DNA of 64,000 bases from an uncultured Planctomycetota bacterium (lineage in GTDB: Bacteria; Planctomycetota; Planctomycetia; Isosphaerales; Isosphaeraceae), in the NCBI GenBank assembly GCA_963737655.1, contig CAVTTN010000002.1, forward strand, positions 2,976,001-3,040,000, in the 5' to 3' direction. This document shows positions 1 to 64,000 of this stretch, piece after piece. A program made the position numbers and the translations under genes. The notes beneath the pieces were generated by a model, which was not told the DNA's origin, did not search any database, and saw nothing but the letters and a program-made list of their open reading frames with translations. The stretch's first letter is position 1. Every line of letters begins with the position of its first letter.

Positions 1-2
1 AC

Positions 3-599
3 CGGGAGGCGGCCGACGCGTTCCGCAGCAGCGCCGAGACCCGGGCCGCCCTGGCTCCGGTCGCCACCGACCCCGCCCGTCTCCACCGGGAGATCGGCCG
101 CCGATGGTCCGATTCGGCCGAGGAGCTGACCAGGGCCGGGCTCGCCAAGGAGGCGCTGGCCGCCCACGACCGGGCGCTCAAGGAGGCGCCGGACGAACCC
201 TACCCCCAGAACACGGCCGCCTGGTTCCTCGTGACCTCGCCGGACCCGACCGTCCTCGATCCGCCCCGGGCGGTGGCCCTCGCGCGCGCGGCCGTGCGCA
301 CGGAGCCCGGGTCGGGGAACTACTGGAACACGCTGGGCGTCGCCCTCTACCGCGACGGGGCGCTCGCCGAGGCCCGCACGTCCCTGGAGAAGGCGATGGC
401 GCTCAAGGGGGGCGGGGGCGCCTATGACTGGTACTTCCTCGCGATGATCCGCTGGAAGATGGGCGAGCCGGGACCGGCCCGCGACCTGTACGACCGAGCC
501 TCGCGGGCACCCCTCCCGAATCATCCTCCCACCGACGCCGAGCTCCGCCGGTTCCGCGCCGAGGCCGAGGCCCTGATGAGCATACCGCCCGCCCCCTGA
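3..599 (+). CDS. 3' part of a TPR-containing protein, probably the C-terminus of a planctomycete Ser/Thr kinase (starts before the window)
   Basis: Frame is open from base 3. It reads QNTAAWFLVTSPDP..DPPRAVALARAAV..PGSGNYWNTLGVALYR..YDWYFLAM..ELRRFRAEAEALM, the usual TPR tail of planctomycete kinases. Confidence 0.75.
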   Translation, partial: REAADAFRSSAETRAALAPVATDPARLHREIGRRWSDSAEELTRAGLAKEALAAHDRALKEAPDEPYPQNTAAWFLVTSPDPTVLDPPRAVALARAAVRTEPGSGNYWNTLGVALYRDGALAEARTSLEKAMALKGGGGAYDWYFLAMIRWKMGEPGPARDLYDRASRAPLPNHPPTDAELRRFRAEAEALMSIPPAP

Positions 600-1013
600 T
601 CGCCCGTCGCCGGCGATTTCCGGGAATCCCGAGGCCGCCACGACGCGCCGGCCGGGTTTCCGTGCTTAGGGGTTCAGACGCCCTCCGTGCGGAGGGCCAC
701 CCGGGCCAGGGGGCGGCCGATCGGGTGGGTCGGGTCGGTCCAGCACCGGCCCGACCCTCCGTCCGAGATCGCCCCTCGGCCCGAGTGTCGAGACGCTCGC
801 CGACCGCCGCGTCCGTTCCCCCCGACCGCCCGCCAACAGACTCGACATCCTCTCCCGGAGGGCCGCGGACCCCGCGCGGCCCGGGGACCCGTCGATTGAT
901 TGCCGGACCCTCGCGACTCCCCGAGCCGCGGCGAGGCCCCTCGGCGCCTCCGGGCCCGAGGGGGCCGCGCCCCGGCGCGATTCCACCACCCTGGACGAGA
1001 TGGGACCACCCCG

Positions 1014-4000
1014 ATGAGCCGCCACAAGGATTCCGATCCCCGCCGGGCAGAGAAGAATCGTCGCCGGATTGCCGCCCCGAAGAGCCGTCGATTCGCCGGC
1101 CTCGGCATCGAGGCCCTGGAGAGCCGGACGCTCCTGGCCGTCACCTCGCAGCTCAGCAACGGACTTCTCGACATCGCGCTGGGTGCGGCCGGGGACTCGG
1201 TTTCGGTCTCGGTCGCCAGTAACACCGTCGACGTCTTCGACGGGAGCTCCCACGCCTCGTTCCCGGTCTCGCCCGTGGCGGGCCTGACGATCCACGGGAT
1301 CGGCGCGACGAACCAGACGGCGGCGCTCCATTCCTCGATGGTCCTCTCGCTGCCCCTGCTCGTCTCGGGGTTGAGCAGCACCGCGATCGACGGCTCGTAC
1401 CAGTCCCCGACGATCACCCTGAAATCGGCCGAGATCCACATCAACGGCGGCCTGCTCTCGACCCGGGCCGTTGCCCCCGGAGGCGACCCCGCCCTCGCCC
1501 CGTCGATCGGGAATTCGGGCAATCTCCTCCTGGCCGGGACCCTGATCGACGTCACCCCGGGGAGCAAGCTACTGGCGAACGCGGACGGCGGATTCCTGGC
1601 GGGCCAGCTCCGGCTCAAGACGTCCGACTCGCAGACCGGCGAGAACGTGAAGGCTAGCGCTTCGATCGGCGTGAAGGGGGCGATCCTCCGGGGCGGAGAC
1701 ATCGCCCTCGATGCCACGTCGGCCCTGATCGCCACGGCCTCGAAGCCGCTCGACACCGCCAAGGCGAACCTCGCGAACCTGGACGTCTCCTCGACCGCGA
1801 CGGTCCAGGTCGCCGGCGCGACCGAGGTGACCGGCTCGGGATCGGTCACGATCTCCGCCCTTTCCACGGCCGCGACGACCGCGTCGGCGCTCGCGATGTC
1901 GGCGAGCACCGACACCACGGCCGACGCGGCGGTGGCGAAGACGAACGTCGTGAGCACGGCGATCGCCCACGTGGCCGGGACGTCCGTGGTCTCGGCGGGA
2001 GGGGCGCTGACCGTCTCGGCCACGAACGACACGAACGCCGCGACGACTGCCGACGGGTCGCTGTCGGGCGTGAAGGCCGGCGGGGCGAGCGTGGCCATCG
2101 CCTCGGTGACCGCCGACACCGAGGCGTTCGCCGATGGATCGGCCGGCCTCTCGGCCTCTCACGTCGCCGTCACGGCCGACTCCAAGGCCGTGGCCGTGAC
2201 GACGGCCAGGGCCACCGCGGCCGCCGTGACCCAGAATACCGCGGCGACCCAGGGGATGCTGGCCCAGGACGGGGCGAAGTCCAGTGCGGGGGCGATCAAC
2301 CTCGCCGCCTCGCTCGGCGTGACGACCTTCAACGACAAGACGCTCGCCTACCTCGCGACCTCGGCCCCGGTGACGTCCGCCGGCGACCTCCAGGTCCGGT
2401 CGTCGGCCGTCGCCTCCTCCACCGCCAGGGCCGACGCCGGCTCCGCGGCACCGACGGGCAAGCCCTCGGGCGAGGGCGTGGCCGTCGCGGTGAACCATGC
2501 GGGCTCCCAGAATCGGGCCTCGATCGGGGGGACCGGCCAGGTCGCGGCCCAGGGCCTGAGCGTGAGCGCCACGACGCCCGCCGGGTCCCAGAACCTCCTC
2601 GACGCCGAGGCCACCTCGGGCCTCAGCAAGAAGGATTCCACGCTCGAAGGCGCCGCCGCCTTCAACATCGGGTCGCTCGCCGACGAGGCGTTCCTCGCCA
2701 ACGGCTCCGCCGTGAACGCCAACGCGGGAGACGTCCAGATCAAGGCCGGCGGCGACCTGGGGAGCAACGTTTCGGCCATCCCGGCCCCGGGCGCGAACCC
2801 CGGCGGGATCGCCAAGGGGATCGGCGCCTCGCTCGCGGTGAACATCGTCTCGGACCTGACCCGGGCCGAGGTCGAGGACGGTGCGATCCTCAAGGGGGCG
2901 AACAACCTGACGCTCGCCTCGAACGCCCATGAGGCCCTGAGGACCGCGGCGACCGCGGGCGGGGACCCGACCGCCGCTGGCACCTCGTTCGGGGGCTTCT
3001 CGGCCGCGGCCGGGATCTCCGTCCTGAACGCCAGCACGAAGGCCCGGATCGGCGCGTCGCCGGCCGGGAACGCCCCCCTCCAGCTCGGCGGGAGCCTGTC
3101 GGCCGACGCCACCCACGCGGCCGAAGCCGTCGACGCCGTCGGCGGGGCGATCGCCGGGGCCGGGGTGCTCGGGGCCGCCCTGGCCCTGGACATCCTCTCG
3201 GCCCGGACCACCGCGACGACCGACCGCGACCTGAATGTCGGCGGGGACGCCAGCTTCACCACCCACGCGACCCTCGGGAGCGACGCCCAGGCGCAGGCCT
3301 CGGCCCGAGGGGGGCGGGCCCAGTCGGCGAACACCCCGGCCAATGCCGTCGACAAGGAGGCGGCCTCCCAGATCGCCGCCGCCGACGCCCAGTCCCCGGG
3401 CTCGACCAGCGGCGCCACCGCCCCGAAGGCCAGCACCGACTCCGGCGGGATGACCGTCGCCGCGGCCGTCGCCCTGAACCTGATCGCCCATTCGGAGTCC
3501 CTGGCGAGCGTCCCCTCCGGCCGGGCCGTCACCGTAGGCGGCGCCCTGACGGTCGCCTCCGCGAACGACACGGACGGCCACGCCCGGGCCGACGGCAGCA
3601 CGACCACGACGAACGCCACCGGGGTCGGCGTCGGGATCGCAATCAACGCGGACACCGACGACCTCGACCGCGCCCTGATCGGCGCGGGGGCGAAGGTCAT
3701 TGCCAAGGGGCTGACTGTCTCCGCGGGGATGGGCAACTCGGGGGACGGCACGAACACGCTCGGGGCCGACAGCTCCTCCGGGGGCGGGGCGAAGCAGGTC
3801 GGCGTGGCCGGGTCGCTCGCGATCAACGTGGCGAGGACGACGACCGAGGCCGTCGTCGATTCCGGGGCCCAGGTCGCGCTCACCGGCGGCAACGCCTCGA
3901 TCTCGGCCTCCTCGAAGACCTCGGCCCCCGTGAGCGCCGGGTCGAGCAAGGACCTCGGCACGGGCAAGGACAAGGGGATCGGCGTCTCCGCGGCGTTCAA

Positions 4001-7000
4001 CATCGTCGAGGACGACACCCGGGGCGAGGTCGTCGACACCGCGAACCTCACCGGCGCGAAGGGGGTCGCGATCGCGGCCGGCTCGCGCGACGACCTGGAG
4101 ACCACGGCCGAGACCGGCGCGAATCGACCGGGGGGACGGCCGTGGCCGCCTCCGTCGCCGTGGCGGCCCTGAATGCGACGACGACGGCCCGCCTCGGCTC
4201 CGGGCCCGGGCTACCGGCCTCCGGGGACGTGTCGATCCGGGCCGACCACGTCGACACGGCCACCGACGCCGCCGGGGGCACCGGCAAGGGGGCCACGAAG
4301 GCCATCGGCGTCTCGGTCGGGTTGACCTATGTGAACGATAACACCACCGCGACCACCGATCGCGACGTCTTCGCCCCGACCGGGGCCGTGACGATCGCGG
4401 CGCACAACGCCTCGGCCAGCGACACCCGGGCGACCGCCAGCGAGACCGGAGCGATGGACAAGGCGGCCGGGGGGGCCGACAACGGCGCCACCCAGCAGGG
4501 CATGGCGGAGAAGGCCGCCCTCGACCAGAAGGCGGCCGACTCGAACGTGCAGGGGACCGCCGCCGGGGCGGCCGTGCCCGACCCGAAGACCTCCAACGGC
4601 CAGTCGATCGCCGTGGCGGGGGCCCTGGCCCTGGACCTGGTCTACGGGTCGCACGCCTCCGCCTCCGTGCCCGACGGCCGGAAGATCCAGGCCGGGGGCG
4701 GGCTGACGATCGACGCCCAGGGCGACACGGATGCGTATTCGAAGGCCGACGGCGCCGCCAAGGGAGACGCGGCGACGGGAGTCGGCGTGGCCGTGGCCTT
4801 GACCATCGCCCCCGACGTCCTGACCTCGGCGACGATCGGCAAGGACGCCTCGATCACCGCCGACGGCGTGACCGTCTCGGCCGGGATGTCCGGCCAGAAC
4901 GACGGCACGAACGTCGTCGGGGCCGACGCGATCTCGGGCGCCTCGGCCTCCGAGAAGGCCGGGGCGGGCGCCCTGGGGCTGGTCGTATTCCTCCCCCAGA
5001 CGACGGCCACGATCGCCGCCGGGAAGCCCCTGGACGCCGGGGGCGGGAACCTGACCCTCTCCGCGGCCGAGGCCACGAAGAGCACGGCCTCTGCCGTGCC
5101 GGCCCCCGGGCCCGTCCAGGGCACGTCGCTCGGCGTAGGCCTTTCGTTTGCGTTCAACATCGTCGAGCCCACGACCCTCGCCGAGCTCGGCGACGGCGTG
5201 ACCGTCGAACCGAACAGCGTGAAGGACGCCTCGATCTCCGCCTCGTCGACCGATTCGCTGACGACGGTCGCCTCGGCCGGGGCGGCGGCCGAGGGAGGTT
5301 CCGACGGCGGAGGGACCGGCATCGCCGCCTCGGTCGCTGCCAGCGAGCTGAACGCCGACACCCGGGCCCGGATCGGCGCCGGGACCCCGCTGAAGACCAC
5401 CGGTGCCGTCTCGGTCGGCGCGACCCACAAGGATGCGATCACCGCCGACGTCGGCGCGATGAGCACCGGCACCGGGACCGCCGTGGGCGTGTCGATCGGC
5501 CTGAACATCGAGACCGAATCGACCCGGGCCACGACCGATCGCGACCTCGACGCCAGCGGAGCGGTGACCTTCAACGCGCAGGGCGTGACGGCGAGCGACG
5601 TGACCTCCCGGGCCAGCGGGGTCGGCGGCCAGGACAAGGCGCCGGGCGGATCGTCCACCGGTGCGAAGGACGAGGCGGACGCCTCCAAGAACACCCTGGA
5701 CCTGAACGCCAAGGCCGCGTCGCCCAAGGCGAAGGGCGTGGGCGCGAACGCCACGATCCCCGACGCCAGGAACGGCGACGGCAAGAGCGTGGCGGTCGCC
5801 GGGGCCCTGGCGATCGACCTCCCCGTCTCCGTCGACGTCGAGGCCACGATCCCCGATGGCCGGTCGATCTCGGCCGGGGGCCCGCTGGAGCTCGCCGCCC
5901 TGGGAGACGTCGACGCCCACACCAGCGCCGATGGCACGGCCGTGGGACAGGCGAGCACCGGGGTCGGCGTGGCCGTGGCCCTGACGATCCTGCCGAGCGT
6001 GACCACCACCGCCACCATCGGCAAGAATGCGACGATCCACGCGCCGGGGTCGCGCTGACCGCGGGGATGGCGAGCGACAACGACCAGACGAACGTGATCG
6101 GCGCCGACGCCACCTCCGGGGCCTCGGCCACGGACAAGGCCGGCTCCGGCGCGTTCGCGCTGGACATCTTCCTCGCCGGGACCACCGCGACGGTCGGCCT
6201 GGGGACGGCGATCGACGCCGGGGCCGGAAACCTCGCCCTGTCGGCCGACGAGGCGACGAGGAGCACGGTCAACGCCCTGCCCGCGATCTCCAAGGGCCTC
6301 CCCGGCCAGCCCGAGGCCCGCACGGTCCTGGGCGTGGGGATCGCCGTGGCGCTGAACATCGTCGAGACCGACACCCGCGCCGAACTCCTCCCCGCCGTGC
6401 ACGTCGTGAACGCCCAGAATCCGGCCCTCGCCGGGGCCCATGACGTCTCCCTGAAGGCCGATTCGAAGGACGATTTGAAGACGACGGCGACGGCCGGCGC
6501 CTCGGTCCCGAACCCGTCGGACGACGGCGAGGGGATCGGCGCGGAGGCCGCCATCAGCATCCTGCTCGCGACGACCGACGCCAGCATCGCCCCGGGCGGC
6601 GCCCTGATCGCGGGCCACGACGTCTCCGTGGTCGCCGATCATGCCGACACGAACGTGACGACCGGCGACGGCTTCGGCCAGTCCGGCGGGACGGCGATCG
6701 GGATCGCCATCGGCTTCACCTACGTCGATTCCGAGACCACGGCGACCGTGGGCGAGGGCCTCACGGCCGAGAACGACGTCCTGATCGGCGCCCAGAACGC
6801 GACGGCCAGCGACACCATTTCGAGGGCCAGCACCGCCGGGGGCAAGGCGGGAGGGGGGAACCAGCCCGTCGATTCGCCCGACCAGGCCGCGATCAAGCAG
6901 AGGGACCTCGGCGATTCGTACGCGACCGGCAGCGGCGGCAAGGCCACGGGCCCGACGTCGAACCCGAAGGCCAGCACCTCCAGCGGGAGCGTTGCCGTGG

Positions 7001-10000
7001 CCGGGGCCCTCTCCGTCGAGATCGTCGGGGCCTCCAAGGCGCTCGCCACCACGGCCGACGGCCTGACGATCGTCGCCGGGGGGTCGTTGACGCTGGCCGC
7101 GGGCAACGACACCGACGCCCATGCCGGGGCTGTGGGCAGCACGACCGGCGACGCCACCAAGGGCGTCGGCGTGGGGATCGCCCTGAGTATCGCCCCGACG
7201 GTCTTGACGACAGCCGCCCTCGGCGCGGACTCCAAGGTCCACGCGAAGGGGATCACGATCGCGGCCGGGATGTCCGGGGCGAACGACTCGACGAACCGGG
7301 TCGGGGCCGACGCTTCCTCGGGCGCCTCGGCCTCGGACAAGGCCGGCGCGGGGGCGTTGGGCCTCAGCCTCTTCTTCGAGGACGTCGAGGCGACCCCGGG
7401 CCAGGGCTCGCAGGTCGACGCGATGGGCGGCCCCGTCTCGATCCTCGCCACGAGCAACACCGTCGCGTCGGCCTCGGCCATCCCGGCGAAGAAGGGGGTC
7501 GGCGGCAAGACCACCGGCGTGGGCGTCTCGATCGCCATCGAAGGGGTGGAGGACACGACCTCGGCCCGGGTCCCCGACACCACGACGATCACGGACGCGG
7601 GCGGCCTCTTCGTGATCGCCGCGTCCCACGACGACGCCTCGACGACGTCCGAGGCCGGGGCCTCGGCCCCGGGCGGGAACGCCGGGGCGGGCGGGGGATC
7701 GTTCACGGTCGTCCTGGCCGACACGACGGCCCGGGTCGGGACCGGGGCGGACCTCACCGTCGCAGGCGACGTCCTGATCGGGGCCGGCCACTCCGGCGAC
7801 TCCTCGGCGACCGTGGACTCCGACGCCAAGGGGGCCGACACGGTCGTCGGCGCCTCCCTCGCCGTGAATTATGAGGACATCAGCACCACCGCCGACTTCC
7901 ACCGGAACATGACGGCCGGCCTCTCATTCTCGATCGACGCCCACACCCAATCCGCCGGCGTTTCGGGCGCGAAGGCGGCGGCCTCGGGCGCCCAGGGGAG
8001 CGACCAGAACACGCCCCCGAACGGCGTGGACCAGCAGGCGGCCTCCCAGAGGAGCTACGTCAACGGCCAGATCACCGACAACGGCGGCCAGGGCGCCAGC
8101 ACGAACGACAATACCTCGGCGAAGACCTCCGGCGGGGGGATCAGCGTCGCGGCGGCCGTCGCCATCGAGATCGCCCACGTCCACTCGACCGCGACGATCC
8201 CCGACGGCCTGACCGTCCACGCAGACGGCGGGCCCCTGACCGTAAGCGCCTGCGACGACGCCGGCAGCACCGCCTCGGCCGACGGGACCGAGGCCGGCAA
8301 GAGCAACAAGACGGGCATCGGCGCGGCCGTCGCCATCAACTTCGTGGACACCTCGGCGCTGGCCGAGATCGGCGACGACACCATCGCGTCGAAAGGCCTG
8401 GTCGTCGAGGCCACGCAGGGCCTCGGGCCTCACCTGGAAACGATCTCGGCCTCGGCCGTCTCCGGGGCGGGGGCGAAGAATACCGGGATCGCCGGCGCCG
8501 TGGCGCTGAACCTGGTCCTCACCGAGTCCCACGACGCCCGAATCGACGGCGGGGCGAAGATCGATGCGGGGGGCGGACCGGTCGCGATCGTGGCGGGCGC
8601 GGCCACCCTGGACATCGCCAGCGCGACCGCCGCCGACGGCGGGATGGTCCCGGCGAACACCGGCATCGGCGCCTCGGTCGCCGTGAACGTCGTCTTGAAA
8701 GACGTCCGCGCCGAGGTCCAGGACGGCGCCTCTCTGATCCACGCCGGGACGTTTCTGCTGGATGCGGAGTCGGGCGACGGGCTCATCACGTTCGCGAAGA
8801 ACGGGGCGCAGGGGAGCACGGCCGTCGGCATCAGCGCGGGGGTGACATATATCAAGAACGACACGGTCGCGAGGGTCGGCACCGGCCCGGCCCTGGACGC
8901 CTCGGGCGACGCGATCATCCACGCGAACATCCAGGACCACGCCCTGACCACCACCGACTCGGCCGCGGCCGGGGACGAGACGGCCGTCGGCCTGTCGATC
9001 GCCGTGGGGATCGTCCGCACTTCGGCCGACGCCTCGCTGAACCGCAACCTCTCGGCCGGGGGCCAGTTCAGCCTGACGACCGACGACGCCACCAGCAGCG
9101 ACGTGACCTCGACGGCCAGCGCCACCGGGATGTCCACCGGCACGGAGAATTCCGACGAACAGTCGAAGGACCAGTTCAGCTTCGTCGACCTGCTCTCGAA
9201 TCAGAACGAATCGGGGAATTCGCCCTCGGTGAAGGACCAGGAGGACTCGGCCAACGGCCAGTCCACGGGCCAGACGGGCATGCAGAGCAAGGACCAGGTC
9301 GGCGTGGCGGCGACGATCGCGGTGAACGTCGAACTCGTCCACATGGCCGCCTCGGTGGCCGACGGCCTGACCGTCACCGCCGCCGGCCCCGTGACCATCG
9401 CCACGAATTCCGACGTGGATGGGTCGGCCTCCGCCCTGGGGGTGGCCCTGCAGCTCTCGGCGCAGGAGTCGAAGGACACGACCGTGGCGGCGGCCGTGGC
9501 CGTGGACGTGGTGCTCCTCGACGACACGGCGAGCGTCGGCGCGGGGGACGCGATCCAGGGGCACGGGATCACCGTGGCCGCCCGGACCGCCACCCCCTCG
9601 ACGACCGACGACTACCGAGCGATGGCCCTCTCCGGCGCGGGCGGGACGGGAGACTCCGGGGCGGGGTCGGCGAGCCTGAACGTGCTCGACCTCGTCACGA
9701 CGGCGAGCGTCGGGACCGGCGCGGCCCTCAATTCGACCGGGACGATCGACGTCCTGGCCCAGAGCCCGGTCCGCCTCGAGGACGGCGCGGGCGGTGCGGC
9801 CCTGGGCAAGGGCAAGGGCGTGGGCCTCGCCATCGCGGTGAACATCGTGAGCCATCACACGACCTCGGCGACGATCGGTGACGGCTCGACCATTGATGCT
9901 GTCGGGGCGCTGACGGTCGCGGCCTCCGCATCGCTGACCCCGGTCGCCGGCGCCCTGCCGGGCGACCTGACCAGCGCCGCCATCGGCGCCGCCGGGTCCC

Positions 10001-13000
10001 AGGACACCGCCGTTGGCGGCTCGATCCTCGTGGACGTCGTTTTCGAGACGACCCATGCCGAGATCGGCGCCGGGTCCCTCGTGAACGGGACCGCCGCCGG
10101 GCTGCTCGACCAGTCGGTGATCGTCACGGCGACCGACGCCGTGACGCTCCACGACGCGGCCGGAGGGCTCGGCATCAGCACCGGCGGCGACGGCGTCGGC
10201 GCGGGCCTGCTCGTCTCGGTCCTGACCGCCGACACGGCCGCGAAGATCGACGACGGCGTGACGGTGAAGGCCGGCGGCGACGTCGTCGTCCGGGCCTCCG
10301 AGGCCGAGGACTTGCTCGAAATTGCGGTGGCCGGCGCGATCGGCGACGGCGACGCGGTCGCGGTGACCGTCGCGGTCTTCGTCCCCCTGATCACCACCCA
10401 GGCCGGCCTCGGCGCGTCCGACCACGTGACCGCAGGAGGCAACGTGATCGTCGGAGCCGATCACGACTTCACCGCCTTCCTCGTGGGCGGGACGCTGGCC
10501 GTCGGCGGGGGATCGGCGAGCTTCGGCGCGGAGGTCGCGACGATCGTCCTGATCGATCAGACGGACGCCTCGATCGGCCACGACGCCTCGGTGGTCTCGC
10601 ACGGCCGGACCCCCGCGATTGACGTCCCCACCGGGGCGGAGGACGCGAACGGCCAGGCCATCACCGAGCCGGTCGACGGCGTGGCCGTCACGGCGACGAC
10701 TCGCCATCACGTCCAGACCTTCGCGATCGGCGGGGCCATCAGCGGAAGCGGCGCGGCCATCAGCGGGTCGGCGGCCGTGAACGTCGATCAGGACACGACG
10801 CTCGCCCACATCGACCACGGCGCGACCGTCCTGGCGGCCGACAACAAGCCCGGGACCGGCCCCTCGGTCGTCGTCCTGGCGTCGGACACGCTGGTCCAGG
10901 TGAGCGCCGGCGGGGCCCTGGCCGGCGGCGACAGCGAGGGCGTAGGCATCGGCGTGGACGTGGGGGTGATCGCGAAGCAAACGGAGGCCTCGATCGACGC
11001 CCTCGGCGTCGGTGCCGACTCGAACGTGATCGTCCGGGCGAACTCGTCGGAGGACTTCACGTCCGTGAGCGCCACCCTCGCCGCGGCCGGCGAGGCGGCG
11101 ATCGGCGGGGCGGCCGGGGTCTACGTGGTGAACGACAGGACGCGGGCCTTCATCGGCTCGGCCGGCAACGACGGCCCGCACCTGGTCGAGGCCCGGGGGA
11201 ACGTGATGGTCGCGGCCCGCGAGTCGCTCGGCCTGGTCATGCTCGCCGGCAGCATCACTGCCGCGCCGAGCGCCGCCGTGGGGGTCGGCGCCGGGGTCCC
11301 GATCATCAACAAGACGACCGAGGCGTTCATCGGCGAGGGGTCGACGGTCGTGGGCCTCGGCCTGGGCGGGACGATCGATGCCGACACCGGCGAGTTCGGC
11401 CAGGTCCTCGGGGCATACAGCCCGGTCTTCGGCGCCACCGGGCCGAGCAGCCAGAGCGGTCGGCCGATCTACGAGGACTCGAATCACAACAAGACGATGC
11501 TCCCGCAAAACGGGGCGGTGAACCACAGCGCCGACTCCGTCCCGCTCACGCAGGCGATGCGGGGGGTCGCCGTGACCGCCACCAACAAGGACAAGATCGA
11601 CACGATCGGGGTGAACGCCGGGGCCTCCGGGTCGGTCGCGGTGAACGTGACCGGGGTAGTGAACATCCTCACGAACGTGACGACCGCCCACGTCGATGCC
11701 GGGGCGACGATCAACTCGAACAACCCGGGCGCGGCGGCCGACCAGTCGGTGAGGGTCGCCGCGGGGGACGCCTTCTCGCAGATGGCCGCGGCGGCGGGCC
11801 TGGCCGCCTCGGGATCGGTCGCCGTGACGGCCGCCGCCACGGTCCTGATCGCGAACGAGACCACCCTGGCCACCGTCGCCGACGGCGCCCACCTCTGGGC
11901 GAAGGGCGACATCAACGTCGAGGCCCACGCCTCCGAGGAGCTCCTGACCGTCGCCGCCACGCTCGCCGTCTCCGGGACCGCCAGCGTGGGCGGGGCGGTC
12001 TCCGTCGTGGTCCTGAACGACGTGACCCGCGCCTCCCTCGGCGACAAGGCGACGACCGACCCGGCCGGCGCCACCGCCGACGCCGGGGGGAACGTCGTGG
12101 TCGCCGCCTCCGACGACACCGACTCCCTGACCGTCGCCGGAGGGGTCTCCGTCGGCGGCGACGCCGGCGTCGGCGCGGCCGTCGCCGTCACGATCTTCAA
12201 CAAGGACACCCGCGCGTTCGTCGGCGACCATGCGACGGTCAACGCCTCGGCGAGCTCCTCGCCGATCGACGGCGTCGTCGACGGCACGATCAAGGACGAC
12301 GGCACCTTCGAGGCCCTCCCGGGCTTCCGGGGGCTGGCCGTCCAGGCGACATCCAGCGAGACCGTCCTCCAGGTCGGCGCCGAGGCCGCCGCCGGCTTCT
12401 ACCTGGGACTGGGCGGGGGCGTCACGATCGAGCTGTTCAATTCCAACACGAACGCCTACATCGGCCGGGACGCCCACATCAACCCGGGCACCTCGGGGGC
12501 CTCGCAGGGCCAGTCCGTGAACGTGGCGGCGGCGAACCGCGTGAAGGATTTCTCGCTCGGCGGCGGGATCGGGGTCGGTGTCGTTGGGATTGGCGGGGGC
12601 GTGGATGTCGGCGTCCTCCGCAACAACACGTCGGGATTCATCGACGCCGGGACGGACGTGCACGCGAACGGGGACATCCACGTCTACGGCCTCTCCAGCG
12701 AGGACATCACCACCTTCGCCATCAGCGGGGCGGGCGGCCTGGGCGCGGTCTCGGGGTCGGTCTCGGTCTGGTCGATCGGCTCGGCCTTCCAGTCGAGCTA
12801 CTCCGACGATGGGCAGTCGGCCGACGGCCTCGACTCCAGCAATCAGAGCCCGGGCCAGACGTCGTCGAACCTGAAGAACACGACGTCGCAGAGCATGGCG
12901 ATGACCGGCAAGTTCACGTCGGCGACCGACTCATTCCTGGACCCGGCGAACAACCCCGCGCTGGCCCCGGCGAAGGGAGTGGGCACGGCCCATTCGATGA

Positions 13001-16000
13001 GCAACTCGTCGATCGCGAGCAACTCCGGGGGGGACGAGGCGGGCGAGGCGATCGGGGCGACCCTCTTCACCGCGGGCACGTCGGCCCAGGTCCGCGACGG
13101 CGCGTTCCTGAAGGCCGGGGGGGACGTCGGCGTCCACGCGATTGACCACCTGGTCGTCACGGCGAACGTCGGCAACATCTCCGGCGGCTTCGTCGCCGTG
13201 GGCGCCTCGGTCGCGATCGTGAACATCCACAGCCATGTCGAGGCGACGATCGGGAAGGACGTGGAGATCGACGCGCAGGGGGACGTCTCGGTCACCGGCC
13301 TTCTCGTGAAGGACCACGTCGGCTTCACGATCCTCGCCGGCTCCGTAGGCGTGGCGGCCCTCGGGGCGCAGGTGGTCCTGGTCCACGACGACAGCACCCA
13401 GGACGCCTCGATCGGCGAGGACTCGACGATCATCGACGCCGCGAGCGTCCTGGTCGACGCCGCCGCGAACCGGGACGTCGATGGCACGACGCTCGACGCC
13501 AAGATCGGCGGCCTGGCCGTCGGCGTGACCTACGTGGACATCTCTTTGACGGGCTCGACGGCCGCCTCGATCGGCGACGGCGTCCACATCGGCGGCGCGA
13601 ACGGGCGGAGTCCGGTGGGGGACGTCTCGGTCCTGGCCGTCGGGATCAACACCGCGAAGGACGACGCCTTCGCCGTGACGGCCGGGGCGATCAGCGGGGC
13701 CGGGCAGCACGTCTCGGAGGGCATCACGCCGAGCGTCTCGGCGACCGTCGGGAGCGGGGTCGACATCGAAGTCGGCGGCTCGATCCTCGTCGACGCGGTC
13801 TCGTCCGGGGACGCATCGGCCCACCTGTTCAACGCGACCATCGGCGTGATCGCCGTGACCGTGATGACGTCCGACGTCACGGTCTCGCCGACGGTCGTGG
13901 CGGCGGTCGGCCCGGCCACCCTGCTCCAGGCCGGCGGCTCGATCGACGTGGCCGGCTCGCACGACTTCGGCCCGAACGGGGCGCTGACGTCCCTCGGGGC
14001 CCACGCGATGAGCCAGGCCCCGGGCGGCGGCGGGATCACCGGCACAGGCGTCGCCCCCCAGGCGATCGCCGACGCCACGGTCGTCGCCTCGGTCGCCGAC
14101 GGGACGGCCCTCAAGGCCGGCGATCGGGTCTCGGTGACGTCCTCGCTCTCGAACAATGCCGACGCCCAGAGCGATTCGGCGTCGCTCGGGGCCCTGGGCG
14201 TGGGCGTGAGCCTCGCCACCGCCGAGGCCGACGGCTCCTCGACCGCCCGGCTCGATGGCGACGTCCTCCAGGCGGGCGACGTCCGGGTCGTGTCGCTCGG
14301 GTCGAACCACGCGGACGCCGAGGCCACCGCCGTGGGGGCCTCCGGGGTGATGTCGGCCGAGGGGGCGTCCGCCTCCGCCGACGCCTCGCCCGTCCTCCTG
14401 GCGAGGATCGGCGGCGGGCCCGGCGGATCGATCGTCCACGCGGGAGGGGACGTCCAGGTCTCGTCCGCGTCCGCGTCCCACGCCTCGGCGGTCGGGCATT
14501 CCGTCGCCATCGGCGGCCTGTTCTCGCTGGGCCTGGTCGCCAGCGACGCGAAGGTCGATCCGAAGGTCTCCGCCACGGTCGGCGGGGGATCCACGATCAC
14601 CACGCCGGGCGGCTCGATCGACGTCTCGGCGTCGCACGACTCGGGCCCGGGGCCCTGGCCAGGGCGTCCGCCCCGGGGGGCGGCCTGGCGGGCTTCAACG
14701 GGGCCTCCCCCACGGCCGACGCCTCGGCGATCGTCACGGCGAGCGTGGCCGAGGGGGCGACCCTGGACGCCGGCGGGGACGTCGCGATCACCGCCACTTC
14801 AAATAACGAGGCGACCACCGTGGCCTCGTCGTTCACCATCGGGATCGTCTCCTCGTTCGGCACGTCGGTGGCCACCGCCACGGCGGACGGGCAGACCTCG
14901 GCCCTCCTCGACGGCGACGTGACCGGGGGCCTGGACCTGGCCGTCCTCGCCTCGGGGACGAACGTCGCGGGGACGAACGCCGAGGCCGTCGGCGGCGGGC
15001 TCGTCGCGGGCAACGGGGCGATCAGCACCGCGACGGCGGCCCCCGTGAACCTCGCGAGGATCGGCGACGACTCGGCCCCGTCCCATGTCTCCGTCCTGGT
15101 CGACGTGACCCTCGGGGCCTCGTCGATCGCGACCGCCGAGAGCCACGGGGTGGCCGTGACCGGCGCCCTGGCGATCGGGATCGGCGTGGTCCTGTCGACC
15201 GCGACGACCACGCCCACGACCACGTCCTCCGTCGGGGCGTTCTCCTCCATCGACGCGATGCGAGGCTCGATCGACGTCTTCGCCCATCACAACATCGACG
15301 ATCGCCCCGGGGCCGTGGCCACGGCGCAGGCCCCCGGGTTCAGCGGGGCGGCCTCGGCGAACGGGGCGGTCCCGACGGCGACCAGCACGGCGACCACCCG
15401 CTCCCTCGTGGCCCATCGCTCGAAGCTCTCGGCCGGGCGGGACGTCACGATCGACTCGGTCGCCACCGGGGGCGCCTCGTCCACGGCCGACGCCCTCTCG
15501 GGCGCGTTCGGTGTGGCCTTCGGCGCCTCGATCGTCCACGCCACCTCCAACGGGACGACCCGGACGATCATGGACGGCCTGATCACCGATGCGCAGGACG
15601 TCACGATCGGCGCCGAGGCCACCGATGCCGTCGTCGCCGACGGCGCCTCGGCTTCGTTCGGGGTGCTCGCCGGGCTCTCGGGCGTCCTGGTCGACGCGAC
15701 CCTCCTACCGACGACGGTCGCCCGTGTGGGCGATTCCTCCGCGTCGGGGGCGATCGTCGCCGAGAAGGACGTCCTGGTCCGGGCGACTGCGCTCGACACC
15801 TCGAAGGCGACGGCCCACGCCGAGGCCGGCGGGGCGCTCGGGTTCGGGCTGGCCTCGGCCACCGCGACGGCCTCGCCCGAGGTGGGCGCGGTCCTCGGCG
15901 ATGGCTCCTCGATCGGCACCCTCGGCTCGATCACCATCGTCGCGGACCTGGATCTCCCCCACGTCGGCGAGACCGCAGGGGCCTCCGCCCAGTCGCCCGG

Positions 16001-19000
16001 CGCCGGCCTGGTCTCAGGCGACGGCGCCCTGGCCGATGCCGAGGCAAAGCCGCACGTGTACGCCCTGGCCGACACGCTCTCGACCCTGACCGCGGGGTCG
16101 GAGGTCAGCGTGATCGGGAGGTCGAGGACGCTCAGCGACGCCTCCACCGACGCCGTCTCGTTCGGCCTCGCCGCGATCGGGGCGGCCGTGGCCTCCGCCG
16201 AATCGAGCGCCCAGACCTCGGCCTCCGCGCTGGGGAAGACCGTGGATGGCGGGTCCCTGCTCGTCTCCTCGGCGGGACGGGACGTCTCCTCCTCGACCGC
16301 CCAGGCCACGACCGGCGGGTTCCTGCTCTCGCTCGACGGGGCGGCGGCGAAGGCGATCGTGAACCCGTCCTCGACGGCGACCCTGGGCGCCGACGACGGG
16401 TCCTCGACGGCCATTCTGAACGGTCCCGCCTCCGTGACGGCCCACGAGACGGCCTCCGCCGACGCGAAGGGCGGCAGCTCCTCGCTGGGCGGGTTTGCGG
16501 CCGTGGGCCTGGTCTCGACCCATGCGGACGTGACCCCGACGATCGACGCCGGGCTCGGCTCGGGGACGACCTTGAAGACCACGGGGGGCGACGTCGTCGT
16601 CTCCGCGACCTTCGACGACGGGGCCGGCGGGTCGACCGCTTCGGCCGACGGGACGACGCTCAGCGGGGGGATCAGCGCGATCAGCACGGCCGCCGAGGCG
16701 ACGGTCGCCCCGGTCGTGACGGCCCACGGCGGTCCCGGGGCGACGGTGAACGCGGGAGGGGCCGTCACGTTCCTGGCGGACTCGAAGGAGGACGCCTCCG
16801 CCAGGTCCGGCGAGCTGGCCGGCTCGCTCTTCCTGGCCGTCGGCGGCTCGGGCGCCACGACGACCCTGGGCGGATCGACGAAGGCGAGCGCCGACGGACT
16901 GGCCGAGCTGCTCGCCGCGGGCCCCCTGGAGGTCCGGGCGAATGACGCCGGGTCCGCGAACAGCCATGCGACGGCCCTCGGCGGCGGGCTATTCGTCGGC
17001 GCCTCGGGGGCCTCCGCCTCCGCCACCACCAACCGCCAGGTCGGGGCCGTCCTCGGGGCGTTCCTGGTCCTCGCCGACTCGGTGGGCATCGATGCGTCGG
17101 CCGACGACAGGGCCATGACTCTGGCCGACGGAGTGGCCGTTGGCGGCCTCGGCGCGGTCGGGACGTCCGCCGCCACCTCGATCGCGAACACGACCGTCCT
17201 AGCCTCGCTCGATGACGACACCTCGATCGACACCCCCGGCGTCCTCCTCGTCGACGCGACCGGCGCGAACGAGGCGGACGGCACCGCCAACACCAGCGCG
17301 GGCGGGTCCGTCGGCGTCGACGCGACCCACGTCGCCCTGATCGGGACGATCGACGTCCGCGCCAACCTCGGCAAGGGAAGCTTCGTCCACGCCCTGGAGA
17401 TCGGCGTGGCGGCGGACTCGACCAACGACGCGAACGGGTTCGCCGACGGCCAGGCCGGCGGGCTCGTCGGGGCGGGATCGCAGAAGACATTCGCCGACCT
17501 CTACGACACCACGGTGGCCGACGTGGGCGACGCGACGAAGGCCGACCCGACCTTCCTTCAGGGCACCTTCGGGATCGCGATCACGGCCCACGGCAAGAGC
17601 GACGGGATCGCCGACACCGTCGGCGGCAACGGCGGGCTCCTCGGGTCGGGCGGCGGGGCGCAGGGCGAGTTCCTGATCCACTCGCCGACGGTCACGGCCC
17701 GGGTCGGGGACGAGGCCCACCTCGTCACCCTGGGCGACCTGACCATGACGGCCTCCGACGACCTCACCCCCTACGCCCACACCGACCAGCACGGCGCGGG
17801 AGGGATCTCGACCCAGGAGGCCTCCTCCGACGCCGAGGTCCTCGGCGAGGCCCTGCTCGTCGAGATCGGCCGGGACGTGGAGGCGGACGTCCAGTCGCTC
17901 TTCGCCCAGGCCCGGCAGGCGGACGTGGACGTGATCGCCTATGCGATCTCCGACGTCCCGGTCGCGGCCGCCGGGTTCAGCCATGCGTACGCGACGGCCA
18001 ATGCCTACACCTCGTCCACCGTCCACATCGCGGCCGGGGTGACGATCGACGCCACGTCCGGCGTGATCCTCGACGCCTCGGGACCCAACAACACCTTCAC
18101 CAGCGCGTATGCCGAGGCCGACGTGGTCGGCATCCCGATCCCCGTGGCCTCGGCGGAGGCCACGAGCGAGAAGCACAGCACGGACTGCGTGATCGTCGAT
18201 GCCTCGGCCACGATCACCACCCCGACGCTCGACATCAACGCCGGGGCCAGCCCGCCGCTCGGCCCGGATGACGGCTATTCCAAGGGGACCCACACGAACG
18301 TCGATGGCGTGAAGAGCGACGGGACGACCGGGCCGGGCTCGCAGACGAATTTCGCCTGCGTGGACCTGAACGCCGACCTCTTCTTCGACCCCGCCTCGTC
18401 CCACACCCTCCTGCTCGGGTCGCAGGGCCTGATCGCCGACTCCACCGGCCTCCTGATCGAGGACGGGGACGGCCTGAAGTCCATCGGGGACACGCTCACC
18501 GGCCCGTTCACCGTCCACACGCAGAAGAGCAAGAAGTCCGGCGGGACGCTGAAGGTCCACGCCACCGACGGCCAGACGATGGGGCATTCGACGATCCACT
18601 ACAACCCGTTCGGCAGCCTGGAGCTGCTCAACGGCACCTTCTTCCCGATGACCATCACCGGCCTGGACACCTTCGATAACACGCCGACCGACATCGTCCA
18701 CGAGGGCGACCCCTCGATGCTGGATTGGACTTACGACCTCGTCTCCCGGCCCGCACCCACCACGGTGACCATCGACAGCTTCGACCCGGGGAACATCATC
18801 CTCGCCGGGCCGATCGTGGCCCCGACGGCCGACGTCTCGATCTCGGTGGGCCACGGGGACCTCGTCGTCTCCCCGCCCGCGACCTCGGGCGCGCCGGACC
18901 CGACGATCCTGGCCAGGTCGCTCTCGATCGACGTCCCGTCCGGGGCGATCGGCGACGCCACCCGTCGCCTGGGCGTCGAGTTCGCCGCCGACGCGAGCGG

Positions 19001-20681
19001 CACCTCGGGCTTCGGCCACGTCTCCGCGGATCGCGGGGCTTTCCTCAACACGACGTTCGGCGCGGTCGCCGGTCCGGCGGACTTCTCGATCGGCGACATC
19101 CACTCGGCCTCGGGTCCGGTGGACGTGGCGATCGGCGACGGCGAGGCCGGCACCGCTCTCACCCCGACGGATGCGAGGTGGCATGTCGGAGCGATCGACT
19201 CCGGCACGTCCGACGTCACGCTCCGATTCGGCCAGGACCGGAGCCTGGAGAACGACGTGATCCTGGAAGGAGCGATCCGGGCCCCCCTGGGCCATGTGAC
19301 GGTCCAGACGGCGAACGGCGAGATCACGTCGTCGGGTCCCGGCCAGGTGATCGGCGCCCTCGGGATCGCCCTGGACGGGTCGGCCATCGGGACCCACGAG
19401 TCGCCGATCCTGATCGACATGACCCCTCCCGCGACCGACCCGACCGGCGGCCCGGCGCCCTCCGGGGTCCTCGACGGCCTCGCGGGGGACCGAGGCGGGT
19501 TCTTCGCCCGATCGATCGGCGGGCCGATCCGGGTCGGCGACATCCAGGCCCCCCGCGCCGGGGACGTCGAGCTGACGAGCACCGACACCCCGGAGCCGGG
19601 CGACGACATCACGCTGGCCACGAGCCTGGGCCGGATCTCCGCCCCCCACGGGAACGTCGTCCTCGACGCCGGGGATGATTTCTTCCTCGCCGACGGCGAC
19701 TCGATCCAGGCGCTGGGCGACGTGACCATCCGGGGCGACGTCGGCGATGCCGACCCCGGAGTCGGCTCGATCATGGAGATCGACGGCGACATCGCCGGCG
19801 CCACGCTCCTGGTCTTCGGGGGGGCGGACGGCGATTCCGTGGCCCTCCGGAAGCTCGCGGCCGGCCTCTCCGCGACGATCGCGACCGGCGAGGGGGACGA
19901 CTCGATCTTCGTCGGGTCGATGGCCACGGCCACGCCCGACGCCCCGGGCCGTCCGGTGTCCGTGAAGAACGGCGGCGACCTCCAGAGCATCCTCGGGTCG
20001 CTGACGGTCGACGCCGGGCCCGCCACGTGGGCCGCGGGCGGACACGATCGCCTGGTCCTGGAGGCCGACGGCGACCGCCAGGGCAGACAGGTCTCGATCG
20101 ACGGCCGGACGGTCGCCGGGCTGACCGGCGGACGCCTCCCCGATCGGGGCGGGCCGGGCTACGGCTTCAACCCGATCACTTATCTGAATATCGAGGCCCT
20201 GGATATCCTGCTGGGAAAGGGCGATGATACGATTGACCTGACGGCGATCGACCCCGAGACGGCGACCACGATCGACGGCGGCGATGGCGACGACCTGTTC
20301 CGGGTCGGAGCCATCGGCTCGACCGATGCGACGGTGCCCTCTCCGGTCCTCCTGGGCGGTCCGGGCTCGAACACGATCCAGGGGCCCGACTCGAACAACG
20401 CCTGGAGGATCATCGGGGTCGATGGCGGTGTGGTCGCCGGCCCGAACGCCTTCTCCTTCGGCTCGATCGGGAGCCTGAAGGGCGGCCGGCTCGACGACGT
20501 CTTCGCCTTCGACGACGGGGCGACGCTGGACGGCTCGATCGACGGCGGGGCCGGCACCAACGCCCTGGACTATTCCCTGTACACGACCCCGGTCGAGGTC
20601 GACCTGGCGGCCGGGACGGCGACCGGCGTCGCCGGCGGGGTGGCGAACATCACGTCGGTGGTCTACCCGAAGAAGAAATGA
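1014..20681 (+). CDS. Giant (~6,550 aa) secreted Ala/Gly/Ser/Thr/Val-rich beta-strand-repeat protein, filamentous adhesin/LktA-like; split by three -1 frameshifts (~4130, ~6050, ~14650)
   Basis: ATG 1014 is followed by RRFAGLGIEALESRTLLA (planctomycete export motif). ORFs 900-4172, 4142-6058, 6067-14922 and 14745-20681 continue the same GASVAVN/AGALAxD repeat style, each shifted by one missing base at a G run. The C-terminus has GGDGDDLF and IDGGAGTNALDYS Ca-binding-like motifs. Confidence 0.85.
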
Positions 20682-20687
20682 ACATCC

Positions 20688-20723
20688 CCCGGATGCCGTC
20701 GGGTTGGCCCGACGGCATCCGGG
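20688..20723 (+). terminator. Perfect 16-bp stem hairpin just after the giant gene
   Basis: cccggatgccgtcggg-ttgg-cccgacggcatccggg, 6 nt after the stop codon; no U-tract. Confidence 0.55.
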
Positions 20724-20782
20724 ACGAGCAGCGTCCCCCGTGCCCAGACCCGGCTCCTCGCCCATCCAGGAAGGGAAATCTC

Positions 20783-21619
20783 ATGCCTCTGGCAATCGAC
20801 CGACGGCCCGTGCGCCTCGCCCTCCTCGCCATCGCAGCGACCCTCGGCGGGGCGGCGAGGGCCGACACGATCGACGTGGCGGTGCTCTACGCGGACGTCG
20901 ACTTCCCCGCGGGGAATAACTCGGTGGAGGGCCTCCAGGCGAAACTCCTGGCCACCGGCCTCTTCGGCAATGTCGACCTGATCTCGGTCAGCGACCCGGG
21001 CAGCACGCCCTCGCTCGCGACCCTGAATCACTACGCCTCGGTCCTCTCCTACACGAACTACCCGCTCGACGACCCGACGGCGCTGGGCGACGTCCTGGCC
21101 GATTACGCCGATGGGGGCCGGGGGGTCGTCCTGGCGGCCTACGGCCTGGGGGACGCCTCGGTCCCGTTCGGGTCCACCGGGTTCGCGGGCCGGATCACGA
21201 CGCCCGGCTACTCCCCTCTGGTCGTCTCGGGGGACCTCTCGGACCTCGACGGCGCCCTGACGGCCCTGGTCCCGGGCGACCCGGTCTTCGCCGGGGTCGA
21301 TCTGGCGGGGCTGACGTACTACCACGACGCCTCGTTCGGCATGCCCGCGCTCGACGCCGGGGCGACCCTCCTCGCGACCGACGGTTCCGGCGTGAACCTA
21401 CTCGCCCGGAGCGCCAGCGGCCGGGTGATCGGGCTGAACCTGTTCCCCGGCACCGACCCGGCCGGGAACAACGACGCCTTCTATGCCCTCCTGGGCAACA
21501 CCCTGAAGGACGTGGCGCCGGTCCAGGCCGTGCCCGAGCCGGCGTCCCTCACTCTGATCGGCCTGGGCGCCGCAGGCCTACTCGCCCGTGCCCCGATCCG
21601 CCGGCGGCGGCCTGTCTGA
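20783..21619 (+). CDS. PEP-CTERM sorting-domain secreted protein
   Basis: Signal peptide RRPVRLALLAIAATLGGAARA; C-terminal VPEPASLTLIGLGAAGLLA..RRRR; purine-rich RBS before ATG 20783. Confidence 0.9.
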   Translation: MPLAIDRRPVRLALLAIAATLGGAARADTIDVAVLYADVDFPAGNNSVEGLQAKLLATGLFGNVDLISVSDPGSTPSLATLNHYASVLSYTNYPLDDPTALGDVLADYADGGRGVVLAAYGLGDASVPFGSTGFAGRITTPGYSPLVVSGDLSDLDGALTALVPGDPVFAGVDLAGLTYYHDASFGMPALDAGATLLATDGSGVNLLARSASGRVIGLNLFPGTDPAGNNDAFYALLGNTLKDVAPVQAVPEPASLTLIGLGAAGLLARAPIRRRRPV

Positions 21620-21734
21620 AGCCAAGGAGGTCCCCCCGGGCCGGTTCGGTGCGGGGTGTCCCCGGCCGAGAAGAGGGACGCCCCCGGAAATCATGAGACC
21701 CCGTTCTCCGCCTGGGGTTCCTCCGAAGGATTTC

Positions 21735-21774
21735 AAGGGCCCGCGTCCCCTGGGGACGCGAGCCCTTTCCTGTT
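21735..21774 (+). terminator. Rho-independent terminator-like hairpin
   Basis: aagggcccgcgtcccc-t-ggggacgcgagccctt followed by tcctgtt, downstream of the PEP-CTERM gene. Confidence 0.55.
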
Positions 21775-22109
21775 GGCGGCGTGCGGCCTGGGGCCGGGCG
21801 GGATCGGGTTTTACAGCCCCTCCGGTTCACGAGACCCAACCAACGCGGTGCGGCCGACCGCCACCGCCCCCGTCCTCCTCCCCGTCCCGACCGGTCCGGG
21901 CCGGGAAAGGGGGATGGAGGACGGCCGGAGGCCGCGCCGTGCTGGCGGATCTCAGGCGCCCGAGGGGACCGTCCAACTGCATCGATTTTCATAAATTTAA
22001 TATGAAATAAAATTTTAACTATGCTTGCAAGCATTACATGATCTTGATCCGATCGTGAATCTCCCGGGAGTGACGTAACCGGGCGTCCCCCCAAGGATCG
22101 AGCCGCCGG

Positions 22110-22900
22110 GCCGTCGCCAGGGCCCCGCCCAGTCCGATGCCCGGCTCCCGTCCGAGGAGGTCGGAGCGGTTTCGGAGCACGTCGCCGAGGGCCGCGGCAT
22201 CCGCCAGACCGGCCGGCTCCACCGGCTCGCCCTTAATATCGTCAACAGGTACGGCCGGATCGCAGGCGGGCACGCCCGAGCCACCCTTGACGAACTCGCG
22301 GCGCCTCCCCCCGACGACCGAGGTCCACTCCGATGAGGAGCGAACCCTAGTCGCCAAGAAGAAGGAGGCTGACTGCGACCGCACCGACCCGGCCGACGAC
22401 CACAAGGGAGATAACTGGGACCACGTCGGCTCGGGCACGGAGCACAAGCTGGTCGTCGCCGTCGTGCCGGGGGCGAGGGCCGTCGAGGACCTCGTCGCCG
22501 ACTTCCGCCACCGGACCGGGGGCCGGGTCAGGGGCCCGATGACCAGCGACGACCATCCGCCCAAAAGACGGCGGCCCTCCGCGCCGACAGCGAGACGGTC
22601 ACGCCGCCCCGAACCGGGGGCCGGTGTGGCCCAAGGCCCCGTACCAGGCCGTGCCGTCGGGCCTGACGTTACGCGACGGTGGCCGAGCGGCGTGAGAAGG
22701 GCCAGGTGGTCGAGGCCGGCACGCCGGAGGTCTTCGGGACCGTGGCGGCGGTGCTCCTGGCCTTGGGGGTGTCGATGGTGAGCCGGGCGGTCGTCGCGGC
22801 GGTCGTGGAGCGGGAGGACGGGACGGCCCGGCACCGCGACGCGTAAGGCCGGAGGGCCTCTCGGTTCTCGAAGGGCTGGCGCCATCACCAGGCGGTCACC
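22110..22900 (+). pseudogene. Degenerate IS1-family (planctomycete-type) transposase remnant, cut by the IS5 element
   Basis: Pieces in several frames: DARLPSEEV..EHVAEGRGIRQTGRL; EVHSDE..VAKK..DDHKGDNWDHV..EHKLVVAVVPGAR..LVADFRHRTGGR..MTSDD; VEREDGTARHRDA*..RFSKGWRHHQAVT. Contains frameshifts and a stop. Confidence 0.75.
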
Positions 22901-22903
22901 TAA

Positions 22904-23847
22904 GAAACTATCTCAGAACCCAAGGCCATTCGGCTTCGTAACTTGAGGTGTAGAGGTCACCTCAGGAGAAGCAGCCGTGGGACGGACGAAGCGTCAGATC
23001 AAGCCTCTGGAGACCATCTGGGAGGTCCCCGACCGCCTCTGGCGGAGGATCGAGCCGATCCTCCTGGAGGACGCCCCTCCGCCGCCCAAGGAGCACGGCG
23101 GCCGGCCCCGCATCGACTTCCGGGCCGCCTTCAACGGGATCATCTTCCGCCTCCGCAGCGGATGCCAGTGGAACCGGTTGCCCAAAGAGTTCGGCGACGA
23201 CAGCTCGGTGCACCGATGGTTCCAGCGGTGGTGCAGGAACGGCGTCTTCGAGAAGGTGTGGGCCGTGCTGGTCGGGGAGTGTGAGGAGCTCGGGGCGGTC
23301 CAGTGGAAGTGGCAGGCGGCCGACGGGATGCTGGGCAAGGCCCGGTTCGGGGGGGGAAAAGACGGGCAAGAACCCCACCGATCGGGGCAAGAAGGGGACC
23401 AAGAAGAGCGTGCTGGTCGATCAGGACGGCGGCCCGCTGGGGGCGACGATCGCCGGGGCCAACGTCCCCGATTGCAAGCTGCTGGATGAGACGATCGAGG
23501 CCGTGGTGGTCGATCGGCCCGATCCCGAAAAGGTCGAGCAGAACCTCTGCCTGGACGCCGGGTACGACAACCCGAGTGGGCGTGCGGCGGTCGAGAAGCA
23601 TGGCTACGTCGGCCACATCCGCCCGGTGTACGAGGACCGGCGGCCGAAGAGGAGGCGGGGTCGTCGCAAGGCCCGCCGCTGGGTCGTCGAGCGGACGCTG
23701 TCCTGGCTGTCGAGGTGCCGGGCGTTGTTGGTCCGCTACGACAAGCATGCGGAGAACTACCTGGGCCTGCTCCAGTTGGCCTGTGGCCTGCTCTGGTATC
23801 GCAGGCTTCACAGACTCAAGGCTGCATGACGGTTCTGAGATAATTTC
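22904..23847 (+). mobile_element. IS5-family insertion sequence (944 bp)
   Basis: 17-bp terminal inverted repeats gaaactatctcagaacc (22904-22920) and ggttctgagataatttc (23831-23847), 1 mismatch; TAA on both sides. Confidence 0.9.
22977..23829 (+). CDS. IS5-family transposase in two frames joined at a G8A4 run (23349-23360)
   Basis: N-part GRPRID..NGIIFRLRSGCQWNRLP..VHRWFQRW; C-part NPTDRGKKGTK..LCLDAGYD..RWVVERTLSWL..RYDK. Confidence 0.88.
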
Positions 23848-24233
23848 TAAGTTCGCACGACTCCCGCCACGCCTTGCGAATCTCGGAACCGGCCTTTTCT
23901 AGCACAGCCTCAGTTAGTGGTGTTTTCCCACTTCACGAGGTCTTCGATGATTTTGAACAGCCGGGCGAGATTCTTGGTCCAGTGACCCTTCGCATGAATG
24001 TTGGGCTCGACGCCGGAGTTCTGACAGCGCCACAGATCCTCGGGATCGTGGACGAGTTGGGCGAAGATGACAGCCCTAGCCGTAGCCACCGGAGGTTGCG
24101 CCCACCATTTATGAAAAGAGGTCGGATATCCTCCTGGTGCTTTTCGCTTCCTGCGAGCGCATTCTTCGTTTATGGAGTCGAGGGGCAGGGCGACCTCGAT
24201 GAGCTTCTTGGGGGAGATCACGCCGTCGGTCAT
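23848..24233 (-). pseudogene. N-terminal fragment of a DUF1156-domain DNA methyltransferase, frameshifted and truncated at the IS5 end
   Basis: [65 protein letters not shown], then in another frame EAVLEKAGSEIRKAWRESCEL up to the IS. The start overlaps the helicase stop. Confidence 0.85.
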
Positions 24234-27200
24234 GCTGTGTCCCCCGCCCGCTGGCGCAGGTCGGCGATCGAGTAGTTCACGCTGGCCGCGCCCGAGTCGG
24301 GCTCGCGCCCGAACGGGTTCCGAAGGTAGTGCGGGCCGTCGGTCGAGTCGTCGGGCCCCACGAAGACGACGGCGAGGACGAACTTGTCCCCCTGGTTGAT
24401 GACCGCGTAGAGGCTCTCGTTGCGGGTGACCGTGACCGTGGTCGCTCCCCTCACCCGGCCCTTGACCTCGATGTGCCGGGCGTCCGGCTGGACCCCTCCG
24501 GCGGCCGGCGGGTACGACGAGAGGTCCCAACCGCATTTGTCGGCCGAGACGTCGACGACGCGGTGCCCCCTGGCCTGCTCGGCCCGGACGACGGCCCGCA
24601 TGACGAGGGCCTCGATCCGCTTGCGGGCCTCGGCGTCGGCGGCCGACAGGGCGGGTCCCTCCCCGCGGAGCTCGCGGAGCCGCCCGGCCGGCACCACCAG
24701 CGCCCCGCCGACCACCGCCGGCGTGCCGTTCTGGACGTGCCTCATCGCCCCCAGCTCCTTCCTGCGGGCGTCGAGCCGGGCCTGGAGGTCGTTGAGCGTG
24801 CGACCGGCGTTGTCGAGGTTCAGCTGCACGTCCTTGCCGGCCTTCGTGTCCTCGCCGAGCCGGACCCAGCGGTCGGACCAGAAGTTGATCTCCTTGGTCA
24901 GCCGGTCGTGGACGGCGGCGAGCGTCTTCTCGACGTGCTCGACCCGGCGCCCGGAGACCTCCCGGAAGTGGTCCGGGACGAGCTTCGCGGCGGCCAGGGC
25001 GACCGCCTCCCGCTCCAGGTCGGCGCCGATCCACGGGGCGTCGAGCAGGTCGGCCACCAGGGGCCGGCCGGCGGCCGGGAGCGGCTCCAGGTCGAGGTGG
25101 GGCGCCCGGCCGGCGAACGAGGTCGAGCCGTCGGGCTCCACGCGGACGAACTGCATCCGCCGGGACAAAACGGTGTCGTCGCCGGACCGGACCTCGTGGG
25201 TGAGCAGGAGAAGGAGCCAGGGGCGGCCCGAGTCGTCGGCCGGGTCGACGAGGACCGCGCCCCGGCGGAGGAGGTTGGCGTTGGCCTCCAGAATCGTGTC
25301 GGTCACGGCCATCATCAGGGGATGGCCGGGGTGGATGAGCACGGCGCGGGCCGCCCCAGGGCGGTCGGGCGGCTGGAGGGCGTCCTTGGTGAAGGCGACC
25401 CGCTCGTATCGCCGGAGGACCGGCTCTTGCTCGCGGCGGTTGCGGCCGGTGAGTCGGCGGTCGCGTTCGCGGATCGCCGCCGGGACGTGGGTGACCTCGT
25501 ACCGCTCGGCCTCGCGCCGCTGTGCCGAGCCGCCGAGGCTTTCGAACGCCCTGAGGAAGAACGAGCGGACGAAGTAGGGCTGCAAGCGGCGGGCCTCGGC
25601 CCGCTCCATCTCCTCCTTCACGCGGAACAGGCGGTCGCCGCTCATCGTCTCCTGGGCCAGGGCGTTGCGGTTCAGCAGGGCCCGCAGGTGGTCGTGGTCG
25701 AAGGCATGGTCGATCCGGGTCGTCAGGCGGGCGCGGACCTCGGGGCGGTCGCCGTAGCGGATCGCCTCCAGGCGTATCTCCTTGAGGCTCCGGCTCTCGA
25801 AGACGTCGCCCAGGACGTTGAAGACGCGGCCCTTGAAGGCCTCGCACTCGACCTGGATCTTCTCCAGGAGGCGGTGGAAGACCTCGCCCCCGCGGGTCTC
25901 CTTGGCCACGAGATTCCAGAGGTGTCAGACCTCGGTCTGGCCGATCCGGTGGATCCGCCCGAATGGCTGCTCCAGCCGGTTGGGGTTCCTGGGGAGGTCG
26001 TAGTTGACCATCAGGTGGGCACACTGGAGGTTCACGCCCTCGCCGGCGGCGTCGGTGGCGACGAGGACCTTGACGCCCGGGTCGGAGCGGAACAGCGCCT
26101 GGGCCCGCTTTCGCTCGTCGGCCTGGGTGCCGCCGTGGATGGCGACGATGGCCTCCTCGGAGCCGAGGACGCCGGGGATCTTGGCCCGGAGGTAGTTGAG
26201 CGTATCGCGGTGCTCGGTGAAGAGGATGAGCTTCCGGCGGAGGCCGGCCTCGTCGCGCCTCTCCGGGTCGTCCTGGAGGAGCCTGGACAGCTCCTCCCAC
26301 TTGCGGTCCTGGCCCGAGGCGACGACGAGCCGGGCCTGCTGCTCCAGCCCCTGGAGGAGGCCGATCTCGGACTCCAGCTCGGAGATCGTCCGTGCCGCCG
26401 TGGCCCGGTCCACCAGGCCCTCTTCCAGGGCCTCCTGCTCGCCCGCGTTCAGGTCGTCGTCGTCCTCGGGGACGTCGTCGAGGACCTCGGCCAGGGCCCG
26501 GCCCCCCGGTCGCCGAGCCTCTCCTCGCGGAGCCTGTGCGAGAGCCGCTCGCGGCGGCGGCGGAGCGACTGGTAGATGTGGAGGCCAGCCGACGCTGGAG
26601 CGTGGTCAGGGCGAAGCCGACCCAACCGCGGCGCCGGCCGTCGAGCGCGTCGGCCTTGCCCATCTCGGTCCGGACGTAGTTCGTCACCGCCTCGTAAAGA
26701 GCGGCCTCGGCGTCCGAGAGGACGTAGTTGACGGTGTAGGCGCGGCGCTCGGGGAAAAGCGGGGTGCCGTCGAACTTGACCAGCTCCTCCTTCACCATCC
26801 GCCGCATGAGGTCGGAGGCGTCGACCTTGTGGACGCCGTCGCGGAACTTGCCGAAGAAGCGGTCGGAGTCCAGGAGCGAGAGGAAGAGCCGGAAGTCCTC
26901 CTCCTTGCCGTGGTGGGCGTGGCGGTCATCAGAAGGAGGTGGCGGGTGTCCCGGCCGAGCCGCTCGGCGAAGCGATACCGGCCGGTCGTCTCCAGCTTCA
27001 AGCCGTAGAAGTGGGCCGCGAGCTTGTGGGCCTCGTCGAAGACGACGAGGTCCCACCCGGCGGCGCAGAGCTTCGCCTGGAGGTCCTCGTTGCGGGCCAT
27101 GTGGTCGAGCCGGACGATGAGCTGGCGGTGGTCCTCGAACGGGTTGCCGCCTGGGGAGGCCTGCTCCGGGCCCGGGGAATAGCCGCGGAACTCCAGCCCG

Positions 27201-27724
27201 AACTTCTCGAACAGCTCGTCCCGCCACTGCTCGACCAGGCCGCCCGGGGCCACGATCAGGACGCGTCGGGCGTCGGCCCGCAGGACGAGCTCGCGGATGT
27301 AGCGCCCGACCATGATCGTCTTGCCGGCGCCGGGGTCGTCGGCCAGGACGTAGCGGAGGGGCTGGCGGGGGAGCATGGACTCGTAGACGGCCGTGATCTG
27401 GTAGGGCAGCGGCTCGACGTTCGAGGTATGGACGGCCATCATCGGGTCGAAGAGGAAGGCCAGGTCGATCCGCCTGGCCTCGCACGTGAGCTGGAACGCG
27501 GCGCCGTCGCCGTCGAAAGACCACGGGCGCCCCTCGGTCGCCAGGGCGAGCGAGGCCTCGTCGGCCGGGACGAGCATGCGGCCCTTCACGGGCACGTCGG
27601 GCGTCGAGTAGATGACCCGGACGGCCTCGGGGCCGATCGGCAGGACGGCGACGAGCGTGGCGACCACGTCGGGTTCCAGCCTGACGACCGACTGGCCCGG
27701 CTTCAGATCGGCGAGTGCAAGCAT
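24230..27724 (-). pseudogene. SNF2-family helicase with C-terminal DUF3883-type nuclease domain; inactivated
   Basis: [38 protein letters not shown] and C-terminal GWDLSS..IEVKGR. In-frame TGA at 25925-25927 (EV*HLWN), frameshifts near 26915, 26575 and 26500, and motif substitutions. Confidence 0.88.
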
Positions 27725-28066
27725 GATCGATCCCGGGCCCGAGCCGCCGGAAGGGCGTCGCGCCCCCGGGTCCCCCGTCGACGGCGCGAGGGGCGGCGTT
27801 CGGATCGGGGGATGCTTCGCACACTGGGGACGGCCCGGACAGATCCGACGCCCCCCTCGGGGCCCGATCATCACGGACTCTCCGGCCGGTCGCCCGTCCG
27901 CGACCCGGGCCAACGCGGGGGTACTACGCGGGTACTATCGATCGGCCCGCGGTAACGAAAAAGACCGAGAGGGGACGATCGCGGATGAGAGGTATTGGAG
28001 CGCCGGCCCGTTCGTGATAAAGTCCGAGTGCCCAAGGACATCCAGGCATCTCGTCGGGCGGTGCTG

Positions 28067-28116
28067 GCACGCTTCGGGTCCGTGAAGTCGGAGGTTCAAA
28101 TTCTCTCGCTCCGACT
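28067..28116 (+). pseudogene. Degenerate 3' half of a tRNA-Pro(CGG); probable attachment-site relic
   Basis: cacgc-ttCGGgt-ccgtg anticodon arm (one mismatch), T-arm ggagg-ttcaaat-tctct, acceptor strand cgctccg-act. No recognisable D-arm or adjacent 5' acceptor strand. Confidence 0.65.
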
Positions 28117-28167
28117 ATTTCTCTCACATCCTTGTTTTGTGGCTCGTTTTGGGTCTTACCTGCTTAA

Positions 28168-29486
28168 GGATCGCCAATTTGATAACTTCCCGATTCGCCG
28201 TCCGCATCGTATAACCGTAGCCAGGACAATCATGACCTCGCACCGGACGCCCGGCTATGACCTACAGCCCCGAGATCGAGCATTCCATGCGGATGTTCCA
28301 TACCTCACTCTCGGAGAAGGATCGCAGGCGATATGCGGCGATCGAGGCCGCCAAGCTTGGGCATGGGGGAACGGAGTATATTTCCAACCTCTTGGGCTGC
28401 GACCCAAAGACGATCCGCCAGGGCAAAGAAGACCTGGCTCGACTCCCCGACGGGCTCGACGACCGGATCCGTAAAAAAGGGGCGGGCCGAAGCCGTGCAT
28501 AGGCAACATCCCGCTGCTGGAGGAGAACTTCCTCCGGGTACTCCAGGATCACACGGCGGGCGACCCCATGCGGCGGGAAGTCCGGTGGACCGACTTGACC
28601 TATGAACAAATCGCCGGCCACTTGGCCGAGGCCGGCACGCCGGTCAGCGTGCCGGTGGTCAAGCAACTGCTCAAGAAGCACGGCTACGTGACCCGCAAGG
28701 CCCAGAAAGCCAAGGCGATGGGCGGGCACCCCGATCGCAACCAGCAGTTCGAGAACATCGCCCGGCTGAAGCGGGAATATCTCGGGTCGGGCAATCCCGT
28801 CGTGAGCATGGACACCAAGAAGAAGGAGCTGATCGGCGACTTCTACCGTGCCGGGCACCTCCTGACACGGGAGATCATCAAGGTGTTCGACCATGACTTC
28901 CCCAGCTTCGCCGCGGGCGTGGTCATCCCGCACGGGTTGTACGACGTGAAACACAACGACGGTCATGTGAACCTGGGGACCAGCCACGACACCGGCGAGT
29001 TCGCCTGCGAGAGCATCGAGCGATGGTGGCGGGGGAAGGGTCAGGCCCTCTACCCTGGTGCGACCTCGATCCTCCTGCTGTGCGACGGCGGCGGCAGCAA
29101 CAGCGCCAGCCAATACCTCTTCAAGGAGGACCTGCAGAAGCTGGTGGATCGCCTGGGGATCGAGATCCGAGTGGCCCACTACCCGCCCTACTGCTCGAAG
29201 TACAACCCGATCGAGCATCGACTGTTCCCGCACCTGAGCCGAGCGTGCCAGGGTGTGATCTTCGAGAGCGTGGAGTTGGTGAAGGAGTTGATGGAGAAGG
29301 CGAGTACGAGCACGGGGTTGCGGGTGACGGTGGACATCCTGGACAAGATCTACCAGACGGGGCGGAAGTATGCGGAGGGATTCAAGCAGAACATGAAGAT
29401 CGAGTTCGACGAGATCCTGCCGAAGTGGAATTACAGGGCCGTCCCGAGCGGGGCATGAGCTCGGGAAGTTACCAAATCGACGATCC
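28168..29486 (+). mobile_element. ISAzo13-family insertion sequence (1,319 bp)
   Basis: 26-bp inverted repeats ggatcgccaatttgataacttcccga and tcgggaagttaccaaatcgacgatcc (3 mismatches); TAA direct repeats at 28165-28167 and 29487-29489. Confidence 0.9.
28257..29458 (+). CDS. ISAzo13 (Rhodopirellula-type DDE) transposase with a -1 shift at A6G4 (28473-28482)
   Basis: LSEKDRRRYAAIEA..LG.GG; DHTAGDPM; VSMDTKKKELIG; DGGGSN; HYPPYCSKYNPIEHRLF; KWNY. Confidence 0.9.
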
Positions 29487-29775
29487 TAAATCGCAAAGTT
29501 GAATTCTTGGTATGATAGCCCAACTCGTCACAAGGTCTTTCGCCGTAATAAGTTGAAGAATTCAAACCCTGTCGCCCGCTTCGGTCAGGCGAACCGGGCC
29601 GGAATTTTTTCTGGACGGTTTGTCGAATTTCGGCCCGGCCGTTCGACTCGATAGTGAACGCTGGGAGCTCGGCCCGCCCGAAGACCGTTGCGGGTGAAGT
29701 CATGCCGCGGTGTTTGGTTGGTGAAGGCGGCATCATGAGCCACCGTGCGGGAAACCTCTGCGGAGGTCTCGGGGA

Positions 29776-30360
29776 ATGGGAAAGCTCGTCTTCGGAATGA
29801 TGCAGTCCCTCGACGGCTACGTCGCCGGCGTCGCGGGCGGGCCTGGATCGGACGGCTACGTCGCTGGCCTCGCGAGCGGCCTGGAATTGCCGCCGCCCGG
29901 TGTTTTGCTCCATCGTCATTTCAACGATCACGTCCGTGGGCTGGCCGGCAGTTTGAGCGGTCGTCGTATGTACGATGTGATGCGTTACTGGGACGAGGAT
30001 CAGCCGGACTGGGACGCGGACGAACACGACTTCGCGGCGTTGTGGCGGGCACTGCCGAAATGGGTCGTTTCCCGATCGCTGAAGTCGGTTGGCCCGAATG
30101 CGACGCTCGTGGCCGGCGACCTCGAGGCGTTCGTGCGCCGGCTGAAGGCGGAAATCGAGGGCGAAATCGACGTCGCCGGGCCCGAACTCGCGGGGTGCCT
30201 CACCGACCTCGGTCTGATCGACGAGTATCGGCTCTACTTCCGCCCGTTTGTGCTCGGCCGAGGCAAGCCGTATTTCGCCGGTGCCAGGCCGCCTCTCCGT
30301 CTGATCGCCGCGGAACCCGTCGGCGAGGATGCGGTCAGGCTGACATACGTCCCTACTTGA
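29776..30360 (+). CDS. Dihydrofolate reductase / RibD C-terminal family protein
   Basis: MMQSLDGYV, GRRMY, PKWVVSRSL, GLIDEYRL..PFVLGRGKPYF. Confidence 0.9.
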   Translation: MGKLVFGMMQSLDGYVAGVAGGPGSDGYVAGLASGLELPPPGVLLHRHFNDHVRGLAGSLSGRRMYDVMRYWDEDQPDWDADEHDFAALWRALPKWVVSRSLKSVGPNATLVAGDLEAFVRRLKAEIEGEIDVAGPELAGCLTDLGLIDEYRLYFRPFVLGRGKPYFAGARPPLRLIAAEPVGEDAVRLTYVPT

Positions 30361-30657
30361 TCACTTTCTCCCGCCGGCCCAGTGCGCTCGGCCTCGCCGC
30401 CAATCGGGTGATCCACCTCGACGGTTCTGGAAGAATTGCTCGAACCCTCCGTTTGGTACAGTGATCGCCGCCAGGGACCATTCAGGTCGATTGGCTGTTT
30501 TCGAGTTGCCGCCACGGCCATGATCCCCGGATGCGAGTGCCAGCGACAACAAGAGCCGTCTTGTCGTCCTGGATTTCTCTAAAACCCGCCAGATCCTGGA
30601 CTTAGGATACCTGCCCGCGTCGGGCGGAGCGTTCCAGAACCGCTCGCAATCCCGCTA

Positions 30658-30780
30658 GGGCGGTTCTCGGTCGCATTGCGAACGACGGTTTTCGTAGGGC
30701 AGGCCTCGGCCTGCCGAGACCCGCGCAGACGGCAGGCCGAGGCCTGCCCTACGGGGACGCAATCTAATCGAGAATCGCTC
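30658..30780. repeat. 123-bp MITE-like element containing a GTAG-type REP doublet
   Basis: Imperfect 23-bp outer inverted repeats flanked by TA on both sides; perfect 24-bp inner inverted pair cgtagggcaggcctcggcctgccg (30693-30716 / 30730-30753). Confidence 0.7.
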
Positions 30781-31364
30781 TATTTACCGGGTAGGGGCGA
30801 CCGGGGACGGGGTGATTGCCCGCGGGTCGCACCGCTCGCGTCGGGGCCCGGGCAAGCCGCCGGACCTCGTTCGCCTCGGCAGGGGCGACCGTGGGACTCG
30901 GTGAGCGGCGAGTGGCCCGTTGGGTCCAGGATCTCCCGATCGGCCTCCGTTGCGCCGTGCCTTCGCGGAGAGGCCGCCCCGGGCTGCGTCGGCGTGGCCT
31001 GGCCGAGCCTTCTCGCGGGGGCGGGGATCGCCTTGCGACATCGACTCGGCTCGTGTAACGTGGGTTGCCGCAAGCGCCTTAGGTCGGCGAAGCACGCTTC
31101 GAAGTGCCGATCGGATCTCAAGATTCCATTTCGAGGAACCGATCCCTGGCTCGCTCGGTGAGCCGGTGAAGATCCGGGCTTCGGCCGGGCCGAAACGTGC
31201 GATCCGAGCGAACAGGCCGCGAAAAGCGCGCGAAGTCCCCGTGAATGCCTTCGCGACGAACACCCGCCTCAGTTTCGGTTCAGGATTCCCCCCCTCCGAT
31301 TCCATCTCCTCGCATTCCTGGGCGGGGACGACCCGCCTCGGCGTGACCCTGGGTTTCCACCGGC

Positions 31365-34300
31365 ATGAGCTCCGTCCACTCCGACCTGAACTTGCTCTTC
31401 GGCGTCCTGGCGCTCCAGATGGAGTTCGTGAGCCGCGACCAACTGGTTTCGGCCATGAACCTCTGGGTGCTCGACAAGGCGAAGTCGCTGGGCCAGATCA
31501 TGAGGGAGCAGGGCGTCCTGGTCGATTCCCGGCTGTCGATGATGGAAACCCTGGTCTCGGAGTACCTCCGCAGCCACGACGACGACCCCGAGCAGTCCCT
31601 GGCCGCGATGGGCGCCTCGGAGACCGTGGTCCAAGCCCTGGCGAGCCTCGGTGATGCCGAGGTCGCGGCCTCGATCGGCCGGCTCGGGCGGAGCCGGGCC
31701 GAGACCGAGCCGGAAGACGGGGCGACGCAGAGCTACCGGTCGGTGATCGACCAACGGCCCTTCGGCCGGTTCCGGCTGCTCCGATTTCACGACCGGGGCG
31801 GGCTGGGCGAGGTCTTCGTGGCGAGGGACGACGAGGTGGGTCGCGAGGTCGCGCTCAAGCAGATCCGCCCGGATCATGCCGACGACCCTCCGGGGCGCTC
31901 CCGGTTCCTCCTGGAGGCGGAGATCACCGGGGGCCTGGAGCATCCCGGGATCGTCCCGGTCTACGGGATCGGCATCCAGGAGGATGGCCGCCCGTTCTAC
32001 GCGATGCGATTCATCCGAGGGGTCAGCCTTCGGGAGGCGATCTCGAAGTTTCACGCCTCGGCGGCCTCCGGGAGCGACCCGGGTCGGCGATCCCTGGAGC
32101 TTCGGACGCTCCTGGACCGGTTCCTCGACGTCTGCGACGCGATCGCCTACGCGCACAGCCGAGGCGTGATCCACCGGGACATCAAGCCGAGGAACATCAT
32201 GCTCGGCCCGTTCGGCGAGACACTGGTCGTCGATTGGGGCCTGGCCAAGATGATCGGCCGGATCGAAGACCCGACCCTCTTCGCCGAGGCGACCCTGACG
32301 CCGGAATCGGGCTCGCAGCTCGAGGCGACCCTGCCGGGCCAGAGGATCGGGACCCCCGCCTACATGCCCCCGGAGCAGGCCGCCGGACGGCTCGACGAGA
32401 TCGGCCCGCGGAGCGACGTGTACAGCCTGGGAGCCACGCTCTACACGATCCTGGCCGGCCGGCCGGCGTTCCAGGATTCGGACGTGCCCAGCATGCTTCG
32501 CCGGGTCGAACGGGGCGAGTTCGACCCGCCTCGGAGGGTCTGGCCCTGGGTGGATCGGGCCCTGGACGCGGTCTGCCTGAAGGCGATGGCGGTCCGGCCC
32601 GAGGATCGTTACGGATCGCCCCGGGCCCTGGCCGAGGACATCAAGAAGTGGATGGCCGACGAGCCGGTCTCGGCGTGGAAGGAGCCGAGGTCCAGGCGCC
32701 TGAGTCGCTGGGCGAGGCAGAGGCAGACGCTGGTGACCTCCTCGGCCGTCGCGGCGGTCCTGGTCCTGTCCGTCCTGGGCTATCTCGGCTATGAGGAGCG
32801 GCTCCGCGAGGGCCGGAGGCTGACCGGGGCCCTGGCCAGGGTCGAGGCGCTGGAGACCGCCCAGACCCTGGCCCTGCCCGTGATCGTCCGCCAGCTCGGC
32901 CCGGACATCGCTCTGGTCCGCGATCGCCTGAAACGGATGGCGGCCGGGGACGGCTCGGACCGGGACGGCCGGCGTCGGCTGCCGGCGGCGCTCGCCCTGC
33001 TGGTCGAGGACCCGTCCCAGGCGGATTTCCTCACCCGGTTCCTCCTGAGTCCCGAGCCCGGTCCCGCCGAGGTCCTGGTGATCCGCGAGGCCCTGGCCGA
33101 ATTCGGGCCCGAGGGCTCGGCCGAGCCGTTCCGCAAGGCCCTGGCAGCCGATCCCGGGGAGCTCGACGACGTCCAGCTCCGCGCGGCGGGCGTGCTCGCG
33201 GGCCTGGACCCCTCGGAGGCCGCCCGGGACGCGCTGGCCGGCCCCCTGGCTCGGAAGCTCGTGACCGAGAATCCGCTGCTCCTGGGGACCTGGTCCCAGG
33301 TGTTCCAGCCGGTCAGCCGCGGCCTGATCGAGCCCTTGCGGATGCTGTTCGCCGAGACGAGCCGACCCGAATCGCGCGACCGGGCTTTTCGGCTCCTCCT
33401 GGAGTTCATCGACCGGCCGGAAAACGCGAGCCACCCCGAGGACCTCGCGTCCCTGCTGATCGACGCCGATCCCGACCGGGCCCATCTCGTGATCCGACGG
33501 CTCGGCAGCCCCCTCGAACGGGCCCGTGCCGTCGCCGCCCTGGCCCCCCTGCTCGACGACGTGGCCCGGTTCGACGCCCCGAAGGCGGCCCGCCAGGGGA
33601 GGATCGCCACCGCCCTGTTCCTGCTGGGCGAGGCCGGGAGGGTCTGGCCCCTCTTCGCCCAGAGGGACGATCCGAGCGTCCGGACGGAGCTGGTCCACAA
33701 CCTCGCCCCCTATGGCGTGGATGTCTCGAAGGTCATGGGGCGGCTGAGGACCGAGCCCGACGCCTCGGCGCGGAGGGCCCTGCTGCTCAGCCTCGGCGGA
33801 TTCGCCCCCGACCGGATCGCCGCGCCGGCCCGTCGGGACTGGGCGGCCGACCTTCTCAAGCGATATCGGGCCGACTCCGATCCCGGGGTCCACTCGGCGA
33901 TCGGCTGGCTGCTCCGAACCCGTTGGGGACTCGCGACGGACGTGGAGACGGCCGACCACGAGCTCCAGTCGTCGCAGATCCCGGCCGACCGCGAATGGTT
34001 CGTGAACGGCCAGGGCCAGACCTATGCGATCGTCCGGGGGCCCCTGACGTTTCGGATGGGTTCGACGCCCCTGGCCGTCCCCGACCTCCAGCCGTCGGAG
34101 CCGGACCATCCCCGACGGCTCCCCCGGTCGTTCGCCATCGCCAATCGCGAAGTGACGATGCGAGAGTTCGGCCGGTTCCTCGACACCCGGCCTCCCGGGG
34201 TCACGGACAATCGCTCCGATCCCCTCTACAAATCGCTCGCCCCCGACTGCGCCGCCGCCGCGATGACCTGGTTCGAGGCCACGCGTTACTGCAACTGGTT

Positions 34301-34820
34301 GAGCGCCCAGGAAGGGCTGCCCGAAGACCAGTGGTGCTACCCCAGGGAGTTCGGGCCCGGCTCGTCCCTCCCCGCGGACTTCCTGGATCGGACCGGCTAT
34401 CGGCTGCCGACCGAGGCCGAATGGGAATTCGCGTGCCGGGCGGGCACGACCTCCGCGTACCCGTTCGGCCAGGCCGTCTCCTGGCTCCCGAACTATGCCT
34501 GGTTCGAGAAGCAGTCGGGCATGACCATGAAGCGAGTGGCCCAGCTCGAGCCCAATGACCTCGGCCTGTTCGACATACTGGGCAACGCCTATGAATGGGT
34601 CAATGACCCCCACGAGCCCTACCCGCTCGATCCCGCGGGCAAGCCGGTCCTGGACATCCTGAGGAACCTGAACTGTCCCGAGGATTTGGTCCGGGTGATC
34701 CGAGGAGGGGCCTATCCGCTGGCCTCGGCGTCGCTCCGCTCGGGCTATCGCTCGTTCGGCCTGAAGCCGTCCTTCCGATACCCCTATTTCGGCTTCCGGC
34801 CCGCCCGGACCCTGCCCTGA
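31365..34820 (+). CDS. Ser/Thr protein kinase with TM segment and C-terminal formylglycine-generating-enzyme (SUMF1/EgtB/PvdO)-like domain
   Basis: RGGLGEVF, VALK, HRDIKPRN, DWGLAK, GTPAYMPPEQ; YRLPTEAEWEFACRAG, PNDLGLFDILGNAYEWV, RVIRGG, FGFRPART. Confidence 0.95.
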   Translation: MSSVHSDLNLLFGVLALQMEFVSRDQLVSAMNLWVLDKAKSLGQIMREQGVLVDSRLSMMETLVSEYLRSHDDDPEQSLAAMGASETVVQALASLGDAEVAASIGRLGRSRAETEPEDGATQSYRSVIDQRPFGRFRLLRFHDRGGLGEVFVARDDEVGREVALKQIRPDHADDPPGRSRFLLEAEITGGLEHPGIVPVYGIGIQEDGRPFYAMRFIRGVSLREAISKFHASAASGSDPGRRSLELRTLLDRFLDVCDAIAYAHSRGVIHRDIKPRNIMLGPFGETLVVDWGLAKMIGRIEDPTLFAEATLTPESGSQLEATLPGQRIGTPAYMPPEQAAGRLDEIGPRSDVYSLGATLYTILAGRPAFQDSDVPSMLRRVERGEFDPPRRVWPWVDRALDAVCLKAMAVRPEDRYGSPRALAEDIKKWMADEPVSAWKEPRSRRLSRWARQRQTLVTSSAVAAVLVLSVLGYLGYEERLREGRRLTGALARVEALETAQTLALPVIVRQLGPDIALVRDRLKRMAAGDGSDRDGRRRLPAALALLVEDPSQADFLTRFLLSPEPGPAEVLVIREALAEFGPEGSAEPFRKALAADPGELDDVQLRAAGVLAGLDPSEAARDALAGPLARKLVTENPLLLGTWSQVFQPVSRGLIEPLRMLFAETSRPESRDRAFRLLLEFIDRPENASHPEDLASLLIDADPDRAHLVIRRLGSPLERARAVAALAPLLDDVARFDAPKAARQGRIATALFLLGEAGRVWPLFAQRDDPSVRTELVHNLAPYGVDVSKVMGRLRTEPDASARRALLLSLGGFAPDRIAAPARRDWAADLLKRYRADSDPGVHSAIGWLLRTRWGLATDVETADHELQSSQIPADREWFVNGQGQTYAIVRGPLTFRMGSTPLAVPDLQPSEPDHPRRLPRSFAIANREVTMREFGRFLDTRPPGVTDNRSDPLYKSLAPDCAAAAMTWFEATRYCNWLSAQEGLPEDQWCYPREFGPGSSLPADFLDRTGYRLPTEAEWEFACRAGTTSAYPFGQAVSWLPNYAWFEKQSGMTMKRVAQLEPNDLGLFDILGNAYEWVNDPHEPYPLDPAGKPVLDILRNLNCPEDLVRVIRGGAYPLASASLRSGYRSFGLKPSFRYPYFGFRPARTLP

Positions 34821-34962
34821 GCCGGGGGCATGCGTGGCCGGAGACGCGATCGTCTCCGCGATCTCGATTTTTCTCTGGCTTTCTCCCGATTGAGCAGGTC
34901 TATTTCATAACCTCCTGATGAGGGAGGCGTTTTCTCCATTTCGACCGTGAAAGCCCCGCCGA

Positions 34963-36357
34963 GTGAGGCCCGCCCCCGTGATGGAGACCGCCCCGGCTGG
35001 CCGAAGGTCGCCTGGCCCGCGGATCGAGACCACGCCGAGGTCGCTTGCCGCGCCCGGGCCCTTCGGGGATCGGTGCGACTCGCGGAAGTACTCGACGATC
35101 GGCGTCGAACGGACCATCCCTCCGGCCGAGACGATCCGTCGCGTCGCGCCCCTGCTCGCACGGATCGGCGTGACCCGGGTCGGCGAGGTCACCCATCTCG
35201 ACCGCAACGGCCTGCCGAACTTCGTCGCCGTGAGGCCCCGCGAGGCCGGCCGAGGCATCTCCTATTACAACGGCAAGGGGGCGACCCGGACCCAGGCGAA
35301 GGCCAGCGCCATGATGGAGGCGGTCGAACGCGTTAGCGCCGAGACGTGTGCTCTCCCCGTGATCCGATCGTCGTTCCGGCGGCTCCGCCGCGAGGCGGAC
35401 GCCATCGACCCGGAGGAGCTGCTCGCCCCGAGGGCCCGGAGCGGCCCTCCGGGAGAGGTCGAGCTCGAATGGGTGCTCGGCCAGGACGTGATCGCGGGAT
35501 ACCCCCGATACGTCCCTCGGAACGCCGTCGTTTCGCCGTATGATCCCTCCCCGGGGGCCGTGGCGCTCTGGGATTCGAGCACCAACGGGCTGGCCTCGGG
35601 CAACACCCGGGACGAGGCGCTCTGCCAGGCCCTCTGCGAGGTCATCGAGCGCGACGCGATGGCCGTCCAGCTCGCGAGCGGCCGGCTTCGCGGAGGCATC
35701 GAGGCGGTCCTGGAGGGACTCGGCGTCGGGGGCCCGCCCTCAGATCGGCCGATTCCGCCTCGGATCGACTTCGCCACCCTCCCTCCGCGAGCCGCCCGGC
35801 TCGGGAGGCGTCTCCGAGGGGCGGGGCTGGCGATCTACCTCCGCGACATCACCTCGGATGTCGGCGTGGCGACGATCCATTGCGCCCTGGCCGAGCCTCG
35901 CGGGGGCGGGCGATTCGCGATCCACGGCGGATACGGCTGCCATCCCGACGCCCGGGTGGCGGTCGTCCGCGCGCTGACCGAGGCGGCCCAGAGCCGCTCC
36001 GGGTGCATCCAGGGAGGGCGCGAAGACCTGCCGGACTTCGCCGGGGGGCCGCCTCCCCGGATCGACCCCGACGAGGTCTTCGGGCAGGGCGAGCGACGGG
36101 CCTTCCGGGACGTTCGGTCCGTCGAGCATCCCCGGGTCGCCGACGATGTGTCCTGGCTGATCGGCCGGCTCGAGGCGGCCGGGTTCCGGCAGGCGGTCGT
36201 GGTCGAGCTGACCCGGGCCGACCTGGGCGTGCCGGTCGTCCGGGTCGTCGTCCCCCGGGCGGAGACCTGGGCCGCGTTCCATCTCCATTCCCGCCGAGGG
36301 ACGCTCGGCCCGAGAGCGATCCACCGACTCACCCGGGGCATCCACGACCATGAATGA
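34963..36357 (+). CDS. ycaO: YcaO-family protein (TfuA-associated, backbone thioamidation type); start uncertain (34963/34981 or later)
   Basis: GVTRVGEVTHLD, NGKGAT..AKASAMMEAVER, STNGLASGNT..EAL..ALCEVIERDA, GYGCH..RALTEAAQSR..IQGGREDL, VPVVRVVVP. Confidence 0.93.
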   Translation: MRPAPVMETAPAGRRSPGPRIETTPRSLAAPGPFGDRCDSRKYSTIGVERTIPPAETIRRVAPLLARIGVTRVGEVTHLDRNGLPNFVAVRPREAGRGISYYNGKGATRTQAKASAMMEAVERVSAETCALPVIRSSFRRLRREADAIDPEELLAPRARSGPPGEVELEWVLGQDVIAGYPRYVPRNAVVSPYDPSPGAVALWDSSTNGLASGNTRDEALCQALCEVIERDAMAVQLASGRLRGGIEAVLEGLGVGGPPSDRPIPPRIDFATLPPRAARLGRRLRGAGLAIYLRDITSDVGVATIHCALAEPRGGGRFAIHGGYGCHPDARVAVVRALTEAAQSRSGCIQGGREDLPDFAGGPPPRIDPDEVFGQGERRAFRDVRSVEHPRVADDVSWLIGRLEAAGFRQAVVVELTRADLGVPVVRVVVPRAETWAAFHLHSRRGTLGPRAIHRLTRGIHDHE

Positions 36358-37921
36358 GCGCGTGACCCTTTGCAGCGCCACCCTGGGCGAGGACGGCAAG
36401 CGGGAACCGCCCCTCGGCCCGCTCTACATCGCCGGGGCCCTGGAGTCCCTGGGCGTCGAGGTCGATTTCCGCGACTATCAGCTCGCCCCCGGGGCCGACG
36501 GCTTCTCCAGCCGGCATCTCGCCGAATTCCTGGGGGATCATGCCGAGATCGTCGCCGTCTCGTGCTTCGTGGACATGCTCCCGGTGGTGATCGACGCGAC
36601 CCGGAGGCTCCGGGAGGCGAACCCCGAGACCACCATCGTCCTGGGAGGCCCCGGACCCAGCGCCTCGGCCGACCGGATCCTGGAGCTCTATCCCTGGATC
36701 GACGCCGTGGTCCGGGGCGAGGGGGAAGAGACCATCTCCGAATGGTGGCTCCGAAGGCGGGCCGGTCGGCACGACCTGGAACCGATCGCGGGCATGAGCG
36801 ACCGGCGAGGAAGCCAGATCGTGGTCGGCGAGGCCCGGACCCGGCTCCTCGATCTCGAATCGCTCGCGCGGCCCGCCTACCACCTCGCCGAGTGGGACGC
36901 CTACGGATACGCCCGGATCATCACCACCCGCGGCTGCGCCTATCGCTGTTCGTTCTGCGACGTGACCGCGCTCTGGGGCAACCGGAGCGTCTACCGGGAC
37001 GTGGACGCGGTGATCGACGAGATGGAGTTCCTCCGGGACGTCCACGGCAAGAGCGTGATCACCATCGTCGATGACACCTTCGTCCAGGATCGCAAGCGGG
37101 TGCGGGCCTTCTGCGAACGGCTTTTGGAGCGACGGAGCGGGATCGCCTGGTCGTGCTTCTCCCGGATCAACCTGATGTCCCGCGACCTGGCCGAGACGAT
37201 GGCCGAGGCGGGGTGCCGATCGGTCCTCTACGGGATCGATTCGGGGTCGCCGGCCGTCCTGGCGAGGACTCACAAGATGGTCCGCGCCGAGAGCGTCGAG
37301 CCCGTGATCGAGTACTCGGCGGAGGTCTTCGATTTCGTCGAGGCGTCGTTCATCTGGGGCTACCCATTCGAGGACCTCGACGATTTCCGGATGACGCTGG
37401 ACCTGGCCGCGAGGGTATCTCGATGGGCGCCCCGGGTGAACGTCCAGCTCCACCGGCTCAGCCCGTTGCCGAACTCGCCGATCTATCGGGAATATCCCAG
37501 CCCTCTGCTCGAGCCCGATCCGCAGGACCGGCCCTGGCTCCTGCTCCCGGCCGTCCTGCTGGAACCCCGGGCCGAGGAGATCGGCCGACTCGTCCGCGCC
37601 GCCCCGGACGTCTATCCGGGCTTCTTCACCCTGCCGACCCCTGACGAGGCCGAGAAGCGCCGGCTGATGGGCAAGATCAAGCGGACCCTGGATCGGACGA
37701 TCGGCGCCACCCTGTTCGACCCGGAGACGGCCCGGCTCCTCGACGAGGACGCGCCCGAGGTCGAACGCTCGCTGTTCGACGCCGAGACGGACTCCAGCGG
37801 GCGGCTCGGGGTCGGGCTGGCGATCAGCTTCTTCCGCCGGAGCCGTCGCCGACGAGGGGCCGGGTGCGACCCGCTCCTCGGGGTTCGCGGGCCGTCGCTG
37901 GTCCGGGAGAGGAACGGATGA
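36350..37921 (+). CDS. Cobalamin-binding radical SAM protein (class B methyltransferase-like)
   Basis: N-terminal PPLGPLYIAG..IVLGGPG..DAVVRGEGE B12-binding region; TTRGCAYRCSFC (CxxxCxxC); DDTF; YGIDSGS; FIWGYPFE. Overlaps ycaO (ATGAATGA). Confidence 0.93.
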   Translation: MNERVTLCSATLGEDGKREPPLGPLYIAGALESLGVEVDFRDYQLAPGADGFSSRHLAEFLGDHAEIVAVSCFVDMLPVVIDATRRLREANPETTIVLGGPGPSASADRILELYPWIDAVVRGEGEETISEWWLRRRAGRHDLEPIAGMSDRRGSQIVVGEARTRLLDLESLARPAYHLAEWDAYGYARIITTRGCAYRCSFCDVTALWGNRSVYRDVDAVIDEMEFLRDVHGKSVITIVDDTFVQDRKRVRAFCERLLERRSGIAWSCFSRINLMSRDLAETMAEAGCRSVLYGIDSGSPAVLARTHKMVRAESVEPVIEYSAEVFDFVEASFIWGYPFEDLDDFRMTLDLAARVSRWAPRVNVQLHRLSPLPNSPIYREYPSPLLEPDPQDRPWLLLPAVLLEPRAEEIGRLVRAAPDVYPGFFTLPTPDEAEKRRLMGKIKRTLDRTIGATLFDPETARLLDEDAPEVERSLFDAETDSSGRLGVGLAISFFRRSRRRRGAGCDPLLGVRGPSLVRERNG

Positions 37922-38586
37922 GCTCGGAGGCCCCCGACGATCGGCCCTGCGTGTTCCTCGGCCCGAGCCTCCCCCGGGATCAGGCTCGATCGTTGATCGA
38001 TGCCGAGTTCCGCCCCCCGATCCGCCGGGGAGACCTCGCGGCCCTGGACCCACGCCGCGTCGTGGTGATCCTCGACGGCGAGTTCGACCAGAGCTTCGCC
38101 GTCTCGCCCAAGGAGATCCTCCGCCTCCTCGACCTCGGGACGACGGTGGTGGGGGCGGCGAGCATGGGGGCGATCCGCGCGGCGGAGCTGGCCGAGGTCG
38201 GGATGACCGGGCTGGGCTGGGTCTTCTCCGCCTATCGAGAGGGGCGGATCGTGGGGGATGACGAGGTGGCCCTCCGCTTCTGTCCGTTCGGCCTCCACGC
38301 CCTGACCGTCCCTCTGGTGAACGTCCGCCGCTGGCTCGGTCGCCTCGAAGAGGCCGAGCTGATCGACGCCTTGACCTCGGCCCGCGTCTTGAGGCGGGCC
38401 CGCCAGGTCTTCTTCGCCGATCGGACGCCGGAGAGGCTCGACGAGGTGATCGCGACGGCCCTCGGGCCCGAACGATCCGGGCGAATCCGTGGTCTCGGCC
38501 TCGCCGAGATCGGCGACGTGAAGGCGGAGGACGCCAGGTCCGCCCTCCGGAGCGTCGCAAGTTGGGGCAAGGTTCCTCAATCCTAG
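37918..38586 (+). CDS. tfuA: TfuA-like protein
   Basis: VFLGPSL..PPIRRGDL..DGEF..AVSPKEIL..GAASMGAIRAAEL..GMTGLG.VF..Y..DDEVAL..LTVPLVNVR; ATGA overlap with the radical SAM stop. Confidence 0.93.
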   Translation: MSSEAPDDRPCVFLGPSLPRDQARSLIDAEFRPPIRRGDLAALDPRRVVVILDGEFDQSFAVSPKEILRLLDLGTTVVGAASMGAIRAAELAEVGMTGLGWVFSAYREGRIVGDDEVALRFCPFGLHALTVPLVNVRRWLGRLEEAELIDALTSARVLRRARQVFFADRTPERLDEVIATALGPERSGRIRGLGLAEIGDVKAEDARSALRSVASWGKVPQS

Positions 38587-38599
38587 GGAGTTCCGCGAA

Positions 38600-38922
38600 A
38601 TGAGTCCAGCCACCGCGTCCGACGGCCTGAAAGAACTCATCGGGAGGGCGCTCGTCGATAGCGACTATCGCGACCTGCTCTTCGACGACCGCCCCCGAGC
38701 CTTGCAGGACTACGAGCTCTCGGAGATCGACCTGGCCGCGCTCGATCGCCTGGATCGCGAGACGCTCGAAGCCCAGGCCGAGAAGGTCGGCTCCGGCGAG
38801 CTGGTGATCATGATCGCGCCCGAGCCGCGCCTCCGCCCGAACCGACCCCCGAGCCGCCGCCGGAACCGGAGCCGGAACCCGAGCCCAAGCCCGAGCCGCC
38901 TCCCAAGCCCGACGAAGACTGA
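38600..38922 (+). CDS. Putative RiPP precursor: NHLP-clan (Os1348/Franean1_4349-like) leader plus Pro/Glu-rich tail; ~107 aa after correcting a -1 frameshift near 38827
   Basis: RBS gggag; LKELIGRALVDSDYRDLLFDDRPRALQDYELSEIDLAAL leader. The shifted frame gives PPPEPTPEPPPEPEPEPEPKPEPPPKPDED-TGA (stop 38920-38922). Confidence 0.75.
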
Positions 38923-38945
38923 GTTCGCTCGGCCTGCCGACTTGG

Positions 38946-39054
38946 GTAGGGTCCGCTGTTGCGGACCTCTTCGATTTCAGTTTTGTAGGGTCCGCTCTTG
39001 CGGATCTCTTGTCGACGAAGCGAATTCGAAGAGGTCCGCAAGAGCGGACCCTAC
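38946..39054. repeat. Cluster of three GTAG-type REP palindromes (two direct, one inverted)
   Basis: gtagggtccgctgttgcggacc (38946-38967), gtagggtccgctcttgcggatc (38985-39006), ggtccgcaagagcggaccctac (39033-39054), between convergent genes. Confidence 0.8.
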
Positions 39055-39136
39055 AAAAACCGCGATTCGACGCGCGAAACACGAACCCCGTCTCGGTCTC
39101 GCGGCGGACCCGCCACGACCATCGCGGGCCATTTGG

Positions 39137-40141
39137 CTACTTGACGCGTTGCAGCTTCATGATGCGGCCCGAGACGTTCCAGTCCTGGACGTAGAGGTTC
39201 CCGCCCGCGTCCCAGGCCGAGCCGTGGGTGCCGCTGAAGATCCCCTCGACCCATTGCTCCTGGGGGATGTTGTAGTCCCGGCCCTTGCCTGCGTCGGGGT
39301 TGTTGCCCAGGACGGCGATGATCGTGTTGTTCCGGTTGAGGATGACGAGCCGACCGTGCAGGTCGGGCACCGACACGAAATCCCCCTGGACCGACGCCGA
39401 GGTGGGCATCCCCAGGCCGGTGACGACCTCGTCGAGGAACTCGCCGTCCAGGCTGTAGTGGAGCAAGCGGCCCTTGGGTTCGTGGTTGCGGTCGCAGATC
39501 AGGAGGCGGGGCGGGTCGTACCTCGGGTCGATCGTCATCCCGTGGGCCGTGTTGAACTCGCGGAGGCCGTTGCCCTTGGTCCCGAAGTGCTTGAGGTACT
39601 TGCCGGCCTTGTCGAACTTGAAGATGCGATCGCTGGCATAGCCGTCGGCCAGGAAGATGTCGTCGTTGGGGGCGACGGCGATGGCCGTGGGGTTGAACTT
39701 CGCCGGCTTCGGCCCGGCCTCCTCCGGGAAACCGAGCCTCAGGACGATCTCGCCGGTCCCGGAATGGAACTTGATCCCCTCGGCGGCGTTGTTCCTGGCC
39801 CCGTAGAGGAACTCGGTGCCGCCCTCGTCGCGAATCTTCAGGTCGTGGATGTCGGAGTACTTGTCGCCGAGGAAGCTGCGGACGACCCGGCCGTCGGGCG
39901 CGAAGACGAAGACCCCGGCGTGGGCGCTGGTGTAGACCAGGCCGTCCTTGCCGACGGCCACCCCGCCGTGGCACGGGCCGATCTGCGACTTGCCGTCGGT
40001 CCCCAGGCCCCAGCCCGGGACGGTGTCGAACGTCATCGCCCCGTCGCCCATCCTCACGGGCCGGGCCGGCTCGTCGGCGAGGGCCGGCAGGGCGAGTCCC
40101 ACGGCGAGGGCCAAAATGAGGGAACTCCGGCGGATCTTCAT
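39137..40141 (-). CDS. Secreted NHL-repeat six-bladed beta-propeller (PAL-like family)
   Basis: Signal peptide MKIRRSSLILALAVGLALPALA; CHGGVAV, NPTAIAVAPNDDIFLADGY, FNTAHGM, ICDRNH, GTHG, YVQDWN. Confidence 0.85.
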   Translation of the reverse strand: MKIRRSSLILALAVGLALPALADEPARPVRMGDGAMTFDTVPGWGLGTDGKSQIGPCHGGVAVGKDGLVYTSAHAGVFVFAPDGRVVRSFLGDKYSDIHDLKIRDEGGTEFLYGARNNAAEGIKFHSGTGEIVLRLGFPEEAGPKPAKFNPTAIAVAPNDDIFLADGYASDRIFKFDKAGKYLKHFGTKGNGLREFNTAHGMTIDPRYDPPRLLICDRNHEPKGRLLHYSLDGEFLDEVVTGLGMPTSASVQGDFVSVPDLHGRLVILNRNNTIIAVLGNNPDAGKGRDYNIPQEQWVEGIFSGTHGSAWDAGGNLYVQDWNVSGRIMKLQRVK

Positions 40142-40410
40142 CGAAGGGACTCCTGACAGCGAGGTGGACGACACCCGGGCGGTGATCGTCCCGGGGAGAG
40201 GCCGACAGCACTCGGAGAGCCTACCGGGCCCGGCCGCCCATGAGAAGCCGATGGCGGCGGTGCGCGGCCCCTCCCGAAAGGAAGGCGGGATTCCTTCCCG
40301 GGCGTCTGCCCGCGGCCGTCCTCTCGCCCTTGGGCGGCTGAACCCGTACCCTGGGGACAGGGATTGCGAAGGATCGCCGCCGAATCGAGGCATTGCGAGA
40401 GCGCCGGGCC

Positions 40411-40996
40411 ATGCGAAGAACGACTCGCGAGGACATCGCGGTGCTCGAGGACTACCGCGAATACCTGCTGTTGCTGGTCCGCCTCCAGTTGGGCACGCGT
40501 CCTCGGGCCCGGTTGGATGCCTCGGACGTGGTCCAGCAGGCGATCCTCCAGGCCCATGAGCGGCGGGCCCAGTTCCGGGGCGAGACCGAGGGGGAGTGGC
40601 TGGGCTGGCTCCGCGCCATCCTCGCCAACGCCCTGGCGGCCGAGCTCCGACGGCTCGACACCCAGGCGCGCGACCCTCGGCGAGAGCGTTCTCTGGAGGC
40701 CGAGGCTCGATCGTTCGTCGTCGAGGCTGGAGGGCCTGCTCGCCGCCGACCAGACCTCGCCGAGCGAGGGGGCCGTCCGCGGCGAGGAGTTGCGGAGGCT
40801 CGCCCTCGCCCTCGCCCGACTGCCGGAAGACCAGAGGCGAGTCGTGGAGCTTCACTACTTGAACGGCCTGGCCGTGGCCGACGTGGCCGAGCAGATCGGC
40901 CGGACTCGGCCGGCGGCCGTCGGCCTGATTTTTCGGGGATTGAAGCGGCTCCGAGAAATCCTCCGAGACCCCGAGGAGGCGAGCCATGAGCCCTGA
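40411..40996 (+). CDS. ECF sigma-70 factor, planctomycete-specific type; frameshift near 40705
   Basis: YREYLLLLVRLQL..LDASDVVQQAILQAH..QFRG..WLRAILAN (region 2); QTSPSE..LARLPEDQRRVVELHYLNGL..VAEQIGRT..GLIFRGLKRLR (region 4). Confidence 0.9.
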
Positions 40997-43237
40997 TCTC
41001 ATCGCCGAGCCCGACCGGGAAGGACGCCGCAATCAACTGCTCCTGGACTATCTGGAGGCCATGGAGGAGGGCCGCGAACCCGACCGCGGCCAGCTCCTGG
41101 CCGCCCACCCGGACCTCCGGCCCGATCTGGAGGCGTTCCTCGCCGGCCATGACGAGATCGCTCGGATCACGGTGCCCCTGCGAGCCTCGGGGATCGGCGC
41201 GACGAGACCTCCGGGCGGCCCGGCCCGCGAGGGACCGGGCGTGTCATCCCCGGGGATCGGCGAGATCGGCGACTTCCGCCTGATCCGCGAGGTGGGCCGG
41301 GGAGGGATGGGGGTCGTCTACGAGGCCGAGCAGATCTCTCTCCGGCGGAGGGTCGCGCTGAAGGTCCTGCCGTTCGCCTCGGCCATCGACCCTCGCCGGC
41401 TCCAGAGGTTCAAGACCGAGGCGTTGACCGCCGCCCTCGTCCAGCACGAGAAGATCGTGCCGGTTCACGCCGTCGGCTCCGAGAGGGGCGTGCACTATTA
41501 CGCCATGCAATTCATCGAGGGGCAGAGCCTCGCCGCGTTGATCGCCGAGCTCCGCCGACTCCGCGAGAAGCACGCCCCCCTCACCTCGCGGGGTGGATCG
41601 AATCCGGAGGAAGGAGCGATCGTCGCCGATCCAGCCGAGTCGAGAACGGGGAGCGAGACCTCGCTCGCCGCGACGACCATCTCCCGAGAACGGTCGTCGG
41701 ATCGTCGCCGCTACTTCGACCGGGCGGCGGGCCTGGGGCGGCAAGCGGCCCTGGCCCTGGAGCACGCCCACCAGGCCGGGATCGTCCATCGCGACGTGAA
41801 GCCGGGCAACCTGCTCCTGGACCTCCGGGGGCAGCTCTGGGTGACCGACTTCGGACTGGCCCAGGTCACCGGCGATCCCGGGCTCACGATCACCGGAGAG
41901 CTCCTGGGAACGCTCCGATACGCCAGCCCCGAGCAGGTCCTCGCCCGCCGGGGGATCGTCGATCATCGCAGCGACCTTTACTCGCTCGGCGCGACCCTCT
42001 ACGAGCTCCTGACCCTGCGACCTCCGTTCGAGGATCGGGACCGAAACGCCCTGATCCGGCGGATCGCCGAGGAACAGCCCACCCAGCCCCGCGACCTGGA
42101 CCGGTCCATCCCGCCCGAGCTGGAAACGATCGTCCTCAAGGCCCTGCGCAAGGAACCCGCCGAGCGCTACGGGACGGCCCAGGACCTGGCCGACGACCTG
42201 CAACGCTATCTCGACGGCCGGCCGATCCGGGCCCGACGACCGACGCCCGCCGAGAGGCTTCGGGCCTGGTCTCGCCGGCATCCGTCGATCGTGTGGGCCG
42301 GCGCCGGGGCCTTGATCCTGGTCTCGGCCGGGTCGATGGTCAGCACGGCCCTGGTCCGCCGGGAGCAGGCCCGGACCCTGGCCGAACAGAAGAACGCGGA
42401 ATCCGCCTACCTGAGGGCCCGGCAGAGGGCGGAAGAAGCCGAGGCACGCTTCCGCCTGGCCCGCCGATCGGTCGATGAGCTGATCCGGGTCAGCGAGGAG
42501 GAGCTGGCCCATCGACCCGGGATGGAGGGCCTCCGCAAACGGCTCCTGGCGTCGGCCCTGGCGTATTATCGGGAGTTCGTCGAACAGAGGCGGAGCGACC
42601 CGAACGCCCAGGCCGAGTTGCGAGACACCACCCGACGGATCGAGACGATCCTGGCAGACCTGGCGGTCCTCCGGGCCGCCGGGGAACTCTTCTTGCTCGC
42701 GCAGCCCTCGGCGCTGGAGGACCTCCGGCTCGACCCGGTCCAGAGGAGGAAAGTGGCGGACCTCTCCGACCGCGCGGGGAAGCGATGGATGGACGCGTTC
42801 GGCGACCCGGCCCATCGGCCTCCCCCGGCGGAGCGAGTGCGGATCGCCCTGGAGCAGGCTCGGTCCAACGAGGCGGAGGTCGAGGCCATCCTGTGGCCCT
42901 CCCAGAGAGTCCGGCTCCGCCAGATCGCCCTCCAGTCCGAGGGACCGGCCGCCTTCCGAGAACCCGAGGTCGTCGAGAGGCTCGGACTGACCCCCGGGCA
43001 GCGAGAACGCGTCCGCGCGATCGAGGAGGAGTCCTTCTTCGGCTCGATCCGCGACCTGCAAGAGGGGAAGGCGCCGAGGAGGCCGGCAAGGCGGCGATGG
43101 AACGGATCGTGGCCGTCCTCACGGACGATCAGAGGAGACTCTGGAAGGAGATGGCCGGCGAACCGATCCGGGGCCCGTTGAACGCCTTCCCCATGCCGTT
43201 CGGATCTCGGCGAGACCCGAGGCGAGCCTCCCGCTGA
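40986..43237 (+). CDS. Membrane Ser/Thr protein kinase with C-terminal LTxxQ-like helical region; frameshift near 43075
   Basis: GRGGMGVVY, VALKVL, HRDVKPGN, DFGLA, GTLRYASPEQ; hydrophobic segment IVWAGAGALILVSAG; LGLTPGQRERV and VLTDDQRRLWKEMAGEP. Overlaps the ECF gene. Confidence 0.92.
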
Positions 43238-43407
43238 ACCCGGATTGACCTTCCGGGTCGCGGGATCGTCGAAAAAACCTCGGACCACGCGCGACATCGG
43301 GCGCCGGATCGCATCTCTTCCCTCAGAGGGGCGCCGTCCTCGGGCCGATCCCCCCCTCTCGGCCTCGTCGTGACGGCCCCTGATCCCTCTACTCGTGAGG
43401 TCCCTCC

Positions 43408-46400
43408 ATGCATCGACGATGCCTCGCCGGGATGGTCTGCGGCGTCCTCCTGCTCGCCGGTCCCGCCGTCGTGCGCTCGGGGCCCGTCGAGGACGGAGAC
43501 GCGAAGGAGAAGGCCGCCGCGGCCGGGCCGTTCGGCCTCACCAGGGTCGTCGGCGTTCACGTCGAGATGTCGGCCGACGAGTACCAGGCCATGCAGCCCC
43601 CGGCCCCGGCCGCCGGCTTCGGCGCCCCCCTCCCCCCGCGAAGCCGAAGCAGCCCGGCGAGAGGGCGAGCGAGCGGAACCTTTTCGGCATCGAGTTCCCG
43701 TGGGCGACCGGGACTTTGACAGCCGACGGCCGGACGAGCCGGGGCGTGGGCCTCCGCTACTCGGGGAACGCGTCGTACATGGCGTCCGCCGGGGGGCTGA
43801 AACGCTCCCTCCTGATCGACCTGGACCGATCCGACCACGGGGACGGTCTCGGCTTGCACGGCCTGATCCTTCAAAGCGGGGCGCTCGACCCGACCAGGGC
43901 GCGCGAGGCCCTGGCCTTCGCCCTCTTCCGCGAAGCCGGAGTGCCCGCGCCCCGGACCGCCTTCGCCGAGGTCACCCTGTCCGTCCCGGGCAAGTACGAC
44001 CGGGCCTTGCTCGGCCTCTATACCCTGGTCGAACCCGTGGACCTCGCCTTCCTGAAGGGCCGATTCCACGCCGATACGGGCCTGCTCGTCCGGCCCCAGG
44101 GTCTGCGGGGGCTCGACTTCCTCGGCGACGACTGGGAGAAGTACCGAGGGCCGTATCGCCCCTTATCCGAGCCCTCGCCCGACCAGGCGAAGCGGCTGAT
44201 CGAGTTCCTCCGCCTCGTCCAGCAGGCCGATGACGAGCGATTCCGCAAGGAGATCGGCTCCTATCTGGACATCGACGAATTCCTGAAATTCATGACCGTA
44301 CAGGCGATGCTCGCCAACGCCGACGGCTTCTTCACGCTCGGCTACAACTACTCGATCTATCTCGACCCGACCACGAATCGCTTCGTGTTCATCCCGGGCG
44401 ATCAGGAACTCTCGTTCGCGAACTTCGCGATGATGGGCTCCGCCGATCAGCTCATGGACATGAGCCTTGCCCATCCCTACGCGGGCCAGAACCGGCTGGC
44501 CGATCGCCTGCTCGCCATCCCCGAGGTCCAGGAAACGCGGGAGAAGATCGCCCGGGACCTCGCCTCGACCGTCTTCCGCAAGGAGCGCCTGACGGCCGAC
44601 GTGGCGGCGATCGAGGCCGCGACGAAGGCCATCGTGGAACGCGAGGCCGGGGCGAAGGCGGCCAGGGCCGAGCCTCCGGTCGGGTTCGGGGCCCCGGGAG
44701 GGCCGGCGGCGCCCGACCTTCGCACCTTCGCCGAGCGGCGGACCGCCTCGATCGCCGATCAGCTCGCGGGCAAGAAGGACGGCTACCGCCCCCAGTTCAA
44801 TTTCGGCCCGCCGGGAGGCAACGCCCCGCCGAAGCCGATCGACGACAAGACGATCGGCGAGGTCGTGAAGGCCCCGCCCGGGTTCCGCGTCAACCTCTTC
44901 GCGGCCCCGCCGAAGGTGAATTATCCGGTCACGCTCGCGGTCGCTCCCGACGGGGCGGTTTACGTCGCCGTGGATGAGCAAGGCTCGCTCGGCCGGACGC
45001 CCGGAGGCGGCCGGGTCATGCGATGCGTGGACGACGATGCCGACGGCAAGGCCGATCGCATCACCACCTTCGCCAGGATGGAGCACCCGCGAGGCGTGGT
45101 CGCCCAGGACGGCAAGGTCTGGGTCCTGCACCCGCCCTTCCTGAGCGTCTTCCGCGACGACGACGGCGACGGGGTCTCCGATCAACAGGACCGCCTCGTT
45201 ACCGGCCTGACCACCAGCCAGATCGACGAGCGGGGCGGCGATCACACGAGCAACGGCATTCGCATGGGGATCGATGGCTGGATCTACATCGCCGTGGGCG
45301 ATTACGGGTTCCTCGGCGCGAAGGGCAAGGATGGGACGACGCTCTCTCAACGAGGCGGCGGCATCCTCCGGGTGAGGCCCGACGGCACCGAGCTGGAGGT
45401 CGTCGCCACCGGCCTGCGCAACCCGTTCGCCGTCGCGATCGATCCGTTCCTGAACCTCTTCACCCGAGACAACACCAACGACGGGGCCGGCTGGGACGTC
45501 CGGGTGAGCCACCTGTTCCCGTCTGCCGAATACGGCTACACCCGGACGTTCGCCAACTTCCCCGACGAGACCATGCCCGCCCTGGGCACGTATGGGCAAG
45601 GCGGAGGCACCGGGGCGCTCGCGTTGAACGACGGCCGATGGCCCGAGGCGTATCGCGGGGCGCTCCTCACGGGCGACTGGGGCCGGAGCGAGGTCTATCG
45701 ACACGCCCTCAAGCCTTCGGCCGCGTCGTTCCGCACCTCCCAGGAAGTCATGCTGGCCATCCCCCGGCCGACCGGGATGGACGTCGGCCCCGACGGTCGG
45801 CTGTATGTCGCGAGCTGGCGAGGCGGCGAGGCCAGCGTCTTCGTCGGCCCGCAGGTCGGCTTCGTGGCGAGCATCACCCCGCCGGGCCTGGAGGTCGCGA
45901 AGGTCACGGACCCTCGCGAGGCCGACTTTTCGAAATTAATTGCGGGCTTGACCGCCGGGGACGCGGCGACCTGCTTCGGTTGCCAGCGCGAGATCATCCG
46001 ACGAGGCCGGTCGCCCGAGACGACCCGGGCGCTCGCCGATCTCGCCTCCGACCCCGCGAAACCGCTGTCGGCGAGGGTCGCAGCCCTGTTCGCGATCAAG
46101 CAGATCGACGGCGCGGATTCGCATGCGATCTTGACGAAGCTCGCGGCGGTCCCAGCCGTCCGCGAGTTCGCGATTCGCGCCCTGGCCGACCGCAAGGGCG
46201 AGATCGATCGGACCGATGCGCGGGTGTTCGTCGAGGCACTGACGGACGCCCCTCCCCGGGTCCAGGCGCAGGCCCTGATCGCCCTCGGGCGGCTGGGAGA
46301 CGCCTCCTCGGCCGAGAACATCCTACCGCTGACCGCCCGGCCCGAGGGGCGCCCATGCCGACGACCCGGCCGATCCACTTCCAGCCCGATCCCGACCGCG

Positions 46401-47362
46401 TGGTGCCTCACCTGGCCGTCCGAACCCTGATCTCGCTCCGGGCCGTGGATGCGTGCCTGGCGGCGATCGACGGCCCGTACCGCGACGGCGCGCTCCACGC
46501 CCTGCGATGGATGCACGAGCCCAGGGTCGTCGAAGGGCTGATTCAGAAGCTCGCCTCGGCGCGCTCTCCCGAAGTTCGCCGCGATCTCCTCGCGACCCTG
46601 GCGAGGCTCCAGCAGCGCGAGGCGGAGTACGACGGGAGCTGGTGGGGAATCCGGCCCGACTCGACCGGCCCCTATTACGACCCGACCGACTGGGAATGCA
46701 GTGCCCGGATCGCCTCGGTCCTCAAGGCCGCCCTGCTCGACGCGGACGCCGAAACCGCGGCCTGGCTTCGGAAGGAGCTCGTCAAGAATCGAGTCCGCAT
46801 CGGGGGGATGACGGCCGAGTCCCTGGCGGGAAACGCCCGGCCGGAGGACGCCCTCCTCGTCACGATCGCCAGGGTCGATCCGAAGAACCCGGACCAGATC
46901 GGCAACATGCCGTTCGAGGTTGCCTCCAGCCGGGCCCTCCAGGCGAAGGGGGATGCCGGTCGCGGCAAGGCCCTCTTCGCCTCGCAATCCTGCCGGGCCT
47001 GCCACACCGACGCCGACGGCCAGACGCCCAAGGGGCCTCACCTGGTCGATATCGGCAAGCGTTATCCGCCCGCCGAGCTCGTGGAATCGATCCTCAAGCC
47101 GAGCGCCAAGATCGCCCAGGGCTATGAAGCGTACAGCTTCGCGATGGCCGACGGACGAGTCGTCTCGGGCTTCGTCGTCCGCGAAGGCGCGGCGGTCGTC
47201 CAGGTCCGCGAATCGTCGGGCGCCCTCCGCGAGCTCAAGAAATCCGAGATCGAGGAACGCAAGAGGCAGGAGCCGTCGGCGATGCCCGAGGGGATCGCCT
47301 CGGCGATGACCCCGGAGCAACTCGCGGACCTCATCGCCTACCTCCGTTCCCTGACCCAGTGA
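43408..47362 (+). CDS. Secreted fusion: CotH-like kinase domain + PVC-type sugar-dehydrogenase-like propeller + HEAT-like repeats + cytochrome c (~1,320 aa); frameshifts near 43630 and 46350
   Basis: Signal peptide; GVGLRYSGN..KRSL..REALAF.LFR.AGVPAPRT..YTLVEPVD..YNY.IY; DHTSNGIRMGIDGWIYIAVGD, GLRNPF, DNTNDG; CRACH..GP.L.DIG..ESILKPSAKI..SAMPEG. Confidence 0.85.
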
Positions 47363-47397
47363 GCCTCCCGGGTGCCCCGAGGAAAGGACGCATCGTC

Positions 47398-50103
47398 ATG
47401 GCCGGATTCTCGGCTCGCCTGGCCCTGGTGCTCGGTCTGCTCGTGGCGGGCCGGGCCTCCGCCCAGGCCCAGCGATTTCCCGCCTTCGACCCGGAGCGGA
47501 TCTTCGTCCTGGGCGACGCCGACCTCGACGGCCGTCTGTCCCTCGACGAATACCGGGACTTCCTCCGGTCGTCTCCTCGGATGAAAGACGCGGGCGCGAC
47601 GATCGAACCCATGTTCCGCCGTCTCGACGTGGATGGCGACGGGTTCCTCTCGCTCGCGGAATATCGCAAGTCCTTCCCCGCCAGGCCCGGAGTCGCTCCC
47701 GCCCAACCTGGGACGCCGAACGAGAAGCCGGCGGGGCCCATCGAGGCGGAGGCCCCGATCACCCCCGAGCAGGAGGCATTCTTCGAGGCGAAGATCCGAC
47801 CGATCCTTGCGACGAATTGCGGCAAGTGCCACGCGAGTACGGCCGAGAAGCTCCGGGGCGGCCTCCGGCTCGACAGCCGCGAAGGCGCCCGACTCGGAGG
47901 CGATTCCGGCCCGGCGATCGTGCCCGGCAATCTCGACGAGAGCCTCCTAATTCGCGCGATCCGCTACCGGGACGACGACCTTCGGATGCCCCCGAAGGCG
48001 AAGCTGACCGACTCGGTGATCGCCGACTTCGAGGCGTGGGTCAAAATGGGCGCGCCGGACCCTCGGAATGGGCCGGCGGGCGGCGCGGCTCGGCCGTCGG
48101 TCGATCTCGTGAAGGGGCGGGAGTTCTGGTCGTTCCGCCCGCCGAAGAAGTCGGCCCCTCCGGCCGTGAAGAGGCAGGATTGGCCCCGCGATGAGCTCGA
48201 CCGTTTCCTCCTCGCTGCTCTCGAATCTCGGGGGCTCTCGCCGGTCGGCGACGCCGCACGGCCCCGACTGCTCCGCCGGGTCACGTTCGACCTGATCGGG
48301 CTGCCGCCGTCGCCCGAGGAGTTCGACGCCTTCGTCGGCGACGCCTCGCCGGACGCCCTGGCGAAGGTCGTCGATCGCCTGCTCGCGTCGCCCCGGTTCG
48401 GCGAACGGTGGGGCCGACACTGGCTGGACGTGGCCCGGTTCGCCGAATCGAGCGGCAAGACCAACTTCGCCTATTCCCACGCCTGGCGATATCGCGACTG
48501 GGCCATCGCCTCGTTCAACGCCGACAAGCCGTACGACCAGTTCGTCCGCGAGCAAATCGCCGGGGATCTGCTCCCGGCCTCGGACGACCGCAAGAGGGCC
48601 GATCAGCTCATCGCCACCGGGTTCCTCGCCCTGGGGAGCAAGGCCCACGACGCCGAGAATCGCGGGCAGTTCATCCTGGACGTGATCGACGAGCAGATCG
48701 AGGCGACGACGCGCGCCTTCCTCGGCCTGACCGTCGCGTGCGCCCGCTGCCACGACCACAAGATGGACCCGATCCCCCAGCGCGATTATTACGCGCTGTC
48801 GGGCGTGTTCCGCAGCTCTCAGACCTGCTCGGGCACGCTTGCGGGCGTCTTCCCGAACTTCAACGCATCGCCCCTGATCGAGCTTCCCGACGGGGCGGGC
48901 GTCCCGTCGGCGACGCCCTCGCTGCCGGCCGAACAACGGGCCGCGATGGAGGAACGGCTCACGGCCCTGGTCCTGGAGCGCGACTCGATCCCTCCGGGCG
49001 AGGCGAATCGAGACCGGCTCCGCCGCGCCAACTCGATGCTTTCGACGCTCCGCTATCGCCTGAAGATCGACCGGCGGGGCGGCTCGCCCCGGGCCTTCGC
49101 GATGGGGGTCCGCGAGCGAGACGAGGCCGTCGATAGCCCCCTGTATGCGAGGGGCGAGCTGGACCAGCCCGGCGAGACCGTCCCTCGCGGGTTCGTCCGC
49201 GTCCTCTGCGAGGAATCGTCCGCGAACATCGCCTCGGGGAGCGGCCGTCGCGAGCTGGCCGAGTGGCTGACGGCCCCCTCCAACCCGCTGACGGCCCGGG
49301 TGATGGTCAATCGCGTCTGGCTGCACCTGTTCGGTCGAGGGCTCGTCCCGACGCCCGACAACTTCGGCGCCGCCGGCCAGAGGCCGAGCCATCCCGAGCT
49401 CCTCGACTCCCTGGCCGTCGATTTCATGGCGGACGGCTGGTCGATCAAGCGCCTGATTCGCCGGATCGTGCTGAGCCGGGCCTATGGGTTGGATTCCACG
49501 CACGATCCGGGCCACTTCGAGGCCGACCCCGACGACGCGCTGGTCTGGCGGATGAGCAAGAGGCGGCTGGAGGGCGAGGCGATCCGGGATGCCCTGCTGT
49601 TCGTGGGAGGCCGGCTCGCGACCGAGCCCCCGGTCGGTTCGGCGGTGGCGCGAACGGGAGAGGGCCTGGCCTTCTTCGTCCGCGTGGCCGGCCTGGATGC
49701 CTCCGACACGCATCGATCGGTCTATCTGCCGGTGGTTCGGGACCAGGTGCTCGAATCGCTGGCGCTGTTCGACTTCGCCGACCCGAGCCTCGTGACGGGC
49801 GAACGGGCGGCGACGACCGGCCCGGCCCAGGCGCTGTTCTTCCTGAACGGGCCGTTGGTGATCCGCCAGTCCGAGGCCCTCGCCGATCGGCTCCTCGCCG
49901 CGGAACGGGACGACGTCCGCCGGATTGACCTGGCCTATCGGCTCGCCCTGGCCCGCCCGGCCACGGCCTCGGAACGGGACCGCGCCCTCGGCTTCCTTCG
50001 TGCCGCCTCCGCCCGGGCGAAGGCGGCCGACCCGGCCCGTGAGGCCTGGTCGCTGTTCTGCCAGGCGATCTTCGCCGGCGCCGAGTTCCGATACCTCGAC
50101 TGA
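47398..50103 (+). CDS. PSD1 (DUF1553) / DUF1549 / planctomycete cytochrome c protein with N-terminal EF-hand pair
   Basis: DADLDGRLSLDE, DVDGDGFLSLAE; FFEAKIRPILATNCGKCH; GERWGRHWLDVARFAES; CARCHDHK; NPLTARVMVNRVW; PSHPELLD; QALFFLN. Confidence 0.93.
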   Translation: MAGFSARLALVLGLLVAGRASAQAQRFPAFDPERIFVLGDADLDGRLSLDEYRDFLRSSPRMKDAGATIEPMFRRLDVDGDGFLSLAEYRKSFPARPGVAPAQPGTPNEKPAGPIEAEAPITPEQEAFFEAKIRPILATNCGKCHASTAEKLRGGLRLDSREGARLGGDSGPAIVPGNLDESLLIRAIRYRDDDLRMPPKAKLTDSVIADFEAWVKMGAPDPRNGPAGGAARPSVDLVKGREFWSFRPPKKSAPPAVKRQDWPRDELDRFLLAALESRGLSPVGDAARPRLLRRVTFDLIGLPPSPEEFDAFVGDASPDALAKVVDRLLASPRFGERWGRHWLDVARFAESSGKTNFAYSHAWRYRDWAIASFNADKPYDQFVREQIAGDLLPASDDRKRADQLIATGFLALGSKAHDAENRGQFILDVIDEQIEATTRAFLGLTVACARCHDHKMDPIPQRDYYALSGVFRSSQTCSGTLAGVFPNFNASPLIELPDGAGVPSATPSLPAEQRAAMEERLTALVLERDSIPPGEANRDRLRRANSMLSTLRYRLKIDRRGGSPRAFAMGVRERDEAVDSPLYARGELDQPGETVPRGFVRVLCEESSANIASGSGRRELAEWLTAPSNPLTARVMVNRVWLHLFGRGLVPTPDNFGAAGQRPSHPELLDSLAVDFMADGWSIKRLIRRIVLSRAYGLDSTHDPGHFEADPDDALVWRMSKRRLEGEAIRDALLFVGGRLATEPPVGSAVARTGEGLAFFVRVAGLDASDTHRSVYLPVVRDQVLESLALFDFADPSLVTGERAATTGPAQALFFLNGPLVIRQSEALADRLLAAERDDVRRIDLAYRLALARPATASERDRALGFLRAASARAKAADPAREAWSLFCQAIFAGAEFRYLD

Positions 50104-50141
50104 TCGATCGCGGGCCGCCCCCGGGCGAGAGGATCACTCCG

Positions 50142-51527
<1,386 letters not shown>

Positions 51528-51625
51528 CGGATCTTCCACGAGCGATCGGGGCGGGCGATTGACGCTCGGTTCGTGTACGATCCATCCTCCCTGACCCACT
51601 GATCCCGGGACCGAGGGCCTCTCCC

Positions 51626-53080
<1,455 letters not shown>

Positions 53081-53099
53081 TCCAGGGAGAGGGCCCGCG

Positions 53100-54296
53100 A
53101 TGATTGGCCTCGATCGCCGCCGCCGGGCGGGCCTCCTGGCCCCGGCCCTCGTCGTCCTGACCATGGCCGGGGCCCGGAGCGAGGAGGGCCGCTGGGTCGG
53201 CACCTGGACGGCGGCCCCTCAGTTGACCGAGCCCGCCAACCTGCCCCCCGATCCCGGGCTCGCCGATTCCACCCTCCGCCAGGTCGTCCGCGTCTCCCTG
53301 GGGGGCAAGCGGCTCCGCGTCCGATTCTCCAATGCTTTCGGCACCAAGCCGTTGACGATCCTCTCGGCCCTGGCGTCCAGGTCCGCCGGAAGCGGCGCGA
53401 TCGTTCCGGACGGCGGCAAGCCCCTGACGTTCGCCGGGAAGGCCGCGGTCACCATCCCGATCGGGGCGCCGACGGTCTCCGACCCGATCGACTTCGACCT
53501 CGCCCCCCTCTCCGACCTCGTGGTCACGATCCGGGTCCAGGACCCGACCCGGACGATCACCGGACACCCCGGGGCCCGGTGCACGTCCTATCTGGTTCGC
53601 GGAGACCGGGTCACCGATCCCACCATGCCCGACGCGGCCCGGACCCCGCACTGGTACTACCTCTCCGGCGTCGATGTGGAAGCCGGGGACGCCTCCGCCG
53701 TGGTCGTGATCGGAGACTCGCTCACCGACGGTCGGGGCTCGCCGACCGACGGCAACGGCCGATGGACGGACCACCTCGCTCGTCGTCTCCACGACCGCGG
53801 AGGGGCCGGCGTCGGGGTCTTGAACCAGGGTCTGGGCGGCAATCGGGTGTTGAATGACGGCCTCGGGCCCAACGTTTTGGCGAGGCTGGACCGCGACGTC
53901 CTGGCCCAGCCCGGGGTCCGCTGGCTGATCGTCCTGGAGGGGATCAACGATCTTGGCACTCGCTCGGCGACCGCACGCGACCTGATCGCCGCCTATGATC
54001 AGATCCTCGTGCGATCGCACGACCGGGGCATCCGGGTGTACGGGGCGACGATCCCACCGTGCGAGGGTTCGTCCTACTTCTCGCCCGAGCTGGAGGCGGC
54101 CCGCCGGGAGGTCAACGCCTGGATTCGCGACTCCGGCCGCTTCGACGCCGTGATCGACTTCGACGCCGCGACCCGCGATCCCCGCAAGCCCGCGAGCCTC
54201 TCGCCCCAGGCGGACGGCGGCGACCACCTGCACCCGGGCCCGGAAGGTTACAGGATCATGGCGGAATCCGTCGATCTCAGGCTCTTCGAAAAGTGA
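53100..54296 (+). CDS. Secreted SGNH/GDSL hydrolase
   Basis: WVGTW, TLRQVVR.SLGG.RLRVRFSNAFG, GDSLTDG, NQGLGGN, EGIND, DHLHP. Confidence 0.92.
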   Translation: MIGLDRRRRAGLLAPALVVLTMAGARSEEGRWVGTWTAAPQLTEPANLPPDPGLADSTLRQVVRVSLGGKRLRVRFSNAFGTKPLTILSALASRSAGSGAIVPDGGKPLTFAGKAAVTIPIGAPTVSDPIDFDLAPLSDLVVTIRVQDPTRTITGHPGARCTSYLVRGDRVTDPTMPDAARTPHWYYLSGVDVEAGDASAVVVIGDSLTDGRGSPTDGNGRWTDHLARRLHDRGGAGVGVLNQGLGGNRVLNDGLGPNVLARLDRDVLAQPGVRWLIVLEGINDLGTRSATARDLIAAYDQILVRSHDRGIRVYGATIPPCEGSSYFSPELEAARREVNAWIRDSGRFDAVIDFDAATRDPRKPASLSPQADGGDHLHPGPEGYRIMAESVDLRLFEK

Positions 54297-54319
54297 TCCG
54301 GAAGCGTCGGTTGAGGGGT

Positions 54320-55309
54320 TCAGGGTCCGTGGGGATCGCGCCCGGACGTGCATTCGATCAGGAGTTCGCGGAAGCGCTCGCCGGACGGCGAAAGGTCTCG
54401 CCCCTCCCGGCCGATGGCCCGTCGGCAGATTAAATGGAGCCGGATCGGCCGAAATTGCTCGGCCCGGAGCGGACGGGACCACAGGCCGGGTCCGAACCGC
54501 TCGCCGGCCGATCTCGGGACGACCCCGACCCCCAGCCCCTCGGCCACGAACGCCAGGATGGCCGACCAGCCGCCCACCTCGATCGCGATCTTCAGCCCAT
54601 CGGTCACCCCGGCCGCGTCCAGGTCGCGGTCAATCTGCCCCCGGACGGCGGAATCCGGCTCGGGGAGGACCAGGGGGATAGTCCGGAGGGCCTCGGCCGG
54701 CACGGGCCCTTCGGGGAGGGCGCGAAGCGCGTCAGCCCAGTCTTCACCCGCTTTGAGGCTGGCGACGAGGACGAGCGGATCATCGCGGAGATGATCGACG
54801 TGCAAGGATCGGCGGGCGATGGCGCGAATCTCGGCCTCGTCGTGGGTCACGGTGGCCAGGTCGAGCAGCCCGCTGGCCACCCCCTCGATCCGTGATCGCC
54901 CCCTCGTCGTGGAAATCCTCGCCTGGACCTCCGGCTTCTCGCGACGGAGGCGTCGCAGGGCCTCCAGGGCGTAGGTCGCCGCGCCCTCCTGACCGCAGGC
55001 GAACGCGAACTCGGCCTCGCCGCGAGTCCCAGCGGAGAATCGCCCCAGGGCCCGGTAGCGCCGAACCAGCTCGTGGACCGAGGGGAACATCCGCCGCCCC
55101 TCCTCGGTCATCCCCCACGTCTTGCCGTCTCGTTCCAGCCAGGGCGAAGCCACGGACGGACCCGGCCCCTGCAACTGCGACATCCTCTTGGACATGCTCG
55201 GCTGATTGATCCCCAGCCGAGCCGCCGCCTTCGAGGCGTCCCCGCCCTCCTCGATCAGCGTGACGAACGTTTCCAGCAGCTCGAAGCTCAGACTCGGCGA
55301 TCGTGGCAT
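54320..55309 (-). CDS. LysR-family transcriptional regulator
   Basis: LLETFVTL..SKAAARLGINQPSMSKRMSQL HTH..MTEEG; C-terminal DLATV, IEVGGWSAILAFVAEGLGVGVVP. Confidence 0.9.
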   Translation of the reverse strand: MPRSPSLSFELLETFVTLIEEGGDASKAAARLGINQPSMSKRMSQLQGPGPSVASPWLERDGKTWGMTEEGRRMFPSVHELVRRYRALGRFSAGTRGEAEFAFACGQEGAATYALEALRRLRREKPEVQARISTTRGRSRIEGVASGLLDLATVTHDEAEIRAIARRSLHVDHLRDDPLVLVASLKAGEDWADALRALPEGPVPAEALRTIPLVLPEPDSAVRGQIDRDLDAAGVTDGLKIAIEVGGWSAILAFVAEGLGVGVVPRSAGERFGPGLWSRPLRAEQFRPIRLHLICRRAIGREGRDLSPSGERFRELLIECTSGRDPHGP

Positions 55310-55462
55310 GGCGTTAAGCCCCCCGCCATCCGCGGAATTCATTCTTTTTTTTCCAATATCTGGCCGTTCATCGCGTATAGCTTAAGGAGTAGAGAGGGAT
55401 CAGGCAAGGGTGAGGCCCGGAGCCATCGCCCGACTGGCCCGTTCCTGGGGAGGGTTCCTGAG
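55310..55462. promoter_or_regulatory. Divergent promoter region between LysR and the Nudix-TIR operon
   Basis: AT-rich tract aattcattcttttttttccaatat in GC-rich DNA between divergent starts. T-N11-A spacings are present but not diagnostic. Confidence 0.4.
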
Positions 55463-55945
55463 ATGACGATGCCCACGTTCCCCGAAGTCCGCGTGGCGGC
55501 GGTGGCGATCACCCGAGGCGACGAGTTCCTGACGACCTTCAACGGCCGGTGGGGCGGGTTCACCTTGCCGATGAGCAAGAGGCGGACCTGGAGCGACCCG
55601 CAGGTGCCGGGGTCGGAGCGGCACGAGGAAGCCGGCGACGCCGCCATCCGCGCCTCGGCCGAGGCCCTGGGCCGGCCCCTCGGGCCCGACGACCGGCTGG
55701 AGAGGCTGGAACTGATGGAGCTCGAACCGTACCACCAGTCCAACCGCGACGGGGCCTGGAAGAGCTACCGCTTCGAGGTCTTCCGGCTCCGGTTGGCGGC
55801 CGATACCCGGCCCTCGGTCGCGCCCGGGGCGATCTTCGCCTGGCTGTCGCTCGACGCGATGAGGGAGTCTCGGCCGGTCTCGCCCACGGCGATCCGGCTC
55901 GCCGAGGCGATCCGAGGGGCCGCGGTGCTCCGGGGCGAGGTCTGA
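55463..55945 (+). CDS. Nudix-fold protein with degenerate Nudix box
   Basis: VAAVAITRGDEFL..WGGFTLPMSK..EEAGDAAIRASAEALG..WLSLD..VSPT. Same layout as the next gene but lacks the G and REUxEE acidic residues. Confidence 0.6.
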   Translation: MTMPTFPEVRVAAVAITRGDEFLTTFNGRWGGFTLPMSKRRTWSDPQVPGSERHEEAGDAAIRASAEALGRPLGPDDRLERLELMELEPYHQSNRDGAWKSYRFEVFRLRLAADTRPSVAPGAIFAWLSLDAMRESRPVSPTAIRLAEAIRGAAVLRGEV

Positions 55946-55984
55946 GCGTCGAATCCACCTCTCCGGGACATCGGGTGACACGTC

Positions 55985-56437
55985 ATGAGAACGTCCGAAG
56001 CCGCCCTGGCCGCGATCCGAAACCGGCCGGGCGGCGAAACCTTGTGGCTGGCCCGCTGGAACGAGGCGTGGGGCGCGTTCCACTTCGTCGGCGGCCACCG
56101 CCTCGACGGCGAATCGTTCCGCGACTGCCTGACCCGCGAGCTGTTCGAGGAACTCGGGCTGAGCGAGGGGGCCGATTTCACGGTCGGGACCGCGCCGCCG
56201 GTTCGGTTCGATTACGTCGGCTGGTCGCGCCGGGCCCAGGCCGAGACCCGCTATCGGATCGAGATGTTCCCCGTCGATCTCCGCGAGCCCGACGGCCGGG
56301 CGATCGCGAGTCGGACGATGACTCGCTGGCTCGATCGTGAGACAATGGACCGAGGCCGATGCGTCGATGGCCTGCCCGTCAGCCCGACGATGGGACTCCT
56401 GATCGCCAAGGCCAAATGGACCGAGACGGCCCCCTGA
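55985..56437 (+). CDS. Nudix hydrolase
   Basis: GGHRLDGESFRDCLTRELFEELG matches GX5EX7REUXEEXG. Confidence 0.85.
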   Translation: MRTSEAALAAIRNRPGGETLWLARWNEAWGAFHFVGGHRLDGESFRDCLTRELFEELGLSEGADFTVGTAPPVRFDYVGWSRRAQAETRYRIEMFPVDLREPDGRAIASRTMTRWLDRETMDRGRCVDGLPVSPTMGLLIAKAKWTETAP

Positions 56438-56453
56438 CGAGGAGCCCGCGACG

Positions 56454-59400
56454 ATGTTCGACGACGACCGACCGCCGATCCTCCACGACCTCTTCGTGAG
56501 TTACGCCCACATCGACGACCAGGGCGAGAACGCCGGCCACGTCTCGGCCCTCGTCTCCGCCATCGAGGCCGATTACCGACGCTTCGCCGGCTCGCCGTTG
56601 CGCGTGTTTTTCGATCGCGACGAGATCCGGGCGATGGACGACTGGGAAGGCCGGATCTTGACGGGCTTGCGGCACTCCAAGATGATGGTGGCGATCCTTT
56701 CGCCCTCCTATTTCGCCAGCGCCTATTGCCGGAAGGAATGGGAATACTACGTCGAGACCGAGCTGGCCCATGCCTTACCCGGCGATGGGATCGCGCCGAT
56801 TTATATTCTGACTCACCCGAGCTTCGATGCCGATCCGGTCGAGGAAACGCTCCGCCGCTGGGTCCACGACCTTCGGAAGCGGCAGTACATCGACTGGAAG
56901 GACTTCTGGCCCCACGGCTACAGGGCCCTGGAGCGGGAGGACGTCCGCCGGAGGCTGGACCACCTTCCCGGCCAGATCGCCGAGCGGTTGAAACGGTCGA
57001 AGATCCGTCAAGAAAGCCCTCACACCGTCCCCCTGCCGAGCGAGCATTTCGTCGGCCGTCGCGACGAGATGCAGACGCTTCGGCACGACCTGATCCGCCG
57101 TCAAATCGGCGCGATCACGGCCCTCCACGGCATCGCGGGCATTGGCAAGAGCATGCTGGCGTTCGCGTATGCGTGGGGCTACGGCTACGAGTATCCCGGG
57201 GGCCGGTTCCTGATCCAGGCGGCGAACCTGGGAGACCTCGCCTCGGGCGTGATCGCCCTGGCCGAGCGGAAGGGCGTGACGCTCTCCGAGGCCGAGCTGC
57301 GAAGTCCCGATTTGGCTCTCGATCGGGTCAAGAAGGCGTTCGAGGAAGGCCCGGCGGCGCTGATCGTGATCGACAACGTGGACGATCCGGCCTTGCTGGA
57401 CGTCCAGGCGCGGGAGCGGGCGTTGCCCCGGGGGGATCATATCCACGTCCTGGTGACGACTCGCGTATCACCGGAAAACCTGCCTCGCATCCATTGCCTG
57501 CCGCTCGACTCCCTCGAACCGCAGGACGCCCTGAGCCTCCTGAACGAGTTCCGCCCGATCGCCGACTCGCCCCAGGACGACGAATGGAAGGCCGCCCTGG
57601 AGATCGTCCGCCGCCTCGACGGCCACGCTCTGGCCCTGGAGGTGGTGGCGGTCTCGCTCCGCGAGCATCCCGAGGTGTCCTATCGCGAGATGGCCCGGTC
57701 TCTGGAAGAAAACGGCATCTCGCTCCTGGAGGAAGACCTCGGCCCGAGGCGAGGGGCAAGCTCACCTGGCACCGCGAAACCTGCATCGGCAAGCTGCTCG
57801 AACCGACCTGGAATTCGCTCTCGGACGAGGAGAGGAGGGCCGTCGAATACGCCGCGATGCTGCCGCCCGACAACGTGCCGCTCCCCTGGCTCCGCGAACT
57901 GCTCCTCAAGGACTTCCCCACGCTCGCCCAGAGCCGGATCGGCGACCCGATCGCCCGCCTCTTCCAGAAGCTCGAACGCCTCCGCCTGATCGTCGCCACC
58001 GGCCGAGATCGCCAGGACCAACCCCAACCCTCCACCGCCCCCACCCAAACCCGAATTGCCCGGATGCACCGGCTCGTCGGCGACGTGATCCGCCGACAAC
58101 TGGGGAGGGTTGAGGAAACGGCGCGGGAAGAGGTGGTCCACAAGTTCGCCTACGGCCGGGCCGAATGGATCAAGGCGAACTGGGGCAAGGCTGGCCTGGG
58201 CTGGGAAGTGCCGCCTTTGCGTGAGGTGACCCTCGGTCTGATCGACCGAGTCGAGTATCGCGGCGTTTACATGGGAGATTGCATCTCAACGGCATTACTC
58301 CACAGCGGAAGGATGTTCGAGGCCATCTCGCTCTGTCGTCGATCTTCGGAGGCCCTGAAAAAGCTTCTTGATGCAGAACCCGAAAGCAATTTTTACTCCC
58401 GTGAACTGTCAGTGACCTACAACAAGCTGGGCGACCTGGCGCGTTCGTCGGGCGACGCGGCCGGGGCGCGTCGGTACTACGAGGACGGCCTGGCGATCCG
58501 GCGGCGGCTGTCCGACGGCGCGCCCGAGAGCGCCGACTACGCCCGCGACCTGTCGGTCAGCTACAACAAGCTGGGCGACCTGGCGGTGTCGTCGGGCGAC
58601 GCGGCCGGGGCGCGTCGGTACTACGAGGACGGCCTGGCGATCCGGCGGCGTCTGTCGGAGGGCGCGCCCGAGAGCGCCGACTACGCCCGCGACCTGTCGA
58701 TCAGCTACGATCGGCTGGGCGACCTGGCGCGTTCGTCGGGCGACGCGGCCGGGGCGCGGCGGTACTACGAGGACGGCCTGGCGATCCGGCGGCGGCTGTC
58801 CGACGGCGCGCCCGAGAGCGCCGACTACGCCCGCGACCTGTCGGTCAGCTACAACAGGCTGGGCGACCTGGCGCGTTCGTCGGGCGACGCGGCCGGGGCG
58901 CGGCGGTACTACGAGGACGACCTGGCGATCGCGCGGCGGCTGTCCGACGGCGCGCCCGAGAGCGCCGACTACGCCCGCGACCTGTCGGTCAGCTACGATC
59001 GGCTGGGCGACCTGGCGCGTTCGTCGGGCGACGCGGCCGGGGCGCGGCGGTACTACGAGGACGGCCTGGCGATCCGGCGGCGGCTGTCCGACGGCGCGCC
59101 CGAGAGCGCCGACTACGCCCGCGACCTGTCGGTCAGCTACGATCGGCTGGGCGACCTGGCGCGTTCGTCGGGCGACGCGGCCGGGGCGCGGCGGTACTAC
59201 GAGGACGGCCTGGCGATCCGGCGGCGTCTGTCGGAGGGCGCTCCCGAGAGCGCCGACTACGCCCGCGACCTGTCGATCAGCTACAGCAAGCTGGGCGACC
59301 TGGCGCGTTCGTCGGGCGACGCGGCCGGGGCGCGGCGGTACTACGAGGACGGCCTGGCGATCGCTCGGCGTCTGTCGGAGGGCGCTCCCGAGAGCGCCGA

Positions 59401-59887
59401 CTACGCCCGCGACCTGTCGATCAGCTACAACAAGCTGGGCGACCTGGCGCGTTCGTCGGGCGACGCGGCCGGGGCGCGGCGGTACTACGAGGACGGCCTG
59501 GCGATCCGGCGGCGGCTGTCCGACGGCGCGCCCGAGAGCGCCGACTACGCCCGCGACCTGTCGGTCAGCTACAACAGGCTGGGCGACCTGGCGCGTTCGT
59601 CGGGCGACGCGGCCGGGGCGCGGCGGTACTACGAGGACGACCTGGCGATCGCGCGGCGGCTGTCTGACGGCGCGCCCGAGAGCGCCGAGTACGCCCGCGA
59701 CCTGTGGGTTTCCTACAGCAAGATGGCCCTTCTTGCCGAGAATGCCGGGGATTCGGCCGGGGCGCTGGCCTGGTGGCGGCGGGTTTGGGAGACGTTGACC
59801 GACATGAAACGGCGGGGGATGCACATCTCGCCCGGGGATGAGGCTTATCGACAGGGCTTGGAGGATCGCTTCGGATTTGGCCGGTGA
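56454..59887 (+). CDS. TIR + STAND (NB-ARC-like) NTPase + TPR array, NLR-like (~1,140 aa); -1 frameshift near 57745
   Basis: TIR: DLFVSYAH.D..VFFDR..ILSPSYFASAYCRKEW. NTPase: FVGR, GIAGIGKS, LIVIDNVDD, VLVTTR, LDGHALALE, RMHRLV. Then nine 48-aa repeats. Confidence 0.9.
58403..59698 (+). repeat. Nine near-identical 144-bp tandem repeats encoding TPR-like units
   Basis: Unit DLS[V/I]SY[N/D/S][K/R]LGDLARSSGDAAGARRYYED[G/D]LAI[R/A]RRLS[D/E]GAPESADYAR, followed by a degenerate capping unit. Confidence 0.97.
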
Positions 59888-60086
59888 GGGATCGTTCTGA
59901 GCGTGCCCGGAGGGGGTAGGACGGAGCGGTCCCGTCGTTTCCTGGTGGGATGGCATCTCAGTCGGGCAGGCCCTGGCCTGCCTGGCCTTGCGACGACGGC
60001 AGGCCGGGGACTGCTTGGCGGGAAATGGCTGAGTCCCGGCCGATTTTGGACGGTTGATGCGTTATGTTCTCCGGGGAGTTCCGACC

Positions 60087-61564
60087 ATGCCGGTCTTCTG
60101 GACGATCCGGGCTCAGCGGCACTTGCGGCAGGCGTTGGCCGAGGAGCTGGGGCGCGAATTTGCCCCGGCGAGGCCGGTTTCCTCGGCGGGTGAGGTGGGA
60201 GGGAGTTGCCCTGGGGTCCTGGAGGGGCGGATGAGGCACCTCAATGCCATGCTGGCCGAGGCGTTCGGCCAGGCGACCGTCGTGGTCAAGGACCAGGTGA
60301 TCGGCTATCGCCGCAAGAAGGATCGATTCACCCTGATGGTGGACGTTTTCGACCCCAAAACCGCCGCGCCCCTCGGCTCGTTCGTCGTCAAGATCGGCCC
60401 CGAGGACGAGATTCGCGAAGAGGTCCGGGGCTGGGACTGCTGCCGGCCCCCCGGATTGCGGCATGACCTGGTTCTGCTCACGCTCGAACCGAGGGAACCC
60501 GTCGATCATGAAGGCCGGTCGTGGATGTGCCTCGTGTACGGCGACGCCCAGCAGTTCCTCGGGGTGGCCGAGACCCGCCCGTTCGAAGACGTGATGCTCG
60601 AATGCGTCCGCGACGGCGTGCCCAAGCTGCTGTCGATCCATGTCGTGATCGGCGAGCTTTACGACCGGATCGGCCACTTGCTCTATGGTCAAGCCTTCAT
60701 CGACAACCCCGCCCACGCCGACTACGTTCTGGATGTCCCCCGGCTCGACGACGGGCTGAAGGCGTGGGAGGTCGATCCGGCCTGCCAGGCCGCCCGCCGA
60801 GACGCGAGCGTGGTCCAGGGAAAAGTTCCCTATCTCGACCCGGTCGATTACCTCCGCTACGTGCAGAAGTATTCGGCCCATCGCGACGGCCGGGGAAACG
60901 TCGTCCCCCGCGCCAGCCCGATGCCCCGAAGCCGGGCGATTTACCGGCCCCGTTCCCGGTCCCGAGGGTCGTCGATGTCGTGCCGAGGATGCTTCGCGGT
61001 TGCGCTCATGGCGACCTCCACGGCCGGAATATCCTGGTGGGGATCGTCCGCGACCAGGCGATGTGGCCGACGGTGTTCGACTACGAAGACATGGGGCCGC
61101 GGAACCTGATCGGCTGGGACTTCGTGAAGTTGGAGACCGAGATGAAGGTCCGGGCCTATCCCGACGTCTTCCGGGGCAAGGAGCCGATCCCGTTCGCCCA
61201 GGCGATCCGCGAGTTCGAGGCCGACCTGGACGCCCGGACCGAGACATGCCACCTGACCCGCTCGTGGCCCGAGCCGGATGACCCGACCCTGGCCGCCGAT
61301 CGATTAAGGTCGATCCTCCTCGCGATCCGCCGGATGGCCTCGCAGCACCTGGGGATGATCCACGGGCGCCCGAACGACTGGCTGGAAGAGTACTATTTCC
61401 TCCTGGTCTGCTACGGGGTGATCACCGCGAGGTTCGAGAACCTCCAGCATCGCGAACGGATCGGGGCCCTGATCTCGGCCGGGGTGGCGGCGGCCCGATT
61501 GAGCTGGCCCCGGGCCGTCGAGCTGGCCGAACTCAAGCTCCCGCCGCCGACCGACCCCGAATGA
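60087..61564 (+). CDS. Kinase-fold (APH/phosphotransferase-like, TCAD9-like) protein; -1 frameshift near 60920
   Basis: RBS ggggag; FVVKIG..IREEV.GW; AHGDLHGRNILV; VFDYE; WDFVKLETEMK. Confidence 0.75.
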
Positions 61565-61618
61565 GGCCGTCGAAAACCGCGAAGGGCCACGGCGGCCCGT
61601 CGGACCCGAGGAGTCCTG

Positions 61619-62446
61619 GTGATGAATGCGAATAACCCGCCCTGGATCGATGCCGTCCTCCGGGCCCCCTTCCCCAGCTACCGCGCCCCGATGGCGCTGG
61701 CCGGCGAGCTCGGCCGATCGGGCCGGGCCGACTCCCGCGCCCAGGCCATCACGCTCTTGAAGGCGCTCGCCGAGCGATATCCCTATGCCCTGGCGATCCG
61801 CCAGGAGCTCGTCTTCGTGATGATGGAGGCGAACGAGGACGTCGAGCTGATCCTCCACCGGCTCGAACGGGAATTCGCCAACCTCGATGAGGAGACCCTG
61901 TGCCGCTGGGGCCGCCTCTTCAAGGAGAAGGGCGATGGCCTGGCCCGGACGCTCCAGCCGGACCAGGCGGAACGATACTACCGGAAGTCCCTGGAAAAGT
62001 ACGATCGAGCCTATCGGATCCGCGACGGCCATTACCCGGCGATCAACAAGGCGACGCTCCTCCTGATCGTCGGGTCGCTCCGGCCGTTATCGCCCGGGGC
62101 ATCCGAGCCTTCGGAGTGCCTCGAATCGGCAAAGCTGGCGGAGAAGATCCTCACGAGTCGCGGTTCCTGGCGGGCCGAGCTCCCGGCCGATGAGGCGATC
62201 TGGTTCCCCGCGACCGAGGCGGAGGCCCACCTGCTCCGCCGGGAATGGGCCGAGGCGGCAGTCCTCTATCGCCATGTCCTGGACCAGGATGCGCTGAATC
62301 CGCACTCGCGGGCGACCATGCATCGCCAGGTCGAGCGAATCCTAAGCTGCTTCCGCAACCTGAACGTCCCGCCGGCGCCCCCGTTCGACGACCCCGGGAC
62401 GTTATTCGGGGCCGAGGCCGGTCTGGACCCGTTGGCCTCCTCGTGA
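61619..62446 (+). CDS. TPR-S / DUF4071 (MAP3K TRAFs-binding-like) helical protein
   Basis: EETLCRWGRLFK..YYRKSLEKYDRAY..HYPAINKATLLL..WFPATEAEAHLL..AAVLY. Confidence 0.7.
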   Translation: MMNANNPPWIDAVLRAPFPSYRAPMALAGELGRSGRADSRAQAITLLKALAERYPYALAIRQELVFVMMEANEDVELILHRLEREFANLDEETLCRWGRLFKEKGDGLARTLQPDQAERYYRKSLEKYDRAYRIRDGHYPAINKATLLLIVGSLRPLSPGASEPSECLESAKLAEKILTSRGSWRAELPADEAIWFPATEAEAHLLRREWAEAAVLYRHVLDQDALNPHSRATMHRQVERILSCFRNLNVPPAPPFDDPGTLFGAEAGLDPLASS

Positions 62447-62471
62447 ATCCTCTGGGATACAGGATCTGCTC

Positions 62472-62765
62472 ATGTCGTATCGTCCTCAGCCCATCGATAC
62501 CTCGAAGACCGAGCTGCCCGATTCGCTCGTCGCCCTGACGGAGCGGCTGGCGGAGAACACGCACGACGTCTGGGCCGCGCATCGACTGTCCGAGGGCTGG
62601 TCGCTCGGTCCTCGTCGCGACGACGCCTCGAAGACCCATCCGTGCCTGGTCCCGTACGCCGATCTGCCCGAGTCCGAGAAGCAGTATGACCGTCAGACGG
62701 CGATCGAGACGCTCAAGGCGGTGCTCGTCCTGGGCTATGCGATCGTCCCGAGGCTGGAGGATTGA
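62472..62765 (+). CDS. Stand-alone RyR (ryanodine receptor repeat) domain protein
   Basis: YRPQPIDTS..LP..L..LTERLAENTHDVWA..RLSEGW.LGP.RDD..KTHPCLVPYADLPESEKQYDR. Confidence 0.92.
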   Translation: MSYRPQPIDTSKTELPDSLVALTERLAENTHDVWAAHRLSEGWSLGPRRDDASKTHPCLVPYADLPESEKQYDRQTAIETLKAVLVLGYAIVPRLED

Positions 62766-64000
62766 TCGATGACCGAGACGACGGCGGCCCCGGGCCCCGG
62801 AGGTGGCCCCACGCGATCGATTACCACTTCGCGAACCTCCTCCGAAGGCTGGGCGGGGCGTGGTTCCCGTCGCTCGTCGCCCTGGCGATCCTCGCGCTGG
62901 CCCTGGGCTGCTGGGGCTACCACGAATTCGCCGTTCAGAACCGGAAGGTGCCCTCGGCCACGATCACGCTCTACCGGTCCTTGCAACTCTTCGCCCTGGA
63001 AATGCCCGAGACGGAGACCGAATACCCGCTGGCCCTGGACGTGGCCCGGTTCCTCGCGGCGTTCGTCTCGTTCTCGGCGGTCCTGGGCGTCCTGGGGACG
63101 ATCTTCGAGGCCAGGGTCCAGGCCGCCCGGCTCTGGGTCCTGGGGAGGCATCACGTGGTCCTCTGCGGCCTGGGCGAGAAGGGGGCCGAGCTCGTCCAGG
63201 TCCTCAGGAAGGACCGGCATTTCGTCGTGGTCATCGAGCCGGACGCGACTCACGAAGACCTGTCGAGATGCCGGGCCCTTGGGGCCGTCGTCCTGACCGG
63301 CAACCCGACCGACTCCTGGCGTCTCAAGAAGGCGAGGGTCCATCGGGCCGACGTGCTGATGGCGATCGTCCCGGGAGACGACCGGCTGAACGTCGAGACG
63401 GCGATTCTCGCCCATGCGATCTGCCGGAGCCCTCGCCATGGAACGCTGACGTGCGTCCTCCAGGTCTCCGACCCGGACCTCACCACGGTGGTCCGCAAGC
63501 ACCCGATGGCGACCGAAGGGGGCGACGGCTTCGACCTCCAGCCGTTCCGCATCGACGATGCCTGCGCCCAGGCCATGCTCCGCGAGGCCCTGGTCGGCGG
63601 CCGGGCGCAAGTCCCGGGCGGATCCTGGTCGTCGGCATCGGTCCGGGAGCCAGGATGGGCGAGAGGCTGATCCTCAGGGCCGCCAAGGACTGGCACCTGG
63701 AGAATCCCGACGGGCCGAAGCTGCAGATCGACGTCCTGAGCCCCGGGGCGACCGTCGAGACGGAGAGGATGCGGACCTCGTACCCGCCTCTGGACCTCGC
63801 CTGCGAGCTCCGACCCCACGACGTGGCCCCGGAGCCGCTCTCATTCGTCGAGACGTTGGATCGAATCCACGGGGCCCGCTCCTCGTCGCGGCGTTCGTTG
63901 GCCTGGACGACGAGGGCGCCGCCCTGATTGCCGCGGACCGGCTCCGCGATGCCCTGCCCAAACTCGTCCCGGTCATCGTCCGGACGATCGAGAGGGATGC
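62762..64000 (+). CDS. Membrane protein with 2 TM helices and TrkA-N/RCK-type Rossmann domains (channel-like); frameshifts near 63610 and 63885; runs off the window
   Basis: TM LVALAILALALGCWGY; pore-helix-like LYRSLQLFALE; TM LDVARFLAAFVSFSAVLGVL; HVVLCGLGEKG..VVVIE..VLTGNPT..LKKARV.RAD..DDRLN; second RILVVGIG. Start overlaps the RyR stop. Confidence 0.8.

Follow-up and report, generated by a model that had tools for sequence, protein, structure and literature searches.

Thoeris, which pairs a ThsB TIR protein with ThsA, is among the described immune systems closest to the locus examined here, and phages are equipped against it: two 2026 preprints (PMC13232231, PMC13251945) report phage RyR proteins that bind or cleave 2'cADPR as well as 3'cADPR, the anti-Thoeris proteins RyDEP and RyR Tad belonging to family PF02026. 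Avs-type and other TIR-STAND-TPR NTPases join an N-terminal TIR, a central NB-ARC with Walker A/B motifs and a C-terminal TPR array in one polypeptide. Further points of comparison are the GsuK, MthK and CASTOR/DMI1 channels (two RCK domains after a 2-TM pore domain) and the animal ryanodine receptors, whose Repeat12 (R12) sits on a cation channel and is reported in PMC13251945 to bind ATP-type ligands. Finally, the kinase domain TCAD9 owes its name to predicted NTP-dependent conflict systems, the vWA-MoxR-VMAP "ternary" systems, according to a figure legend in PMC10910872.

We analyzed a window of 64,000 nucleotides (the whole stretch of DNA under study), in which seven genes of the same orientation lie divergent from a LysR gene. 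PADLOC returned only weak single-domain matches, in agreement with the earlier note, which had recognized no named system. In joining an immune-type TIR sensor to nucleotide-binding modules of ryanodine-receptor kind, one of which is carried by a predicted ion channel, the cluster resembles TIR-based phage defence and looks like a relative of it not described so far.

Gene content and likeness to described systems

The ORF coordinates and translations bore out the arrangement and spacing claimed earlier, and all domain calls proved correct by Pfam or, for NudA, by paralogy to NudB:

54320..55342, minus strand: LysR-family regulator (Pfam LysR_substrate E 4e-26, HTH_1 E 1.4e-7)
55463..55945, plus strand: NudA, Nudix paralogue with a degenerate box (homology to NudB; likely ATG start at 55463 chosen from the ortholog alignment)
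55985..56437, plus strand: NudB, Nudix hydrolase (Pfam NUDIX E 4.4e-9)
56454..59887, plus strand: TIR-NB-ARC-TPR STAND protein (Pfam TIR_2, NB-ARC, TPR_10/12)
58394..59709, plus strand: TPR unit array within the STAND gene (Tandem Repeats Finder)
60054..61564, plus strand: TCAD9-family protein-kinase-like enzyme (Pfam TCAD9, in two pieces)
61619..62446, plus strand: TPR-S (Tetratricopeptide Repeats-Sensor) protein (Pfam TPR-S E 1.9e-11)
62472..62765, plus strand: single-repeat RyR-domain protein of 97 aa (Pfam RyR E 8e-36, 122.5 bits)
62762..64000, plus strand, continuing past the window to about 64560: membrane/TrkA_N protein with RCK and RyR parts (Pfam TrkA_N E 4e-13)

The intergenic gaps are 39 nt between NudA and NudB, 16 nt between NudB and the TIR gene (short enough to suggest co-transcription), 166 or 199 nt before the kinase, depending on whether it starts at TTG 60054 or ATG 60087, 54 nt between kinase and TPR-S and 25 nt between TPR-S and RyR; the RyR and membrane/TrkA_N genes overlap by 4 nt.

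As in Thoeris, a TIR with a catalytic Glu is found beside a domain whose phage homologs bind TIR-made cADPR isomers, and the shared logic would be a generator, a diffusible ADPR-type signal and an effector. Here, however, the TIR is part of a STAND NTPase that ends in a TPR array, RyR domains are the candidate readers and an RCK channel the candidate effector, and the operon has its own Nudix pair, kinase and LysR regulator; a ThsA-type effector (SLOG-SIR2 or Macro-TM) was not found by Pfam and PADLOC scans. The STAND protein shares its three-part architecture, intact Walker motifs included, with the Avs-type NTPases, from which it differs in being embedded, across that 16-nt gap, among genes conserved together; PADLOC Avs models gave no match at E<=0.01. 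A TCAD9 kinase with STAND NTPases close by recalls the ternary systems, whereas no vWA, MoxR or VMAP gene was detected in any scanned locus.

The STAND protein matches TIR_2 (E 1.7e-14), NB-ARC (E 1.2e-6) and TPR_10 (E 5e-49). Its translation retains CRKEW, with the Glu to which the earlier note had pointed, as well as the Walker motifs A (GIAGIGKS) and B (LIVIDNVDD). Solved TIRs align with it weakly (E 0.14 or worse); in the alignments to the plant TIRs L6 and RUN1 (E 0.14-0.2) the CRKEW Glu falls on the cLxEL Glu. The TPR array consists of 9.1 near-identical units of 144 nt (48 aa) each, with 94% matches and a score of 2280.

Although the earlier note treated the Nudix genes as a functional pair, only NudB has an intact box (GX5EX7REUXEEXGU), with REx2EE retained in all four orthologs. 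NudA, which gave no Pfam match, is a paralogue of NudB (31% identity, E 5e-8 by tblastn, in agreement with the alignment) with a degenerate box, RASAEALG; two of the three box glutamates are missing and an 11-residue insert is present in 4/4 orthologs, and judged from these sequences NudA is probably non-catalytic.

The kinase-like domain was likewise called correctly, although the gene is no orphan and belongs to Pfam TCAD9. Because the gene is split, both pieces (E 4.8e-9 and 5e-4) fall under the 40-bit TCAD9 cut-off, which orthologs exceed. Invariant features of the kinase are the VVK Lys, HGDLHxxN, the DYE Asp and WDFxKxExE. An ortholog model (pLDDT 91.8) looks most like small-molecule kinases, with APH(3'), choline kinase, maltokinase, MTR kinase and NahK as best Foldseek matches, all of them weak (TM 0.3-0.49). 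The TPR-S protein has relatives in at least 77 further database clusters, the closest among the matches listed at 55% identity.

RyR modules and the predicted RCK channel

The earlier proposal that RyR domains read a TIR product gains, by analogy, from the experiments on phage RyR domains outlined in the preprints cited above (PMC13232231, PMC13251945), with the ligand residues kept. Aligned with the phage RyR Tad gp68, the free RyR protein shows 41% identity, and its H31, W34, H56 and D73 correspond, with equal spacing, to H129, W132, H154 and D171 of RyR Tad, the phage protein aligned out of that pair. In the same alignment all seven RyR sequences, gp68 included, share the ligand-site H, W and D; in the channel family alignment these residues are found in 45/45, 41/45 and 36/45 members, respectively. 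The operon's RyR belongs to the same Pfam family (PF02026) as RyDEP and RyR Tad but differs from them in being host-encoded, conserved beside TIR genes and fused to kinase-TPR-S or to the channel, so it would serve the cell, not work against it. Strong similarity also extends to animal receptors (80.6 bits across 87 residues against RyR2 repeat 1). There, too, the domain sits on a cation channel, but in the bacterial protein both pore and gating ring are RCK-type, with no relation to the RyR pore; a regulatory ligand common to the bacterial module and animal R12 is a hypothesis only.

The membrane protein combines a 2-TM pore-like domain, tandem RCK (TrkA_N) domains with the Rossmann motif GLGEKG, and a C-terminal tandem RyR module. 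A VIA comparison of an ortholog model (pLDDT 87.8) matched the DMI1/CASTOR gating ring (Z about 22) and GsuK (Z about 20, pore included), the latter being the closest full-length fold and, by its entry titles, crystallized with NAD and ADP. The protein thus models as a GsuK/CASTOR-like RCK-gated channel, consistent with the TrkA-N channel proposed earlier. It differs from these channels by the added RyR module and by a pore loop lacking a TVGYG-type filter (family consensus LQLFxLE-SGxV..P; window sequence FALEMPETETEYP). A search for the family returned 992 cluster representatives at E<=1e-10, some of which may match over part of their length; in a chosen set of 45 near-full-length relatives, TrkA_N was present in 45 and RyR in 43.

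Conservation and fusions in relatives

The gene order is syntenic in other genomes, and the cluster is rare and patchy, yet conserved. The kinase is present in 5/401 sampled Planctomycetota genomes and the channel family in 11/301; within the 301-genome sample, all three kinase-bearing genomes other than the one studied here also carry the channel family. NudA-NudB-kinase-TPR-S forms the conserved core, which on metagenome contig L015 follows a divergent LysR gene, with identities of 44-70% and the kinase immediately after NudB with no gene in between. A LysR ortholog adjoins NudA divergently both there (47.7% identity) and on contig L038 of genome G223 (42.5%). One G223 contig has LysR-NudA-NudB, after which come genes for TIR and DUF4062 and one for TM-TrkA, and ends in a TIR-NB-ARC ortholog (43.7% identity across 449 aa, E 1e-115), and a second opens with a TPR tail followed by kinase-TPR-S-RyR. 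A TPR tail matching the STAND protein also lies directly upstream of the kinase in L020, while the G285 locus comprises TIR, DUF4062-TPR, kinase-TPR-S, RyR, a TM-TrkA-RyR channel and nSTAND1-WD40. The STAND gene varies in position and type: NB-ARC in our genome, NACHT or nSTAND1 in relatives.

Fusions join several of these functions. TPR-S is fused C-terminally to the kinase in four genomes (G223, G285, G244 and G400), as NudB-kinase-TPR-S of 927 aa in G244, kinase-TPR-S of 723 and 780 aa, and kinase-TPR-S-RyR of 789 aa in G223. NudB-kinase fusions recur in at least five database clusters among those listed, and clusters with Nudix+TCAD9 and TCAD9+TPR-S architectures exist in the protein database. 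Moreover, TIR and RyR genes are scarce and occur together: our whole genome has two TIR_2 and two RyR matches, of which the operon holds one and both, respectively; in G223, 6/8 TIR_2 matches are on the two contigs holding the sole RyR match; and in G285, 2/9 lie within 15 kb of the sole RyR locus.

The earlier interpretation is thus partly supported, but a single seven-gene pathway stays a conjecture: TIR, RyR and channel genes are absent beside the core in L015, L022 (G244) and L027 (G400), on contigs of only 5-10 kb, and the channel family is mostly solitary elsewhere: no TIR or Nudix gene lies within 7 kb of any of the five other full-length Planctomycetota channel genes examined (L029, L030, L031, L032, L036), and the L031 channel adjoins a type I restriction system. 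TPR-S is followed by another NudA-like ORF, not by RyR, in L016 and L018.

Functional interpretation and integrity of the locus

The reading we favor, with about even confidence, is Thoeris-like TIR signalling in which RyR domains are the readers, a channel is the effector, and Nudix and kinase enzymes process the signal. The operon, LysR-controlled and patchily distributed, would serve signalling and defence, would be built around NAD-derived (ADP-ribose-type) nucleotides and would be akin to Thoeris-type TIR immunity. By its domain families, the STAND protein would sense a trigger with its TPR array and oligomerize through its NTPase, whereupon the TIR domain could convert NAD+ to an ADPR-type signal. 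Both the free RyR protein of 97 aa and the channel's tandem RyR end may bind this signal, as the phage RyR proteins and the conserved ligand residues suggest, and the effector would be a GsuK/CASTOR-type RCK-gated channel with a non-canonical pore loop, gated to alter ion flux. NudB, together with a probably inactive NudA, and the sugar-kinase-like TCAD9 enzyme with TPR-S might hydrolyse or phosphorylate the nucleotide, a role suggested by their fusions and the kinase fold, and thereby set a threshold for, terminate or convert the signal. Conserved linkage, fusions, TIR/RyR scarcity, the RyR ligand site, the channel fold, active-site motifs and patchiness all speak for this reading; the occurrence of core and channel each without a TIR, the NudA-like ORF after TPR-S in L016 and L018, the want of PADLOC matches beyond weak single-domain ones, the absence of a Thoeris effector domain from the scans and the weak TIR alignments speak against it. 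LysR control is commoner for metabolic operons, which also counts against it.

In a less probable alternative, two unrelated units lie next to each other: an Avs-type TIR-STAND-TPR defence gene, its TIR an NAD-depleting effector, was inserted into an unrelated Nudix-kinase-TPR-S-RyR-channel operon that senses endogenous ADPR, NAD(H) or ATP/ADP under LysR and tunes ion flux in response to stress or for homeostasis. The TIR-free cores, channels solitary among housekeeping-type genes, the GsuK ligands, the ATP-type ligands of animal R12 (PMC13251945), the varying STAND genes and the conserved LysR divergence would all fit two such neighbours. Yet two genomes from different families have an orthologous TIR-NB-ARC-TPR gene directly upstream of the kinase, with the TPR tail of L020 in the same place; the scarce TIR genes cluster at the sole RyR locus in 3/3 genomes; and the NudB-TIR gap suggests co-transcription. 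It is rather improbable that the TCAD9 kinase is itself the effector of a conflict system, phosphorylating host or invader proteins with TPR-S and RyR as its sensor domains and the Nudix pair and channel as accessories. The origin of the TCAD9 name (PMC10910872), the invariant catalytic motifs, the single-polypeptide kinase-TPR-S-RyR of G223 and the adjoining STAND NTPases are in its favor, but structurally the best matches, albeit weak, belong to small-molecule and sugar kinases instead of protein kinases; the vWA, MoxR and VMAP genes were missing from the scanned loci; and fusion to a Nudix hydrolase better fits a common small-molecule substrate.

The favored signalling operon must also be set against decay, since the copy studied here has five frameshifts, of which the STAND gene has one (near 57750), the kinase another (between 60920 and 60989) and the channel gene the other three (about 63589-63616, 63819-63888 and 64136-64198). 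That these are genuine and the operon a non-functional remnant seems very unlikely, although decay of this copy would fit their density (5 per ~8.6 kb vs 1 per ~7.8 kb in rpoB plus rpoC) and a G+C slightly low, as in acquired DNA, at 0.65-0.68 over much of the operon vs about 0.70 on either side; it climbs to 0.73-0.75 in the TPR repeat array. Most likely, all five are assembly errors, since unrelated genes of the same genome (rpoC, which is essential, and sigma factor, helicase and histidine kinase genes) are likewise frame-split. Furthermore, the 7.63-Mb genome is 87.7% complete despite being in only 3 contigs, short G or C runs lie at or near most break sites, and no in-frame stops or deletions were seen inside the frame pieces of the operon genes. 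The four channel pieces jointly span positions 8-589 of the family profile, and the kinase pieces span the intact L020 kinase save for the stretch around the break.

Operon layout and reading-frame breaks

The seven co-oriented genes encode, in order, NudA, NudB, a TIR-NB-ARC-TPR protein (the STAND gene), a TCAD9 kinase, a TPR-S protein, a free RyR protein of 97 amino acids and a TM-TrkA_N-RyR membrane protein, the predicted channel. Pfam recovered the domains that the earlier note had read from the sequence—LysR, NUDIX in the second gene, TIR_2 with NB-ARC and TPR, a kinase fold (assigned by Pfam to TCAD9), TPR-S, RyR and TrkA_N—with both the N-terminal HTH_1 and the substrate-binding domain present in the LysR protein, and the ORF coordinates reproduced the intergenic spacing described there (39, 16, 166-199, 54 and 25 nt, followed by a 4-nt overlap). 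The regulator and the breaks in reading frame are located as follows.

54320-55342 (-): LysR gene, divergent from the seven co-oriented genes starting at 55463
near 57750 (+): frameshift in the STAND gene
between 60920 and 60989 (+): frameshift in the kinase gene
about 63589-63616, 63819-63888 and 64136-64198 (+): three frameshifts in the channel gene, which ends at about 64560, past the window end

Four of the five frameshifts fall at or near G or C runs of four or five, with no such run at the 63589-63616 break. The source genome (G000, 7.63 Mb), in which the window spans C2:2976001-3040000, has other genes with broken frames: the essential rpoC gene is split in two near its 3' end (G000:C2:6635601-6639726), which can be taken as a sign that the assembly contains indel errors, and an ECF sigma factor, an SNF2 helicase and a hybrid histidine kinase are likewise frame-split, while rpoB is intact. 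Since rpoC and unrelated genes are split, and since the genome is only 87.7% complete despite its three contigs, assembly indels are the likelier origin of the five operon frameshifts; real decay of this operon copy, to which a higher frameshift density than in rpoB/rpoC would point, is less likely. A promoter and terminator scan returned no more signals than shuffled sequences did. The LysR intergenic regions of three loci gave no useful alignment, and we therefore claim no LysR box.

Candidate signal-making, reading and processing proteins

Translation and alignment of the STAND gene agreed with the earlier observation that the Glu of the TIR motif CRKEW and the Walker A/B motifs are intact. 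The protein contains an N-terminal TIR domain (TIR_2, E 1.7e-14), an NB-ARC domain, the motifs GIAGIGKS and LIVIDNVDD and a TPR array. The CRKEW Glu aligned, at weak E-values, with the cLxEL Glu of L6 and RUN1, which we take to be the TIR catalytic residue. The TPR part (58394-59709) consists of 9.1 copies of a 144-nt unit, i.e., 48-aa repeats, at 94% identity. The presumed sensor surface may thus have expanded recently or undergone concerted evolution, and such repeats are also liable to assembly error.

The free RyR protein matched PF02026 with 122.5 bits (cut-off, 27.4 bits), and its residues H31, W34, H56 and D73 align with H129, W132, H154 and D171 of RyR Tad (gp68 of Pectobacterium phage CB1), with R49 and Y72 standing at the positions of K147 and K170. 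According to two 2026 preprints, RyR Tad has an affinity of 43 nM for 3'cADPR, with H129, W132, K147, H154, K170 and D171 as its named residues (PMC13251945), and six of eight homologs tested bound cADPR isomers, the residues named for RyDEP being H75, W78, H100 and D117 (PMC13232231). For RyDEP the comparison is one of residue spacing, which is identical to that in the RyR protein of the window. The H, W and D positions are invariant in all seven RyR sequences aligned, including gp68, and the RyR repeat of the window's channel also retains H, W, H and D. The free RyR protein thus has the ligand residues of a cADPR-isomer binder, and binding is predicted on that basis.

The channel carries two RyR-like repeats at its C-terminus, the second of which keeps the H in 45/45, the W in 41/45 and the D in 36/45 sequences of the family alignment. 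At E<=1e-10, the search for family members gave 992 cluster representatives, matches that need not be full-length; among 45 selected near-full-length hits, TrkA_N was found in all and RyR in 43. The earlier note had taken the membrane protein for an RCK channel, and the structure predicted for the ortholog in another planctomycete, G285 (pLDDT 87.8), is in line with this, with a 2-TM pore and RCK gating domains. The model matched the gating rings of DMI1/CASTOR (Z about 22, about 333 residues, rmsd about 4), whole GsuK over model residues 29-499 with the pore domain included (Z 19.8-20.2) and MthK, again with the pore (Z about 14); the channel gene of the window aligns with the profile of this family over the full length. 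The predicted pore and RCK architecture would thus be shared with the K+ channels GsuK and MthK, but their TVGYG selectivity filter is absent: no GYG occurs in the pore loop, whose consensus across the 45 family sequences is LQLFxLE-SGxV..P.

The two Nudix genes that the earlier note had paired differ in their motifs according to the ortholog alignment. The Nudix box of NudB, GHRLDGESFRDCLTRELFEELGL, is a perfect fit to GX5EX7REUXEEXGU, and its REx2EE is kept in 4/4 orthologs. That of NudA has degenerated to RASAEALG, with two of the three box glutamates gone and an 11-residue insert gained, again in 4/4 orthologs. NudA is a paralogue of NudB, and we infer its Nudix fold from this homology; its role is probably that of a binding partner or scaffold. 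A NudA-NudB complex prediction gave no answer (score 0.00) and weighs neither for nor against binding.

Against PF19974 (TCAD9), the kinase pieces of the window scored 36.3 and 19.7 bits, under the gathering cut-off of 40 bits because the gene is split by the frameshift; orthologs scored 43.9, 66.4 and 64.4 bits. A protein database search returned 271 kinase clusters, some of them fusions with TPR-S or Nudix, and PF19974 was present in all 120 listed among them. The Lys, HGDLHxxN, the Asp of DYE and WDFxKxExE are kept in all or nearly all of 42 aligned kinases. The kinase profile had no match among PDB sequences, so that a fold model of an intact ortholog was used instead (pLDDT 91.8); its nearest structures were APH(3'), choline kinase, maltokinase, methylthioribose kinase and N-acetylhexosamine kinase, all of them weak matches (E about 1e-5, TM 0.3-0.49). 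Several of these small-molecule kinases phosphorylate the anomeric hydroxyl of a sugar. For TPR-S, 77 further database clusters were listed, and the domain name was absent from the papers searched.

Conservation and distribution of the gene cluster

Searches by tblastn with the window's proteins established that the cluster is conserved in other genomes, with fusions and a shared gene order, and that the synteny, whose absence would have counted against the earlier note's proposal, is real. A metagenome contig (L015) carries a divergent LysR gene (47.7% identity), NudA (43.8%), NudB (46.1%), the kinase (48-70%) and TPR-S (48%), with no gene between NudB and the kinase; at another locus, L020, the tail of a TPR protein (41.6% identity to the window's C-terminal tail) is directly followed by an intact kinase and TPR-S. 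The planctomycete G244 encodes NudA and a single 927-aa NudB-kinase-TPR-S protein, and G400 encodes NudA, NudB and a 780-aa kinase-TPR-S protein. The G285 locus comprises a TIR protein, DUF4062-TPR, kinase-TPR-S (723 aa), a RyR protein (102 aa, 67% identity), TM-TrkA_N-RyR (675 aa) and nSTAND1-WD40.

The genes of G223 lie on two contigs. One (L021) bears a 789-aa kinase-TPR-S-RyR fusion, then a 634-aa protein and a 1495-aa TIR-NACHT protein, and the end of the other (L038) bears a divergent LysR gene, NudA, NudB, DUF4062-TPR, TIR, TM-TrkA_N and a TIR-NB-ARC protein with 43.7% identity to that of the window over 449 aa. The two contigs probably join, because the first opens with a TPR tail. The 634-aa protein (L021 7045-8949) occupies the position of the channel gene and gave neither a Pfam hit nor a match to the channel profile. 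The cluster has a T4SS-DNA_transf coupling protein (E 8e-63, L038 1697-3094) on one side and an IS4/5 transposase (L021 1177-1911) on the other, hinting at a mobile element.

The distribution of the cluster is patchy. The kinase profile matched 5 of 401 sampled Planctomycetota genomes, the source genome included, while a single TPR-S sequence matched 10 of 301 and the channel profile 11 of 301 (E<=1e-30). Besides the source genome, the kinase-bearing genomes of the 301-genome sample are G223, G285 and G244; the channel family occurs in all three, with the G244 channel genes on other small contigs. A TPR-S scan of genome contigs added one weak Bacteroidota match, a metagenome scan yielded six contigs, mostly short, and kinase-TPR-S had no match in a plasmid collection.

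Known systems and competing readings

None of the named systems was recognised in the operon, in keeping with the earlier note: PADLOC gave weak single-domain matches alone (PDC-S07, PDC-S66 and TPR), and NCBIfam weak similarity only, to FxsC/FxSxx-TPR and Trk/Kch models. Like Thoeris, the operon has a TIR with an apparently conserved Glu, but the ThsA-type effector (SLOG-SIR2, or Macro with TM) that stands beside the Thoeris TIR has no counterpart, SLOG, SIR2 and Macro being without a match in any of 12 pieces run against Pfam, PADLOC and NCBIfam. The STAND protein has all the parts of Avs and other antiviral STAND proteins—a Walker A/B NTPase, repeats as a C-terminal sensor and an effector domain at the N-terminus—and gave, with no match to an Avs profile of PADLOC, only PDC-S66 (E 4e-7, in the TIR part) and a generic TPR model. 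The vWA, MoxR and VMAP genes of the ternary system were not found among the pieces and neighbours scanned. Neither the gene set nor a bacterial TIR system with an RCK/RyR channel was described in the literature searched, although TPR-S or RyR neighbourhoods may figure in Burroughs et al. 2015; two supplements of Kaur et al. 2020 make no mention of TCAD, TPR-S or RyR.

The reading that we favour, at about even odds, is that the operon performs Thoeris-like TIR signalling, with RyR modules as readers, the RCK channel as effector, the Nudix pair and the sugar-kinase-like enzyme as processing enzymes and LysR as the control. The fusions, together with the gene order that the loci share, speak for a single functional unit. 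Three genomes have few TIR genes, and yet these are located at the RyR locus: the operon holds one of the two TIR_2 matches and both RyR matches of the source genome, six of the eight TIR_2 matches of G223 lie on the two contigs with its only RyR match, and two of nine in G285 lie <=15 kb from its only RyR locus. These are not three independent events, since the genomes are relatives and may share one inherited cluster. The main rival, which we hold to be unlikely, takes the TIR-STAND gene for an independent defence gene lying within a nucleotide-sensing ion-homeostasis operon. Several arrangements count against a single pathway: TIR, RyR and channel genes are missing beside the NudA-NudB-kinase-TPR-S core on short contigs of a metagenome, G244 and G400 (L015, L022 and L027), a further NudA-like ORF follows TPR-S at two loci (L016 and L018), and five other full-length channel genes (L029, L030, L031, L032 and L036) lack a TIR or Nudix neighbour within 7 kb, that of L031 adjoining a type I restriction system. 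Given these cores and lone channels, the parts are modular. The earlier interpretation, in which the TIR makes a nucleotide signal for RyR, RCK and TPR-S to read, is thus partly supported: its observations and the synteny hold, whereas a single seven-gene pathway does not follow. In the seven-gene form, which G223 and G285 have in substance too, TIR/STAND genes are combined with two modules, the core and the RyR/channel one.

A bolder proposal is a bacterial TIR-to-RyR-domain signalling axis, with animal R12 descent and phage capture, which we put forward tentatively and consider rather doubtful as a whole. A STAND-controlled TIR would make a cADPR-type nucleotide that opens the RCK channel via the tandem RyR module; the same nucleotide would also switch the RyR-coupled kinase, and the Nudix pair would turn the signal off. 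For the animal ryanodine receptor, the R12 ligand pocket would derive from a prokaryotic immune-nucleotide receptor, and phages would have obtained their RyR sponges and glycosidases by capturing copies of the receptor that the host itself uses.

In known TIR-signalling defence systems, the signal readers are SLOG, Macro or caspase-linked effectors. If a host system used RyR domains for this, with an ion channel carrying one of them, it would represent a new effector class for TIR signalling, the presence of RyR-domain sponges and glycosidases in phages would be explained, and bacteria would offer a model in which the long-debated link between cADPR and the ryanodine receptor could be tested directly. 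With its own Nudix pair and sugar-kinase-like enzyme, such a system would also provide a rare example of signal turnover encoded by the host, for which the ring nucleases of type III CRISPR are the nearest analogy. Because the channel family is so large, assigning its ligand would annotate many proteins.

RelA_SpoT-TPR-RyR proteins of 870-914 aa occur at three further Planctomycetota loci (L033 6875-9951, L034 5608-10249 and L039 3025-5634). A Nudix gene is adjacent at L033 and L034; the L034 protein has a SLOG domain, with a patatin phospholipase upstream. These loci look like a second RyR-based nucleotide-signalling system, and they fit a role of RyR in sensing nucleotides for the host, since RyR there joins a nucleotide-making enzyme, a Nudix gene and one membrane-attacking effector.

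In the remainder of the window, planctomycete-specific families lie upstream of the operon. Positions 1059-20678 (+), about 19.6 kb, look protein-coding in four consecutive frames (1037, 642, 2891 and 2011 aa), without a Pfam match at E<=1e-5, and represent either several giant genes or one frameshift-broken gene. Between 22968 and 29455, an IS5-type transposase in two frames (DUF4096 and DDE_Tnp_1) and a Rhodopirellula-type DDE transposase enclose a broken, frame-split SNF2-helicase/NOV_C gene with an in-frame stop. The ECF-type sigma factor (two frames, region 4 in the second) and a subsequent 661-aa Ser/Thr protein kinase occupy 40417-43004, and the hybrid histidine kinase, with a PAS/GAF-like N-terminus, HATPase and receiver, spans three frames about 5-8 kb past the window end (locus L003, 15203-18421). 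A RiPP-like cluster at 35047-38905 encodes a YcaO protein (E 3e-73), a B12-binding radical SAM enzyme, TfuA (E 2e-36) and a small ORF that weakly resembles Frankia_peptide (33.5 bits, under the 48-bit cut-off); upstream of this cluster, at 31347-34601, is a gene for a Ser/Thr kinase of 1085 aa that carries an FGE-sulfatase domain.
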